From: Vermamoeba vermiformis | Lineage: Eukaryota | Assembly: GCA_045837725.1 (NCBI GenBank) | Contig: JBEWZL010000276.1 | Span: 124,001 to 188,000, forward strand | Reading direction: 5' to 3' | Length of the DNA: 64,000 nt | The notes under the pieces: generated by a model | Database searches by the model: none | The model's input: only the letters and a program-made list of their open reading frames with translations | What the model was told of the DNA's origin: nothing | Translations under genes and position numbers: made by a program | Shown here: in pieces, positions 1 to 64,000 of the stretch | Layout: every line of letters begins with the position of its first letter | Numbering within the stretch: position 1 is the first letter of the stretch

Positions 1-432
1 AAGAAAGATATCGATACGATAGTGGACGATATTTGGTGGATATTACCAATCAAGGGGAACAAGTCAGCGAGAGATATTCGTGATGATATGGCAAGTAAAC
101 AGAAAGCGATCTATGTGCGGGCCAATTCGCAAGCCCAGAGACAAGCCCAAATGTCTTTTGAAACGAAAGATGACGATGCAATTGTTTTATCGACCAAAGA
201 CAAAGAGTATCCTGTCAAGATAGATTTCGACGACAAATGTGTCGTGATCCGAAACTACTTTTCAGGCTACGCCTTCGAAACGACTTTGAAAGAGGCTTGC
301 GACTTATGGATAGCGACGGAAAACGGTTATTTTGAAATTTACATAGACTTGGACAAGGCCAAGAAGAAAATTACGAAGGTTATCGATCTCTTCCTCCCTC
401 GTGAAGGAGATATTTTGGCTAAAAACATGTGA
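1..432 (+). CDS. 3' part of a hypothetical protein (frame open from the window edge)
   Basis: Frame 1 is stop-free from base 1 to TGA at 430-432; protein-like composition; no family recognised. Confidence 0.45.
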   Translation, partial: KKDIDTIVDDIWWILPIKGNKSARDIRDDMASKQKAIYVRANSQAQRQAQMSFETKDDDAIVLSTKDKEYPVKIDFDDKCVVIRNYFSGYAFETTLKEACDLWIATENGYFEIYIDLDKAKKKITKVIDLFLPREGDILAKNM

Positions 433-740
433 TGCAATGATACTTGTTAATTAAAGATTTGGAGTCCTTCAAACAATATCGACTCACTTTTTAGTTTTGG
501 CGACCCTACGCCTGCCTCGGCCAAGTTTGTAAATTTGCCGACCACGGGACGCGTATCCTTCACTTTGATATGACAAATTATATCTCTTTCAGCAGATTTC
601 GCCCCAACCCTTCGTCGTCGAATCCTCGCAGTGTCAAAAAAACGCGTACAAAAAAAACTCTCTGAAGGTTGAGCTCATGTGTGACTTTGAACAATCTTTG
701 TTCATGAACTAAATGTCATTTAAAAATTACGAACACAACC

Positions 741-1565
741 ATGGACAACGTTACTCTATTTAAGAAGATATTTTCAGATCGCGATCGGTTTGCAAAACCC
801 GTAAGTGTTGAGAATATTCGATCTGTCGAGATGAAGGTTTTTGTTCGCAGCAAAAAATATGAAAACTCGATTTAAATCATGGCATAATAATCCATTAACA
901 TATAAAATAGTTTCGTAATTATTTGGACCAAAATGCGACACATCCGAAACTTTCGTGCACTGAAGAAGACCTGAAACGATTTAGCTTCAAAAAAGGTAAA
1001 TATTGGCCTTATAATTTAATAATTAACATCTTATTTAAGAATCACTCAAGCAGACACTGAGTTTATTGTGCCTTTGTGAGCCGATTAGACCTGAAATAGC
1101 TAAATCCGCTTATGAATGCTTGAAAAGAAATGAAAACCAAGATATGGTTCTCCTTGAGTGTGAGATAGAAGTCACAGGTAAACTCATTACAAAAATCTGG
1201 ATTTGGGTTGCTCATCCGCTTACCAACTTTCTTAAAAAGCCCTGAACAGAACAGTTCATGAAGTATTAGATAAGCTTAACGAAGATAACAAGCGATTTGA
1301 CCAGGTTAAAAGCGCTTGCTCCGAGACTTTGGAAGAATTTTTAACCCAAGCAACAGACGACAGCGCAGCGAGATTCCACGCGTGTTTCGTGCCCTTAATT
1401 TGCAGTAGCCAGTTAAAACGAGCCATAAACTGCGTAAATAAGAACCACGAAGAGTTGCATGGCTGTGAGAAGGATATTGACGAAATGTTGATCTGCTCGA
1501 TTGACATGTGGACTCAGCATCTGATGAAGATTACAAATTATAAGCCTAAGAGTGATGACGAATAA
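741..1565 (+). CDS. Hypothetical ~210 aa protein, 4 exons
   Basis: ATG 741; GT-AG introns at about 801-910, 996-1039 and 1178-1239 join into a continuous frame ending in ORF 1329-1565; no family recognised. Confidence 0.5.
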
Positions 1566-1749
1566 ATCGACATTTCAATGTTGCCGGGAATCCGATCGAT
1601 TTATTCCGAACGAAACTTGTACGGGACATAATCGAACCATTTATGTGAAACACATTGAGTTCAGCTCAACGAGGGCAAGTACTTTGGCCCAAATACAAAT
1701 AGAACCATTGCTTATTGACATAACTATTTGTTTAATTATTTACATGCTA

Positions 1750-4700
1750 TTATTCGTACTTGTCTGTCATATGTTCCAGACGTCGATACTTTCGTTTCTC
1801 TTCTTCAATCTGCGAAAACAAATTCTCGTACAACTTCCGCTTGCGTTCTTGTCGCTTAATCACGGCTTGAACAATGTCTGTTTCTTCTTGCACGCTCTCT
1901 TCACCCATTGAAATGTCTTCAATGACACTAGTACTTGGAGCAGGACCAGCGATTGGCGCCTTTCGCGGTGTGCTTGGCGTGCTCGATGCAACTGGAGTGC
2001 TCGAGATCAGTGCTAGAGAAGCACTGCTCGGCATAAGATCTTTAATCTTCTGATCGACTTCCAGTTGGATCAATCTGGTCTTGAGTTTCTCTTGCTCAAT
2101 CTCGTGCAGCAAGTTCTCTAACTCGTTCCTAGTCTGCTTTTGTCGTGCAATAATTTCATCAATCTTTGACCGCTTCTTTTCTTGGACTTGGTCAGACTCT
2201 TCTTTCTTACTGACAGGTGTCAACATGTCATCCAACAACACGATTGGCCTGTCAACAGATGCGCTTGGTACAGCCATAGACAGCAACCCAGCGAGTCTTG
2301 CGGCACTAGGCGCCACTAATGACTCGACGTAGGCCTCGTGCAATTGTTTGCGATAATCTTTGAACTTAGGGCTGCGCACAAAAGCAACTCGTTGGTGCTG
2401 ATATTTCTTCTCGTTCTGCGCCAATCTGAAGTAGAAAATGGCCTCAAAGATTTGAAGCCAAGGGAATGGCGCCCGTCGCTTGGTTTCAGACTCTGCAGAA
2501 TGATTAGTGTCATGGTTAAAAACAAGGCAATGTGTTTTACTCACCTTTTTGTCTTCTCTTCACCAACAAGTAATGGATGTGATTGGCCAATGGTAAGATG
2601 TTCGCGCTCCAGTTCGCTGTGCCGAAATCTAACTTCTTCAAGTAGCTCAAGCAGCAAGAGATCAAGCCTTGTTCATCCGTAACGTCATCTGTGTACGTGA
2701 AGTCTGGCAACAGAATGCTGTCCACGGCAGATTGCACCGCATTGAAATATGAATCTGTGTTCCAATCTGCAGGAGGCAATTGTTCCGAAAGATCGGTATC
2801 CTCGTCGTTGATTCGGACCGTAAACTCAGGGACCGGCCAGAACGCCACATCGCGATTTGAGTTGTCATTTAGCTCGTCAATTACACGCGAGATCTGTGTG
2901 TTGAACTCGTTGACGTAAATCTCGGGTTGAATAGCCTCAGCTTCATTAGGCTTGACGTATTTAATGAACTCTGCCTGCTTCTGTCGCTGGCTCATGTTGG
3001 CCAGTAGCAACTCGACCTTGCTCTCGAGCACGTCTCTCAAGTAGTACGAGGCCAACTTGGGTTGTTTTGACGTATGTTCAGCAAGCCATTTGACTCCTTT
3101 GGCCAACTTTTTGTTTCGCTTCGATAGTGCTTTGGCCTCGTTGGTCTTGGGCACAAACATAAAACAGAACTGTGAAATGACTTCTCGTGGCAGTTTTTCG
3201 GCAAACAACGTCTTGAAGTGGTTAATCTAATCACTATTAGTCTCTATAATAAATACTGATAACTCTATTATTACCGTTTGATTGATCTCCGCGTCGTTGC
3301 CGTTAGTGGGGAAAACGAGCAATAAAGGTGCTTGACTGTGCGGATGCAGCGAGTTGATCAGCTTTTCTAAGTGCGACAAATGCTTCTTCCAATAGGCATT
3401 ATCGCTGTTCATATATATATTAGCAAAACTCTTATTTTATGACCATCGCTGATTAACTCACATTTTCTCTGAGGGCGGGAAATAGTACAACAAACAGTGG
3501 GTGCCTTGAAGCTCGTGTTGCAATGCATTTTTGGGCTGAATAAAGTTAGACACAAGTACCAATCTGAATGAGATCTTACGTTATTTTGAATGTCATTGAC
3601 CAGCTTGACGCAAACACGTAGACTAGTGTTTTCTTGTGGCACGTCCTCCTCGAAATTATCGTCCAAGTTCAAGTCATTCCACTCGCTCTTGTACAACGAC
3701 AAGATAGGCAGTTGATCAACTACATCAGTGTCGTTAGCAAGATAGTTATATTGACGTTAATTAATAGTCCATACCTGTATCAGGGAGATCAACACCTCCA
3801 CGGCTAAACTTCGCGACAAGCCAATCACTGATGTTCGGGTCGTCAAGGCTTTCGGTATCAAGTTGGTTCGACACTGGTTGCGCGCCATCAGCCACGATGA
3901 CTAATTTCCAGAACAGACTGTGCTGCTTCGAGTTCTTCTTTCGCAGCAACGGGAAGATAATCTTGGGCAAGTCGATCGCTAACCAGTATTCTTTGCGGCG
4001 TACGTCAGCCTAAATAGGTGTTAGAATGCGCTTGTGCAATCATTTATAAATTGCTTACTCGTTGCCTTAACGAGGCCAATATCTTTTGGAAAGCTTCTTG
4101 TCGCTGCTGCGTGTTGACATAGTAATCGTAATCGATGGATACGCCTTCTTTTGCTGCAGGCTTTGGACTCATTAAGCGCATTGGCCGGGCTCTCATAGCT
4201 CTCTTTGCTGCCTTCTCAACGGCCATACGCTCGTTGACTCTTTCTGCAGCCCAATATCTCCAAGCGTTAAATGCTCTGCTGGCCAAGTCATGACGCTTAG
4301 CAGCGAGATATTCTTCTAATCTTTCTTCCAAAGTTGGTCCTTGAGGCTCTTCCACAATCGGCAAATCTTGAACGGGAGGCTCCCATGCAGGCTCGACGTG
4401 TTTTGATTCCTCTGATGACACGCTCAGAGGCTCGTCATGGTCGAGAACGCTGAGAACAGGTTGTACTGGCGTCGTGGGTCGCATCTGAGGTGGCTTTTCC
4501 ATGGACTTTCGTAAAGGCGATGGTGCCGAAGGAGTCGTTTGAGGCACAGGTAGGGGTTGAAGCCAGCTTACTCGATGGTGCAGTTGCTACCTTAGGAACT
4601 GACGGTGGTGGGAACACAACAGGGGTTGTAACGAATGCATCGTCAAGCTTTGGCAAGCTGTTGAAGTCGAATTTTGGTGTAGCTGGGATGGGTGCCGGTT

Positions 4701-7700
4701 GAACAAGAGTTGGGAACGTGACTACAAATGAATCATATGTTCATTAAGGTCTAGACTTCGGGGTATAAAGCTTACATGATGGTGCTTTGACTGCAGGTGA
4801 TGGTGGTCGCTGACCTTGGCTCGGAACAGCAGGTGAAAGAGTGACCTTTGGTGCTTCAGCAGGTTTGGGCGGAGTTACTTCCGTCGGCTTGACTTTACGT
4901 GAAACACGAAGGGCTGGAGCGGCCGTTGGTGTAGGCGATGGTTCCTTTACTGCAGCAGGCTGTGCTTTGCCTGATTGTCTAAGTGAAACTTTTGGTTCGG
5001 CGCGAGGTGCTGCAACAGTAACTTGAATATTGACGGGCTCCTCTTCAACCTCGTTTTTCAGGAATTCTGTTACAGATTAGTATTAAGCATTAATAAAGAG
5101 CAATTAACTTACCAGCTCGTTGGCTTGGAGTCAAGTTAACAATGTCAGACAACTTGAATGGGCCACGCTTAGACTCGATATAGCTAGACTTGACTCGGCC
5201 TATCGCCATCTTCGGCTCGATAAATGAGCTGCCTTTTGGAATGCCTTCGTCAGTCTTAGATAGTCCATGGTAGGTACAGAAGTTGGCTGCATCTTCTTCG
5301 CTTTCAAACATCATGACACGTGTCAAAGTTGAGAACGGAATTAAGTCCTGATTTCATCATTAGCAACCATTGAAATATATACGTGATGCTACTTACTCTA
5401 TAAGAGCGTGTCATTGTCTTGAGCGCCTTCTTTCGGACATTCGTGAAGTACTTGTGCATCAAGCAGGCCATCAAATAATCAGCTTGTTTGGTCATCTTGA
5501 AGTAGAGCACGTAGTTGTTGTCCTGAAGAGCCAAGCGAGCTTTGACTGCGAACTGGACTTCAGGTGAAGCGAAGATTGCTTCGGGGACTGACTTGAGCAA
5601 GTTGAAGAATTCTCCTTCTTCTTCAACAATGAACAATAGATAGGCACGGAATTCGGGCTCGTTGCTGCATTCGATGCCAAGAGCGCGGAAATTGTCATCT
5701 GAGCGTTAGTTAAGGATAATATATGCAGTGGTTGTAGTGAGTAAAAGATTTGGGGGTTGAAAAGGATACACATTTCACGACAAGAAATTAGCACCTTGTC
5801 AAGTTGTTCGGTGTTCTGACCGGGATCGAAGTTTGACGCATCTTCTTCGCACAGCAGATGATCAGAGAAGATGTCTAAGTTGAGTTAGTACGGCCAGTAT
5901 AAACGTCATTAACATACGGAATCTAGCCATGCGTTCGTAGATAGCCAAAGTCTCTTCGTTGAAAAGGCCTTGAATTGTGAAGTCTTGTCGAACAGATCGT
6001 GCGCGATCTCGAACGAAGTTGTGCACCTCCAAAAACGGACGATCGGAGCGGTCAAGAACACTAAGCATGCGTTAATGAATGTTCTAATACCACTATTATA
6101 ACACTTACTTTTCGATCAAATAATCTGTGGTCATTAGCAATATGGGACCAGGACGCACTTCCTCGGGCAAGTACTCGGGTTGTTGATCAAGCTTTCCAGA
6201 GGGACGCTTGTACTTCTTGACAGCCCACTCGTGCTTCACACTAGGCAAGCTGGTTCTTTCAGTTCCTGGAACCATTTCGAATAACGACAAATCCTTTGTG
6301 CGTTCTCTGTCGTATCTTTCGGGCTCGGGACACTTCTCTTGACAAATACCAACAAGTTTTCCTTCTGGAATGACAACCTTAGATTTGGGCTTTGGCCTCG
6401 ATTTGACCTGACGGTAGAACTCATCGATTCTTTGGCGAAGCTCTTTCGAAGCACCACGAGGAGGTAATATTTGCGAAGGAGGCTTGCTTGCAGCACGCTC
6501 GGGAGGTTTGATAGCGACTGGGGAGCGTCGAACAAGAGATGGAGGCTTTGTTTGCTCAGTGTCTTGATCGTCACTTTGCTCCTCGTCGCCTTCCGCTTCA
6601 CCTTCATCGTCTCCATGATCAGCATCATAGTCTGCTTCAGCGCCCTCTTCTTCGCCTTCTTCGTCATGGTCTTCGCCTTCTTCTTCATCGTATTCCTCGC
6701 CCTCTTCGTCATATCCCTCTTCTCCCTCTTCTTCATCGAAGTCCTCACTTTCCTCTTCATCGTATTCGCCTTCACCTTCTTCCTCATCATAATCTTCGCC
6801 CTCATCCTCTTCGGGTTCAGGTTCGACTGGCTTTGGCTTTCGCTCGGGAACTACAAACGTTACTGGCTTTCTTGGCTGTTCTGCGGGCTGGGCTGGCACA
6901 GGTTGGGGTTTTTCTTCTTGCGTACCCTTACCAGCTGCTGCTCGCAACGTTGCAGTCAATAAGCGACTCTGTGCGGAATTTAGAGGCTTTTCTGTAGCTG
7001 GCTTAGACGGTGTGTCACCAAAAGTGATGTTGAACTTGGGACCGCCGCCTGGTTTGTCAGAACTTGCGTGAATCAATAAACGCTCCTCGGCACCATCGTC
7101 CTCTTGTGTGTCCTCCTCGTCTGTCGAGTGTTGAACGGTGAATGTCATTGATGGAGTCTTGGGTGACGCGGTAAACTTGGGTTGAGCGACTGGTGAAAAC
7201 CGTTGTCCTCGTTGTGTTTTACGCATGAGCTCTTCGTCATCGAATACAGATCTTCCTGGCGTGTCTTCTTCATTCACTGGCTGATTATCCCGTCCAAGAA
7301 AACTTCCCTGTCGTCCTTGTTTCGGGTTGGCTTCAACTGGTTTCTTTGGCTTAGCGACTGGCATGTCAAACTCCGGCGACCGTGGTGCTACTTGGAATGT
7401 AGGTCTTTCTGGTGCTTCTTCTGTCTTTTGTGCACTCGCATCATCTACGCTCTTCGTGGACCAAAAGACTTTGATGCGCGCCATGCCTCCGTCAGGTAAA
7501 GGAAACGTCTTCAATTTCGCCTTCGCATTGATGGCTGCTTGTTTAGAAGCATATTCAACAATAGCAAACCGCTTTCCAGGATTCACCACAAGTTTTTTCA
7601 CTGGGCCATAGCCCGAGGCAATTCTTCTGACATGTTGGTCCTTCAGTCCAATAGGAGGAATTCCCTTGAAGAATAATGTGTGGTTATCGTCGTCCCCTTC

Positions 7701-9056
7701 TTCTTCGGCGTCTTGAGCGAACGCAGGTCTCACTGTAGTCTGTTCCTCACCAAAGGATTGCTGACGCTTGAACTGTTTCTGAAACAGTCCTTCTGTTGGC
7801 TCGGCACCGCCTCGACCTGACGTATTAAATTAGTAACAATGTTTGCAAAAGAACATTCTGTAGTACCTCGACCTCTGCCCGGATTAACTCGCCATGTGTC
7901 TTGTTGATCAGATTGTCCTCGACCTGGCTTAACCCGCCAAGATTCTTCTTGGTCTGCTTGTCCACGACCAGGTTTGACACGCCAAGACTCTTCTTGATCC
8001 GCTCGACCTCTGCCACGACCGCGACCCCAAGGTTTTTCTTGTGGTTCTTCTTCCATTTCTAGATCCTGTTCCTGTTGACCAAAGCCTCCACGGCCTCGAC
8101 CTCGTCCAGCTGGTCTAAATGGCACGTCCTCATCTTGTTCCATGGTAGATTGGTAGCCGCGACCACGACCGCGGCCTGGATTTGCTCGCCATGAATCTTC
8201 TTGGTCCGATTGTCCACGACCTGGCTTAGCGCGCCAAGTGTCTTCTTGGTTTTGATCACGACCTCTGCCGCGACCACGGCCTCTTCCTTGGCTCACTTCG
8301 TAATCGGTCATTTCTACTTCTGTTTGGTCGTAGCCTCTTCCTCGTCCTCGACCGCGTCCTCTGCCTCCTTGATTAAAATATTGGCCTGCACTATCGCCTT
8401 GGTCACCGTTGTCCATCATTTCCATGTCTTGTTCTTGTTGACCGAATCGACGGCCTCTGCCACGACCAGCATTAGGCAAAAACGACTCGCTATCGTTCAT
8501 CGTGTCATTGTCTTGATATCCACCACGACCACGGCCACGACCAGAGTTAGCACGCCAAGAATCATCTTGATTACTTTGTCCTCGGCCTCGACCACGACCA
8601 CGGCCTCGACCGCTAAATCCTTCATTTGCATCAGCCATCATTTCAGAGTCGTACTATTTGACTGCCACTGATTTCTATTTGGCTTTGGAAATGTTTCAAA
8701 CGAACCACCAAAGGCAGATCCTTCTACTACCAAATGAGGCTGAAGTGGATCCAAAGCTGCCAGTATTCGTTGAAGGTTGACCAAAGGAGAACGTTGAGCT
8801 TGTGCCTCCAAAGCCCGTGAACGTGCTTCCACCTCCAAATGATCCAGAGTTATTACTGCCAAATGAACCAAATACCGGGGTAGCTGGATCCCGCGTCATC
8901 ATCCATCATTTCATTATTGGGCTTGTTGCCAAACCGGTCAGGAAAATTGGTGAATTTTTGCCCACGGCCTCGACCTCTGTTTTGGCCTCGACCTCTGCCT
9001 CCTCCTTGATTGTTGGGTGCATTTTGGTTCCAACCCTCTATTTTTTTAAAATTCAT
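1750..9056 (-). CDS. SAC3: SAC3/GANP (MCM3AP-like) TREX-2 mRNA export scaffold, multi-exon
   Basis: FG-rich and RGG-rich N-terminus, RRM (7733-7450), acidic tract, SAC3/GANP core (LVGICQEKCPEPERYDRE, AVKKYKR, EEVRPGPILLMTTDYL, HNFVRDRARSVRQDFTIQ, EPEFRAY, DNNYVLYFK, YLMACLMHKYF), C-terminal FWKLV / DWLVAKF / GVKWLAEH motifs; 4 single-base frame breaks; contains a U12 intron. Confidence 0.88.
5699..5769 (-). other. U12-type (minor) GT-AG intron in SAC3/GANP
   Basis: 5' site GTATCCTTTT, branch site TCCTTAAC (5716-5709) close to CAG 3' site; splicing gives EM-Y-DNFRALGIECSNEPEFRAY in frame. Confidence 0.9.
7868..8620 (-). repeat. Coding tandem/dispersed repeats: RGRGRG blocks and ~15-aa Q(A/S)DQE(E/D)SWR(V/A)(K/N)PGRG units in GANP N-terminus
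   Basis: Visible in ORF 7730-8641; three consecutive ~45-nt units at ~7870-8000, more at ~8160-8270. Confidence 0.85.
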
Positions 9057-9453
9057 TATTTAATAATTAACAATAAAAGAGCATATAAAATGTCAAGCAC
9101 TTGCCGATTGAAAATAAAATATAAATATTATGAAAATTATTTTTACAAGATGCCAACTTTTCTTGACTTACGATTCTGTTGATTTTGGTTCTTTCTCGGT
9201 TTATCATAATTATTATTTGGCTCGGAATTGGAAGGAGCCCCTCGGCCAAACGGCTATATTATTTATTAGTTACGTGGGCAGATCGCCGTCAGTTTTCGTA
9301 ATCATACCTTCCAACTCATTTAAAATATTAACAATATGTACAAAAATATATTACAAAGTCATATGGTGTATAGTTAATAAAAGAAGAACAAACAAGATCG
9401 AAGCGCGGGAAAAAAGCCACAAAAAAAAGTCTGCAACTAATCGCAACGTTTAA

Positions 9454-11034
9454 TTATGTTACATTACGTAATTGAGGGAAAAGCGCATAGCATACTATAA
9501 TTACAATCATTAACACAAAAATAAATATAAAAAGTCCCGCTTCGGAGAGCAACTCTTGGAAGTACTCTGACAGCGAGAACAATTGGAAGAGATGAGGCTT
9601 GAAGTTGAAGAACTCGAAAGACTGCATAGCCGGCCCAGAATATCGTTGCGTACCTGCAATTAACGTTAGTATAACGGAAAAAAATTGGATGCAAGATCGC
9701 GTACCGTCGTTGTTCAATAGCACTACAGAATCGATGATTTCAAACATCTCCATCGTGGGAGCTGTAAGAGTCATAATAATAAGGTACCCTCTCCTCGCTA
9801 ACATTGATACAGTCTCCAAATAAGCCAACTCTTCTTTTGTAGTCAACGACTTTGTTTGTCCATCAAGAAATATGATGTCTACACAAGAGTTAGCACTGCA
9901 ACATATATAATAGCTCGGCAGAAGTACCTGAATTACGTTTAATGATTTCACGCGCAATAACGAATCGTCTAAGGAAGAGTAGAGGCACAGGATTGACGGC
10001 GCTGTCGAGCGGAACGTCGCAGTACTGCCTCAAGTCAAAATCGTCCAAAACAGAGTTAATCTGTCGTAGGTTAATACGCTTGTGTCTTTGATATAGAAAG
10101 TATCACTTACAATTGCGAGTCGTGATGACTTAGGAAGATATTGAGCACCAACTTCGACGAGAAGCTCGCGGATCGTGCTTGATCCGTGCTCTTCTGTTGA
10201 CTAATTGAGCAAGTTAGCTTCACGAACTGAATAGTACTACCACTTACCTCGCCAATAAAGTTAACATCTAATTTACCCTTTGCGCCTTGAGGTAATTGCA
10301 CCGGTTGCGGTTGTGGAGGTGGTTCGGGTGTCGAGTCTTTCTCCTCAATGCCGTAGAGCTTCTTCATCTCTTCTTTGTTGTGCTGAATATTTACAGGTAG
10401 GCCATCAATTAATAGATTGCCCGTGGCTTTTTCTCCTCTTTTGATAAAGATTTCACCTCGCAGAACACGCAACAAAGATGTTTTGCCGGTGCCTTATTTA
10501 ATCGAGATTAGCGACGCCAATAGCATATATAAGTAGTGCTTACCGCTATTACCAATAATTCCTAAAATTTGTCCTGATTGCGCCTTTCCACTGACTTCTT
10601 GAAGCACTTGTTTTGTAACGATCTCGTGTGTCTCAGGATCTTCAAATTGAGCAGTCAAGTTAATATTCTCGAAAACAACTTGGTGAAAATCTCGTGCTTC
10701 AACAAACGTTGGGTCTTTGCGCTTCTTCTCTTTTTTAACTCGATCCTTTTCCTCTATCAATGGGAATGCTCGTTAATTTAATGGACAAATAGAATTTGAC
10801 GGTTTAAAAATACTGATAATTCATACCTTTTAAGAAGGGCTCCTTCATAACTTTTTCCTCGCTATAGGAACGTTTTCTATTTCTCTTTGTTGGTGTAAAT
10901 GAAGATCCAAGATTATATTCGCCACTTCTACTCCCAGGAGGCGCTTCTCGAAGTGTAGTGTCGACTTCAACCTTGTCATCATCAATTATGATTGAATTGT
11001 CATTAGATCGAGTTTGATTGTTGTTGGATTCCAT
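9454..11034 (-). CDS. Degenerate ABCG-type nucleotide-binding domain protein lacking the multi-pass membrane domain
   Basis: Spliced VLQEVSGKAQSGQILGIIGNSG-TGKTSLL (Walker A), IIFLDG (Walker B without catalytic E), LARRGYLIIMTLTAP..MFEIIDSVVLL..G..YSGP; ends in a single hydrophobic segment. Confidence 0.7.
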
Positions 11035-11573
11035 TGTTTAGAGTGTCTCTGATTTCTTCGGTTGCTGATTTGTTTTTGATGCAATCAAATCATAGTTAGG
11101 CACCTTGACAGAGTTGTGGTCATTTGATCAAATCACTTAATCAAGCTGCTTCCGGTCCCAACCAAATTTATTTCAAACCTGAAACAAAAACAACAATACT
11201 GGCTGTCACAATCACTTTCGTGAAGGAACACATATTTGGTTCGTGGACAAACAACTGCGTTCATGCACATTATCTACAACTAGCCGTTGAGCTGATCGAT
11301 CAACGCGAAGCTAAACAGTTGCACAATCGAACGTGCACAGTATAGGAAAAAATATGTAACAAATATGTTGGTAATATGGACGAAATGAGCTTCAGTTCGG
11401 ACGTGTTAGAACCAAATTGAAAAATATTTTGATTGCGTGAATACGTATTTGCTCGAAGGGAAGGCTTTAATTAAAACAGTAAGTCTATAGAAAAGCTTTA
11501 TTAAGCTAAAATAATATTACAGCAAATACATTAACGATTTCGACCATTGGTAGGAAAACGCGGGCTTGTCGCG

Positions 11574-13343
11574 TTATGAGTCAAACAGTGCGCCAAAGCA
11601 CCTTATGCCTACTTTGTGGCATAGGTCGAAACATTTTTGCGTGAATCCTTCGTTTGAAACCACGAACACGGCTTCTGCTCCATAACTATAATACGGCTTC
11701 AGCAACACCTCCGCAGTCGGGCTACCATTGACCTTTGTATCATAGATAGTAACGTCGGGGAGATTGAAGACAATATCCGTAATATAGTCACCGTAAGTCT
11801 GGCGATGATTTCGTGCGATCCAGATCACGTGCATATTGCAAGTTTTTTGCACAATGTGAGGCAGCACAGGCGCAATACCAGCTCCAGTAGCAATGGCAAC
11901 AACACGGTTATAGGCGTTGAGGCTGTACATGAAGCCAGGAGGCTTGTTGTGACGGATGAAGATCTTGCTCGGGAACTGCTTTGTGGTATGTAACTGAGCT
12001 AGTTTTCTCGTCCAATCACCAGCAACAGCGATGACCAATCTGAACTGTTTCTCGGCTGCCTCATCAGTAAATCCGTTGCGGTTGTTGAGAGCAACAGAGA
12101 ACGCGTGCCACTCCAGCCAGTTCAAACTGATGCGTGCGAACGTGCCAGGTGCGTGATTGCCGCGGAATGTCAGCGTCACAACGCCACTCGAGGGCATATC
12201 AGAGACCACCTTGGCACGCTTCACCATCGTCCAAGGAAGCACGACCAAAATAGTGACTACTATGGCCATCCATAGAACAGGGTCCTTCAGCACGTCTTCA
12301 ACAGCGTCTTTGGCGATATTAATCAAGAGCACGTGCACGATCAAGATAATTACTGCAGACCATCCAAGGAAGCGATGTCCCCATTCGAAGCTAGCACGGA
12401 AGCAAGTTCAGAACTGAATAGAACGTGATATTGAGCACTTACTAATTGTGTAGCTTTGTTCGCACAGGCGGAATTGCAGCGACCATCATGACGGACACGC
12501 ACAAAGCCAATAGCAGTCTCGTGATGAATGTTGGTACGTTCTCTACACTAAACGTCTCGATGATGTAGATAATGATCCAGATCAAGCCAGAGACTGCAGT
12601 TGCCACGTGAAAACCGCCGATGCAGTGCACTGCGCGGTTGAAATAGTACTTTCCAACTGGAACCTTGACGATTAGCCAGTACAACCCGCGTAAGAAATAT
12701 TCGTTTCTGACAATAACGCCAAACCTGCGATATTGTTATTTAAACTATTGTTAACAACTTATGGTACCTTACATGATATTTCCGATGCCCCAAACAGCAG
12801 CGGGATAGGTGAATCTGTCGAGTATTCCTCCAAGATGCAGACCAAACAGTACTGCGTTAATCGAGAACACGAACAACCACCACACGTGGTGCATGTAGAT
12901 TGGAACTGACCACTTCGATCTGTTGGGCATTTTCAGTGTCGACAGGTCGACTTTCGGCGTCTTCGAGGGATATGCAGTAGCTTGCAAGTTGCTTTCAATG
13001 TCGTTGGGAACTGCAGGAGTACTTGGGCTGGTGGCAAGTAAGTGCCTGGCGATGTAAACAGATTTTCGCACGTGTGCTTTGTTCGCTTTCAATTGCTCGG
13101 GTGACATCGAGGAGCGTTTGAGCACCGCCGCTAGCGATAAATATCTCGATGAATATCGATTCTAGAATGGGAAAAAAGAAGATACTTACTATTTCTTATT
13201 TTCAGTTCTCTGGCATTCAAAGCTTCGGGGGCGACCTCTTTCTCGACTTCGCTTATGGCCTCAAGCGCGACTACCTCTTGGCAAGAGGTCGATTCTTCGT
13301 TAGTATCCAATAATCTCTCGTGCAACGAGTTGGATGTTTGCAT
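11574..13343 (-). CDS. TmpA-like membrane oxidoreductase (ferric-reductase-like TM domain + FNR-like FAD/NAD(P) domain)
   Basis: TM His motifs (HCIGGFHV, HNYFEWGHRFLGW), EWHAFS, AGDWT, ATGAGIAP, AEAVFVVSN, C-terminal FGALFDS; introns ~13135-13188, 12724-12772, 12391-12442. Confidence 0.75.
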
Positions 13344-14095
13344 CTTTCAGCTTCTATGGCGTTCTGATTTGGAATCGATTTCGATTTGGAAGCTTTTTGC
13401 GCTTTTTTGCCTCACCCTTTCTAGAAACTATAGAATATTCTAGGTTTGTAATTAGCAGTAACACAAATCAATAATGTTTACTAACCTTTGCTGTGAAGCT
13501 GATCCAAATAATCGCTAATGAAAATATCACTCACTCTCGAGCTAAAGGCGCTTTGATTTAACTAAATCACCCTCAATTACATGTCAGGACTCCAACTAAT
13601 GTAAGTTTGAACGCACGTTGCATCACATTTGGAGAGGACATCTCAAACAAAGGGGTGCCATCCGAAAATGGGATCTTTCCGAAAGATCCTAAAAACTCTC
13701 GCTTTTTGTATCTAAACTCACTGCCAACGTTCATTTAAATTAGATTTGGTAGCTTTGGTATCTACTCTTATCGTCCTAATGGATACGCGCGTTTCTTCTA
13801 GAAGAATATCAACGACTTCGACAAAAATTCCGCAAAACTAAGGTAAGCCTAGACTCACGCAACTTGCACTTCAATACTACACCATATCTAATTCAAAATT
13901 TCTCCATTTCCTTGAAGTTAACGCGACACTCTGGTCTGCTGCACTGACCACAAACGGAGCCTGGTAATAGTTAACAGAGCAGAAGGTTGCATCTTTGTTG
14001 CGGGAGAGTCTGTTAAAGGCAAGATAAGCGAGGGCGCAGACGCTAGTCCTATCGACCGAGCGACTCGGCTTCCGCTCCGACACCGCCTTCAACAA

Positions 14096-14169
14096 GGTTC
14101 CATGGTGTAGTTGGTTATCACATCTGCTTAACACGCAGTAGGTCCTCGGTTCGATTCCGAGTGGAACCA
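14096..14169 (+). tRNA. tRNA-Val(AAC)
   Basis: Acceptor GGTTCCA/TGGAACC, anticodon loop TT-AAC-AC, GTTCGATTC T-arm, T-run terminator after. Confidence 0.95.
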
Positions 14170-14598
14170 TTTCTTTTTTGTTTTTCTTTTTGCCTGCGAT
14201 ACCTAGATTGCCGTCTGCAGTTTTGCCAACCTTTTGGAGATCGAGCGAACTCCATGACGTGTCCTCATGTAGAGCCACTAACCTCATCTCTCAGGCGGCC
14301 GCAGATAAATCTAGATTCCCAAATTCACTAACTACGAACAAGGGATGCCTGGACTACCAACCATCGTAACTTGCGATAGCTCAACCATGCAGTATGAATA
14401 GACTGATGAGCACAATGTCATTTCAAACAAGCCAGAACTTGAAAAACGGTTGTCGGCCGAATGCACACTGTCGGACAACGGCGAATGTCAATCGAGACAC
14501 CGCACCCGAGCCGTGACTGCGCACAGCAGCGCAGCAAAGGAAATTGCTTGCTTCCGACCGATGCAGACCCTGTTTTTGCAACACGTCGGATCAACAAC

Positions 14599-14672
14599 GG
14601 CCGTTTAGCTCAGTTGGTTAGAGCATCGTGCTAATAACGCGAGGGTCCCAGGTTCGATCCCTGGAATGGCCA
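14599..14672 (+). tRNA. tRNA-Ile(AAT)
   Basis: Acceptor GGCCGTT/AATGGCC, anticodon loop CT-AAT-AA, GTTCGATCC T-arm, T-run terminator. Confidence 0.95.
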
Positions 14673-15008
14673 TATTTTTTTTTATCTTCTGTTTTTACTG
14701 GACCTTCGTTACTCCTTCTTGCACTACCATGTAAACCCTTCCTTTCGTATGTGTCTTTGGCGTTAAATAAAAATTCTTGATCCGCCGATTTTCGTATCAT
14801 TTGCTTTCCATAATCGACCCTTACACTCAGGTCTACATTACGGGCTTCCCTTCGTTATTTCAGAAGCCTTTTTTGGGTTGCCGTCAACGCAGTTGCGTTT
14901 TGCGCGCCTTTTTTCGCGGGAGATTTTGGCGCCGAAATCAATCTATTTTCATTCTCGCCTTTGCCTTGACCACCACAAAACCTTGGAAGACAGCAAAGGA
15001 ATAATAAA

Positions 15009-18000
15009 ATGAGCACTAAGAAGAGGTCATCCAAAGCAGCAGTTGAAGAGTAAGATTGCTCGATCTTTTAAATTAATTTTTTTTTTGGATTAGTTTTCCA
15101 ATAATATTAGTTATTTTATTAAAATCTAATTCATTGTTAGGGTCTCCGATAACGAGAAGGAGAATACTCTAAATCTCTCTGCTGAATCTCCTGGCTCGGC
15201 TAGCAAAAAACGAGCAGCCAACGATTCCCCTGCTCCCTCTAGACCCAAAAAATCACAAAAAAAATCAAAGGGCGACACTCCTGGCCAAGGAGCTCAAGCA
15301 GAGGAAGAGCAAGAAAAGAAAGGCAAGAAACGAAGACGATCGGAGCCAGGAAGCCCAAAGAAAACAAAAAAGAAGAGAAAGAGCGACGGTGATGGCTCTG
15401 ATTTAACCGAAGAGAATGTAAAATTATTTGGTAAGCACTTAAATTTTGTTGTTCGAACTTGCGTCTGACACTGATCTTGACTTCCGCAGAAATTATGAAG
15501 AGCAGAAATGCAGCTCTTACAATCACTATCGACGAGTGGCTTAAAACCTACGAAGAAGAAAAGGAAGACGCAATGTTCGCGTTGGTGAACTTCATTGTTC
15601 AATCTTGCGGTTCGACTGCCACGATTGCCCGGGATGAATTCGACACTTTTGAGCCCAATGATGACATTAAAGCCATCTTGCGTCGTCTTACTGAAGAGAC
15701 TGGCCTTGAGGCCGTAAGTACAGAGCGTCTATACATGAACGTATGGAGACTGATCTGTCCGGCCAACAGGAAGGAGGAGAATATCCTATCGTGTCGCGCA
15801 AACAAGCCTTGAAGAAGTTCAAGGCAAACTTCATGGAGTTTTGGAAGAAGTTGATCAGCCAATGCTCCAAGACTGTTCTTTACGACGGCTACTTCTTGCC
15901 TCAACTCATTGGTTGGGTCAACGCCATTTCAGAGTACGTTTAGCCCACTTGATCTAAAACAGGTACTAACATTAGTCTTGCAGAAACGATATCAGAACTT
16001 TCCGTCACACTGCTACAGTTATCGGCTTGCAAATTGTTCGCTCACTGTGTACGGTTGGAGCTTCTCTTCGCAATCAACTCGAGACAAACGATCGCTTGTT
16101 GAAGGCCGAGAATAAGAAGAAAGACGCTGAAAAGTCTAAGGTGACTAGCTTGACAAAGAAATCTCAACAATTAAACAAGAACATTGCTTCCATCGAAGAA
16201 CACATCAACGATTTGTTCGAGCAGTAAGTATTAATGCTGCAAACCTGATAGGCTCAGTATTAACCTCTGTAATAGTATCTTCGCTCATCGTTATCGTGAC
16301 ATCTTCCCCGACATTCGCTCCGCTTGCATTGAAGCTCTTGGTCAATGGATGATGGAGTACCCCGCGTTCTTCTTAACGGACAACCACTTGAGATACTTCG
16401 GTTGGATGATTTCTGACAAGGTTGGTGAAGTCCGCATCACCGCTCTCAAGTCAATGCAAAAGCTCTATGCCAAAGACGATATTCGCGTGCAATTGGACAA
16501 CTTCACTCAGTACTTCAAGTCGCGCATCATTCAAACCATCGAAGACAAAGTCGCCGCTATTGATAGCATTACTTTGAACGGTCAATTGGCTGAGTACGTT
16601 CATCTTAGACATTTATGCAAGGCTAAGTTCTGACCATTCTTTGTAGGGCTGAGCTTCTGGATGAAGACGACATTAACAGAATCTACGCATTGATTTCTGA
16701 CGAAAATGCTGCCATCCGCTTTGCTGCAGGCGAGTTTATCTATCAACACTTGCTCAACAAGACTAGCGCCGATCCTTCCAACCCCGACCACGACGCTCAG
16801 TTGAGAGCTTTCTTGGACTTCATCGAAGAAAAGACTCAACACGCCGAGTTGCCCAACTACATCGTTGACGCTTTGTGGGGCAAGGCTGCCGTTTTGAAGG
16901 ATTGGGCTGCTATGACCAACCTCTTGCTCACTGAGTCTCAAAAGAAGGCTCTTTCGGACTCACAACAAACTTTGTTGGTGCGCATCCTGAATTGCTCCGT
17001 GAAGAAGGCTTGCGGTGAAAAGATCGTTCCCAAGACTAAGGCCGATCCGGACCACAAGGACAAGAAGGAAGCTATTCAAGAGAACAGAAGCAAGCTCAGC
17101 GAGCACCTCGTCAAGGCTTTGCCTCAAGTTTTGCAGAAGTTCAAGGCTGACAAAGAAAAGACTGCTGATCTGGTTGAAATCCCTCAGTACTTCGACTTGG
17201 GAGTGTACTCGACTTTCAGATTGACCACTCAACACAAAGAACTCCTCAAGTTGTTGCAAGAAATCTTCAACAAGTCAGTCGACGAGTCTACCTTTAGAAA
17301 TATTGCCAAGACTCTTAGCTACTTCCAACAAGAGAACGAAAACGCTCGTCAAACAGACGTTGCCATCAACGAGCTTAGCGATACTGCCTTCACAAAGTTC
17401 AGATCTGCTTTGGACAACGCCGAGAGCGAAGAGTCCGAAGAGGAGTTGGCTTTGACCCTTGCTCTTCAACGTCTTGCTGAACTAACCAAGTACTTGGGTC
17501 TCGCTCATTTGGACGATTTGTTCGACACTGTCGATAACGCTCTTCGCGGAAACCTTGCTGCTCATGGTGACGAGCCCGTTATTCGCGCATTTGACATCTT
17601 GTTCTACCAACTCGCTTGGGCCAGAAGCAAGATCGATCCTAGCAGACCTGATACAAACGCTATCGATACTCTCGTCAGAAAGCGCGACGCTGTCTTCAGA
17701 CTCTTGGAGAAGTATTTGACCAACAAGTCTGTTGCCATTGCTGAAAAGGCCTACCTGGTTGCCAACGACATGCTCATTCTGTTCTCTAAGAGCATGCGTG
17801 AAGCCAAGACATCTTTGTCCTCATTGGCTTACTCTCCGTCTGCCGCCTTGGTTACCAAGATCCGAGGTTTCTTTGACGATGAAGTCACAAATAAGCAAAC
17901 TTTCCGCGACGACGAAGACGAAATGGCACGCAAGGAGAAGCTGATCACTGCTCTTGCCAAGTCGATTGCCTTCAACGCCCTCAACGCTGAGCACGCCCCT

Positions 18001-19071
18001 GCTGTCCTTTGCAACTTCGTCAGCCACGGCAAATTTATTGAAGAAATCGTCAAGACTTTCTTGCACAAGATTCGTGAGAAGTACAAGGACTTCGAGTATC
18101 GTTTCGTCTTGGAAACCTTGAAGATCAAGTACGAACAAATCGAATCCTCCATTACTGAGGGCGAAGCAGTCACCGTTCCCACAAGTCCTCAAAAGAAGAA
18201 GAAATCCAAGTCCAAGAAGACTGATGACGAAGAAGACCAAGATAAAGAGAAGGAAGAAGAAGACGACTTGGAAGAGGACGACGAAGACACTGCGACCCGA
18301 ACACCTCTTCGTGCCCTTGAACGATTGTCCAAGCGTTTGGCTGATACCTACGGTATTCCTACTCAACGACACGAATGGCTCAGAAGGAGTTTGTATCAAG
18401 TGGTGAAGAGCTGCATGTACTACGCTATCGAGGACTTCCCCTCTCGTGTCAACTTCTTCCGAGCTGCTTTGTTCTTCTTGTCCAAGCTTGACGCTCAATC
18501 TGCTCGCATCTTGCGTGATGACTTTAACCGCAAGACTGCTGATCTCGAGTACGACGAGTTTGACCACAAGCTCCGACCTTTCTTGTCCTTCAAGGAAAAG
18601 CTTGAACGCTTGGCCTCCGGTGAGAAGGGCAGCCCTGCTAAGAAGAAAGCCACTACTTCCAAGAAGCAGTCTGAGAACGTTCGCAAGAAGCTTGAGTTCA
18701 CTAAGTCCAAGCAGTCCAAGGACAGTGAGGAAGATGAGAACAATGAAGAGGAAGAGGCTCTTCAAGACAAGCGCAAGACTAAAGGCAAGGGCAAGGGCAA
18801 GAAACAAACCGAAGAAGAGGAAGAGCCCGAAGAAACCACTTCGTCGAAGAAAAAGGGCGCTAAGGGCAAGGGCAAGAAGCAAGCCTCTGAAGAGGAAGAA
18901 GCCTCTGAAGAAGAGCCCCAACAAAAGAAGGGAAAGAAGGGCACTAACACTTCTCGTGTTCAATCTATTTACAGTGAAGAAGAGCCCGAGAAGAGCGACG
19001 AAGAAGATGAAAATACAAGCTTCGATGAAGATCAGATTCGCGAAAAACTTTTTGGAACTCGAAGCAAGTAG
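15009..19071 (+). CDS. SCC3: Cohesin subunit SCC3/STAG (SA)
   Basis: IDEWLKTYEEEKEDAMFALVNFIVQSCG, EYPI, FRHTAT, IFAHRYRDIFPDIRSACIEALGQWMMEYPAFFLTDNHLRYFGWMISDK, EIPQYFDL; K/E-rich tail; multi-exon 5' half. Confidence 0.93.
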
Positions 19072-19188
19072 ATTAGTTAGTAATGGAGGGCTCTGAAGTG
19101 AGTCTCTATTTTTAACCTTGTAATATAGCCATAAATAGTATTATTATTATTGAACTTGTGAGGTTTAATTGAAATGTAACCTGCGGAT

Positions 19189-20420
19189 CTACATTGTAGG
19201 TACATCAGGGTGATCGTGAACCAATTCTTCGTCCAAAAGCTTAATAATATCAGTCATAGTCACAACGCCCCAAAGTCTGTGAGCGCTGTCAACGATGTAT
19301 ACGCGGTGAATGTGATTTTCTACCATTTGGAAGATTGCCTAAAGAGGATAAAGTTAGCTTGACACTTGACTTCAACGAAGGACGTACTTCTTCGACGGTA
19401 CTCTCGGGCAAGACGGTGACGGGGAATGGCTTATTCTCGGGCTTGGGAATCTGCTGCAAGGCCCAGGATACGTCCAAGAACATGGTAGCCAACAGATCTG
19501 GACCGTAACCCAAGTGCTTCAAATCCGACGCGCTAATATTTCCGATGAGTCTGCTGTTGTTGTCGAGAACAGCGACACCGGACACTTGTTCGTCTCTAAT
19601 CTTGAACAAAGCGTCTTTGATCAGATCGAATTGTGACACGCAAACCACGTTTCTAAAGCCCAATTTCAATTCAGCAAGTGTCTTTGAATGACACTTGAAC
19701 TCTTTGACGTGCTGAGCCACGAGATTAATAATATCGCTTTGAGTTAAGATGCCGACCAAGCTGTTGTCAAAGGCAGGAGAAACAATTGCTGCGCGGTACA
19801 CGTTCGCTTTGTGCAAAACACGAAGACCAATCGCTAATGATTCGCCTTCCTTGATCTAATCCAGATCCAAGATCAAATTAGCTCTGTTATAATCTTTGTA
19901 CACACGTTACTTACTTGAATAAACTTATTGCGTTTTGAGGCATTGGCCACTTCTTTGCAAGTCACAGAACCGAATTTCTCGTGGGCCTCGAGCATTTTCA
20001 ATTTGCCGACTCCTTTGCCCTCTTCTAAATCTGATTTTGAGGCAATCTGCATGATTAAATTTTACGAGGTGAGTTTCAGTGTTTACAATAAGCGCGTGCG
20101 ATCTCGCAAAATTTTCATGAACAGAGGTCTGAGGCTTACCGACAGAATAAAGCATAGAATATCAATAATATCCACAAATTGATAGTATCTTTGCGTTGCT
20201 GTATCTAATACGGGCACAGCTAATATATTATGCGCAGTAATTCTTTGGTAAGCATCTGTCACCTAAAAAAAATTGCATTAATTTTCATAATTCAATTGAA
20301 ATAATGATTAGCGACAATTTATATTACTTTATCAGTGTCTTGCACTCCTATTACTGACGCGCCACCGCGAAATTTTTTTACAATAGTTTTGATCGGGACT
20401 TGGCCGAAGATGGCTGACAT
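19189..20420 (-). CDS. CBS-domain protein (AMPK-gamma/SDS23-like)
   Basis: Four CBS repeats: ILAVPVLD..YLSICG, LVGILTQSDII, VSGVAVLD..LIGNISASDL, IHRVYIVD..GVVTMTDII. Confidence 0.8.
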
Positions 20421-20697
20421 TGTAGAAGATGTGAGGATATTAAAATGAAATAAAGGGTTGTTGTATGCAAGTGTGGTATTGCAAATGTTGATTTGAAAGA
20501 GAAAAGTTTTGGTCAAAATTTGGTTCGTGTGGATCAAAAAAAGATTTACCCTTGTGAGACCAGGACAACACACATCAAGCGAGCAATAATAATAAGGCTA
20601 CTAAAAGCGACGATCTTGGTGGCGTGGATTGATATAGAGCCTAAATGAGAACTTGTTGACGAAAAGTCGGATCGCCTACCAATAATTAATTTCAAAC

Positions 20698-23600
20698 ATG
20701 AACACGCGCAAAAAAATCATTCAATGGGCGCCTCATAATCCCAGCTATTTTGCGGTTGGCTCGACGGACTTAAGAATTTACGAGATCAAAGGAAAGGTAC
20801 GTCACGAAAAAAATGCAACAATTTCATTAATCATTATTTTGGTTGTATTATTTGGAAAATATTTATGTGCATATTTTAGTGATTTATTACAGCTATTTTT
20901 ATGATTACTAACTAATTACGCTGATCAGAATGAAAACAAAACTCCTTTGCGTGGCATCCAGCAATATATCGACGCTGCTAAAGGTAACAATAACATAAAT
21001 AAATAATATGTGCTAATATGTTGCAAAGAAAATTCATCAAAGAAAGAATCAAAGTCCATCTCGTTGTTCGGAGTGGCCGCTGATCCGCAATTTCAAAATT
21101 TGAAGGTAAGTGTTTATTACTACGTTAGCATGAATTTGTGCCCATCGTATTTAATTTTTTTTATATTTATCGGAGCACGATGATCTATGGGTGTCCGTTC
21201 GTTGGACTAATTTCTGAAAATACAGCAAGCAATGCATTTTCGTAAATTAGTTTATAAATATTATATTACTCCCGTGCCTTTTTTTTTGGCGAATTGGCTC
21301 GTAGCTACATCCAAAAATATTTTACCTGCTAGATCACGAATAGTCTGAAACTTGCGCATAAATAATTAATTTAAAATTACTAGTGTATGGCATGGAGTCC
21401 CGAGGCAGTAGACAACGAACCGGTTGTAGCGATTGGTCTTGCTAGTGGTCGTGTAGGCCTGACACGATTTTCATTGAGCGGATCTGACCAGCAAAACAAC
21501 ACCAATAACACCAATCTCACAGCACCTATTAGTACCAATACCAGTACTACAGCTACGTCAACTGGAAACATTACAAAGTTGTTCGTGCCGCGACACGCAC
21601 GTGCTTGTAACGCATTGGCGTGGAATCACGTGCACAAGAACTTGGTGGCATGTGGTTTGGAGAAAGTTCGATCCGATTATTCTTGCCTTATTTGGGATAT
21701 CAATCAACCTGGCATGATTGCTAGCGAAGAAGGCGATGACATGTAAGTGGCACCCTCATAACAACTCATTTTTTTCGACCCTTTTATATGCACTCACGAA
21801 ATAACTATGCTTTACCTATTCGAAATTACGATTATATTATTTTTAAGTACGAGTACGGATAATGTTCCCAAAATATTTTTCTCGAGCCTCGCATTGGAGG
21901 TTCATAACTTTTGGAACACAAAATTGAGATGTTTAGCAAGTTGTTTTATGTGCCATTGACGGGTGCTATCGAAGCCATGCAGTGAGATCTCTAACCTCGT
22001 GTGTGGTCAAAGTGCATTCAATATCTTCACATTTCTTTTTTTTTGACGCGCAACTTACTTTGTTTTACAGGGGCTCGAAGTCAGGCGTGTTGAGCAATTC
22101 AGCGGCTGATGTGTTCAATGTCATGGCCACTTCAACTGTTGAAAAAGTTGAGCGTGCTACGGTAAGTCATAAATATAAATCATATCATTGGCACGTGTCT
22201 TACTCGTGTACATTTTCAGCGCGAGTTTGCAAACTCTGAAGCAACAGTAGCGTTGGCCTGGCTGCCTAGCAATCCATTGTGTTTGGCTACTGGTACTGGC
22301 ACTAAGTGGCTCCGTATATACGATTTAAGAGCTCCATACAAAGCACCGAAATCAGCCGTCGCGCATTCCAAGGCAGTGTACGGTGTGACATTTGATCCAT
22401 TCCACGAAGATCGATTGGCGACCTTCTCTGAAGATGCAATAATTAAGATCTGGGACCTCAGGCAATTAAAAGACCCGGTAGGTTATCATTTCATTCGCCC
22501 GTAACAGTTTCACTGACCTAGCCAGATTTTGTCGTTGAATACCAACTCGAAGGGTCTCGTACAAATTGAATGGTGTCCCACACGAGCAGGAGTCTTGGCC
22601 GTGATCGGAAAAGAAGAGAGTAGCATTCGGTTGTGGGACATTAAAGATTCTTACAGTCAACTCAATGCTGCTAGCAAGGACGGCGTTGAGCCTGCCATTA
22701 CTGAAGCACTGACAAAGCCTTCACGAAGTAAGCCATAACCAACTTTTTGACACCAATGCGTTCTAACCGTCGTCCCTAAGGCTATGACACGAGTGATGTA
22801 GTCGTGTCTGTGGGCTGGTCTCCCTTCTTAGACTTCAAACTAGCGGCACTGACTAACGGTGGTGCTGTCGAAATTGCAGCGCTGCACGCGCCTCTTGGAC
22901 TCTCAATCGGTGCACCGCTGTCATTGGCTGTGGCAGACGGTCGCGCAGTTTGGGAAGGTGTTGCAACGCCTAATGGTGAAGCAGATGACATTTCCACCAC
23001 GATGCGCATGCGTGCCGAGTTGGGTTACAGCGCTGATGTAAGTTCAAGCCTATTATCACTGATGATCGTGCACGTGTTAACCTCGAACTTCTTGCAGCTC
23101 AAAATTAACAAGGACCTGTCAGCCAAGTTCAAGGACGATCAATTAGAGTACATTTGGAATTGGCTATATAGTAAGCATTGCCGTAATATTGTTGCATAAT
23201 TAACGATTGTCTTAGATGTCAAACATATTTATAACTGGGGACGGTCTGGCGAAATTAAAGGCATTTACAGTATTATTCATATGAGCCGTGAACCATCGAG
23301 TAAGTCCTGCCCTGTTATGTTTTCAAACAATAGTCGTACTAACTACCCGCTCTTGAACAGAGGAAGAAAAAGGTGCCTTTGACAAAGTTGTATTATACAA
23401 GTCAGCAGAACGAACTTTCTGCGAGAAGCTGTGTGGCTGGGGATTTTCAGGCGACGTGCAGCTCGAAGCGAGGTTATCACAGTAAGTCTTTCGTGTCTTT
23501 ATTTCGACCCAAACTAACTGGACTGACGTGCAGACTCGAAGACGAGAAGCAATTTGAAAAGGCTGCAGCATTGGCAGTGTTCCATTTGGACATTAAACGT

Positions 23601-24773
23601 GCCATCTTGTCGTTGAACAAGGCACCAAACACCGAACAAGCCATGAACTTGAAGTTTATCGGTATGGCACTGGCTGGTTTCGGAACGAACCCCGATAGAC
23701 TGTGGCGTGAGACTTGTCAACCATTCGTTGAAAAGTTGAAGGTAAACATTACCTGCACGCAGCAAGTGATTCACTTTCTAACCCTTTTGCAATAGGTTTC
23801 AAACCCATATTTGTCAACAGTATTTGGCTTCTTGTGCAGCATTGGCGAGACGAGCTCTTACGACAACGTATTGGGCGATGCCTCGTTGATTTCATTGAGC
23901 GACAAGTTAGCCTTTGCTAATCGATTCCTTGACGACGAACGATTGAAAGCGTACATTGAACGTGTCAAGAAGCGCGTTATTGCTGAGGGCAACCTTCAAG
24001 GGCTGGGACTGACGGGCGTTGATTCATTGGGCCAAGGCTTGGACTTGCTACAAAACTATTTAAATAAGTAAGTAGTATTTGTAAGGAGTATCGGCTTCGT
24101 ATTCAAGCTAACCATCGTATTAGTACGGCTGATATTCAAACAGTATCGCTCATCTTATCGCACATTTCGAGCCGTAAAGTAAAAGACGCACGAGTACTCA
24201 AGTGGGTCGCAGTGTACAGAGACATGTTAGATCAATGGGGACTGTGGAAAGAACGAGCCAAATTGGACGTGCAACGAGTTCCCACCTTAGATTCAAAGCC
24301 ACCAGCACAAGTACGTTACTAACATCAGTCGATAATGGCTTCAGTCCTAACAACCCCTCGCTTAGGTGTTTGCCCGGTGTAACTTCTGCGGTCAGAGTCT
24401 GACTTTGGGTCGTGAGAGTCGAGGAGCCAAGTCACTAGCCGCGAGCAAAACACGGCCAGGTGTGACACAGTTCAGCACGAACAAAGCTCAAAATAACCCC
24501 GCGAAGATTAGCGCGTGTCCTCATTGCAAGAAACCACTGCCTAAGTGCTCGCTATGTTTATTACCGTTCAACGTTACACCACCAGATCCACGGCACCACG
24601 TGGCTAGCGATGGTGTCACGTGGCATTCAGGTCGTAATGAATTTGATGATTGGATCACGTGGTGTCAGAATTGCAAGCACGGAGGTCACGCTAAGCACAT
24701 ATTTGAGTGGTTTGAAACCCACAACGAATGTCCTGTCAGTGATTGCCATTGCAATTGTGTTTTGTATAAATAA
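20698..24773 (+). CDS. MIOS: GATOR2 subunit MIOS/SEA4 (WD40 + C-terminal zinc/RING)
   Basis: PRHARACNALAWN, GLEKVRSDYSCLIWD, HSKAVYGVTFDPF, ADDISTTMRMRAELGY, AAALAVFH, GNLQGLGLTG, GDIQT, CPHCKKPLPKCSLCL, WCQNCKHGGHAKHIFEWFETHNECPVSDCHCNC. Confidence 0.93.
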
Positions 24774-24990
24774 AAGAACCAACAAACATAGACAGGCTCA
24801 AAGAAATTATCACTGCATTTATTAAGCATCATAGCACCCAGCAAACGAGGATTGAGCTGCAACAACAACTGTAATTTGCATAGATATTCCGCAGCGGTTC
24901 AACTTCAATACTTTACTTACTACTGAAATGTTGACCACCTCAGATCAACGAAGAAGAGCGGCGAACTTAGCTTGCACACGCGTACTCTTG

Positions 24991-26895
24991 TCATTCAATC
25001 AATAAATGAGTGAACTCTAGCAGTGCTTCTTCAACGTTTAGGCGCTCCGTCCACTCTCGAACAATCTGTGCATGGTTTTAGTGTTTAATGCATCCATAAC
25101 GACTCACCATTTTGTTGATAATATCAGTTACTTCAGTCGTAGATTGACGCCATTTGTTCGAGTAGTACTCGAGAACTTTGCCAGCACTGAACACATCCGC
25201 AACAAATGTTTTGCGATAGTCTGGCGAAACGAAATCTTTCTGCCCAAACAAGTAGAAGCGATCACTGCTCCAGTCTTGCTTGATGAACTGAACGCAGTCA
25301 TAGTCGATCAGCTGATGGAATTGTATTAGTATTAGCTACCTTTTAACTCAACTTCAAAAATACTTACAATGAGATTATCCTCATCGTCCCACATGATATT
25401 TGATGGAGCAATGTCACCATGAATCAGTCCATACGAGTGAAGTGTCTTCACTGCTGTCAGAAGTTCCACTGCTATTCTGATCACGTTCTTGTTTCTTGGT
25501 TTGCGATGATATCGAGGCATTGTCATCACGACTCCTGTGCACTCGTTGCATCGAAACATCTCGAATGAGAGCAAGGTTGGGAAGTGTTTCTTGCCACTCA
25601 TCATTTGTGTCACGAAGAACTCGTGTGGAATCAGCACTGTCAGATCATACGGACTACTTCCATTCCTGGCTTCGTTGGGGTTCATGAATGGAAGGCCAGT
25701 GAGCATCTTGCCGCATACTTTTCGTCCTTCAAGTGTGCCGAACAACACTCGCGGAACTTTTTTCTTCCTTTTAAGGCGATAAGAATTCATCGAGGCTTGT
25801 CTCCACTTCACTCCTGATGAGTTCTTAAAAATGTCGGTGAGCTTTCGTTGTTTTGTGTCACTCAGCAGTGAGTACGAATGTGCGTCTACTCTTTTCGAGA
25901 GACTGATTTCGCTGTAGCAATCCAGCAAAGCTCTTGTCAAAATTAAAGTGAGTGGTCAGTTCAATGCGCATGGCTCACACGTACTCGTAGTCAAAAGTGT
26001 TTGGTATTTCAGGAATGTCGTACACTCCTGTCTGCAGTGCTTTGATTGCATTGCTCGCTGACAGTCGCATTGATGGCTCGGGGTTTGTCTTTCGTTAAAA
26101 GTGTGAGCGAAAAACGTGTTGGATCTCGAACATAACGTACCAACACCTCCACAAGTCTCTTTAATTTTGTATTATTTGATCTATATTGCTTCGTCCATTT
26201 TTTTATTATTCGCCCAGCGCGTACCATGTCGTAGAGGGGCTGGCGTCGGTGGCCGTCCTCAGTCCATACGCCGCCATAAACGGCGATGTCCGCGTGAAAG
26301 AAGCACGAGTTCCATGAAGCAATCTAGTAATAAATAATTAGATTAAGAAAAGGAACTAAATTAATAATATTCACCTTGATTTCACCGTTGTTCCATTCAA
26401 TGGTTGAATCGTCAAGCTGCGAGTGAACAGCGCCAATTTTATGAAGAATTTCGAGCACTTGAAGAAGTTGAAGAGCCATATCAGTGACGCTCATGTGTTT
26501 GGGAGGCTCTTTTGAGTATTTTTTCAACTCAAAGTAAAAACCGCGAGAGTACGCGCGTTTCAGTTCGGCAAATCCGATCAGTTCTGGAACACCAAAAACT
26601 CCTTGCATCTCCAATAAAAAATATAATTCCACCTTTCTTAATTCTAAAATTGAAAAGGATGTAAGAGATAATAAATCTCGTAGTTTTAATAAGTTTTCGG
26701 CGGATCGAACTTACTGCGCCATTCAAAATCCTTTTCGGTTGGTTTAGGTGGCTTTTTAAACAACCACTCGTTATATTTTCCATTTTTCATGCCTTCTTTA
26801 ATTCGTACTTCGGCTTGTATAAAACTAACGCCGTAAAACTTGGCACTTCGAGGCAAATAAGCCAAATTAAGCTGTTCATAATTTGCTTTATGCAT
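24991..26895 (-). CDS. Tandem kinase-fold protein: N-terminal pseudokinase + C-terminal atypical protein kinase
   Basis: Domain 1 LEILHKIGAVHSQLDD (no catalytic D); domain 2 LHSYGLIHGDIAPSNIM..LIDYD..ADVFSAG; GT-AG introns (~26089-26139, ~25933-25984, ~25318-25367, ~25066-25107) join the ORFs in frame. Confidence 0.7.
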
Positions 26896-27296
26896 CTTAT
26901 TCCTATCGCCGATAAAATTACAAACCTTTTGTTACGTTGATTTAAATGTAAACCGGCAAGCGGCGGGCGGGAAAAATTTTCTTGCTAACAAGTTCCGAAT
27001 TGGCGGCACATTTTCTAATGCTTTTTACCAAACTAAAATATTACCATATTACAGAGTTTTAGTAATATCTTTTAGCTGCGCGTTAATCACTGATCTTGCT
27101 CCAGATGGCCAATCTTCCACTCTGAGCTGAGTGAGACTCCAATATTCCTCACTATCAAATATTAGCTTTCTTTTTCACTACGTGTGTTCGTGAAATGAGG
27201 ATCGGAAGAGTTTGACAGGTCCAAAAATACTTCTAGAACATTGTCCGGTCATACGAGCACACAAAATTCAAGCAAATACAACATGACATAGCAAAA

Positions 27297-30200
27297 ATGA
27301 AATATTATAAACGTAAGTTAACAGTTAATTATTAAGTGCTGTTCTAACTGGTCTGTAGTCCCGGTCGCGTTAATTATTTTTCTGGCTTTGACTTGTCAGC
27401 TCCTCACGGAAGGTAAATATTAGAAAATAGTATTAAAATATTAAAGCATATTATAGGATGCTTTGTCGACCAGTTTTTGTTACCGCACAACGCGATCTTG
27501 CCCACCATGGCAGTTGTTGGTGAAAATATTTTATTTGCCGGTGGATACATTGATAACCAACAGACGCCCACAAATATAATAGATATTTACAACCCAACTA
27601 CGAATAGATGGACCGTACATACAATGTTCAAAGCCCGAGAAGGAATGACAGCTGCAGTGGTCGGATCAACCTTGCTTCTTGCTGGCGGATGGGAAAAATC
27701 TTCCTGGAACGACAATCAACTAGTCAGATCAAGTTTAGTAGAGATAATTGACTTTCAAAACAACATTTCGTGGATGGCACATCTGAATTCCACCCGTCAA
27801 ATTTCAGCTGTTGCTGCTGGAGGAAAAGTCTTATTTTACGACAAAGCGTCACAAATTACAACAATAGATATATTTGATTTAGCGACGAATACGTCAGAAG
27901 TTGTGCAACGAGGATTTTACTGGACCGCATCTGCAGTTGGCAACGACATTCATTTCTTTACAAATTCAGAAGTAGATATTTATCATCCATCAAATAACAC
28001 CTGGACCAGCGAATCCCTCGGAATAGACATTTTAGGAGATATAATTGACTCCTTTGTAATCAAAGGTGACATTTACTTGATCACCGCGCGGAGCATATTT
28101 ATACGAAGATACGGAACGACCAGATGGCAGCTAATCAGCTTAGGCTTCGGCCATATTAGCTACCGTCTCGTCCACTATGACGTGCTATATATGATGGTTG
28201 GCCCTAGTCGCACCAAGATCAACACCGTGTTCACTTTGGACGGCCTAACGGGCAAACAACTTTCATGGGACTACGAGCCATACAACTTTGGCATTGAAGG
28301 CAGTGTTATCGCACATCAAGATAAGCTCTATTTCGTTGGTTGGTCTGCTAATGCTATTCAACGAGTGTTCCCACAAGTGCTCGTGTACGATGCCATTGAC
28401 ACGCGTCATCGATTAGTCGCATTGCCGAAGGACGACTATCAACTTCAACAAATGCACGAGCACAGAGGAAAGCTCTTTCTTGTCAACCGTGAAGCAGTGT
28501 CACCATCAGCCTTCGTCTACGACCTGTTGCTTGACAGCTGGCACTCGGTCGACTTTGATGACCCGAGAAGCGGCGTTATGATCACTTCTTCTGGCAACCA
28601 AGTCGTGTTCTACGGAGGAACATACGGCCCGTACAACGCATCCAAGTCGGTCCATGTCTACAACACCGACACAGATCTTTGGGCCCACTACAAAACCAGC
28701 GTGTCGGGTAAATTCGCCGTCGTGCGCAATGGTTGGCTCATTTTCTATGGCAACATTTACGGAGAACCAACACCGCACGTGGACGTATTTAACATACAAT
28801 CTGAGACCTGGACAGCACACTCGTTAACTAATTCAGCGTCCGACTACTTCACGGTGATATTCGACACTAAAGTAGCGCTATTGGCAAAAGATGTCATCAC
28901 GAGCATTGACGTTTTTGACACGTCAACTCAACTATGGACCGAGTTCTACCTTCAAACACCGCGCTCTGATTTCACGCACATATCAATCAACGGCATGATT
29001 TATATAGCCTGTGGCATCACTCTGGATCCAATGGCCTTCACAAACTCGCTCGAAGCGTACGACTTGAAGTCACTGCAATTCGTTTTCGAGCGAAATCTCT
29101 CTGACGCCCGTGCCAAGCCCGTGGCTGCCGTGTCATTTCCGTACGTGGTATTCGCTTGTGGGTCTCGTAATGGATTCCCAGTGTCTGCCATTGACGTGTA
29201 CAACATGGAAGATGACACGTTGCGACAAACGACTTTCAGACGTCCAGAACTCATTGGATCCGATTTTGGCATTGCATCTGTTGGCGACACAATGTACATT
29301 AGATACAACAACTACTTATGGATGCTTCGGCTGCGCACTCTCGAGCTGACACAACCTGTCGCTACGCCGTTCATGGCTGGCGGACGAAATTTCGCTATTG
29401 GCAACAACCTCGTCTTCTACGGCCAATCGGATTTTCTGGAAGTGTTTTATTTCTGGGAAACTACGACCAACGAGCACTTTCAAATGGCCACACCGTACCT
29501 CAGCGAGTACACGCAGTCCACATTAGTATGGAAGAACTTTTTGGTCATTTATTTGGGCGATCTCGTAATCATCGAACTTTCAACTGTCTGGACAGGCCTC
29601 ACAGACCGCGATTTGTTCATTGGTGAGACGACGACACTGGCTGTGGACGCTGTTGGCAATGGTCTCGAGTACTTTTGGTACCACGAGAACACCAAGCTCG
29701 AGGAAGTGCGTCCGTTCTTGTTTTTGAACACGAGCTCGCCTGATTTCAGAGAGGGCCGTTACTGGTTGGCGATCAAGGACCACTGTCGCTCGTACATGGA
29801 GTTGTACTCAAGAGTTGAACTGCTTGGTCCACCGACTTTCGAGTCACAATTAGACAATCGTACTGTGCTTTGTAACGCCACAGCACTTTTGTTCCAGCTC
29901 AATACGGACGGAAGAAACGTCAGCTTGGATTGGACGATCAACAACGAACGAAGAAGTAGCGTTGTCAACTCGACTTTTGTCCTGGATCTGCGCCCGCTCA
30001 CATGCGACTCAACCAATCAACTCTGTGCCACAGCAACAAACCCGTCAGGCTCTGTCAGCACGTGCAGTAACATTCATCTGGCTAGCTTAGGATCTATATT
30101 TAACGGTCCAAGAATGTCACCTGAACTGCAACTTCGATCGGTCGGCTCGTACGTCACACTTCGAGTTGACATTTTGGATGACAGGTGCAAAAATCACACG

Positions 30201-31839
30201 TGGTTCGTTGACTCTGAAGAGCTAGGCTCATTCGAGGCTTCATTCAGCGAGCTTGAAGTCCAGTTGGAGCGAAACGTAGAAAGTCAGAGATACATTGTGA
30301 CAACGACATGCGATGGCTCGAATTTGATGTCCGCGCCACTTATCATCACTTTGTCACCTTTACCAGCGTGGGGTCTAGCCGCCATTGTGATTCTCGGCGC
30401 TGGTATTATTGGCGGTGCAATTGCCGCTGCAGTCATTGTTCGACGAAGATTCAAGCAAGGCAAAAAGCAAGAAGTCGAGTTGAAGACAATGCTCAACAAG
30501 GCTAAGCAAGAGGTCCTGACCAAGAACGGCACCACGATTATCAGCACAACGAGTTGGGAATGGTCGCCTGATGACGAGCACATGTTCTGTCCTATCGACA
30601 AGTTGCCTGTCACCATCGACTTGTCAAACCTCGGCTTCAATCTGAGTGACCCTATTGAAGTCAATATTTGGACTCAAGGCACCATTGTCATTTCGTCCAA
30701 GAAGGCCTCAAAGAGTGCACTGCCGTTCTCGTCATTATTACACCAAAGTCTCATTGATGACGAGATTGATATCTACGTGCCGAAGTCGCCGAAGTACGAG
30801 CTAGAAGTCAATCCTCTGTCATTCAGGGTCTCTGACGGGTCAGTCACAACTCTCAACGTCTCAGCGATGATGAAAATGACGACTAAGGCGAAGATTCCGC
30901 TCGTTATTGTGATGGAAAAGAAGAAAATTTATTCATCGATTGACTTGGTCTTGCGAAGCAAACCATCGCCTTGGATCGATCTTGACAAGGTCAAACTGAC
31001 TGGTGAAGTACTTGGCCAGGGAGGGTAAGTTGACGTACATTGCATTTTACTTCCAAGTTTTTAATCGTGTTTGTAGATTTGGTGTAGTTAAGCGAGGTGT
31101 CTACAAAGGCCAAGATGTCGCTGTCAAATTGCTCTTGACGCAAGATTTGATCGACGAGACGAAGAAAGAATTTGAGCGAGAAGTGTCACTTATGAAGAAC
31201 TTGCATCACCCGAATATCATTCAATTCATCGGTGCTTCTAACGTCGAAGGCAAGCTCGCCTTGGTCACGGAGTTTGCGCCGCTTGGAAGTCTTGGAACGC
31301 TGTTGGAACGAGAGTTCATCCCGTACAACATCAAGCTTGTGATCGTGCTCGAGATTGCTCGTGCTATCAAGTTCCTTCATTCGAACAATATCATCCATAG
31401 AGACGTCAAACCACAGAACATCCTCGTGTTTTCGCTCGAGCCCAAAGCCACTGTTCACGTCAAACTGACCGACTTTGGCACGTCAAAGTTCGTGCCTGAT
31501 ACGTCCTCTGTTAACATGACAAAGTACACTGGCACTGCAAAGTACATGGCTCCCGAGACCTTCGGTGTAGATCCACGATTCACGCTCAGCGCAGACATTT
31601 ACAGCTTTGGCTTGTTAGTGTGGGAAGTCATCACCGGCCAGGATGCGTTCTCGGAGAAACAGTACATGTGGCAATCAAAAATCGAAGAATTCGTATTGTC
31701 TGGAAAGAGAATGCCTATCCCTGAAGAAATGGACCCTCGACTAGCCTCAATTATCGAACAATGTTGGGGCCAAGATCCGGCAAAGCGCCCGTCCATGACT
31801 CACGTAATTCAACAACTTTCAGCACTTGTGTACGGATAA
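27297..31839 (+). CDS. Receptor kinase 1: signal peptide, Kelch-like beta-propeller(s), Ig-like domains, TM, juxtamembrane beta domain, TKL kinase
   Basis: Signal peptide over two small exons (27297-27312, 27359-27412); FAGG..IDIYNP..W Kelch motifs; LEYFWY/GRYW and LDWT..C Ig-like domains; TM AWGLAAIVILGAGIIGGAIAAAVIV-RRR; intron 31025-31076 in GQGG|FG; HRDVKPQN, DFG, YMAPE. Confidence 0.9.
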
Positions 31840-32059
31840 ACCCGCTTGTATTGAATGGCTATGCATAGTTCCCGACCATATCATCGACGGTTAGTTTTTC
31901 CATTTTTAGGCATCCAACAAAAATAGTCAGTACAAATTTTAAATCTTAAAGAGGTTTGTTTTTATAAGCCCATTTGAACGTTTATTTACTCGATCGGGGA
32001 AGCCCATGTTTTCAACGTGCTTTTCGCAAAGGTTGACAAACGCATCCGCGCGAGCTAAT

Positions 32060-32711
32060 CTAGAACAAAGCAAGAACCGCAAGCAAGGAGGCCAAAGAAC
32101 CGATGACGATGGAGCTAGCATCAGACTTCTTGCAGAAGGCGGTAAGGTAGTCAGTGCCGATGGTGGTGCAAGTTGGACCAGCAGCAGTGGACTCAGCCTT
32201 CAAGTCGGTGCAGTTTGTACCGGTCTTGACAATAATCTCGCCCTTGCTGTTGCAAGCACCAAGACTGAAGCTGACATCACCAACCGCGTAGCACTTGTCG
32301 GTGTCTCTCACTAAACAAACTCGATCAGCAGATTCGTTTAAAAATGAAATTTATTTCCTTACCAGCCATCAAAACGTTGGAATTTTGGCACTTGTTGTCG
32401 GAGTAGCCAATAATACCGGTGTATTGGTCCTTAACAACGAGAGTCTGGGCGGCTAAGCAAGCATCCTTAACCCAGAAGTTACCTGCAGAAGTGCAAGTAG
32501 CAAGAGTAGAAGAGCAGTTGGACTATTAAAAAACCAAGGGTAGTAATATAGCGAGTGCTAGATTCAGCTGTAGACTTACTTGAACTTGGATGTAACCACC
32601 AGAAACGTTAGAATCCGAGCACTTATCATCGCCGTAGAAAGTAACGACCCAGAAGTCTGCAGAAACTGCAGCGACGGCGGCGAGGAGCAAGATGGCAAGT
32701 TTAACGTTCAT
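32060..32711 (-). CDS. Small secreted cysteine-rich protein with probable GPI-anchor signal
   Basis: Signal peptide MNVKLAILLLAAVAAVSA; 3 exons; ~9 Cys; C-terminal SDASS + hydrophobic tail IVIGSLASLLAVLALF. Confidence 0.75.
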
Positions 32712-33117
32712 TATTGTTGCGGTGTACGTTAGAACGATAAAAACTGTTGTAGCATTCATTTTTTCGTTTTTATTGTGGCCTCTCACGTGACTTTACGCAA
32801 TTCCGATTGGCTAATAACAAAAATAACGTCCGTTCCAAACAAACGATAGGCCTTACGATTGTAGCTCTAAGTAGGACCCAAGGCTCAAAGAAAAATATCG
32901 GCAGCTTTTTTAAAATGGCTTGACTCAAACATCTTAATGCTGTTAATTTCGAGTAAATAAAGATAGAGTGTTCAGACCGTCGGCAATTTGTAGCTTTCAA
33001 AATGTTTAGTACAATTTGTGGATGCGGGATCTTTTTCCGCACTCTAGAAGCTGTTCATGAACGAACAGCTACGTTGTGTATTATTTAATATTTTAGGGTT
33101 GTTAAGCGAGTAACACC

Positions 33118-36100
33118 TTATTTAATATTTGATAGTCGTTGTACAACAACATTAATTGAAGGACGTTGTTTTGGTTCGTGTTGCCAGCACTCTTCAATCA
33201 GTGCCACCAACGATGCATCAATCTCGTGCCCATGTGGGAATGGAAGGCGATTGCCTGATTTGACATGTTGTTCGATGTCTGAGTCCCATTTGAACTCTTT
33301 GAATGGCACTTGTTCGAACAACACTGACCACATCAGCACTGCAAAACTGTAAACATCTGCACTCTTGTCAATGCGTGGATTGCGTCCGAGTGCTTCTGGT
33401 GCCATGAATGCAATGGTGCCAACGTTCTTTGTGATCGTTGTGGGGTCATCAGCAATGAACCTTGATGTGCCAAAGTCAGTCAGTTTCACATGCACCGCTG
33501 CTCTTGTCTCGAGTGAGAACACGAGAATGTTTTGAGGCTTGATGTCGCGATGAATAATGCCGTTCGAGTGAAGGAACTGCAATGCTTTGGCAGTCTCCAA
33601 CAAGCACATCACTTTGAACTGAACTGACAGCGACTGTTTCTCCATCACACTTGCAAGACTGCCAAGAGGTGCGTACTCAATCACAATCGCCAAACTCTCT
33701 TTGACATTCGATGCACCAACGAACTGAACAATGTTGGGATGTCTCAAGCTCTTCATCAGTGTCACTTCTCGCTCGAACTCGATCTTCATATCATCAGTCA
33801 GATATTGACTCAGAAGCTTCTTCACGGCCACTTCTTGACCTCGATACACTCCTCGCACAACTGAACCAAATCTGTGATGAAGTGTCAGTCCGTGTCAAAG
33901 TGTCAAAAGTGTCATCACGTGTCATCACGTGTCACAACTTACCCTCCACCTCCAAGGAACTCTCCACTCATCTCAATCTCTTCAAGATCGATCCACGTTG
34001 ACATCTTACTGTCAAGTTTGAATTCGATGGCTGAGTAGATCTTTTGTTGTTCGAGCACAACGATCAGAACGACTTTGCATCTCGTTGTCATTCTCATTCG
34101 CACTGACACTGTCACTGAGTGAGATTCACCTCCTTCAACGTACAATGTCTCGGGCTCAACAGTCACTTCGTACTTGGGTGATTGAGGTGCGTAAATGTCA
34201 ATCTTCGTTCCTGAGATGAGCTTCTCTGTCAAGATAGTCGACTTCTTGGTCTTCTTTGGTGTTCGCGATGATATCTGAAGCTCTTTGTTGAAGTTCATCT
34301 CGATATCAAGTGGTTCTCCTTTCTCAACAAACTTCAGTTGTGAGGTATCGATATTGACAGGGAGACTGTCAAGTGACTTGTATGAGAAGTCTTCGCTTGG
34401 TTTCCATTGCCACGTTGTCTTGTTGATGATCGGCATCGATTCTTTCATCAACGAGTCAGTCTTTGCATTGGAGAGGAGTGCTGAGAGTTCAACTTCTTTG
34501 TCTTGGCTTTGATTCAGTTTCTTGCGCTGCAGCACAACAACGACAATGAACACTGCAACACCTAAGAACACACCAATGACCAACAACACAACACCGTAAA
34601 CTGGAAGTGGTGACACCTGCTCGAAGCTGAATCTGCGTGACTCGATGAGACTGTTGCCACATGTTGCAACTACGTAGTATTGATACATGGCCATTGAAGG
34701 TGACAACTCGACTGAGAATGTGCTGCTTCGTGTTTCTGCTTGTGTCACATTGACTCCGTTAACATACCACACATGACTCGTGCAGTCTCGTTCCAGGATA
34801 TCCACACTCAGCTCCACGGTTGTATTGGAGAACCATGTTGGTGGAGTTGTTGATGGAAGTGGTCCTCTGATCACTGAGTCGAGTTCGAGCATCTTCACTC
34901 TTGCACACGATTGTGTCTGGCCCGATGGATTGGATGCGTACGCACATACCAACGCGCGAGTGTTGCATGTAATGTGACTGGTTGACACATGAAGTGTGGC
35001 CTCGCTGGCATCGGTAACTGGGTGCCCATCAATGGTCCACGTGTACTCCACAGCCACGCCATGAGCCTCGATTGGAAGCTCCTCCACACGATCACACAAG
35101 GCTACAGAGTCTTTCAATGGAACACTGAACATTGGCACATCGTGAACTGTCAGTCTCGCTTGGTGAACAATGTGAAAGTTGCAATGATCGAGCATGTCAA
35201 CACGATACATTCCATCTGAGTGCATTGTCACATTGTCGAGGATCAGTGTGGGATTGTCATCTTGAATGGCTTGACCTTCGTGCGTCCATTGATATCGCAG
35301 TGGAGGACCTGCAGTGGTTACTGTGAAGTTGGTTGATTGGCCAATGAATAGCTCCTCGCCGTTGAACCCTTCGAGCAGCGTCGCTAATGGCATCACATAG
35401 GGTCTCGTCAGCTGTGCCTCTCCAAGATTAACCATCACATAGTTTGACACCAAGTCGCTGGCGGCTCTGCCTGTTATAGTCCCTCTCGTTGTAATGTACG
35501 TCCATTCTCCCGTCGAAACTTCGTAGATTGTGATGGATGTGCCTGATGAGCCGGGCGGTGTCATGTGCGCAACAAGCTTCGATCCAACAGCTGTCATCCT
35601 TTGCATATTAAACACGGGGAAAGGCATTGACGTGATCGCTCCAGTTTCGACTTCAACAGCTTCGATAGTCAGTGAGCGTCCGACAAATACTTTGTTGCCA
35701 ATTGTGAGTAGTACTGGCGCCGTTGAAGACAAGGTGCGCGGCAACAGGATGGTCTTCCATGTGCGGTTTGTGGTGTCAAACACGTCCAACGGCTGAGTTT
35801 GTGTCGTTACCATGCCTGTAAAGACGACGTACTTGCCCAATACAACCATTTGAATCGCATTTGCAGGCGTTGAGAGCGTCCATCTCGTCGTCGTATTGCG
35901 CTGAACGTCGATCACGTAGAAAGCGGTGACTTGGTTTGCATAAGTGTCCGTCACAAAGACAAAATTGTGTGCTACGAACAGTGCGCCAGTGATTGATTGT
36001 TCCGGGAGCGAAATGTCCTGAATAGTGGTGCTTGTCATTACGTCGAATAGAATCACGCCGTGCTGTGTTGTGGCAGCTAAAACAGTGTCATTGTAGGACG

Positions 36101-37688
36101 TGAACGTGATTGCTCCGAGCTGAAGCACTTCCAACTTGTGCGTGTTGACATTGAGCAAATGAACATTGCTGTACGTGGATGCTCGATCGAGGGCTCTTAA
36201 GGTTATGAAATCTCCAAAACCAACTACGTCGTTCAAAGCATAAATGCTCGGCAACTCCAGTCGTTCCATGCTGTGCTCGTTAAAGTCGTACAAAAAGACC
36301 AAGAACCCCTGATCTGAACGCGTAACATAAGCTAATTTGTCTCGTGTCATAGCGCGCAGTGATAAGCGAGATTCTCTGGGGTACGGATGTACTGTTGTCA
36401 CTCTCGTGTTCAAGTTGTACGTGGTTACATTTGGCTCGAGAAAGTAGAATAATGTGTCTCTTTCTGTGAATGAAACAGTTGTTCTAACATCCAGCTCGAG
36501 TCGTTGAAACGTGTACCGTAGGTCCAACATGTGAAATCTCTCTTGGCTCCCGGGCAAAACTTCGTTAAACACTACCACACCATTTGCATTGACCGCTGAA
36601 AAAAATGTATTCACATTGTGAGGCAGCACGTGATGTATCTCGAATGGCACGAACGGATTGGTGATTACGTAGCCCGTGCTGAAGCGATAAATGTTTCGAT
36701 TGATAACTACTGCCGCCCGGCCTAGGTTCATGCTTTGTTGAAATGTGTGCAGAATGCCTGTCTCTGGAGCCATTGCTGAATATACATCGACGTGTCTTAG
36801 TCCAAGCATGTATATGTAGCCATCAGAATAAACAGCAGTAATGTATGTCGCGGTAAATGTGACGTTTGAGCTGCTCAATGTCTCCAAATCAATAATTTCC
36901 ATAACTTTTCCAAACGTCGTTATAAGGAATGCGTGAGTTCCGTTTGTAACTCCCAAGTTATACGGGACCTGTCCTGCTGGCAATGGTTCAAACTCGAGTG
37001 TTGTTAAATCCATTATTAGGGTGAACGCTGGAGCATTTTGAAGGTGTCCGAATACAACTGCCTTTGACTCTCCTATGACGACGCTGCTTAGTCGATATGG
37101 TTCGGGAAGTTGTAAGCTCGTCAAACTGTTGTCATTCAGATCGTAGATCTCCAGCACTTGAACATCGCCATTTTCGTCACGGCCGCCAAAGAAAATAATT
37201 ATTAAGCCATTTGAGTCAGCTGAAATACGCCTTCGTGGTTGAGTGAGGTTGAAATAGGTCCATTCACGGGTGGAGGTGTCAAACACAGCCACTTCCGAAG
37301 AGGGTTTGTTGTCGCCATCTATTCCGCCAGCGAAGAATACTTTATCTCCTGATGCAACCAGTGTTATCTCTCTTCTTTGAATTGGTAATGACAGGGGCAA
37401 AAAGCAACCTAAAAATTACCAGATGAGCGAATCCAGCATAAAGCATTTTAAAAAAATGGACAGATACAGTAGCTTGGATATAGATGCTTTAAAACATTAA
37501 ATAATTTATCATCCGGCTTCTAGTTAGTCCGCATCTGGGTCAGACAAAACGTTTTTTTTTTGATGACCACTTACTCTTCGAAAGGCACAAAAATAATACA
37601 AATGCAATGATAGTCGTCAGTATTTTTTCTAAAATTATTAATTAAAACTCGGAATGACGATTATTGCAACCGATTATTTACCAGACAT
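33118..37688 (-). CDS. Receptor kinase 2 (Kelch/Ig/TM/TKL)
   Basis: Signal MSEKILTTIIAFVLFLCLSKS from two small exons; large exon 37408-33943; YQW..D.G.Y Ig motif; TM VYGVVLLVIGVFLGVAVFIVVVVL; intron 33872-33942 in G-loop; HRDIKPQN, DFG, FMAPE. Confidence 0.9.
33872..33942 (-). repeat. Intronic short tandem GTGTCA-core repeat (6 cores)
   Basis: gtgtcagtcc gtgtcaaa gtgtcaaaa gtgtcatcac gtgtcatcac gtgtcac; paralogous intron 38634-38694 is 10 nt shorter. Confidence 0.8.
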
Positions 37689-37879
37689 TCGTGCTTCTTA
37701 TTTCTATACCATTTGACATGTAAATAATAGTCAATTGTTGTTTGATGCATTCGCCAAACAATGGGATTGAAAATGGTTTGCGCCTGATGATTTTGACGTT
37801 TGACATTCCGACCCTGGTTTACTTGGTTGGGAGGAGCCAATTGTAACTAACGCAAACGGACGTCGAGCCGATTGAGTCA

Positions 37880-40800
37880 TTATTTAATATTTGATAGTCG
37901 TTGTACAATAACATTAATTGAAGGACGTTGTTTTGGTTCGTGTTGCCAACAATCTTCAATCAGTTTCACCAAAGATGGATCGATATCGTGCCCATGAGGG
38001 AATGGAAGTCGATTGCCTGATTTGACATGTTGTTCGATGTCTGAGTCCCATTTGAACTCTTTGAACGGCACTTGTTCGAACAACACTGACCACATCAGCA
38101 CTGCAAAACTGTAAACATCTGCACTCTTGTCAATGCGTGGATTGCGACCGAGTGCTTCTGGTGCCATGAATGCAATTGTGCCAACGTTCTTTGTGATCGT
38201 TGTGGGGTCGTCAGCGATGAACCTTGATGTGCCAAAGTCAGTCAGTTTCACATGCACTGCTGCTCTTGTCTCGAGTGAGAACACGAGAATGTTTTGAGGC
38301 TTGATGTCGCGATGAATCACTCCGTTCGAATGAAGGAACTGCAATGCTTTGGCAGTCTCCAACAAGCACATCACTTTGAACTGCACTGATAGCGACTGCT
38401 TCTCCATCACACTCGCAAGACTGCCAAGAGGTGCGTACTCGATCACAATCGCCAAACTCTCTGTGATATTCGATGCACCAACGAACTGAACAATGTTGGG
38501 ATGTCGCAAGCTCTTCATCAGTGTCACTTCTCGTTCGAACTCGATCTTCATATCATCGGTCAGATATTGACTCAGAAGCTTCTTCACGGCCACTTCTTGA
38601 CCTCGATACACTCCTCGCACAACTGAACCGAATCTGTGGTGAAGTGTAAGTTCGTGTCAAAGTGTCAAAGATGTCATCGCGTGTCACAACTTACCCTCCA
38701 CCTCCAAGGAACTCTCCACTCATCTCAATCTCTTCAAGATCGATCCACGTCGACATCTTACTGTCAAGTTTGAATTCGATGGCTGAATAGATCTTGTGTT
38801 GTTCGAGAACAACGATCAGAACGACTTTGCATCTCGTTGTCATTCTCATTCGCACTGACACTGTCACTGAGTGAGATTCGCCTCCTTCGAGGTACAATGT
38901 CTCGGGCTCAACAGTCACTTCGTACTTGGGTGATTGAGGTGCATAAATGTCAATCTTTGTTCCTGAGATGAGCTTCTCTGTCAAGATTGTCGATTTCTTG
39001 GTCTTCTTTGGTGTTCGCGATGATATCTGAAGCTCTTTGTTGAAGTTCATCTCAATCTCGAGTGGCTCTCCTTTCTCAACGAACTTCAGTTGTGAGGTAT
39101 CGATATTGACAGGGAGACTGTCAAGTGACTTGTATGAGAAGTCTTCGCTTGGTTTCCATTGCCACGTTGTCTTGTTGATGATCGGCATCGATTCTTTCAT
39201 CAACGAGTCAGTCTTTGCATTGGAGAGGAGTGCTGAGAGTTCAACTTCTTTGTCTTGACTTCGGTTCAGTTTCTTGCGTTGCAGCACGACGACGACAATG
39301 AACACTGCAACACCCAAGAACACACCAATGACCAACAACACAACACCGTAAACTGGAAGTGGTGACACTTGTTCGAAACTGAATCTGCGTGACTCGATGA
39401 GACTGTTTCCGCATGTTGCAACAACGTAGTATTGATACATGGCCATTGAAGGTGACAACTCGACTGAGAATGTGCTGCTTCGTGTTTCTGCTTGTGTCAC
39501 ATTGACTCCGTTAACAAACCACACGTGACTCGTGCAGGTTTGTTCCAGGATATCCACACTCAGCTCCACGGTTGTATTGGAGAACCATGTTGGTGGAGTT
39601 GTTGATGGAAGTGGTCCTCTGATCACTGAGTCGAGTTCGAGCATCTTCACCCTTGCACACGATTGTGTCTGGCCTGATGGATTGGATGCGTACGCACACA
39701 CCAACGCGCGAGTGTTACACGGCATGTGACTGGTTGATATGCTTAAAGTGGGAGAGGAGTTGGTATCAACTGTCACTCCGTCAATGGTCCACGTGTACTC
39801 TACAGCCACGCCATTGGCTTCAATCGGAAGCTCCTCCACACGATCACACAATACCACAGAGTCTTTCAATGGGACACTGAACATTGGCACATCGTGAACT
39901 GTCAGTCTCGCTTGGTGAACAATGTGAAAGTTGCAATGATCGAGCATGTCAACACGATACATTCCATCTGAGTGCATTGTCACATTGTCGAGGATCAGTG
40001 CGGGATTGCCATCTTGAATGGCTTGCCCTTCATGGGTCCATTGATATCGTAGTGGAGGACCTGCAGTGGTCACTGTGAGGTTGGTTGATTGGCCAATGAA
40101 TAGCTCCTTGCCGTTGAACCCTTCGAGCAAGGTCGATAACGGCATTATGTAAGGTGTCGTGCGTTCTACGTTGACAAAAAGATAGTTCGAAACTGTGCCA
40201 ATCAACGAGTCAATAGATGGTAACGTAAGGAAGGTCCAGTCTCCTGTTGTAACTTCGTAGATTGTGACGGTGACGATGCCTACGCCAGGCGGATGTGATT
40301 GTACAATAAGCTTCGAGCCCAAAGTGGTCATTGTCGCTAAGTCGGAGACTGGGAAAGGAAGTGTTGTGATGGCGCCTGTCTTGACATCGACTGCATCGAT
40401 TGTAATTGATCGGCCAATGAATAGTTTGTCGCCTATTGCAGCTAGTATCACTCTGTTTGAGTACAATGTGCGAGGCAGCACAACAGATCTCCACGTGAGG
40501 TGCGTCGTGTCGAACAACTCCACGGGTTGAGTTTGCGTCAAGCTCAGTCCTGTAAAGGCTGCGTAGTTGCCAACCACTGCCATTTGTAGTCTTGACATAG
40601 GTGCTGCGAATTGGTGTGTTCTGATGTTGCTACTCCGAACATCAATCGTGTACGCCAAGTCTCCGTCCATTCGCGTTGCAAACAGAACGTCATTAGCCGC
40701 ATGAATCGAAGTCCATTGCCCATTAATGGGAAACTCGCGCAACGCTCTTCTTTCCACAACATCGTATAGAACAACGCTGGATGAAGCTAGCACGGCCAAA

Positions 40801-42398
40801 ATATTGTCCTTGTAAAGGGTGGCGTGTATTGCGGCAAGAGGCACTGTTGTTAAGCTGTTTTCATTGATGTCGAACAAATGAATGGTAAGCGTGGCCAGGC
40901 CCTGTGTCACGCTCATAAAGGCCACTAAATCTCCAAAAGCTACGGCAGCTTGGACTGTGTTAATGGGCAAGTCTATGGTGTCCACGCTCTGACTATCAAA
41001 GTCGTATAAAAAAACTGAAACTTGTCCAATGAACTGCGATACATAGGCAAGCTTGTGATCCATTAGAACGTAAATAGGATACTGGCTACGAAATCTGTCT
41101 CCAGCTGCTGGATGCACTGTCAAACTTCTCGAGTTGAAGTCGTACGTGGTGATGCTTGGCTCTTGAAAGAAGAATATAACGTCGCGCGATATGAAAGTGG
41201 CACGTGTCGAGAGTGTCAGAAGCGGCGTAAGTGTATAGCGTGTGTTGAACACGGAAAATTGTCCGTTGTCAAGTCTCGCGAATATCATTCCATTTGCAGC
41301 AGCTGACATGTCAAAATGGGTATTCTGCGGCAAGTTATGCTGTATTTCCAATTCCAAGAACGGATCAATGATGGTGTAACCTGAGCCAATCCGATAAATC
41401 TTCTGATTTATAACGACTGTCGCTGTCGCACTGCGCGCTCTACTTTGTCGATACATGTAGGTGATGGTATTGCCGGTTGTCGTTGAATAAAGAATGGCTC
41501 GCCTTGGTCCAAGAAAATAAACAAATCCATCCGAATAAATGACTTGAAGTGTTGCAGCCACGTTCATGACAACCACATCCGATATTGTCAGGGTCTCCAA
41601 GTCAACAATATAGATCATATCGCCAGTTCTTGTAATTAAAAATGCGTGAGTTTCGTTGGTCGCTCCTACATAATATGGATTTATGGATCTTGTTTCTAGT
41701 GGTGTAAACTCCAACGTTGTTAAATCAAGTATTAACGGTGGTACTATTGGTGTAGTTTCGTGAGCATTTCCAAATATGATCGCCTTGGACTGTCCCATAA
41801 TGACTCTATTATATCGATATTGTTCAGGGATTAGAGTGCTTGTCAAGCTGTCACTGTTCAGATCGTAGATCTCAATAACTCTACTATCAACATTAGATTC
41901 GCCTATTCCTCCGACAAATATAATTTTTGAGCCATATGAGTCAGCTGAAATACGCCTTCGTGGTTGAGTGAGGTTGAAGTGGGTCCATTCGTGCGTGGAG
42001 GTGTCAAACACAGCCACCTCAGAAGAGAGTTTGTTGTTGCCATCTATTCCACCAGCGAAGAATACTTTATCTCCTGCTGCGACCAGTGTTATCTCTCTTC
42101 TTTGATTTGGTAATGAAAAGGGTAAAAAGCAACCTAAAAATTACCAGATGAGCCAATCCGATCGCAATAATTAGCAATCGCTGATACAAATTTACTATGC
42201 TTTAAATAATAATTTGCAAAAAACCAGGGTCACAAAATTATCGAATCCGATTTTTTGTTTGGATCTGCTTACCACTCGACAAAGGCAACAATAATAAACA
42301 TGCCACGACGTATATTATTATAGTGTCGCCTAAAATTATATTATAATTAGTAAAACCCAAGCTCCAGCTTAACTTAACGCCGTCACTGTACCTGTCAT
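37880..42398 (-). CDS. Receptor kinase 3 (Kelch/Ig/TM/TKL), tandem paralog of kinase 2
   Basis: Signal MTGDTIIIYVVACLLLLPLSSG from two small exons; same intron positions as kinases 1 and 2; kinase nearly identical to 33118-33858. Confidence 0.9.
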
Positions 42399-42541
42399 AC
42401 TGCAGCTTTGTCTTTTATCAATAATAGTATGTCTCGCATATGTACGACATCTAATACGGTTGCTTTGGTGTTGTAGAAATCTTAATAAAAATGATTTGTA
42501 TTTTTTTGGTCTAATTTTTTCCTTCCCAGTGCCAGTACTAT

Positions 42542-45500
42542 TTATTTGCTTTCCTCTTTTGGTTTGGCAACGATATTATCATTTGCTGTAGTTGCAGCCT
42601 TTTCGTCATTTTGCGCCAGTTGAGCCAAATTGACGTGCGCCAAAAGATTAGCCGACGTGCTCTGATGGTGATGATAAGCCGCATCGTTCATCGAAGGAAT
42701 AGGTGCTTTGTCAGGGTGCACCGTTTTCAAATGGAAACTGAACGGTCTGTACGAGGCATCATCTTGCGGTCGAGATCTGCATCGAGATTCAGTTAGCAGC
42801 TGCTAATTGCACTTACTTTAGCCCAAGTGACTTACCTCATCAAATCGACGACGGGGATAAGATGTTCCCATCGTTGTTTCTTGGGCACACGACGCTTGAA
42901 GTCCATATTGGGAATCAGATCTGCGAATGGAATAAACTCGAAATCACCTCCGTTGATGCCAATTGCGCCAAACAACTCTTTGCCCGACTTGAAATATTCG
43001 TCCATTTTATCGACGGCGTATTGGGCAAACTCAGCGCCACGAAGGCGGTCCATTGGCGAAGGCGAATAGCCCTAGTTAATGTTAGTACGCACGAGATCTG
43101 TGAATTACACGCACCTGTTGCAAGTGACCAAGGATAGTGTGACGCACGTCAAAGAATCCTTTGCCCTCCTCGGTAAAGATCTTCGACAAGATGTCAGTTG
43201 TGTAAGTCTCGCTCGCCCTCTCGCTGTTAATGACCAAGCTCGTCGTCTTGCACATTTTGAATCTCTTTTTCATGCGGTCGACGTCATCAGCCAATTGTCG
43301 TAGAGTAATGCCGTGTTCAGGAGTGTAACATAACTGTGCACCACCAGCGATGGAGCCACAAATGCCCAAATAGCCGCAGTTGCCACCCATGACTTCCATA
43401 ATGAACACACGAGCACGCGATGCCACTGCACTCAGCTTGACTTTATCGGCACTCTAGTGATAGTGGTTAGCACTGTGTTGATATAAAATGATAAGGCTTA
43501 CTTCGACAATGCAGTTCAACGCTGTGTCAGATCCGATGGACACGTCAGTTCCCGGCACGTTGTTGCTGACAGTAGCAGGAACGCAAATGATGGGAATGTT
43601 GAATTCAGGGTACTTCTCTTTGTTCTTGTGAAGGGCAATGGCTGCAGCATAACCTTCCCAACCACCGATAAGCAGCATTCCCTAGCAAAGTTATTAGCCA
43701 ACCAAGAATGTATATCTTCCGGCTTACCTTTATCTCGTACTGCTTGAAGCACTTGGCAATCTTTTCGAACTCTTCGTCTGTACTTGGAATAGTTCTGTTT
43801 GTACCTAACAAAGAGCCTCCAATGTTTGACCAGCTATTCAAAGAGTTGGAGATCAGATTTAGTGCACGTGCTAACTTTGCAACTTACCCGTTCACGCTGA
43901 GCCATTGAAGCTCTTCAGGCGCGTCACCTCCATCGAGGATATCCTTAATTCCGTTGTAGAGAGCCATAGGTCGGTAACCCTTGTTGATCAGCATTCTCGT
44001 AGCACAACGAACGGCGCTGTTCATGCCGGGCGCAGGAGCTCCAATGTGGGTGATAGCAATTGCAGGTTTCTAAACAATTAGCTCTTTATAGTATAATAAG
44101 AGTGGCTTACCTTGACAGAATCGGGTAAAATGACCGGAGCAGATCGCGTCAAAACAAAAAGCGTCTTCAAAGCGTTGTTAAATACTGGACCTCGTAGCTG
44201 CATAGCCTTCTCGTATTCTCCGTCGCGAATTGCCTGGCCAACAGATTGAGTCTACATAACAAACCGTTAGCTCCATCCGGAAGATCTTTGCCGATCCGCA
44301 AAATAAGTTCAAGCTCCACAGCTGGCAGGCAAAATAGCCCTCGATGGAGGTTAAAATAGAAGGGATAAAAGCAAAAAAGAGAAAGAGCACAACACCTCCG
44401 ATTCCCAGGTAGTCTCCTACCCCAGTACTAAGAAGGCCTGAACAAGCTTAACTTCGCTGATCGGACGGGAAGCGGTGCATTCTTGTTAGTGTGGTCGTGC
44501 CCGAGTGCCAACGCAATTTCAAACGAAGGTCACTACTTGCGACCATTGGACTGCTCTTACCATTTTTACGGCCTCCATCAGGTTGGATCGCACGACCTTG
44601 GATCCGCGAATACCAATCAACGTGTGTTGGAAGCCTGGTTTAGCGTCCAATATGGCTTCTACTGCCTCCATACCCATTTGAGTACTCTACGCGCCTCATT
44701 AATACTTGACCACTATTAAGCCTATTATTACGTACCAACAGTCTGTCGTAGAAACATGGAGTTCCACCGCGCTGGATGTGACCCAAAATTGTGACACGTG
44801 CTTCCATCTTCAAATCTCCTTCAATAACGTCCTTCACTTCATTGGCTGTGATGATCTTTCCTTTCGTGTCGCGTGCTCCTTCAGCAATAATAATGACACT
44901 CATTCGCTTGCCGCGGTCACGGCCCTTCTGAACTGATTTGCACATCTTTTCTTTCCATGTCTCGTCGTTAGGGAACTCGGGCACGAGAACATAATCACTG
45001 CCTGTGGCCAAACAAGCTGCGATAGCCTTAGATCCAGTCAGTCAAACACGCGTACTAACGCATGCATAAAACTACTCACCAAATAACCACAATCGCGGCC
45101 CATAACTTCAACGACGAATGTGCGTTGATGTGATGCAGCAGTAGTCATCAATGAGTCAATGCACTCGATAATTCGATGCAAGGCTGACGCTGCACCGATC
45201 GTCATATCTGTGCCCCACATGTCATTGTCAATTGAGCCAACCATACCAACTACATAGAAATTCTTTTGGTGTTCCTGCAAATATTACGAGCGTCAATTTC
45301 GTTTCGTCAATTACGCTGTGCGGATCGCACCAAGAAATATCGCTTAAAACCACTCATTAATTTTAAACATTAGGGCTCCTTCAGCTCTATGTTTAGTCTG
45401 CTTATTGTATTGTATATTGATACTTACGTAGGAATATTTGGAAATTTTTCCTTCTTTGTACAATTCTTCGACGTACTCGGGCCATTCTCGACTCAAAATA

Positions 45501-46085
45501 TCCGCGCCAGTCAAGCTGCCGTCACCACCAATGCACACTAAGCGGTCAATGCCAATTTCGAGTAAATTTTGTGCTGCTTTTTTGCGTCCTTCTCGTGTTC
45601 TAAATTCAGGACAGCGAGACGTGCCAATCATCGTGCCTCCCTGAAGAAAATTTTTCAATTTGAGTTCCAGCCCAAGGACTATATTTGGCAAATTTGTAAT
45701 GTCTAACACTCACTTTTTCTAAAAAGCCCGAGACATCGTCCCACATAAGCCGTCTAATGAAAGATCCACCGGATACCATGCCATTGTACCCTTCAAAAAT
45801 TGCGTACGGCTCAGCGCCTTGAAATATTATTAGTACATATAATATTGGCAATATAGCGAAATAGGTGTCGATTATTATTTTATTTTACGAATATTTTCAA
45901 AAATTTTCGTTGGACTGGTCTTCAATCGCTTAGATACGACGTGCAAACGTACCTGACAATATTCCTCGACGAACGATAGCACGGACTGCTGCATTCATGC
46001 CAGAGCAATCGCCTCCGCTCGTCATAAAGCAAAACCGGATGGGTGGCTTCACCGACCCATCAGTGGCTTGTTGTTGCTGTGCCAT
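42542..46085 (-). CDS. PFK: ATP-dependent 6-phosphofructokinase (eukaryotic duplicated type)
   Basis: [71 protein letters not shown]; regulatory half [29 protein letters not shown]. Confidence 0.96.
44384..44502 (-). rRNA. 5S rRNA gene nested in PFK intron 44252-44560
   Basis: Minus strand GGGCACGACCACACTAACAAGAATGCACCGCTTCCCGTCCGATCAGCGAAGTTAAGCTTGTTCAGGCCTTCTTAGTACTGGGGTAGGAGACTACCTGGGAATCGGAGGTGTTGTGCTCT; all five helices pair; AGTTAAGC box A, TTAGTA loop E, T6 terminator downstream. Confidence 0.95.
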
Positions 46086-46269
46086 CGTAAAGATATATGA
46101 GTACTCTACAATGTGTTAATAAATTTTAAATGATAATTGCCGGTCTCAAAATTAATTTTACCGTTAGAAGTCGCGGCTTAACTGGATCGTGACTTAATTG
46201 TTGGTAACGTGAAAAAACGAGTTTTGTGGTACTTGTGTGTATAATAAGAAGTAGTGAACCACATATAAA

Positions 46270-47938
46270 ATGGTATTTATCGTAGAATAATTAATATGGA
46301 CGCATTGCATAATTGTCGAAGATAATCTATGTGGATTTTAGAGATTCGACCGTTTTAGTCAATAATCTGTGCAACGATTAATTAGATTGTATTATAGATT
46401 CGCCCTCTCTTATTAAAAGGTCACGAGAAGTCGATCACTCAAATCGCTTACAACCGCGAAGGAGATTTGCTGTTCTCAGCTAGTAGAGCCGAGTTTATCA
46501 CCGTATGGTGGGCTGACAATGGTGAACGTATTGGTACTTATCACGGTCACAATGGTGCTGTTTGGTTCCTTGATGTTTCTCGTATCCTTTTATTCCAACC
46601 ATTTTATTAGATCGAAAAATTACAATAATTATTATATTTTTTCCTTGACCTTCTAAAATTACAGAGGATTCAAAGAGACTGTTGACTTGCTCAGCAGATA
46701 GCAGTGCTAAAATTTGGAACGTTGAAAATGGCAGAGAACTTGCTCACTTCCCTCACCGGTAAGATCCGATCTGAAAATTTTCTCTGCTCGTTATAATTCA
46801 CCAATGTCTCGATGCTTATTTTCGAATATATAGATACCCTGTAAGAAGCTGCGGTTGGGGTCATGGAGCAAAAATGTTTTTGACAGCGACAGATCAAGTC
46901 ATGGGTGCTACTCCCGTGATCAGTCTTTTCAAAGTTGCTGATGATCCTCGAGATCGTAAGTATTATTTTATATAATTATTTTAGTAAGATCAACGTGTAT
47001 TAATGCGGCACTTAAAGAAAACGACACTCCCATCCGCGAAATTCCTGGCCCTGGTTTGCACAAGATCTACCACGCTGTTTTTGGCCCTAACAACGAGACT
47101 ATTTATACTTGCAATGAAGACGGTACTATCAGAGTTTACGACACTGAGGTAAGGCTTATTTTTCGTAAACTGGATCCGCTCGTTCGATAAAATTTCCTCG
47201 TTTGCATTTTTACTAACAAATTGATAATACATAGACCGGCAAACAAACCAACGTTGTTACCGTGCACAAGAAGGCTGTGAACAGAATGCAATTCGACAAA
47301 TACCAATTAACTTTCATTACCGCTAGCAGAGACGGTACTGCTCGTTTGTTTGACACTAAGAGCTTGCAAAATTTGAAGACTTACGACGCTGGTCGACCTG
47401 TCAATGCTGCTAGCATGTCATCGATTAAGGACCACGTAAGTACCTCACTTTGACACGCAGCCTAATCATTCATAATTCACTGAACAAATCGGCGTACCTC
47501 AATAATTATCAACACTGCCGCCAATAATATTATTATGCTATACGATATTGTTAATTATATTAGTTATTGAGTGACGATATCGTAAAGTTGCGAGTGCGCG
47601 TGGATCTGGTTCTAACGAAATTTTGTTTGCAGATTATTCTTGGAGGAGGAGAAGCAGCTATTAATGTAACCTTGACCAAGTTGGACACCACTCAATTCAA
47701 GACTCGATTCTTCCACAAGATCTACGAAACTGAATTGGGTTCATTGATGGGTCACTTCGGTCCTGTCAACGCTTTGACATTCAGTCCTGACGGCAAGGGC
47801 TTTGCTTCAGGAGGAGAAGACGGTTACGTCAGATTGCACCACTTTGACCAGAGCTACTACGAGCCTGATGACGACGAGACTTGGAGCCCTGCTCGCGAGA
47901 TGAACTTTGGTACCACCATTAACAATAAGGACGCTTAA
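46270..47938 (+). CDS. EIF3I: Translation initiation factor eIF3 subunit I (WD40)
   Basis: [83 protein letters not shown]. Confidence 0.96.
46582..46664 (+). other. U12-type (minor) GT-AG intron in eIF3i
   Basis: 5' GTATCCTTTT, branch TTCCTTGAC at 46641-46649, 3' ACAG; splicing gives [20 protein letters not shown]. Confidence 0.92.
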
Positions 47939-48190
47939 GACCTTCCTTATTAATTGAAAAGAAAACGAGCGGTAATTTTTTGAGGTTATTTTGCCGCTTG
48001 TTTTCGAAATAGTATGAAGATCTAAAACCTTAATGAGCGATTTTGTTGGACTAAAATTAATATAAATAAAATTCCATGCGATTAAAAATGACTACTAGAG
48101 GTTAAATATTAAACAGATTTTTTCTATTTTATTTTACACGTTCGCTCTTGAATTTTTTTTTCTCGATCCAGTTGGCACTTTGCACGGGTC

Positions 48191-49489
48191 TTAATTATAA
48201 CCCAATAAATAATACATTGCAACTGATCCGAAGAATACAGTTACGTTGTCCCATTCTTTGATGGGCAAGGATTCAATGAATGTAGCGACAGCTGTCACGA
48301 TCACTAGACTGAACACAAAGTGCGTGGGCACAACGACCAGAGATCCGTTCGAGACAAAGTACCACACAAAGAGGATGGAGCCAATTATAGAGAATACGAA
48401 GAACGTTATTGTGCCCAGCCATGTCTTAGACTGTTTCAAACAAAGGGTTAGAATTGGGTTCATGATCGGATCCGAACAAAAAGCTGGATCTAGCAGGGTT
48501 TAATGGCAATGAATTGCTCCTAATATTTATAAATATAACGGCGAGTTCTATGAATAAATATCAATTCAAAAGAAAGCTCTGGACTTACCTTGTTATGAGG
48601 CAATTTAGCGACGCCGTATCTTTGACCAATCAAACCTAATTGAGCGATGAACGGTTAATAATAGATCCATAATATTGGTTAGAATATTCTATACTATCGT
48701 ACCTGCAAAACCATCGCCAATGCAAAGTAAAATCAACGCTGTTATTCCGACCACAGATTTTTTCCAATACCAAATCGCGCTGCACGAAGAATTCAGTATA
48801 AATATTGTATTAAATAATAGTTATATTGAATATACCTAATGACGTGAATAACACCGTAAGAGAACGGCCCATACAAAAGTTCGCGAGGCGATCCACTTCT
48901 GCTCATCGAGCGAACGGCATCATCGTCCTACAATATTGTAATATGAATCAATTACTGTTCATAAATGATTTAATTACGAATTAAATCGAATAAAGAGCTT
49001 TGACTCTTGCGCTAACAGTAACTTTGGCTTACCTCAATAATACCGAGACCAATCAAGCCGAATTTAATAGTAATAACACCTGTACATTTATTATTAATTT
49101 CTTTGCTGTAATTCGAAGCGCATCTAACGAAGACTTACCGGGAACCAAAGCAGCGAACAAAGTCGACCGCAAATCGTCTTCGAACATTGGCCAGCAAAGC
49201 ATAAATATTGGTCCTGTAAATATATGCACCTGTATAATTAACGATCAATAGACTGTGGATAAAATTAAGGACCAAGATCCCAACAAATTACAAAAAAATT
49301 CCTCGTGCGTAATTATGTTCAATATAAGTATATTATATTTTTCTAAGTAATATATGTTACGGATATAATATTTACCCATTTTCTTGACGTTTTGGATGAG
49401 CAAATATTTTTTGCTGCGAGCAGTTCAGTTAACTTCAGCCAAGAGACGCATATCACTAAAGTGATCGAAGTGGCTAGTGCTGGGTGCAT
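48191..49489 (-). CDS. Phytol/farnesol (polyprenol) kinase, CTP-transferase family
   Basis: SRKWVHIFTGPIFMLCWPMF, RSMSRSGSPRELLYGPFSYG, LCIGDGFAG, KTWLG, ESLPIKEWDNVTV; multi-exon, membrane protein. Confidence 0.85.
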
Positions 49490-49717
49490 TGTGCTACCGT
49501 TTTCAAAATAAATTAATTAATTCAGTATCGCCGATATTCAAAAAAAGCCTCGGAACAAAAGCCACTCCCGTAAATTAAATCTCCGCTGTTGCTCCATTTG
49601 TTCCACTACCGGAGATTAACAATATTATTTATTTGTATATATTTGATTACATCCGTACGCATAAGATCGAGAATCAGATATTGCTAGAATCATAGATCGA
49701 ATTTTCAATATTGAATC

Positions 49718-51231
49718 ATGAGTGTCCCGAAACTAGCAGCCACCGTATTATTATGCAAGCCAATTAAAAATCACGCGAGTAAATATTCTGATTACAAAAT
49801 ATTAATGGTAGGATTCAACTTCCCTGCAGCTGTCACAAACATAAAAAGATTACAACCGCAGAAAATATTGCGTTATTCACATTTACTTGATAATATTGAT
49901 CCATAATGACCATATTTAATAGTAACGTAATTATTTGATTTTTTAACGCTAGTATTTGATTGCAGGTCAAGAGATCGATGAAAAGTCGCTTTCTACCAGG
50001 TAAATCCTTTCAATTTGTATTGTAGTATTATTTATTACATACTTCATATTAATAGGAGCCCATGTCTTTCCTGGAGGCATTTTGGAAGAAGGTGACTCAG
50101 ATCCTGCCTGGCAAAGCGTTTGTGGCAAAGAATCATCGTCAGTTAAAGACGTAAGAGCTTAATAATACATAATATATGAATTATTATGGCTTAAATATGT
50201 ATTCTTTCGCAGCTAAATCTTCGTTTGGGCGGCATCCGCGAGTTGTACGAAGAGACAAACTTGTTATTGACGAATCCTCGAGTTAAGCCAGCATCAGAAT
50301 GGAGGTTAGTATTATTTGAATATTATCATTCTATATTGGTACTCGACGCTAATCGTGTACCAGATCCAAGGTTAATAAAGACGCGAAGGAGTTTATTTCA
50401 TTAATGCGCGAGCATAAAACAGTTCCTGAGGTATGAATATGATAAATATTATAATACGTTACTAATATACAAGCAGGTTACTAAATTACATCACTGGGCT
50501 CGTTGGATAACGCCGATCTGGCGTTACGACACGCACTTCTATATTGCTGTAGATGACGTTGAAGAAGGCGAACGTGATCACGTGCACCAAGATAGTACGA
50601 GGACCATATTGATGTCCTATAAGTCCATCAACTAACGGATCGGTTTAGATGTGGAAACGGTGTCTTTTGATTGGTTCCATCCGCAAGAAGTGATTGAAAA
50701 ATGGAACGAAAAAACAGTTTCTATTGCACCACCGACATGGTAAGGCTATCCCCATAGTACTATCAATGAATCTCATGCGTTGTTCAGGTTCATTTTGATG
50801 GAGATCTGTCAGTACAAAACACTCAAAGAACTCGTGGCTGCTGCACCAAAGAGAGATCTAAGGTATTTTAATATTTAATAGAGAAGTACTCATATATAGA
50901 GACCACTTAGAAAGTAACGTACTGATTTTTTATGTCGCAGACCGGTGCAACCTTATTTGACTTCCCAAGACGGATGCTTGTCTGTTTGCATGCCTGGCGA
51001 TGCCAATCATCCCGACTCTTCCAATTTAGGTAATTTTCACTGAAAACATGTGTATCTTTGTCTTCACTCCCAAAAGCATCAAACTTACCGCTTAATGTAG
51101 GTCCTCAGGCACGCAATAGAATAGTAGTAGGTCCTGGTGGCTTCACCTTTGAATGTACCATGTCAGATCCAGCACGCACTTATCCAGTGCTGCCGTCGAG
51201 TGTGCTCAAAACATACACATCCAAGTTGTAA
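49718..51231 (+). CDS. Nudix hydrolase, NUDT19-like acyl-CoA diphosphatase, peroxisomal
   Basis: AATVLL, FLPGAHVFPGG, GGIRELYEETNLLL, WARWITP..RYDTHFY, IAPPTWF; ends SKL* (PTS1). Confidence 0.85.
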
Positions 51232-51279
51232 ATAAAACAAAATTGTTTATTTAAGAACAACTAGCATAAATCCATCAAT

Positions 51280-53362
51280 CTAGTTGAAAGTCTTGGCATA
51301 TTCTCGTTCATACGGCGCTGTGTTATCGAGCAAATTTTTCACGGCAGTGTTGAACTTTCGTCGCACGATCTTGACGGCAGGAATGGTTGATTCGGCATCG
51401 GGATAGCATCTAAATTGCGATATTAGATTAGTTTAATACTTATATAATAATAAGGCAACGTGCCTGTTGGTCAACAAGACGGTGAAAATCTTTCTGTCAG
51501 GGTCGCAGCAGATCTCAGTTCCGGTGTATCTAAAGGGGTCCGTTAGCGATAAAATTAGCATTTGAAGGATATATCGTATTGTACCCGGTGTGGTAGAATG
51601 TTTTTGGTGATAATTCACCGCAGCCCATGTAAGTGTCAGCCTTGGGATCATTGACTAACCAGCCGAGAGCACGAGGTCCTTGCGTCAAGTTCACAGGCCT
51701 GAAAACGAGTTAGATGAGTTCTATATTATTGCAATGGCTTACTTAATGAAGAGGTCGACAGTGGTTCGGTTGACATAGCTGTCTTGAGGCGAGGCAAAGA
51801 GTAATTGATGCGCGAGAGTAGCAGTGTCGGGCAAGTTCGAGAACAAACCAGCATGACCTATAGGAGTTAACATTTGCCTCAAACTATAGAAGATCGCACG
51901 TACCTGCAATACCACCCAAAGCATAGGCATTTCCGTCACTGACAGTACCCTTTGTTCACGTGGATTAGTGACTGACACGTGTCAAATTGATGTCAGTGTA
52001 TCGTACCTGAATGACGTGTTTCTGATAAGAAGTGTCGTTCCAAGTGGGAGCAATGTGCTTCCAGCGGTACTCAGAAGGCAAAAACAAAGAAGATTGCAAG
52101 TTCAAAGGCTCGAAGACGTACTTGCGCGCATAGGCCTCGTAGTAGCACTGATACAATCTGCTGCGAGTTAATAACCATAAAATAGATATGTATGGTACGT
52201 ACTCAGGAGCGCCAGGTCCCCAAATGTTAGTGCACTCTGGTCTCAAGTCACACACGGTAATACGACCCGTGTCAAGTGCGCGTCTGCCGATGACGTACAT
52301 CATAGTGATCATGCTGCAATAGTCAGCAATAGGTGCTAATGTATTTAAGCCGCCGGGTACTTACCTCAAGTCACTATAGATTTGTTTTGTGCCCGTAGGA
52401 TACTGAAGAGTTTGAGTCATAAGTGATTGGTAGATCTGTTGTTGGCACGTGAATTTTTCAGCTGGCTTGGGCTTGCTAGTCTCAGGGCAGCCGAAAGATT
52501 TCTCCCCTGACCAATAACCAATTAGGCCATAATAACATAATAGAGGAACTAATAAGGTGACGTACAGTAGTTGGGAATTGGATCTGGCGGGAAACCAGCG
52601 CTATGAGCCAACAAATGTCTGATGCGGATCTGATCTTTGCCGTTGTTGGCAAAAGCACTTCCTAATAAGGAAGGATCGCTGACTTTCATATCTAACGAAA
52701 ACAATTAGCCAGAATAACAATAATAATATCATTTGCCATACCGAGATCCAGTTCGCCTCTTTGATAGAATTGCATCGTGGCAGTCGTAGTAACGAACACT
52801 TTAGTCAAACTAGCCATATCATAAAGAGTCTAATAATGTTTGGTGTTGAGTTTAGCTGATCACGGCCGCAGATTCAGCTTACCTGCGTTACGTCAACAGC
52901 AGGATTATGATCGGGTGTTGCTGGAGGGGGAATTCCATACGTAAAATTGCCGAATGCTTTCATATACATCAAACCCTGTTTTATGAATCGTCAAAATGAG
53001 ATCCGATTGTCAACGAACTAATTAGCAATTTTATAGCATGGGCAATAATATTAAAATATTGATTCATGCTATGGAAACAAAATGATAAGGCTGCTTTGTC
53101 GAGTAATAATTTTTGAAATTTTCAATCGAATTTTATCGTGTTGCGAAAATATCTAATCAATAAATCGTTGAACGTAAATATCATTCGCGGTAAAATTTAT
53201 TACCTTGGCATCACCAACAGCAGCAACACAACCAGGGTAGGTGTGATCTTTAATGCCATCCTCAAGTATCTTGTCTACAGCGCTCCAATCAACGGCGCGA
53301 ACATATACACAGCTTGAAGCTAATAAATATATAGATATATAAATACACACGAGTTGTTTCAT
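51280..53362 (-). CDS. Secreted beta-lactamase-family (class C/AmiE-like) serine hydrolase
   Basis: Signal peptide; YPGCVAAV, YDMASLTKV (SxxK), HLLAHSAG, YSDL, GHAGLFS, HTGYTGT, VLLTNR; multi-exon. Confidence 0.88.
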
Positions 53363-53488
53363 CTTTCACGCTGTAAAAAAAGTATTTTTTATTTGTTACG
53401 CTCGCTTCTTCATGATTACAAAGCTCCAGGCTTACTGACTTTATACCTATATACCTAGGTCGTAGTAACCATAACAGTCTTGCTTAAT

Positions 53489-56443
53489 ATGGAGAAACGT
53501 AAAAGAGATTCGTTGGATTCTGACGGAACCTCCCCAAAAAGATTTAAAAATGGTCCAACCGTTTGGTAAAATTTAAATATTAATCCTCCTTTCTCATAAA
53601 AGTCAGATTTTCAATTTTTATTAGTCAATCCGAAAACGAAGTCTACGCAATGCTCAGATCCAAGAAAGCTTTTGTATTCACTGCTAATGTGGACAGCTTT
53701 ACGTTGCCACAAGACTGTGGTAAGTATTTACATCAATTATTTTGCCTCAATACTGAAATTTTTAGCGACGCTGGAGCATCTGAAGCGCCTGACAAGAGCT
53801 TTGCTCGATGAGGGGAACCAATTGCAACAATTCAACATCATACGTAAGATGAAGGCTCTTATTCATAGTATATTAACCTTGTGTCAGATGGATCAGAAAT
53901 ACTGTCGTACGATCGTGTTGCATCCATACTTCAAAGCCTCAAAAATTGCTCAACTCTCAAATCATTAGTGATATCAAGTATGCACTATTTATACAGGCCT
54001 TCATTGCTAACCAAATAGATGTTGACATAAAGTTTACGGAACTCGTGCCACTATTGAAGAAGAAGACCCTGCGCATACTCGCTGTCACTTCCCCTAGTGC
54101 GTTAATGTTCATTTGCTTACTTACGACTAAAATTAAATACAGGTCGGAGACATACAATAATGAACAACAAAATAAGTGACATCGCGAACGACATTATTGC
54201 ATGCACCAGCTTGAAATCTGTTGACTTCTCTGGTAAGCTCTAATTACTACGAAGCATTTATAAATCCATTATTAGGCAATTTATTTGAATCCCTGGAGGG
54301 CATTGATAAAGTAATCACTCAGCACAAGTATCTTCGCAGTGTGAAGCTTTCGGGATGTGAGTTGGGACAAGAGACCATGGCTGCTATTGCTGCATTTGTC
54401 CAATCAACCAAAACACTAACTACACTCGATCTATCAGGTATGTTAATAGATTTCTGTTGTGTGCTAACTTTGTCAGAAACCAATCTGACCGATGACAACT
54501 TAATGAAACTGGCCCAGTCTTTGGAGAAAAACAAAACTCTAACTTCACTTAATATAAATCAAAGTAAGTTGTTTTTAAGTTATGAGGTTAATAACACTTG
54601 TAGCTACTATTGCTTCCTGCCAAAACAAAAGGCTATGCGGCAATGCAATTGTGAACATGTTACAGTGCAATAACACGCTAACCACATTAAAAATGCGTGA
54701 AATTCCACTTGTTGAACATGAAGTTGCTATTTTGAAAGCGCTGCAGAATTCTGATGTAATTCAGGAATTGGGAATGACAAGCACGTAACAATGATATTTG
54801 TTTTATTAATGCTAATACTGGTTGTAGTTCGAACTAACGGTGGAACTGATCAACTGGGAATAATGCTGCAACATATTACAGCCTTGTCCAAATTAGATGT
54901 TAATTGTAAGTGGTTGAATGGAATGTTTCCTTATTAAGGTTTTTTTCAGTGCCTAATTTAATGAGTTTCAGTCTTGCTAAACTTGCCACTGGAATAACAA
55001 ATAATACCACTCTAAAACATCTTGCATTCAGTAGTAAGTTGAATTACAAACCAATGTTACACAGTAACACATTATAGTACTAACCTTTCAATAGGTAGAT
55101 GTTGGCAGTTTGATTCCAACAAATTGTCTCTTTTAGGGAGTGCCTTTGAGAGCAACAGAACATTGCTTTCAATTGAGCTAGCTATCCCTGATTACAAAAC
55201 TAAGGCCTGTGCAAAGCAAGTCACTATGAGAAACAATGCAATTGTTACATTCGATCGTACATTGATCAAGGCCTTTATAGACAACAAAGACTGGGATGGC
55301 ATGTGGAACTTTGTCAAGCAAAATCTTGCAAATGATTTTTTGTTTGAAGATCTCATAGACAAAAACCATTACAACCTTGATGACTATGAAGAGATTTTAT
55401 CCAAATATTTAAAACAATCAGCAGCTTATCATAAAGAACAGCTATCAAAAAAGAAGCAGTTGGACAAAGATATCTGTGATAATAACAAGACTATTGAAAA
55501 AACTCACACCAAAATTGTGGAAGCTGAGCGAATAATAGAGGAATCTAAGGCCCTGATGAAAGAAGCAAGATCTAAACTGGGGGGGCTTTCTGAAGATCTA
55601 CACAAGGTTGAACAGCACATCAAAGTAGAAAGCTATTCGCAAGAGAGAATGGAAGCAGAGCACAAAAGAGTTAAGGAGCAGACGAAAGGTCTTGCCAAGC
55701 AATTCAAACGCCCTGTAGAGACATGGTCATTGGATGAAGTCATAATCTTTATTCGAGACCTACAATTACACATGCATATTGAAAAGTTCACTGAAAATGA
55801 GATCAAAGGTGATGTGCTTGTGAACCTGACCACACTAGATTTTCACCAGCTGGGCATGGGCTTCAAGGAGATCAAGTCACTGATGAGCTCAATTTTTGAG
55901 TTGAAGCACTTCAAGTCTCTCAGTGATATTCCAGATGGCATTCTCTACTGGACCAACAAACAAGTCCTGAACTGGCTTGAGGTGAACAAGTTTCAACACT
56001 TAGTGAATCAGTTCCAAAATTGCAAAGTACGTAGAGCTTTAGTTGTTGTGATTAACTAATTGCTGAGTTAGATTACGGGAGAGGATTTGGTTGTGCTTGA
56101 TAACTACGATCTGACACATTGGCTCAAGATTGAGACAATTGCAGACAGAACGGCGCTTGAAGCTGCTATCAAGAGGTTGAGAGCAGAGCTTGAATCACTT
56201 GCCAACAATGACACTGCCCAGAAGAAGATACCCAAGCAGTTCTTGTGTCCCATCACACACGAGATTATGAAAGATCCAGTCTCAACTATTGATGGTCACA
56301 CGTATGAACAGGCAGCGATTGAGTCTTGGCTCAAAAAGAAGAGTACCTCTCCGTTGACTAACGAGACACTCGCGAGCAAGCAATTGATCCCCAATCATCA
56401 ATTGAAGAGCTTGATTGCTGAATTCCTCGGCGAAGCTGGCTAA
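53489..56443 (+). CDS. LRR (RNI-like) - coiled coil - SAM - SAM - U-box protein, copy 1
   Basis: N-terminal basic NLS-like motif; LTTLDLS/NKTLTSLNI/NRTLLSI LRRs in short exons; SAMs (WSLDEV..F.ENEIKGDVL, WTNKQVLNWL); U-box FLCPITHEIMKDPVSTIDGHTYEQAAIESWL..SPLTN..LIPN. Confidence 0.88.
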
Positions 56444-56646
56444 AAATATTAGGCAGATCTGCAAAGTTCTCAGAACAGTTACCAAGATGAGCGTTATGAT
56501 TGTGTAACGTAGTAGAGTTATTATGAGCTTATTTCTGCATAACAATAAAGCGATTACAATTTTTGTCAGAGCTTCGATGTGAGCAGCAATTATTATTGCT
56601 TTAATTGTTAAAACAACATCGATGATAAAAGTTAGGTATAGGAGCA

Positions 56647-59594
56647 ATGGAAACACGCAAAAGAGTGAGGATTGATGTGGAAACATTGTCGTCCGACGAC
56701 GAGACGCCAGCAAAACGATACAAAAAAAGTCCAAATAAAAGGTAAATATGAATTTTACAATAATAACAACATATCACGCTTCAATTTTTTTTTTAGCGCA
56801 TCTGAAGAAGACGCAATTAAATTGCTAAGATCCAAGAAGGTTTTTGTATTTGATCCAAATATTTATAGCTTCACTCTACCGCAAGATTGTTGTATGTCTT
56901 ATAATGTATAATAATTAATTCTTATTACGGATCGAGGTACGCTTGAACACATAAAACGCTTGAATAGAGCCCTATCGGACCAAGGCAATCAGTTAAAAAC
57001 CTTTAATATGACACGTGAGTATCGAGATTAATATGTAATGCTCTAACTCAATCGCAGCGATGTCTGAACTGATGTCTTTCGAGCGGGTCGGATCTGTCCT
57101 TCATAACTTCAGTAATAATGAAACTTTAACGGCCTTGACCTTTAAACGTAAATTTAGCAATATAATAATCGCAACACTTTCCGGTTTAACTTCTACAAGC
57201 ATAGATGTGTCTCTGAACCTCACTGATCTAGGTCCACTTTTGAAAAAGAAGCGTCTTCAATCGCTTACTATATCCAAAATGTGTACGTGGTTCATAATAG
57301 TAATATATTTGGCACTAACGTTGACCAATAGTCGAGCTTCGTTCTTCGATCGAGCACATTATCGACGATCTGATTGGCTGCACGAGCTTGACGCATTTAA
57401 ATTTGTCTTGTAAGCTTCAATAATAATACAGAGCTATTATTCATATATGAATATAGATAATAAGCACCTCGCGGGTATTTATCAAGTGATCGCAAAACAC
57501 CAGCACCTCCAATCCTTGATACTGTCTCAAAACAACTTGCGCAAGGCTATACCTGTATTAACCACAGCTATTTGCCTTAGCACTAGTCTCACTCGTTTAG
57601 AATTAGCAAGTAAGTCTTGTTCGTGAATGAAAATGGAGCTCATTCTCTTGCAGACACGGATCTAACAGACGAAAATGCAATTCAATTGGCAAAGGTGCTC
57701 GAGAATAATCAAACAATCACATATCTCGATATATCTGGTACGCGAGATGAAATTGCAAGCATCGTAATAACATGTTCTAGATAATTCTTTTCTGTCTGAT
57801 CCCGGGTTCAAGGCCATCATTAAAATGCTAGGAATTAATAGAAGAATAACAACGCTGAATATCAAGGGCATGCATTTTAACACTAATGAACTCGCACTTT
57901 TCCAGGCACTCGATAAGTCTAACATCGTTCAATGTCTAACGGTGTCAAGTACGTCAATTAATGCCTACGAGACGTAACTCACCTGGAGCGCAGTTAAAAC
58001 TAGAGAGGCTGTTACTCAATTGGGCATTTCGTTGGAACATTGGTCCGCGTTATCTGACTTGACGATAAGTTGTAAGTCGGTTTTTAGATGATAAGATGGG
58101 ACTTACTAATTATAATAGGCAACGAACTTGGATCGGTCAGCACATTCTTAGACGGCATCAAAAAGAACACGACGTTGAAGCACCTTGGAATGTGTAAGTC
58201 ATACATATTTTTCTATTGACCTTCGATGCTGACCGCTGATGACAGTTGTATCATGGCCCAACTCTGAGGAAGGCATAGCAACTATAAAGAAAGCGTTCGA
58301 AAGCAATAGAACGTTACGCACAATCAAGAGCTCTTACCACGCCACATTGAACCAATTTTTCGAGCAAATCGCGAAACGAAACTGTGCTGCCGCCGAAGAA
58401 CGCGATCACAAGACCATCAAATCTTACGTCGATGAAAAAGATTGGCAAGGAATGTGGGAATTCATTCGAGCGAATATGAAGAAAGGAATAATGTTCGAAG
58501 ATTTGATCAACGAAGATGATTATACGCCTGCCGTTTATGCACAGGTGCTGGATATTTACCTGACAGAGTCTTGTGACTATCACGTGTTGCAAGAATTAGA
58601 CGAAGAGGTATTGAGGGACGAAATACGCCGCTGCAAAACAAAAGCTGCAACTCTACAGAAAAAAATTGAAGTCAGCGCAACGCAAACTTGATGCAGCAAA
58701 AGAAGAATTAAAATCGGCGAACGACGAGCTTGCCACACACAAGTCTAATCGCAAAAAGATTCAAACCGAGATGCAACTCGAGATTCGATCGCGTGCCAAG
58801 GCAGAAGATGCGTGTCGAAAAGTGAAAGAAACGATCGAAGCCTTTTCAGCACAGTGCAATCGTCACGTGATGTCGTGGACACTCGATGAAGTCATGAAAT
58901 TACTTCGATATCTCAAACTGTACCCGTACACTAGTGTGTTCGCAGACAATCTCATCGCGGGAGATGTGCTAGTCAAGCTCACCAGCCCCGACCTCCATCA
59001 GCTCGGCTTGACCTTCATGGAGACCAAGTCGATCATGAGTGCCTTGTACAAGCTCAAGCACATGAAATCTTTGACCAAAGTACCCGAGAACAGCGCTTTA
59101 CGATGGACGAACAGTCAAGTCATCGAGTGGCTCAAAAAGAATGCATTAGGACACTTGGCCGAGTTGTTCCGTGGCACTGGCGTAAGTCACTGGGCCTAAA
59201 TTACGATCTTTATTAATTGTTTTAAAGATCACGGGCAACGAGTTAGTAGTGCTGGATAACTATGACTTTGTTCACTGGCTGCAACTCAAATCTATCGCTG
59301 ACAAAACCACGCTTGAAGCAGCCATTCAGAAGCTCAGGGAAGAGTTTGAAGGGCCGGACAACAATGACACTTGCCAAGAAGAAAGCACTCAAACAGTTCT
59401 TGTGCCCCATCACGCACGAGATTATGAAAGATCCGGTCTCGACTATTGACGGTCACACGTATGAACGGGCAGCGATTGAGTCGTGGCTCAAAAACCATGA
59501 CACATCGCCGTTGACCAATGAAAAGCTGGCGAGCAAGATATTGATTCCAAATCACCAATTGAAGAGCTTGATTGCTGAATTTGCGAAGGAATAA
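56647..59594 (+). CDS. LRR - coiled coil - SAM - SAM - U-box protein, copy 2 (two +1 frame breaks; error or pseudogene)
   Basis: Same exon layout as copy 1; extra base at ~58670 and ~59371 relative to copy 1; intact U-box motif. Confidence 0.8.
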
Positions 59595-59680
59595 TAAGAC
59601 TTGCACGATCAATACGGTAATTGTTTATAAAAATACAAATGAAATGACATGATAGGACCGGATCCGAGCCGTCATGTTTC

Positions 59681-60465
59681 TTATTCAACGATCGTTTGAG
59701 ATCTGAACCTGTGAGCAAACTCTTCTCTCTGCACAGCGTGTTTAGGCAGCTTCACGCGAATATTGTTCAACGTGTAGCGCGAGTCAATGGAGCCTAGAAA
59801 ATTAATTGATCAGATCCCGGTCTCCCTCGTTCAGTGAATGCGTAGAATATGTAAGTTACGAATCAAGATATAGGATTAAATAGAATGGCACGAGCGAGGT
59901 TTACCTCTGATGGGTCCAAACTCAAAGGAAATTTCATAAAATACATTGAACTCTTTCGCGACCGAACATATCTTAGCCGCGAAGAATTCGCCATCATAAG
60001 AAGCTCTTTGATGAGGCTTTAACGTCACTATATAATTGCCGGTCCATCTGCTCAATAAGGAGCGATACTCGGTGAACGATCCGTGCCACGAGATGCCGAC
60101 ATCGCTTTCCCAGTTTCTAGATAAGAATGTAAGTATTCAGCGATACAATTTAACATATATTATATTGACTGTCATGAACTTAAACAGGTTAGGTAACTGA
60201 GATTGCAGATCTGAAATCGGATCCCGCGTTTTTGGACCGTTAATGAAACCCAGAATGTTTAAGCTAGTATTCATAATACTTACTTTGGGATACGATTTAG
60301 CGATCTGATCAAGTATAGCTCACTAAAGAATCCATTTTCAATCCAGCAGCTCATCCGATCGAGTGACACGAACGTGTTGGAATGAAGCTTGACGGAGGGA
60401 GCCTTCTGTAAGTCTTCTAGTGTTGACTTTCCAATAGTGCATCCGAACAACGGAAATAGCTTCAT
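59681..60465 (-). CDS. Hypothetical protein, multi-exon, 5' end uncertain
   Basis: Exons MKLFPLFGCTIGKSTLEDL.., NWESDVGISWHGSFTEY.., SIDSRYTLNNIRV..* linked by GT-AG introns. Confidence 0.55.
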
Positions 60466-60772
60466 GCAATCTGCAACGAAAATTAGTCAAATTTCAAATC
60501 CGGATCAAGTTTCCATCAAGATTTCGTCTCACCAAACTTCTAAAATATCTCTACGTTTTTATTTGCACTTACTGCAGTGATAGAAGGTTATGTGTTTGTG
60601 GGTTTTTTTTTTTGGTTTTTTTTTTTTTTTTTTTTTTTTATTTTGCCTGTGTTTACAAATCGGATTCGCTAGTGACGAGGGAATTCGCCGTGATCTGCTT
60701 TGGGCAGAAATCATGAAACGGTGTGAACGTTCAAATGAAAATTTATTTCAGTTGAAGACAACACCATTGTAA

Positions 60773-61786
60773 ATGTACTCTACATTCGCCAAAAGTTGGG
60801 TAGATTCAGTCTCTAAGACGGCTGCAGCTCCTTTTGAACGGATTAAGATCTTGCTTCAAGTTCAGGTAAATTTTAATTACTTGACCGGTCAAGAATTTTT
60901 TAAAACTGATCAAATATTTTCGCTATGTCGTTGGATTATAATAACGATTTTAAAATATTTTTAAGCATTAATCCGAAAATTCTTCAGGCTGAACTGGTAA
61001 AATCTGGTCGTCTAGATAAGCCTTATAATGGAGCAATTGATTGTTTGCGACGCACAGTTAAAGAAGAAGGAATAGCATCGCTATGGAACGGGTTGCTCCC
61101 GCAGATGTTGCGCTTTCTAATCACCGACAGCTTCAACCAATACCTCACCGCCTATTCCAAGAAATTAATTCCTGTTGCTAATCCAGCAGATAATTATTGG
61201 GGATGGTTCCTTGGCTCACTTTTTTCTGGATCATTATCGGGCGCGATGTCGTTACTTTTCGTCTATCCGCTCGATTATGCCACCACTCGATTGAACGCGG
61301 ACATTATCCAATCAAACAAGGGCGGCACTCGTCAATATTCAGGCGTACAAGATCTGATTACGAAGACTATAGCTACTGATGGCATTGCTGGACTTTACCA
61401 GGGTTACGCAGTGACATGTTTGGGAATCATCGCCTATCGCGCGATTTATTTTGGTCTGTACGACTACGCTGAGGCCTTTACTGCCCAAAAAACAAAAGAA
61501 ACCGTCGTTCTGGACTTCATTCTTGCTTGGCTGGGGAGTCACGGTGGCAGCTGGTCTCGTGACCTATCCCTTGGACACCATCCGAAGACGTCAAATGATG
61601 ACTTGTGGCGAATCATTCAAATACAGCAGTTCTTGGAACGCGTTCACTGAAATCGTGACGAAAGAAGGCGTGACTGCGCTGTTCAACGGAGCTTTGATGA
61701 ACATTGTCAGATCCATCGTTGCCGCTACGACATTGACTCTTTGTGATACAATCGCTCCGCCGCCAAAGGCCAATCAAAAACATTAG
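60773..61786 (+). CDS. Mitochondrial ADP/ATP carrier (divergent; one +1 frame break at ~61464)
   Basis: SKTAAAPFERIKILLQ, LLFVYPLDYATTRL, GIIAYRAIYFGLYD, SFLLGWGVT, YPLDTIRRRQMM; intron 60866-60987. Confidence 0.88.
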
Positions 61787-61903
61787 GCCGTCTAAAAATA
61801 CTTGTTATGGACCAACTAGCAACTCCCGTTAATAATCACGTGGCACTACGTTTATTTATTTTTTTATCCACACCACTCCTTGTTTTAATAAATATGCCCG
61901 TTA

Positions 61904-62717
61904 TTAATTGCCCAAGGTCATCCATAAGTGATTCGCGTTGTTGTTATTACTGTTCGCAGGCTTCGGCGTAGCACATTTGTAGCACGCTGCTCGTGAGGCG
62001 AAATTCATTGCCCCACAATCGCAGTGCCAATCGCCCGGTTTGAAATTAGTACTGCTGTTGACTACTTGACTCGCCATATTGTTGTTACTGGATACATTTT
62101 CTTCGCGAATCACATCGGAGTTCGATATGATCGCCGGTTGATTGGCGTTTGAACTGGGCTTTGCTGTACCGCACTTCCTGCACTTCTGAGAATAATTGGC
62201 AAGTTAGAATGGTAACGGTACTATTGTAAGTGCTTACTGTCTTTAGAAGCAAATACTAATCCATTACATCCCGGACAGTACCAATCGCCAGGTTTTTGGT
62301 TTGATGAAGCCTGGATCCAATAATCGTAAATACTTATTTCTTTTGAAATTCGAAAGTGTTTACCTGTCGTCTATTTGCTAAGCCACTTTTGTAAGTACCA
62401 CATTTGCATCCTGGTGATATTTAGTTAAAAAATCTTTTTAGATCTTTGTCAACTCACGATCTTTTGAGGCGAACACCAATCCGTTACAACCAGGACACTT
62501 CCAATCGCCTCCGTTCTTTCTTTTAGACGATCCGCGTTTGTATCCACACCTGCATACTGTAAACTAATGAATGAGATCAAGTCGCGGAGTTCGCTTCGAA
62601 TCTTACAAGACGGATCTTTTAATTAAAAGTCGACTCACCTCCCTTTGACGCGAAAACCTTGCCTTTGCAGCTAGGACAATACCAGTCCCTAACCTCAGGT
62701 ACGTGTCTCGAAGACAT
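61904..62717 (-). CDS. RanBP2-type zinc finger protein (4 fingers)
   Basis: DWYCPSCKGKVFASK, GDWKCPGCNGLVFASKD, PGDWYCPGCNGLVFASKD, PGDWHCDCGAMNFASRAACYKCATPKP. Confidence 0.88.
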
Positions 62718-63202
62718 ATATCTTGTTGGAGTAGATCTCTTGGTTAATACGGAGAAACGAAAGTAATTGAATAGTTCGCCTTTATGCCAGCGAAACCCTG
62801 GATTATTCGCATAATTTTACGAGTCCCTTACAATTGATTGGCCAATTATTTTTAGAAATGTCCCGGGACCGAAAGTACACAAAATTTGTACGACAGAAGA
62901 TCAGAGAAATGTACAACGTTTATGAAACAAATATTACAAGGGTTGTAGTACATGCATATTCACATATTGATTGGTAATGTCGTTTGGATGTGGGTGATAT
63001 CTTCGTGAAGTGTGGTGGGAGTGAGTTAGATGTGGGGTGTAGTTCTGTACATTCTTGTTCGTGTCTTATTTACAGTTGTGGGTTGTTTGTTTTTGTTTTC
63101 GCTACAATTAGTGCCGCTGCTTAATTCGACACTAATAGCGCTAATAAATATCGTATGGTGTTAGAGTATTAAATAAATAGCCGTCATGCGCCCTTCGTGT
63201 CG

Positions 63203-64000
63203 TTAATACAAAGGGAACAAATTGACGTTGTTGCGGTTCGTGCCAAGTGGACCAGGGCCAGTGGGACCTTTGTCTTGCTTGCTGAACGGTTGATCGTACA
63301 TGTATTCTATCTTCTCAAAGTCCACGTCGCTGTCATCGTCCTCCAGACTCGCAAAACTGTCGCCGCTGCTGTTCAGATTGTGCGGCACTGGCAGTGCCGG
63401 GTGCACTTGTGCTGGTGTTGTGAACATGCGCTCGACGATCAGATCCGACAACGAGCCAATCTCGCGCGGTGTGGTCAACGAGCCAGTTGTGTCTGAGGAG
63501 TCCGCGAGAGCTGTCAACTGCGTCATCTTCGCGTTGTTGTTTTGTGACGTGACAAGTGACGCTGGTCCGCCGCCAGTGATGCTCGACATGAGCTGCGAGT
63601 TGGTGTTGTTTGACGCGATCAACATGCCCGTGGGACTGTCACTCGCGTTACTCGCAGTCAAGTCTTGCTTTGAACGCATCAGTCGCAACGAAGCATCGCT
63701 CACGTCGAGTTTGATGCCGTCATTGCTCGACTTGATCGGGAACGGCTTCAAAATCTTGTCGTTGTTCGCTTGCGAGGCGTCACAGCGCAGCTGGTCCGCT
63801 GGTCCCTCGTTACTTGCCACTGACGCGGACCGAGTCAACGTTCGGTCAATGTGCTGCGTCGACGAGCGAGACATTTCGCCTACGTCAGGCAGCAGTGTGG
63901 TCAATGTGTCAGGCACGATTTTGAGCTGTGGAGGTGGTTCGACTAATTGCGGGCACAACGAGCTCGGCAAATATTGGCCCCAGAACTGGTAGAAATGTTC
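63203..64000 (-). CDS. 3' end of a hypothetical Ser/Thr-rich protein, runs off the window
   Basis: 255+ codon open frame, low complexity, followed by AT-rich 3' region; no family recognised. Confidence 0.6.
   Translation of the reverse strand, partial: EHFYQFWGQYLPSSLCPQLVEPPPQLKIVPDTLTTLLPDVGEMSRSSTQHIDRTLTRSASVASNEGPADQLRCDASQANNDKILKPFPIKSSNDGIKLDVSDASLRLMRSKQDLTASNASDSPTGMLIASNNTNSQLMSSITGGGPASLVTSQNNNAKMTQLTALADSSDTTGSLTTPREIGSLSDLIVERMFTTPAQVHPALPVPHNLNSSGDSFASLEDDDSDVDFEKIEYMYDQPFSKQDKGPTGPGPLGTNRNNVNLFPLY

Follow-up and report, generated by a model that had tools for sequence, protein, structure and literature searches.

The window, the whole 64,000-nucleotide stretch of Vermamoeba vermiformis DNA analysed, encodes three receptor kinases in four-exon genes. 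Gene g1 lies on the plus strand at 27297..31839 (exons 27297-27312, 27359-27412, 27457-31024 and 31077-31839; 1466 aa) and belongs to a subfamily with slowly evolving propellers. Gene g2, on the minus strand at 33118..37688 (exons 37688-37682, 37628-37575, 37408-33943 and 33871-33118; 1426 aa), occurs on one haplotype only, and g3, also on the minus strand at 37880..42398 (exons 42398-42392, 42329-42273, 42133-38695 and 38633-37880; 1418 aa), represents a subfamily with fast-evolving propellers. All three splice to stop-free proteins at the coordinates proposed in a first-pass annotation, and they have a common layout: signal peptide, two tandem beta-propellers, three Ig domains, one transmembrane (TM) segment, an Ig-like juxtamembrane domain and a TKL kinase. 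Pfam detects Kelch_1 in the three large exons (E = 4e-19, 3e-4 and 3e-8), Ig_3 weakly in g2 and g3, and the kinase at E ~1e-52. The introns had been called identically placed; their phases do agree (1, 1, 2), but the first intron comes after codon 5 in g1 and after codon 2 in g2 and g3. Intron 2 falls at the end of the signal peptide and intron 3 within the Gly-loop of the kinase. The g1 orthologue P0002 (1463 aa) runs through all three g1 splice junctions and is intron-less, since its contig is 4456 bases long; the contig is presumably cDNA. RNA reads of a diverged strain, other than this one, could be placed 132 and 272 times among ~13 million per run, nearly all on kinase exons, and in five reads from a related strain intron 3 is skipped.

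By hydropathy the N-terminus is hydrophobic in all three proteins, as the annotated signal peptide implies. The following ~700 aa had been described as a Kelch-like propeller region, which is upheld by a confident AlphaFold model (pLDDT 88 with an 18-sequence alignment; a single-sequence fold gave only 35.7) and by Pfam Kelch matches above cut-off, except that the model and structural matches resolve two propellers, not one. In g1 (aa 25-738; 27459..29600, plus strand) a 7-blade ring comes first, with a conserved Cys at its start, followed by a ring of ~9 blades by strand count; structural matches reach Z 22.4 for model residues 1-315 and Z 21.8 for model residues 316-710, and Atlas structure matches (0.89) give a lead only. 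Blades of four strands carrying GG and Y/W motifs, which define a Kelch propeller, are found by Pfam and in the predicted fold, the GG motif being kept in only 2-3 blades per window gene versus 12 in P0053, the most regular family member. The nearest matches of the propeller outside the family are mostly bacterial secreted Kelch proteins. The best of them, P0263 from Saprospiraceae (32% over 605 aa to P0053), is of the T9SS-secreted Bacteroidetes type and differs in being soluble secreted cargo with neither TM nor kinase; a propeller scan of prokaryote genomes gave one weak match of 48, and the bacterial link otherwise comes from best matches. The same Kelch subtype is present in Acanthamoeba ACA1_342050 and in the Kelch-TM-tyrosine kinases P0273 and P0274. 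The Ig-like domains, annotated as two or three, number three in the model (g1, 29601..30356, plus strand; 7 conserved Cys), with Ig_3/I-set matches in paralogues; going by Cys counts only, a Cys25-Cys800 disulfide could tether the N-terminal Cys to the first of them. The single TM helix stands as annotated, being the sole hydropathy peak beyond the signal peptide in each protein (g1, 30369..30446, plus strand, limits approximate).

The g1 juxtamembrane domain (30519..30989, plus strand) is homologous to the linker of Entamoeba transmembrane kinases (TMKs). It had been noticed as a beta-rich domain of ~130 aa resembling that of the TMKs; the domain is there, at a revised length of ~157 aa, and HHalign confirms the resemblance (94%, E 1.3e-7, 77 columns; the value was 0.1-1.1% in six control comparisons against Ig domains of the family itself). 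Profile-profile comparison was needed because the single-sequence HMM link is weak (E 0.002-0.04 in 246 proteins); a profile search finds at least five proteins, among the best 8000 candidates. The domain is probably an ASH/MSP-like Ig fold. Pfam matches for that fold are weak, solved structures yielded no match (best E 0.063), and an Atlas match to a HYDIN-like Ig (0.75) is a lead only.

The g1 kinase domain (30990..31839, plus strand, with the intron at 31025-31076) keeps VAVK, HRDVKPQN, DFG and APE, and the catalytic motifs of all three kinases are intact. Receptor tyrosine kinases are marked by HRDLAARN in the catalytic loop and by P.[KR]W; g1-g3 show neither, the family motifs being HRD[IV]KPQN and GT..[YF]MAPE. 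The suggestion that the kinases group with Entamoeba TMKs has modest support, from trees in which they fall in a single clade with Entamoeba and Pelomyxa kinases: 0.925 by FastTree (61 sequences, 29 of 90 having been left out as partials or near-duplicates) and 86.4/67 by IQ-TREE, the UFBoot value being 67 (50 sequences, after 14 further were dropped and 3 EGF-type added), with thin outgroups that lack cellular TKLs of Dictyostelium or Acanthamoeba.

The Entamoeba histolytica TMKs (EhTMK A-F; PATMK/TMK96, TMK39, TMKB1-9) are likewise a large family with signal peptide, one TM, the homologous juxtamembrane domain and a TKL kinase with an S-L/D insert before KLTDFG.SR. They are defined, in excerpts of PMC2880585 and PMC13592706, by an ectodomain that is rich in CXXC and has the Igl lectin subunit as a relative. 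Seven such proteins contain 5-93 CXXC and 7-14% Cys, whereas g1-g3 have no CXXC, about 1% Cys (0.8-1.0%), an ectodomain modelled as all-beta propeller plus Ig, and a free-living tubulinid as host. The linker between TM and kinase is common to both but is not a published TMK criterion. Because the defining CXXC ectodomain is absent, we treat g1-g3 as relatives of the TMKs and not as members. A search for the Gal/GalNAc light-subunit family gave no match in any control genome and is uninformative here.

The first-pass annotation did not recognise the architecture, and no description of Kelch, Ig, TM and TMK-type kinase in one protein was found in the literature searched; transmembrane kinases that carry Kelch repeats have already been reported from trypanosomes (Tb927.5.3150; AAZ11428, AAZ11429, ESS66992), with Kelch outside, a TM and the kinase inside (PMC8519429, PMC10463195, in part). 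Excerpts of these sources list no Ig or TMK-type linker, and it is by descriptions alone that we set those kinases apart. The ichthyosporean receptor tyrosine kinases (PMC4342544, in part) are another protist repertoire whose renewal involves duplication, shuffling of domains and gene conversion, and the figure legend there names a Kelch motif among the architectures, but they have a metazoan-type TK domain. The Bacteroides hybrid two-component sensors BT4663 and BT4673, PorZ and the ROS1/Sevenless ectodomains similarly place several propellers and then beta-sandwich domains on a membrane sensor; with 9-12% identity, low TM-scores and another blade type and output domain, they are an analogy only.

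That the three genes belong to a family is borne out by the genome (43 Mb), which holds 18 loci of this Kelch-Ig-TM-TKL kinase type. Identity among paralogues is 59% in the kinase, 42% in the juxtamembrane domain, ~30% in Ig and 18% in the propeller. Four ectodomain types (propeller plus Ig, LRR, EGF and multi-Ig) sit on the one cytoplasmic module, a separate tyrosine-kinase family (Kelch-TM-TK) with tyrosine-type motifs carries the same propeller, and the paralogue on C294 is Kelch-Ig-TM without a kinase. The best 150 of 75,586 results of a representative search were examined; they do not bound the family's range, because giant multi-Ig proteins crowd the list. Propellers of the g1 subfamily are 87% and 84% identical to those of orthologues (for P0002, propeller 87%, kinase 95%), and g3 shares 51% in the propeller and 85% in the juxtamembrane domain with its EukProt Vermamoeba relative P0247.

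The assembly includes duplicated haplotype contigs (C274 versus C276). Read depth over the g2 propeller is 138, versus ~250-300 in the flanks. The spacer from g3 stop to g2 start (191 bases, 37689..37879) is crossed by a read contig (37399-37939) with 0 differences, so the tandem is real, and a water metagenome of another study contains a g2 propeller piece, again with 0 differences. The propellers of g2 (35370..37406, minus strand) are old and divergent from those of g3 (46% identical, dS 1.26), whereas the Ig, TM, juxtamembrane and kinase part (33118..35369, minus strand) is a homogenised, near-allelic tract, 92-100% identical to g3 with dS 0.14-0.22 (allelic dS is 0.08-0.15). A second tandem locus shows the same pattern, and both loci have one haplotype without one copy. 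In the C274 copy informative sites alternate and no crossover point can be placed. The propeller of g1 differs from its C274 allele at 3 amino acids and that of g3 from its allele at 19; amino-acid polymorphism in the g3 propeller (20 N/36 S) is raised relative to the remainder of g3 (11/55, P 0.02) and to the g1 propeller (3/47, P 0.0003). Positive selection was looked for by dN/dS and none was found; values are below 1 everywhere (0.34 for the g2/g3 propellers), which would agree with relaxed constraint as well.

We propose, at an even chance, that g1-g3 are type I cell-surface receptor kinases whose propeller heads form a variable particle-recognition repertoire. The two propellers would form the head that binds the ligand, with the three Ig domains as its stalk. 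A particle bearing repeated structures (a prey bacterium, a fungus or a virus) would, once bound, cluster the receptors; the clustered kinases would trans-phosphorylate (probably on Ser/Thr, dual specificity being possible), and the juxtamembrane domain would recruit partners from the cytoskeleton or from trafficking, so that the particle is taken up or rejected. The signalling half would be kept uniform by duplication in tandem and by unequal crossing-over, and old, different heads would be gained and lost between haplotypes. We infer such a surface recognition role from the pattern of sequence variation: the drop in paralogue identity from kinase to propeller, the high dS of the g2/g3 propellers relative to the rest, the copy-lacking haplotypes at two tandem loci and the raised g3 propeller polymorphism. 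It is also supported by the sharing of one module among four ectodomain types and by Entamoeba relatives with a role in ingestion (erythrophagocytosis for PATMK, PMC2211552, and E. coli recognition for TMK39, PMC13592706, both in part). The low dN/dS, the conserved g1-subfamily propellers, the few RNA reads placed and the modest kinase clade support argue against it.

It is unlikely that receptors of this type sense soluble cues (sugars, peptides, lipids) controlling growth, encystment or excystment, not particles. Among the fold neighbours are sensors with double propellers from Bacteroides hybrid two-component systems (3ott, 4a2m), but with TM-scores of only 0.2-0.3 by query length; EhTMKB1-9 is tied to serum-dependent growth (excerpts of PMC2880585 and PMC3312203); and the conservation of the g1 subfamily between species would suit such a sensor, whereas the g2/g3 subfamily, with copies present or absent by haplotype and propellers that change fast, would be unusual for one of a fixed metabolite. 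Polymorphic ectodomains that recognise self or kin, in adhesion, mating or fusion, are a reading that we consider quite unlikely; it is consistent with the haplotype-specific copies, the Ig stalk and the raised g3 polymorphism, and the kinase-less C294 paralogue could serve as partner; no linked receptor-ligand pair is evident, however, and propeller alleles are 97-99.6% identical, far below the variability of known allorecognition loci. Improbable, too, is a largely neutral birth and death in which redundant copies drift and the 3' part is converted merely because it is similar enough to recombine. Frames are broken in at least 2 of the 18 loci and changed in several more, dN/dS never exceeds 1, and conversion requires similarity, but the g2 and g3 propellers, at a dS of 1.26, have kept open frames and still evolve under purifying selection, and for the 11 loci compared, other strains or species retain orthologue-like relatives. 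An assembly artefact of two alleles, which the duplicated haplotype contigs might suggest, is largely refuted for g2/g3 by the g2-specific spacer, the halved depth and the metagenome piece.

The recognition repertoire that we prefer can be extended into a joint reading that is unlikely as a whole. Recognition would be combinatorial and driven by recombination; the amoeba would have acquired a double Kelch head of bacterial origin (7 + ~9 blades, N-terminal Cys disulfide to the first Ig) and joined it to two kinase types that are not related to each other. The outcome would be some 60 receptors that swap heads, the heads being maintained by balancing selection from prey and parasites. One ~160-kDa glycoprotein among them could correspond to the tyrosine-phosphorylated Vermamoeba surface protein of 170 kDa, itself identified by cross-reacting antibodies only (PMC2199037).

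What appears new here, going by the literature searched, is the double-propeller plus Ig ectodomain on a TMK-like module; TMKs and trypanosome Kelch kinases were already known. Entamoeba TMKs are usually viewed as a parasite peculiarity. A TMK-type module behind four ectodomains in a free-living tubulinid points to a signalling chassis that is either older within the amoebozoans or was transferred, with the CXXC coat of Entamoeba as one ectodomain choice among several. In water systems Vermamoeba commonly hosts bacteria and giant viruses, and a countable receptor family with haplotype presence/absence offers a handle for mapping strain differences in feeding or virus susceptibility.

The three receptor kinase genes g1 (27297..31839, +), g2 (33118..37688, -) and g3 (37880..42398, -) encode proteins of 1466, 1426 and 1418 aa that are stop-free after splicing of introns of 44-166 bases, all GT-AG, in phases 1,1,2. 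Each protein begins with a hydrophobic segment and contains one TM helix and unbroken VAVK, HRD, DFG and APE kinase motifs; Pfam finds N-terminal Kelch and kinase domains and, weakly, Ig_3 in g2 and g3, in agreement with the plan proposed in the first-pass annotation (signal peptide, Kelch, Ig, TM, kinase). The mature proteins are predicted to weigh 156-162 kDa and to carry 6-12 N-glycosylation sites. Protein P0002 (1463 aa, from a 4456-base contig) aligns with the whole of g1 across all three splice junctions, while its cluster members on long genomic contigs are broken into pieces of 1170-1194 and 230-238 aa, which suggests that P0002 derives from cDNA. Intron 3 is spliced out in five RNA reads of a related strain.

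An AlphaFold model of the g1 ectodomain (18-sequence alignment) is all-beta (pLDDT 88.4, pTM 0.76). The propeller already suspected there proves to be two rings rather than one on structural alignment, at model residues 1-315 (Z 22.4, rmsd 3.5, 292 aligned) and 316-710 (Z 21.8, rmsd 3.4, 353 aligned), followed by three Ig domains where two or three had been claimed. Strand counts give 7 blades in the first ring and about 9 in the second, so the second propeller would probably be about nine-bladed. Foldseek matches the model to multi-propeller proteins (ROS1, PorZ, Bacteroides sensors), with low TM-scores. A Cys immediately past the signal peptide, shared by all 9 full-length proteins examined and by 11 of the 12 long genomic Kelch-Ig ORFs, brings the seven Ig cysteines to eight, which suggests a disulfide that would tie the propeller head to Ig1.

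Searching the 43.3 Mb, 309-contig assembly with the juxtamembrane domain (the linker) gives 41 matches among 48 candidates. Propeller and Ig sequence lies upstream in all of the best 21 of the 41; three of these are on alternative haplotype contigs, so the genome-wide count is at least 18 loci. Frames are broken in at least two of the 18, and several more have one frame change, which may be assembly error. The other 20 matches comprise one truncated copy, 12 members of an LRR group and 7 of an EGF/Cys-rich one. LRRs are confirmed by Pfam in 4 ORFs, by visual inspection at 2 further loci and by the full-length protein P0005; the EGF/Cys-rich assignment comes from Pfam at 1 locus and from visual inspection at 2. 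Among named relatives, EukProt transcripts of Vermamoeba vermiformis share 59-81% identity with the assembly loci, which makes the host a Vermamoeba-like tubulinid amoeba. Among the matches listed in the protein searches, every full-length propeller-Ig protein reaching past the TM has the linker, and the named ones are from Vermamoeba only.

The resemblance to Entamoeba transmembrane kinases (TMKs) claimed for the cytoplasmic module is borne out for the linker and tentatively for the kinase. A search with the cytoplasmic part yields 58 proteins of 7773 candidates, including kinases from Entamoeba (7) and Pelomyxa (1) as well as an unnamed CXXC protein. The family linker profile matches the Entamoeba linker at 94% probability (HHalign, E 1.3e-7), against about 1% or less for six controls; both linker sets match ASH/MSP-type Ig families (Cep192, HYDIN, CFAP65, MSP) weakly, none above the cut-off. 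All linker-bearing kinases fall in one clade (FastTree 0.925; SH-aLRT 86.4 / UFBoot 67 in a second tree), which is suggestive, not firm, for a common clade with TMK kinases; the unnamed CXXC kinase changes place between the trees. TMKs are defined by a CXXC ectodomain (PMC2880585, PMC13592706). The Vermamoeba receptors lack it: they share the cytoplasmic chassis of TMKs but are not TMK members.

The same module carries other heads: plant-like LRR ectodomains (L049-L058, L060; contigs C124, C247, C200, C221, C263); EGF/Cys-rich receptors (L061-L067; C77, C81, C145), whose kinases cluster with one from Pelomyxa of EGF/CUB type (SH-aLRT/UFBoot 85/88); and, found through kinase matches, receptors with some ten or more Ig domains (L076-L079, L084; C53, C77, C22, C136, C302). 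A DDE_1 transposase ORF (L077:2508-4223) lies between the Ig exons and TM-kinase exon of one multi-Ig gene. The head also occurs in a Kelch-Ig-TM protein without kinase (L081:1310-4327, C294) that ends about 25 residues past the TM, is matched at 98% by P0155 from another data set, and is possibly a co-receptor or decoy. At L093:7379-7942 (C132) the C-terminal half of a kinase from the family stands alone: upstream of it there is no receptor sequence. In a larger family, often in tandem arrays, a Kelch propeller is fused straight to a TM and a tyrosine-type HRDVAARN kinase, without Ig or linker (L068-L073, L075, L082, L087; e.g. C66:373872-377127, C198, C143, C150, C257); 39 of 93 rows match it at 64% or more over at least 180 aa, with ectodomains checked for 9 of the 39. 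Its propeller is homologous to that of the Kelch-Ig family (HHalign 99.6%, 495 columns), and its kinase lies outside the TMK-like clade in both trees.

Outside the family, the propeller finds 39 matches among 8000 candidates; at the top, those with a name or a marked domain are Kelch proteins secreted by bacteria (T9SS sorting domain; Saprospiraceae, Chitinophagaceae). The earliest-branching family member keeps 12 GG blades and is 32% identical over 605 aa to one of these, P0263 of Saprospiraceae. Any transfer would be old, since the same Kelch subtype occurs in one Acanthamoeba protein and two unnamed single-ring Kelch-TM-tyrosine kinases.

Median identity between paralogues is 59% in the kinase, 42% in the juxtamembrane domain, 29-32% in Ig and 18% in the propeller. 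Between g2 and g3, dS is 1.26 in the propeller against 0.22 in Ig, 0.14 in TM-linker and 0.15 in the kinase, with allelic dS at 0.08-0.15; a tandem pair on C49 has the same propeller/3' split, with one copy missing from haplotype C202, and two more neighbours on the window's contig (C276) have the kinase exon alone in common, at 96%. Contig C274 matches the window at about 96% over 25430-32903 and then 37871-46987, skipping g2. In run X1, possibly the source sample, the g2 propeller has a read depth of 138, compared with about 250-300 for g1 and g3; one X1 contig spans the g3-g2 spacer with zero differences, and a 296-base piece of the g2 propeller in X5, another study's water metagenome, also has none. 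For the receptor family there is direct evidence that ectodomains are shuffled, 3' parts homogenised and copies present on one haplotype but absent from the other. Haplotype contigs (C274/C276, C202/C49) differ by 4-5% in DNA, with synonymous divergence of about 0.1; the amoeba genome is highly heterozygous. Replacement polymorphism in the g3 propeller exceeds that in the rest of g3 (P 0.02) and in the g1 propeller (P 0.0003). A strong reading of variable heads is weakened by dN/dS, which stays below 1, and by the g1 subfamily, where the propeller is conserved (87%) and Ig more variable (79%).

Between g1 and g2, a small multi-exon gene read by eye (32711 to about 32060, -) encodes a signal peptide, Cys-rich body and hydrophobic, GPI-anchor-like C-terminus. 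The window also holds a kinase-like fragment with an HGDIAPSN loop (25332-25955, -; below the Pfam cut-off), two related coiled-coil and SAM-domain genes in tandem (55043-59199, +), and ordinary neighbours: SAC3/GANP with RRM (6105-8653), cohesin SCC3/STAG (16627-19071), phosphofructokinase (42780-45710) and a mitochondrial carrier (60910-61650).

A 170-kDa tyrosine-phosphorylated, Gal/GalNAc-inhibitable surface protein is reported for the Vermamoeba genus (PMC2199037). Its size and tyrosine signalling fit a family receptor, but the hybridisation with an Entamoeba lectin gene reported there too argues for a different protein, and the identification is improbable. The first-pass annotation had not recognised a Kelch-Ig head on such a kinase, and in the literature searched, which includes few subscription papers, a Kelch-Ig-TM-TKL receptor is likewise nowhere described. 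Papers drawn on were PMC2880585, PMC8519429, PMC4342544, PMC4053784 (with supplement), PMC7125106, PMC10980511, PMC8136499, PMC5859476, PMC9198077, PMC4758236, PMC13592706, PMC12370740, PMC2211552 and PMC3312203; the portion of the PMC10463195 supplement consulted has Kelch in 5 rows (two plant, three trypanosome), none of them with Ig. The architecture, a known cytoplasmic module with a new head, is real, apparently undescribed, and has expanded in a single amoeba lineage. The likeliest role for these receptors, at about even chances, is to recognise prey or pathogens.

Follow-up and report, generated by a model that had tools for sequence, protein, structure and literature searches.

The window, a stretch of 64,000 nucleotides from a Vermamoeba vermiformis contig (JBEWZL010000276.1), contains two adjoining head-to-tail paralogs, g2 and g3, and a distant paralog of similar architecture, g1 (Table 1). 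Both g2 and g3 have uninterrupted reading frames and a full set of intact splice sites. Two small upstream exons carry the signal peptide and are diverged between these two genes. The phase-2 intron in the glycine loop is common to g1, g2 and g3. Amino acid identity of g1 to g2 and g3 is 15-16% in the propeller, 33% in the Ig-TM-JM part and 55-56% in the kinase; in a self-blastn of the whole window its nucleotide similarity to them is limited to 122-131 nt of the kinase (77-78%).

Table 1. Features of the receptor kinase locus; positions are those of the window.
Feature	Position	Strand	Basis or remark
g1, distant paralog of g2 and g3	27417-31839	+	architecture alike; outside the homogenisation
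g2, receptor kinase 2	33118-37688	-	model inferred from ORFs and splice sites, read and computed
g2 first exon (ATG + 4 nt)	37682-37688	-	inferred from the analogous N-terminus in transcript P0005
g2 intron	37629-37681	-	inferred model
g2 exon	37575-37628	-	inferred model
g2 intron	37409-37574	-	spliced contig of run X7 (joint 37406->37573, CT..AC)
g2 large exon	33943-37408	-	ORF and splice sites
g2 intron (71 nt)	33872-33942	-	
g2 kinase exon, including stop	33118-33871	-	
g3, receptor kinase 3	37880-42398	-	inferred model; 5' exons from sequence only
g3 exon	42392-42398	-	
g3 intron	42330-42391	-	
g3 exon	42273-42329	-	
g3 intron	42134-42272	-	
g3 large exon	38695-42133	-	
g3 intron (61 nt)	38634-38694	-	
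g3 kinase exon	37880-38633	-	
Homogenised 3' tract, g2 copy	33118-35408	-	94% nt identity to 37880-40160
Homogenised 3' tract, g3 copy	37880-40160	-	94% nt identity to the g2 copy
Diverged island in 3' tract, second Ig-like module	g2 34975-35063 (~90 nt); g3 ~39727-39815	-	sliding identity 0.53-0.72
Diverged double-propeller segment, g2	35409-37193	-	~600 codons
Diverged double-propeller segment, g3	40161-41918	-	aa identity, dS, AF2 model
Homogenised 5' tract, g2 copy	37194-37434	-	3' end of intron 1 and first Kelch blade(s)
Homogenised 5' tract, g3 copy	41919-42159	-	same basis as the g2 copy

The g2 and g3 genes encode single-pass receptor kinases. Their predicted domain order is a signal peptide, a double Kelch-type beta-propeller ectodomain of ~660 aa, an Ig-like region, a transmembrane segment (TM), a cytoplasmic helix followed by a juxtamembrane (JM) ASH/MSP-like beta-sandwich, and a TKL-like kinase. 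In g1, g2 and g3 alike, the N-terminal blades match Kelch_1/2/4/6 and PF24681 above the Pfam cut-offs, and the later blades are not recognised by Pfam. The AF2 model of g3 residues 1-664 is all-beta, with ~63 strands and pLDDT 86.9. Foldseek ranks tandem propellers highest for it (Utp21, IFT-A, Apaf-1, AIP1); their E values reach 8e-18, with TM-scores of only 0.3. At rank 23 stands the Bacteroides hybrid two-component sensor BT4663 (PDB 4a2l), in which, as predicted for g2 and g3, a tandem propeller acting as an extracytoplasmic ligand-binding module is coupled through the membrane to a kinase. This is an analogy of design only, as the kinase of BT4663 is a histidine kinase and the proteins are unrelated in sequence (11% identity, TM-score 0.3). 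The Ig-like region scores 27.1 bits (g2) and 23.8 bits (g3) with Ig_3, below the gathering cut-off of 30. The JM domain has no Pfam match; its AF2 model has a mean pLDDT of 73.9. Over most of residues 31-170 the means per block are 76-93, with a drop to 52 in one block, 91-100. Foldseek relates it to the OCRL ASH domain, the PapD-like domain of CEP192, MSP WR4 and HYDIN (E 4e-5 to 1e-3, TM-scores 0.35-0.47). The kinase domain matches Pkinase (E=2e-52) and PK_Tyr_Ser-Thr (E=4e-51), and the catalytic motifs VAVKK, HRDIKPQN, DFG and APE are present in both genes. Among kinases of solved structure the best matches are CTR1 (E=1e-35), TNNI3K and the MLK/DLK kinases, and the domain is placed in the TKL-like group solely by such best matches. 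A literature search found no description of this receptor layout as a whole, nor of any Kelch-propeller receptor kinase in Amoebozoa. The word 'Kelch' occurs 0 times and 'kinase' once in the Vermamoeba CDC-19 genome paper, and the Acanthamoeba genome paper contains 'Kelch' or 'propeller' 0 times (PMC4053784).

The first-pass annotation of g2 and g3 had described a sharp boundary between a near-identical kinase-side half and ~600 heavily diverged codons with indels. This outline holds. The 3' tract is conserved over 2.3 kb (blastn identity 94.0-94.2% over 2279-2294 columns, 33118-35393/35408 vs 37880-40145/40160). It takes in the last propeller strand and all that follows as far as the stop codon: Ig-like region, TM, ASH/MSP-like domain, intron 2 and kinase. 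The segment upstream of this tract has 42% amino acid identity over 591 aligned residues. The term 'near-identical' overstates the conservation, as identity is 94% and not 99%, with dS about 0.13-0.17 and dN 0.028; the copies differ at 121 positions and have 6 gap openings. Nor is this half uniformly conserved, since it includes the diverged island in the second Ig-like module (codon window 801-850: nucleotide identity 0.77, dN 0.22, dS 0.51). The second conserved block, described earlier as the first ~60 codons, does exist (91.4% over 244 columns, 37192-37434 vs 41916-42159). It does not lie at the start of the gene, and comprises the last ~25 nt of an intron and the first ~70 codons of the large exon. 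Between the two tracts blastn finds one weak HSP only (70% over 314 columns).

In 60-column sliding windows, identity ranges over 0.87-0.93 for the 5' block and 0.87-1.00 for the 3' block, and falls to 0.30-0.70 between them. The change points of a three-segment likelihood scan are g2 37194/g3 41919 and g2 35377/g3 40129, with a log-likelihood gain of 446 over the one-segment model. Conservation within the tracts includes non-coding sequence: 56 of the 60 aligned positions of intron 2 match, with 12 further gap columns. Outside the tracts, the 3' UTRs cannot be aligned, starting with the very base that follows the stop codon, and the 5' exons and introns are diverged, the similarity ending ~25 nt upstream of the large exon.

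Silent sites have the same discontinuity. In this DNA-level comparison of two sequences, g2 and g3, NG86 dS is 0.21 in the first 67 codons, 1.5-1.6 in the 589 propeller codons and 0.17 in the 732 codons of the C-half; the ML estimates are 0.19, 10.5 (saturated) and 0.13, respectively. Across methods, dS of the 5' tract is 0.19-0.23, and the propeller segment has pS 0.66, dS of 1.5 or more and dN 0.50. Differences at four-fold sites are found at 4/31 positions in the 5' tract, 73/122 in the propeller and 36/331 in the 3' tract, that is, 11-13% in the tracts vs 60% in the propeller (Fisher test of synonymous differences, p=3e-58). Synonymous divergence is about ten-fold lower in the tracts than in the propeller. 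Neither part has strong codon bias (ENC 48 vs 54, GC3 0.46-0.51). Because ENC and GC3 are similar, intron 2 is conserved, and the 3' UTRs and the 5' exons and introns are diverged, the low dS of the tracts is not an effect of codon bias or constraint. The values of 0.13-0.21 also mean that the last homogenisation was not very recent.

Repeats of 2.3 kb with 94% identity could in principle mislead an assembler, and 25 of the 145 contigs of data set X1 fit two places. That the similar halves arose in assembly, by collapsing a single gene or joining it into a chimera, as the earlier annotation had allowed, is nevertheless hardly credible. The copies are distinct, their frames and splice sites are intact, and contigs from three data sets bridge junctions in both genes. 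The X1 contig 35230-37241 spans both boundaries of the g2 propeller segment with 0 differences, and the X7 contig 35333-35855 bridges the 3' boundary of g2. The 3' boundary of g3 (40160) is bridged by the X5 contig 39691-40199 and the X7 contig 40085-40777. Among the 23 contig pieces listed, out of a set with 234 more, none bridges the 5' boundary of g3 (41919). One X1 contig agrees with g2 as far as 34004 and beyond that point carries another, related sequence, a hint of more paralogs with a common kinase end. The RNA run X21 gave no usable evidence of expression: it yielded 15 reads, 11 of them partly on the stretch and 14 at 95-99%, mostly in kinase exons. Depth of X1 is ~138 on the g2 propeller, compared with ~240-280 on the g3 propeller and on g1; since depth does not measure copy number, we note this as a lead only.

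The diverged segment had earlier been attributed in part to diversifying selection on a ligand-binding propeller. The comparison gives this no support. Propeller omega is 0.33 by NG86, LWL85 and YN00 and 0.08 by ML, with dS saturated so that site-specific selection may go undetected, and the highest dN/dS of any 50-codon window is 0.48. Predicted strands and loops were compared as a proxy for mapping variable residues onto the propeller face. Identical residues make up 143/334 positions in predicted strands and 102/263 elsewhere (p=0.36), and the differences between g3 and the related protein P0001 fall 13 in strands vs 11 in loops (p=1). Family-wide, propeller evolution does outpace that of the Ig-TM-JM part, by a factor of 1.6-3.5 in 19 of 21 pairs, as expected if diversifying selection or relaxed constraint acted on the sensor and purifying selection on the signalling half. 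Selection of this kind without any recombination is very improbable as the full explanation of the g2/g3 pattern: acting at the protein level, it neither lowers dS ten-fold nor conserves an intron, and the one protein-level comparison of g3 with P0001 gives no sign of a propeller excess.

The family provides a scale for the contrast between g2 and g3. Seven members (21 pairs) were compared by the ratio of propeller to C-half patristic distances. The ratio is 1.6-3.5 in 19 of the 21 pairs, and 27.7 and 32.8 in g2-g3 and g2-P0001, respectively, which makes g2-g3 a roughly ten-fold outlier and puts it far outside the range of the family. The C-half tree unites g2, g3 and P0001 in a clade with 100/100 support, inside P0005, a related Vermamoeba transcript. 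In the propeller tree, g2, P0005, (g3,P0001) and (P0013,(P0160,P0016)) form an unresolved polytomy. The tree argument rests on this discordance of depth, the propeller giving no supported conflicting topology. Measured on the propeller, g2 and g3 are as far from each other as from other members of the family (1.37-1.62), as an old divergence predicts. High dS and dN together with indels would also be produced by hypermutation localised to the propeller-coding DNA. This seems most unlikely, as P0001 and g3 differ by only 4% in the propeller vs 3% in the C-half (tree path ratio 1.6).

P0001 is the closest other sequence found, 96% identical to g3. In a single comparison, at the protein level only, the two differ at 28 positions in residues 1-668 and at 13 in residues 669-1147. 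At the 24 C-half sites that discriminate g2 from g3, P0001 agrees with g3 at 16/17 in residues 676-805 and with g2 at 7/7 in residues 865-1113. The switch is significant by a max-chi-square permutation test (p=5e-5; 0.005 if the island is counted as a single site). At 4 of these 7 sites g2 is matched by the outgroup P0005 as well, and part of the g2-like pattern of P0001 could reflect g3-specific substitution and not exchange. P0001 may come from another strain, be the other haplotype or represent a hybrid gene.

Searches for further relatives of the two propellers found few close sequences. The family search gave 19 matches, among them several diverged members. The g2 propeller has two matches, both 42-43% identical and nothing closer, and no g2 counterpart of at least 635 aa was found in the protein collection searched. 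The g3 propeller has four matches, all at 47% or less besides P0001. Against a 50% representative library it gave 3390 matches at E <=0.001, of which only P0001 and P0003 are end-to-end; P0013 and P0016 are partial, and the rest cover the first Kelch blades only. A metagenome scan reduced 597 pattern matches to one confirmed locus, L001, on a 2662-nt contig. With 72% identity over residues 1014-1147 it was too distant, and also too short, to serve as a comparison sequence.

We consider it likely that g2 and g3 are mosaics, in which old propellers are retained and the rest has been homogenised by non-allelic recombination or gene conversion between the tandem copies. The propellers would have parted from each other as long ago as from P0005 and the metagenomic relatives. 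The first blade with the preceding intron end, and the part that runs from the final strand of the propeller through to the stop codon with its intron, would have a far more recent ancestor. The process would most likely be interlocus gene conversion, possibly accompanied by unequal crossing-over. Exchange would be limited to stretches that evolve slowly enough to remain recombination-competent, and would end where the copies are no longer similar enough, within the propeller and at the stop codon. The break in silent-site divergence, the unequal depths of the trees and the junctions themselves are demonstrated; we infer from the sequence comparison both the conversion mechanism and its direction, and likewise that two different sensors feed one signalling module. 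Of the two processes proposed in the first-pass annotation, homogenisation of the flanks by conversion is favoured by the silent sites, intron 2, the weak codon bias and the outlying distance ratio, and diversifying selection is not supported.

A third paralog may have been the donor of one propeller. A recent tandem duplication of the whole gene (dS ~0.17), followed by replacement of the propeller in one copy from a diverged paralog elsewhere, predicts the same silent-site discontinuity and two sharp internal boundaries. Potential donors exist among the diverged members of the 19 family matches, and the X1 contig that leaves g2 at 34004 hints at more paralogs. We regard such a replacement as unlikely. 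After a whole-gene duplication the UTRs, 5' exons and introns should have stayed similar, and the observed similarity instead ends at the stop codon and just upstream of the large exon. That the collections searched yielded no donor candidate closer than the matches listed above counts slightly against it.

The mosaic of g2 and g3 bears the usual hallmark of gene conversion among tandemly arranged paralogs; it is no proof of an immune-style arms race and alone reveals no new mechanism. In the rice Xa21 family and in human RHD/RHCE, which are different gene families, conversion is likewise restricted to conserved portions of linked paralogs, and other portions stay diverged. In tandem receptor kinases, a long conversion tract is described for the Arabidopsis OAK/At5g59670 RLK cluster, where a 2.7 kb fragment is reported to be identical between neighbours and to end near domain borders (PMC3136440). 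There the tract is the extracellular part up to the kinase start, whereas in g2 and g3 the sensor escapes and the signalling half is homogenised; moreover, the OAK ectodomain is malectin-like/LRR and not a double Kelch propeller, and the amoebal tracts are older (94% vs 100%). At the Arabidopsis RPP8 locus, direct-repeat tandem paralogs undergo crossing-over and intergenic conversion and form one- and two-copy haplotypes (PMC6771003). P0001, with its g3 propeller and g2-like 3' part, is a possible parallel. RPP8 is an intracellular NLR and not a receptor kinase, and its balancing selection is shown by population data. Partial concerted evolution of linked duplicates is also described for the Capitella Dlx pair (PMC3199776). 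There, too, conversion is limited to the conserved part and other parts have diverged, in a different gene family. Partial concerted evolution with homogenised signalling modules and escaping sensors, already well known in plant and animal receptor clusters, probably also shapes receptor kinases of this free-living amoeba.

Among amoebal receptors, Dictyostelium TgrB1/C1 are polymorphic Ig-fold surface receptors of allorecognition. The Entamoeba TMK family consists of amoebozoan transmembrane kinases (cited in PMC4053784). These are single-pass kinases or Ig-fold receptors, and none is known to have been described with a Kelch propeller ectodomain. A likeness of g2 and g3 to immune or allorecognition receptors, raised in the first-pass annotation, is an idea by analogy only. 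We speculate, with considerable doubt, that the locus is part of a modular recognition system, in which old double-propeller sensor cassettes are mounted on one actively homogenised signalling chassis and recombination between neighbours generates hybrid or copy-number-variant alleles among strains. If so, P0001 and the half depth of g2 in X1 would be traces of this system, which would give the amoeba a repertoire of receptors against prey and pathogens or for telling kin, similar to plant RLK/NLR clusters and independent of them in Amoebozoa.

For annotation, kinase-domain trees will underestimate the age of paralogs in the g2/g3 family, and the 2.3 kb repeat may cause breaks or collapses in assemblies from short reads.

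The adjacent, head-to-tail receptor-kinase paralogs g2 and g3 share two conserved blocks, a 5' block with the end of an intron and the first blade or blades (91.4% nucleotide identity over 244 columns) and a 3' block that starts at the last propeller strand (94.0% over 2294 columns, with 121 mismatches and 6 gap openings; both by blastn). Between the blocks, protein identity drops to 42% (591 aligned residues), and indels occur. A whole-window self-comparison recovered both blocks, and elsewhere the only matches of g2 and g3 were to the g1 kinase (77–78% over 122–131 nt). The first-pass annotation had reported a sharp conserved/variable boundary in kinases 2 and 3, and a three-segment likelihood scan confirms it, with mismatch rates of 0.089, 0.436 and 0.055 and a log-likelihood gain of 446. 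The end of the 3' block coincides precisely with the stop codon; the UTRs cannot be aligned. The 5' block begins about 25 nt within the intron, and both the remaining intron sequence and the exons for the signal peptide are diverged. The part comprising the Ig-like region, the transmembrane segment and the cytoplasmic juxtamembrane region (Ig-TM-JM) is 95% identical between g2 and g3, and the kinase 97%. A diverged island of about 90 nt (identity 0.53–0.72) falls within the second Ig-like module; the surrounding 3' tract is otherwise 90–100% identical.

Coordinates of genes, conserved blocks and minor features in the window
Feature	Coordinates	Strand	Remark
g1	27417-31839	+	architecture common to g1, g2 and g3
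g2	33118-37688	-	architecture common to g1, g2 and g3
g3	37880-42398	-	architecture common to g1, g2 and g3
3' block, g2 vs g3	35408-33118 vs 40160-37880		
5' block, g2 vs g3	37434-37192 vs 42159-41916		
Change points, g2	37194 and 35377		
Change points, g3	41919 and 40129		
Diverged island, g2 and g3	34975-35063 and 39727-39815		
Intron of g2	37409-37574		166 nt
Putative first exon, g2	37682-37688		7 nt (ATG + 4 nt)
Putative first exon, g3	42392-42398		7 nt (ATG + 4 nt)
Gap in spliced contig	42776-42836		59 nt omitted, CT..AC on the + strand
ORF upstream of g1	25332-25955	-	
Direct repeat	56138-56424 vs 59294-59581		82% identity, 289 nt
Direct repeat	7865-7953 vs 8162-8250		82% identity, 89 nt

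The possibility that the near-identical halves reflect assembly collapse or a chimera was rejected, as contigs of three independent public sequencing runs (X1, X5, X7) cross the conserved/variable junctions of g2 and g3. A 2012-nt X1 contig without differences (35230-37241) crosses the 3' boundary of g2 and extends 47 nt beyond the 5' one, and an X7 contig (35333-35855) also crosses the former. The 3' boundary of g3 is crossed by contigs from X5 (39691-40199) and X7 (40085-40777); for its 5' boundary there was no bridging contig among the 23 pieces listed (of 23 + 234). Coming from the kinase side, another X1 contig agrees with g2 as far as 34004 and continues with 79 nt of differing yet related coding sequence, which hints at a further paralog sharing only the kinase end at 95% identity or more, i.e. 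at another tract boundary.

Synonymous divergence between g2 and g3 is not uniform along the gene: NG86 dS is 0.17–0.21 in the conserved blocks and at least 1.5 in the propeller. Both parts show only weak codon bias (ENC 53.5–53.8 versus 48.1–48.4; GC3 0.46–0.51), and the intron within the 3' block has 56 matches in 60 aligned positions, with 12 additional gap columns. Purifying selection on the protein therefore cannot account for the conserved blocks, whose common ancestor is younger than that of the propellers. The ancestry of the two genes is mosaic and the junctions are real.

Divergence between g2 and g3 by segment; the C-half is the part after the propeller, and four-fold sites were counted in codons whose first two bases agree
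Segment	Codons	NG86 dS	NG86 dN	ML dS	Four-fold sites differing
First blade(s)	67	0.21	0.054	0.19	4/31
Propeller	589	1.5-1.6	0.50	10.5 (saturated)	73/122
C-half	732	0.17	0.028	0.13	36/331

The family was gathered by word-index searches and a full HMMER search; 19 proteins match the Ig-TM-JM part of g3. Identities were tabulated per segment in an alignment of 23 rows (g1–g3 and 20 database proteins), and trees of the propeller columns (12 rows) and of the Ig-TM-JM columns (11 rows) were built, with 11 more distant rows excluded. The propeller tree is a polytomy of g2, the Vermamoeba transcript P0005, a pair of g3 with the database relative P0001, and the group (P0013,(P0160,P0016)) of further relatives; its path lengths are 1.44 for g2–g3 and 1.37 for g3–P0005. 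The C-half tree (Ig-TM-JM columns) places g2, g3 and P0001 in a clade with 100/100 support nested inside P0005, with paths of 0.052 and 0.43, respectively. The ratio of propeller to C-half distance is 1.6–3.5 in 19 of 21 pairs of seven members; therefore, a propeller evolving about three-fold faster is a property of the family. The outliers are g2–g3 (27.7) and g2–P0001 (32.8). The g2–g3 contrast is another ten-fold on top, specific to the two physical neighbours.

The contrast had been ascribed in the first-pass annotation to diversifying selection on a ligand-binding propeller and/or gene conversion homogenising the flanks. The second part is upheld by the dS jump, the intron and the family ratio; diversifying selection on the propeller is not supported. 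Estimates of omega, from two DNA sequences with saturated dS, are 0.33 (three counting methods) and 0.08 (maximum likelihood), and the highest 50-codon window reaches 0.48; all are below 1. Identity showed no bias between predicted strands (143/334) and other positions (102/263; p=0.36). Between g3 and P0001 there are 28 differences in residues 1–668 and 13 in residues 669–1147. Positive selection may nevertheless have acted at single propeller sites.

P0001, a protein encoded on a 4.6 kb NCBI contig, shares 96% propeller identity with g3 and has the g3 version of the island. Of the 24 C-half sites that distinguish g2 from g3, it follows g3 at 16 of 17 in residues 676–805 and g2 at all seven in residues 865–1113 (maximum chi-square permutation p = 5e-5, or 0.005 with the 11-site island counted as one site). 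At these seven sites the outgroup P0005 has the g2 state at four and the g3 state at one, and part of the switch signal may be g3-specific change. Across residues 865–1147 there is not one site at which g3 and P0001 share a state that g2 lacks, contrary to the prediction of simple g3–P0001 orthology. This is most simply read as additional exchange of sequence between the g2 and g3 types after the two sources had separated, through conversion or through an unequal crossover that produced a hybrid gene. Two leads fit such exchange: no g2-like protein of at least 635 residues occurs in the protein collection searched, and X1 word depth, which does not equal copy number, is about half that of the neighbours over the g2 segment. 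Three X1 contigs at g2 (32706-33177, 35230-37241, 37399-37939) have no differences and a depth of about 138–166, and those on g1 (27409-28568, 30459-31472) have 11–15 differences and a depth of about 240–250. From depth and differences, the g2 segment may be haplotype-specific or hemizygous.

The gene-conversion reading of g2 and g3 is thus supported; the process itself (conversion), the direction it took and the functional reading are inferences. Old tandem paralogs would go on exchanging sequence by non-allelic recombination wherever similarity suffices, that is, in the slowly evolving first blade and the entire signalling half. The fast-evolving propeller blades, UTRs and 5' exons would lie below the required identity and so set the tract ends, and the island would be either a second patch escaping conversion or a seam joining two tracts. 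The outcome would be two receptors with distinct sensors and a near-identical transmembrane and cytoplasmic module, presumably serving one pathway. The main rival reading, in which the whole gene was duplicated recently and one copy then took its propeller from a third paralog, is less likely, because the UTRs and 5' parts are unrelated and the databases searched contain no propeller donor.

Xa21 and RHD/RHCE are further examples of partial concerted evolution, which is well documented in tandem receptor genes. Conversion between tandem receptor-kinase neighbours is also described for the Arabidopsis OAK cluster, where an identical 2.7 kb tract and haplotype switching inside a gene are reported (PMC3136440). 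Studies of RPP8, which occurs either as tandem duplicates or as one copy (PMC6771003), and of linked Capitella Dlx genes (PMC3199776) likewise report conversion, intergenic in RPP8. In the literature searched, no amoebozoan receptor kinase with a Kelch propeller is described. The g2/g3 pair adds a clear-cut case of an already known evolutionary process, in a previously undescribed family of amoebal receptors.

The Kelch repeats lie in the large exon, with Pfam Kelch families and PF24681 exceeding their cut-offs on the first blades. They are followed by sub-threshold Ig_3 matches, a hydrophobic transmembrane segment, about 190 cytoplasmic residues and, in the last exon, a protein kinase (Pkinase E=2e-52) with intact lysine, HRD, DFG and APE motifs. 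The kinase is TKL-like, since its nearest solved relatives are CTR1, TNNI3K and MLK/DLK. The AlphaFold2 model of g3 residues 1–664 (pLDDT 86.9, pTM 0.76) is all-beta with about 63 strands, and its top Foldseek matches are tandem double propellers (Utp21, IFT-A subunits, Apaf-1, AIP1 and a bacterial double-propeller sensor), with E-values down to 8e-18, yet TM-scores of only about 0.3. The ectodomain is thus predicted to be a double propeller. The juxtamembrane region is modelled as a helix and a beta-sandwich (most block-mean pLDDT values 76–93 over residues 31–170, one block 52), the latter weakly resembling PapD-like ASH/MSP domains (E 4e-5 to 1e-3, TM-scores 0.35–0.47).

A phase-2 intron interrupts the glycine loop at an identical position in all three genes. 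Two small exons 5' of the large one probably provide the start codon and signal peptide. The tabulated g2 intron is confirmed by a spliced X7 contig; the 7-nt micro-exons, proposed from the N-terminus of P0005 without read confirmation, would be followed by introns of 53 nt (g2) and 62 nt (g3). The gap in another spliced X7 contig corresponds to an intron in a minus-strand gene, so far unannotated, directly upstream of g3.

The window, which contains spliceosomal introns, is nuclear DNA of a eukaryote; its G+C content is about 35–49% per 2 kb. The published Vermamoeba vermiformis draft genome is highly fragmented and has 41.7% G+C. The only named relatives of the receptor-kinase genes are EukProt transcripts of this species (P0002/P0005), and the source is accordingly taken to be a Vermamoeba-like amoebozoan. 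Other genes in the window encode SAC3/GANP, cohesin SCC3, a SAM-domain protein and a mitochondrial carrier. The ORF upstream of g1 has a partial sub-threshold Pkinase match (E=6e-7, 29.6 bits; cut-off 31.7) and could belong, as an exon, to a fourth kinase gene nearby. Of the two direct repeats, the shorter lies within an ORF at 7730-8653.
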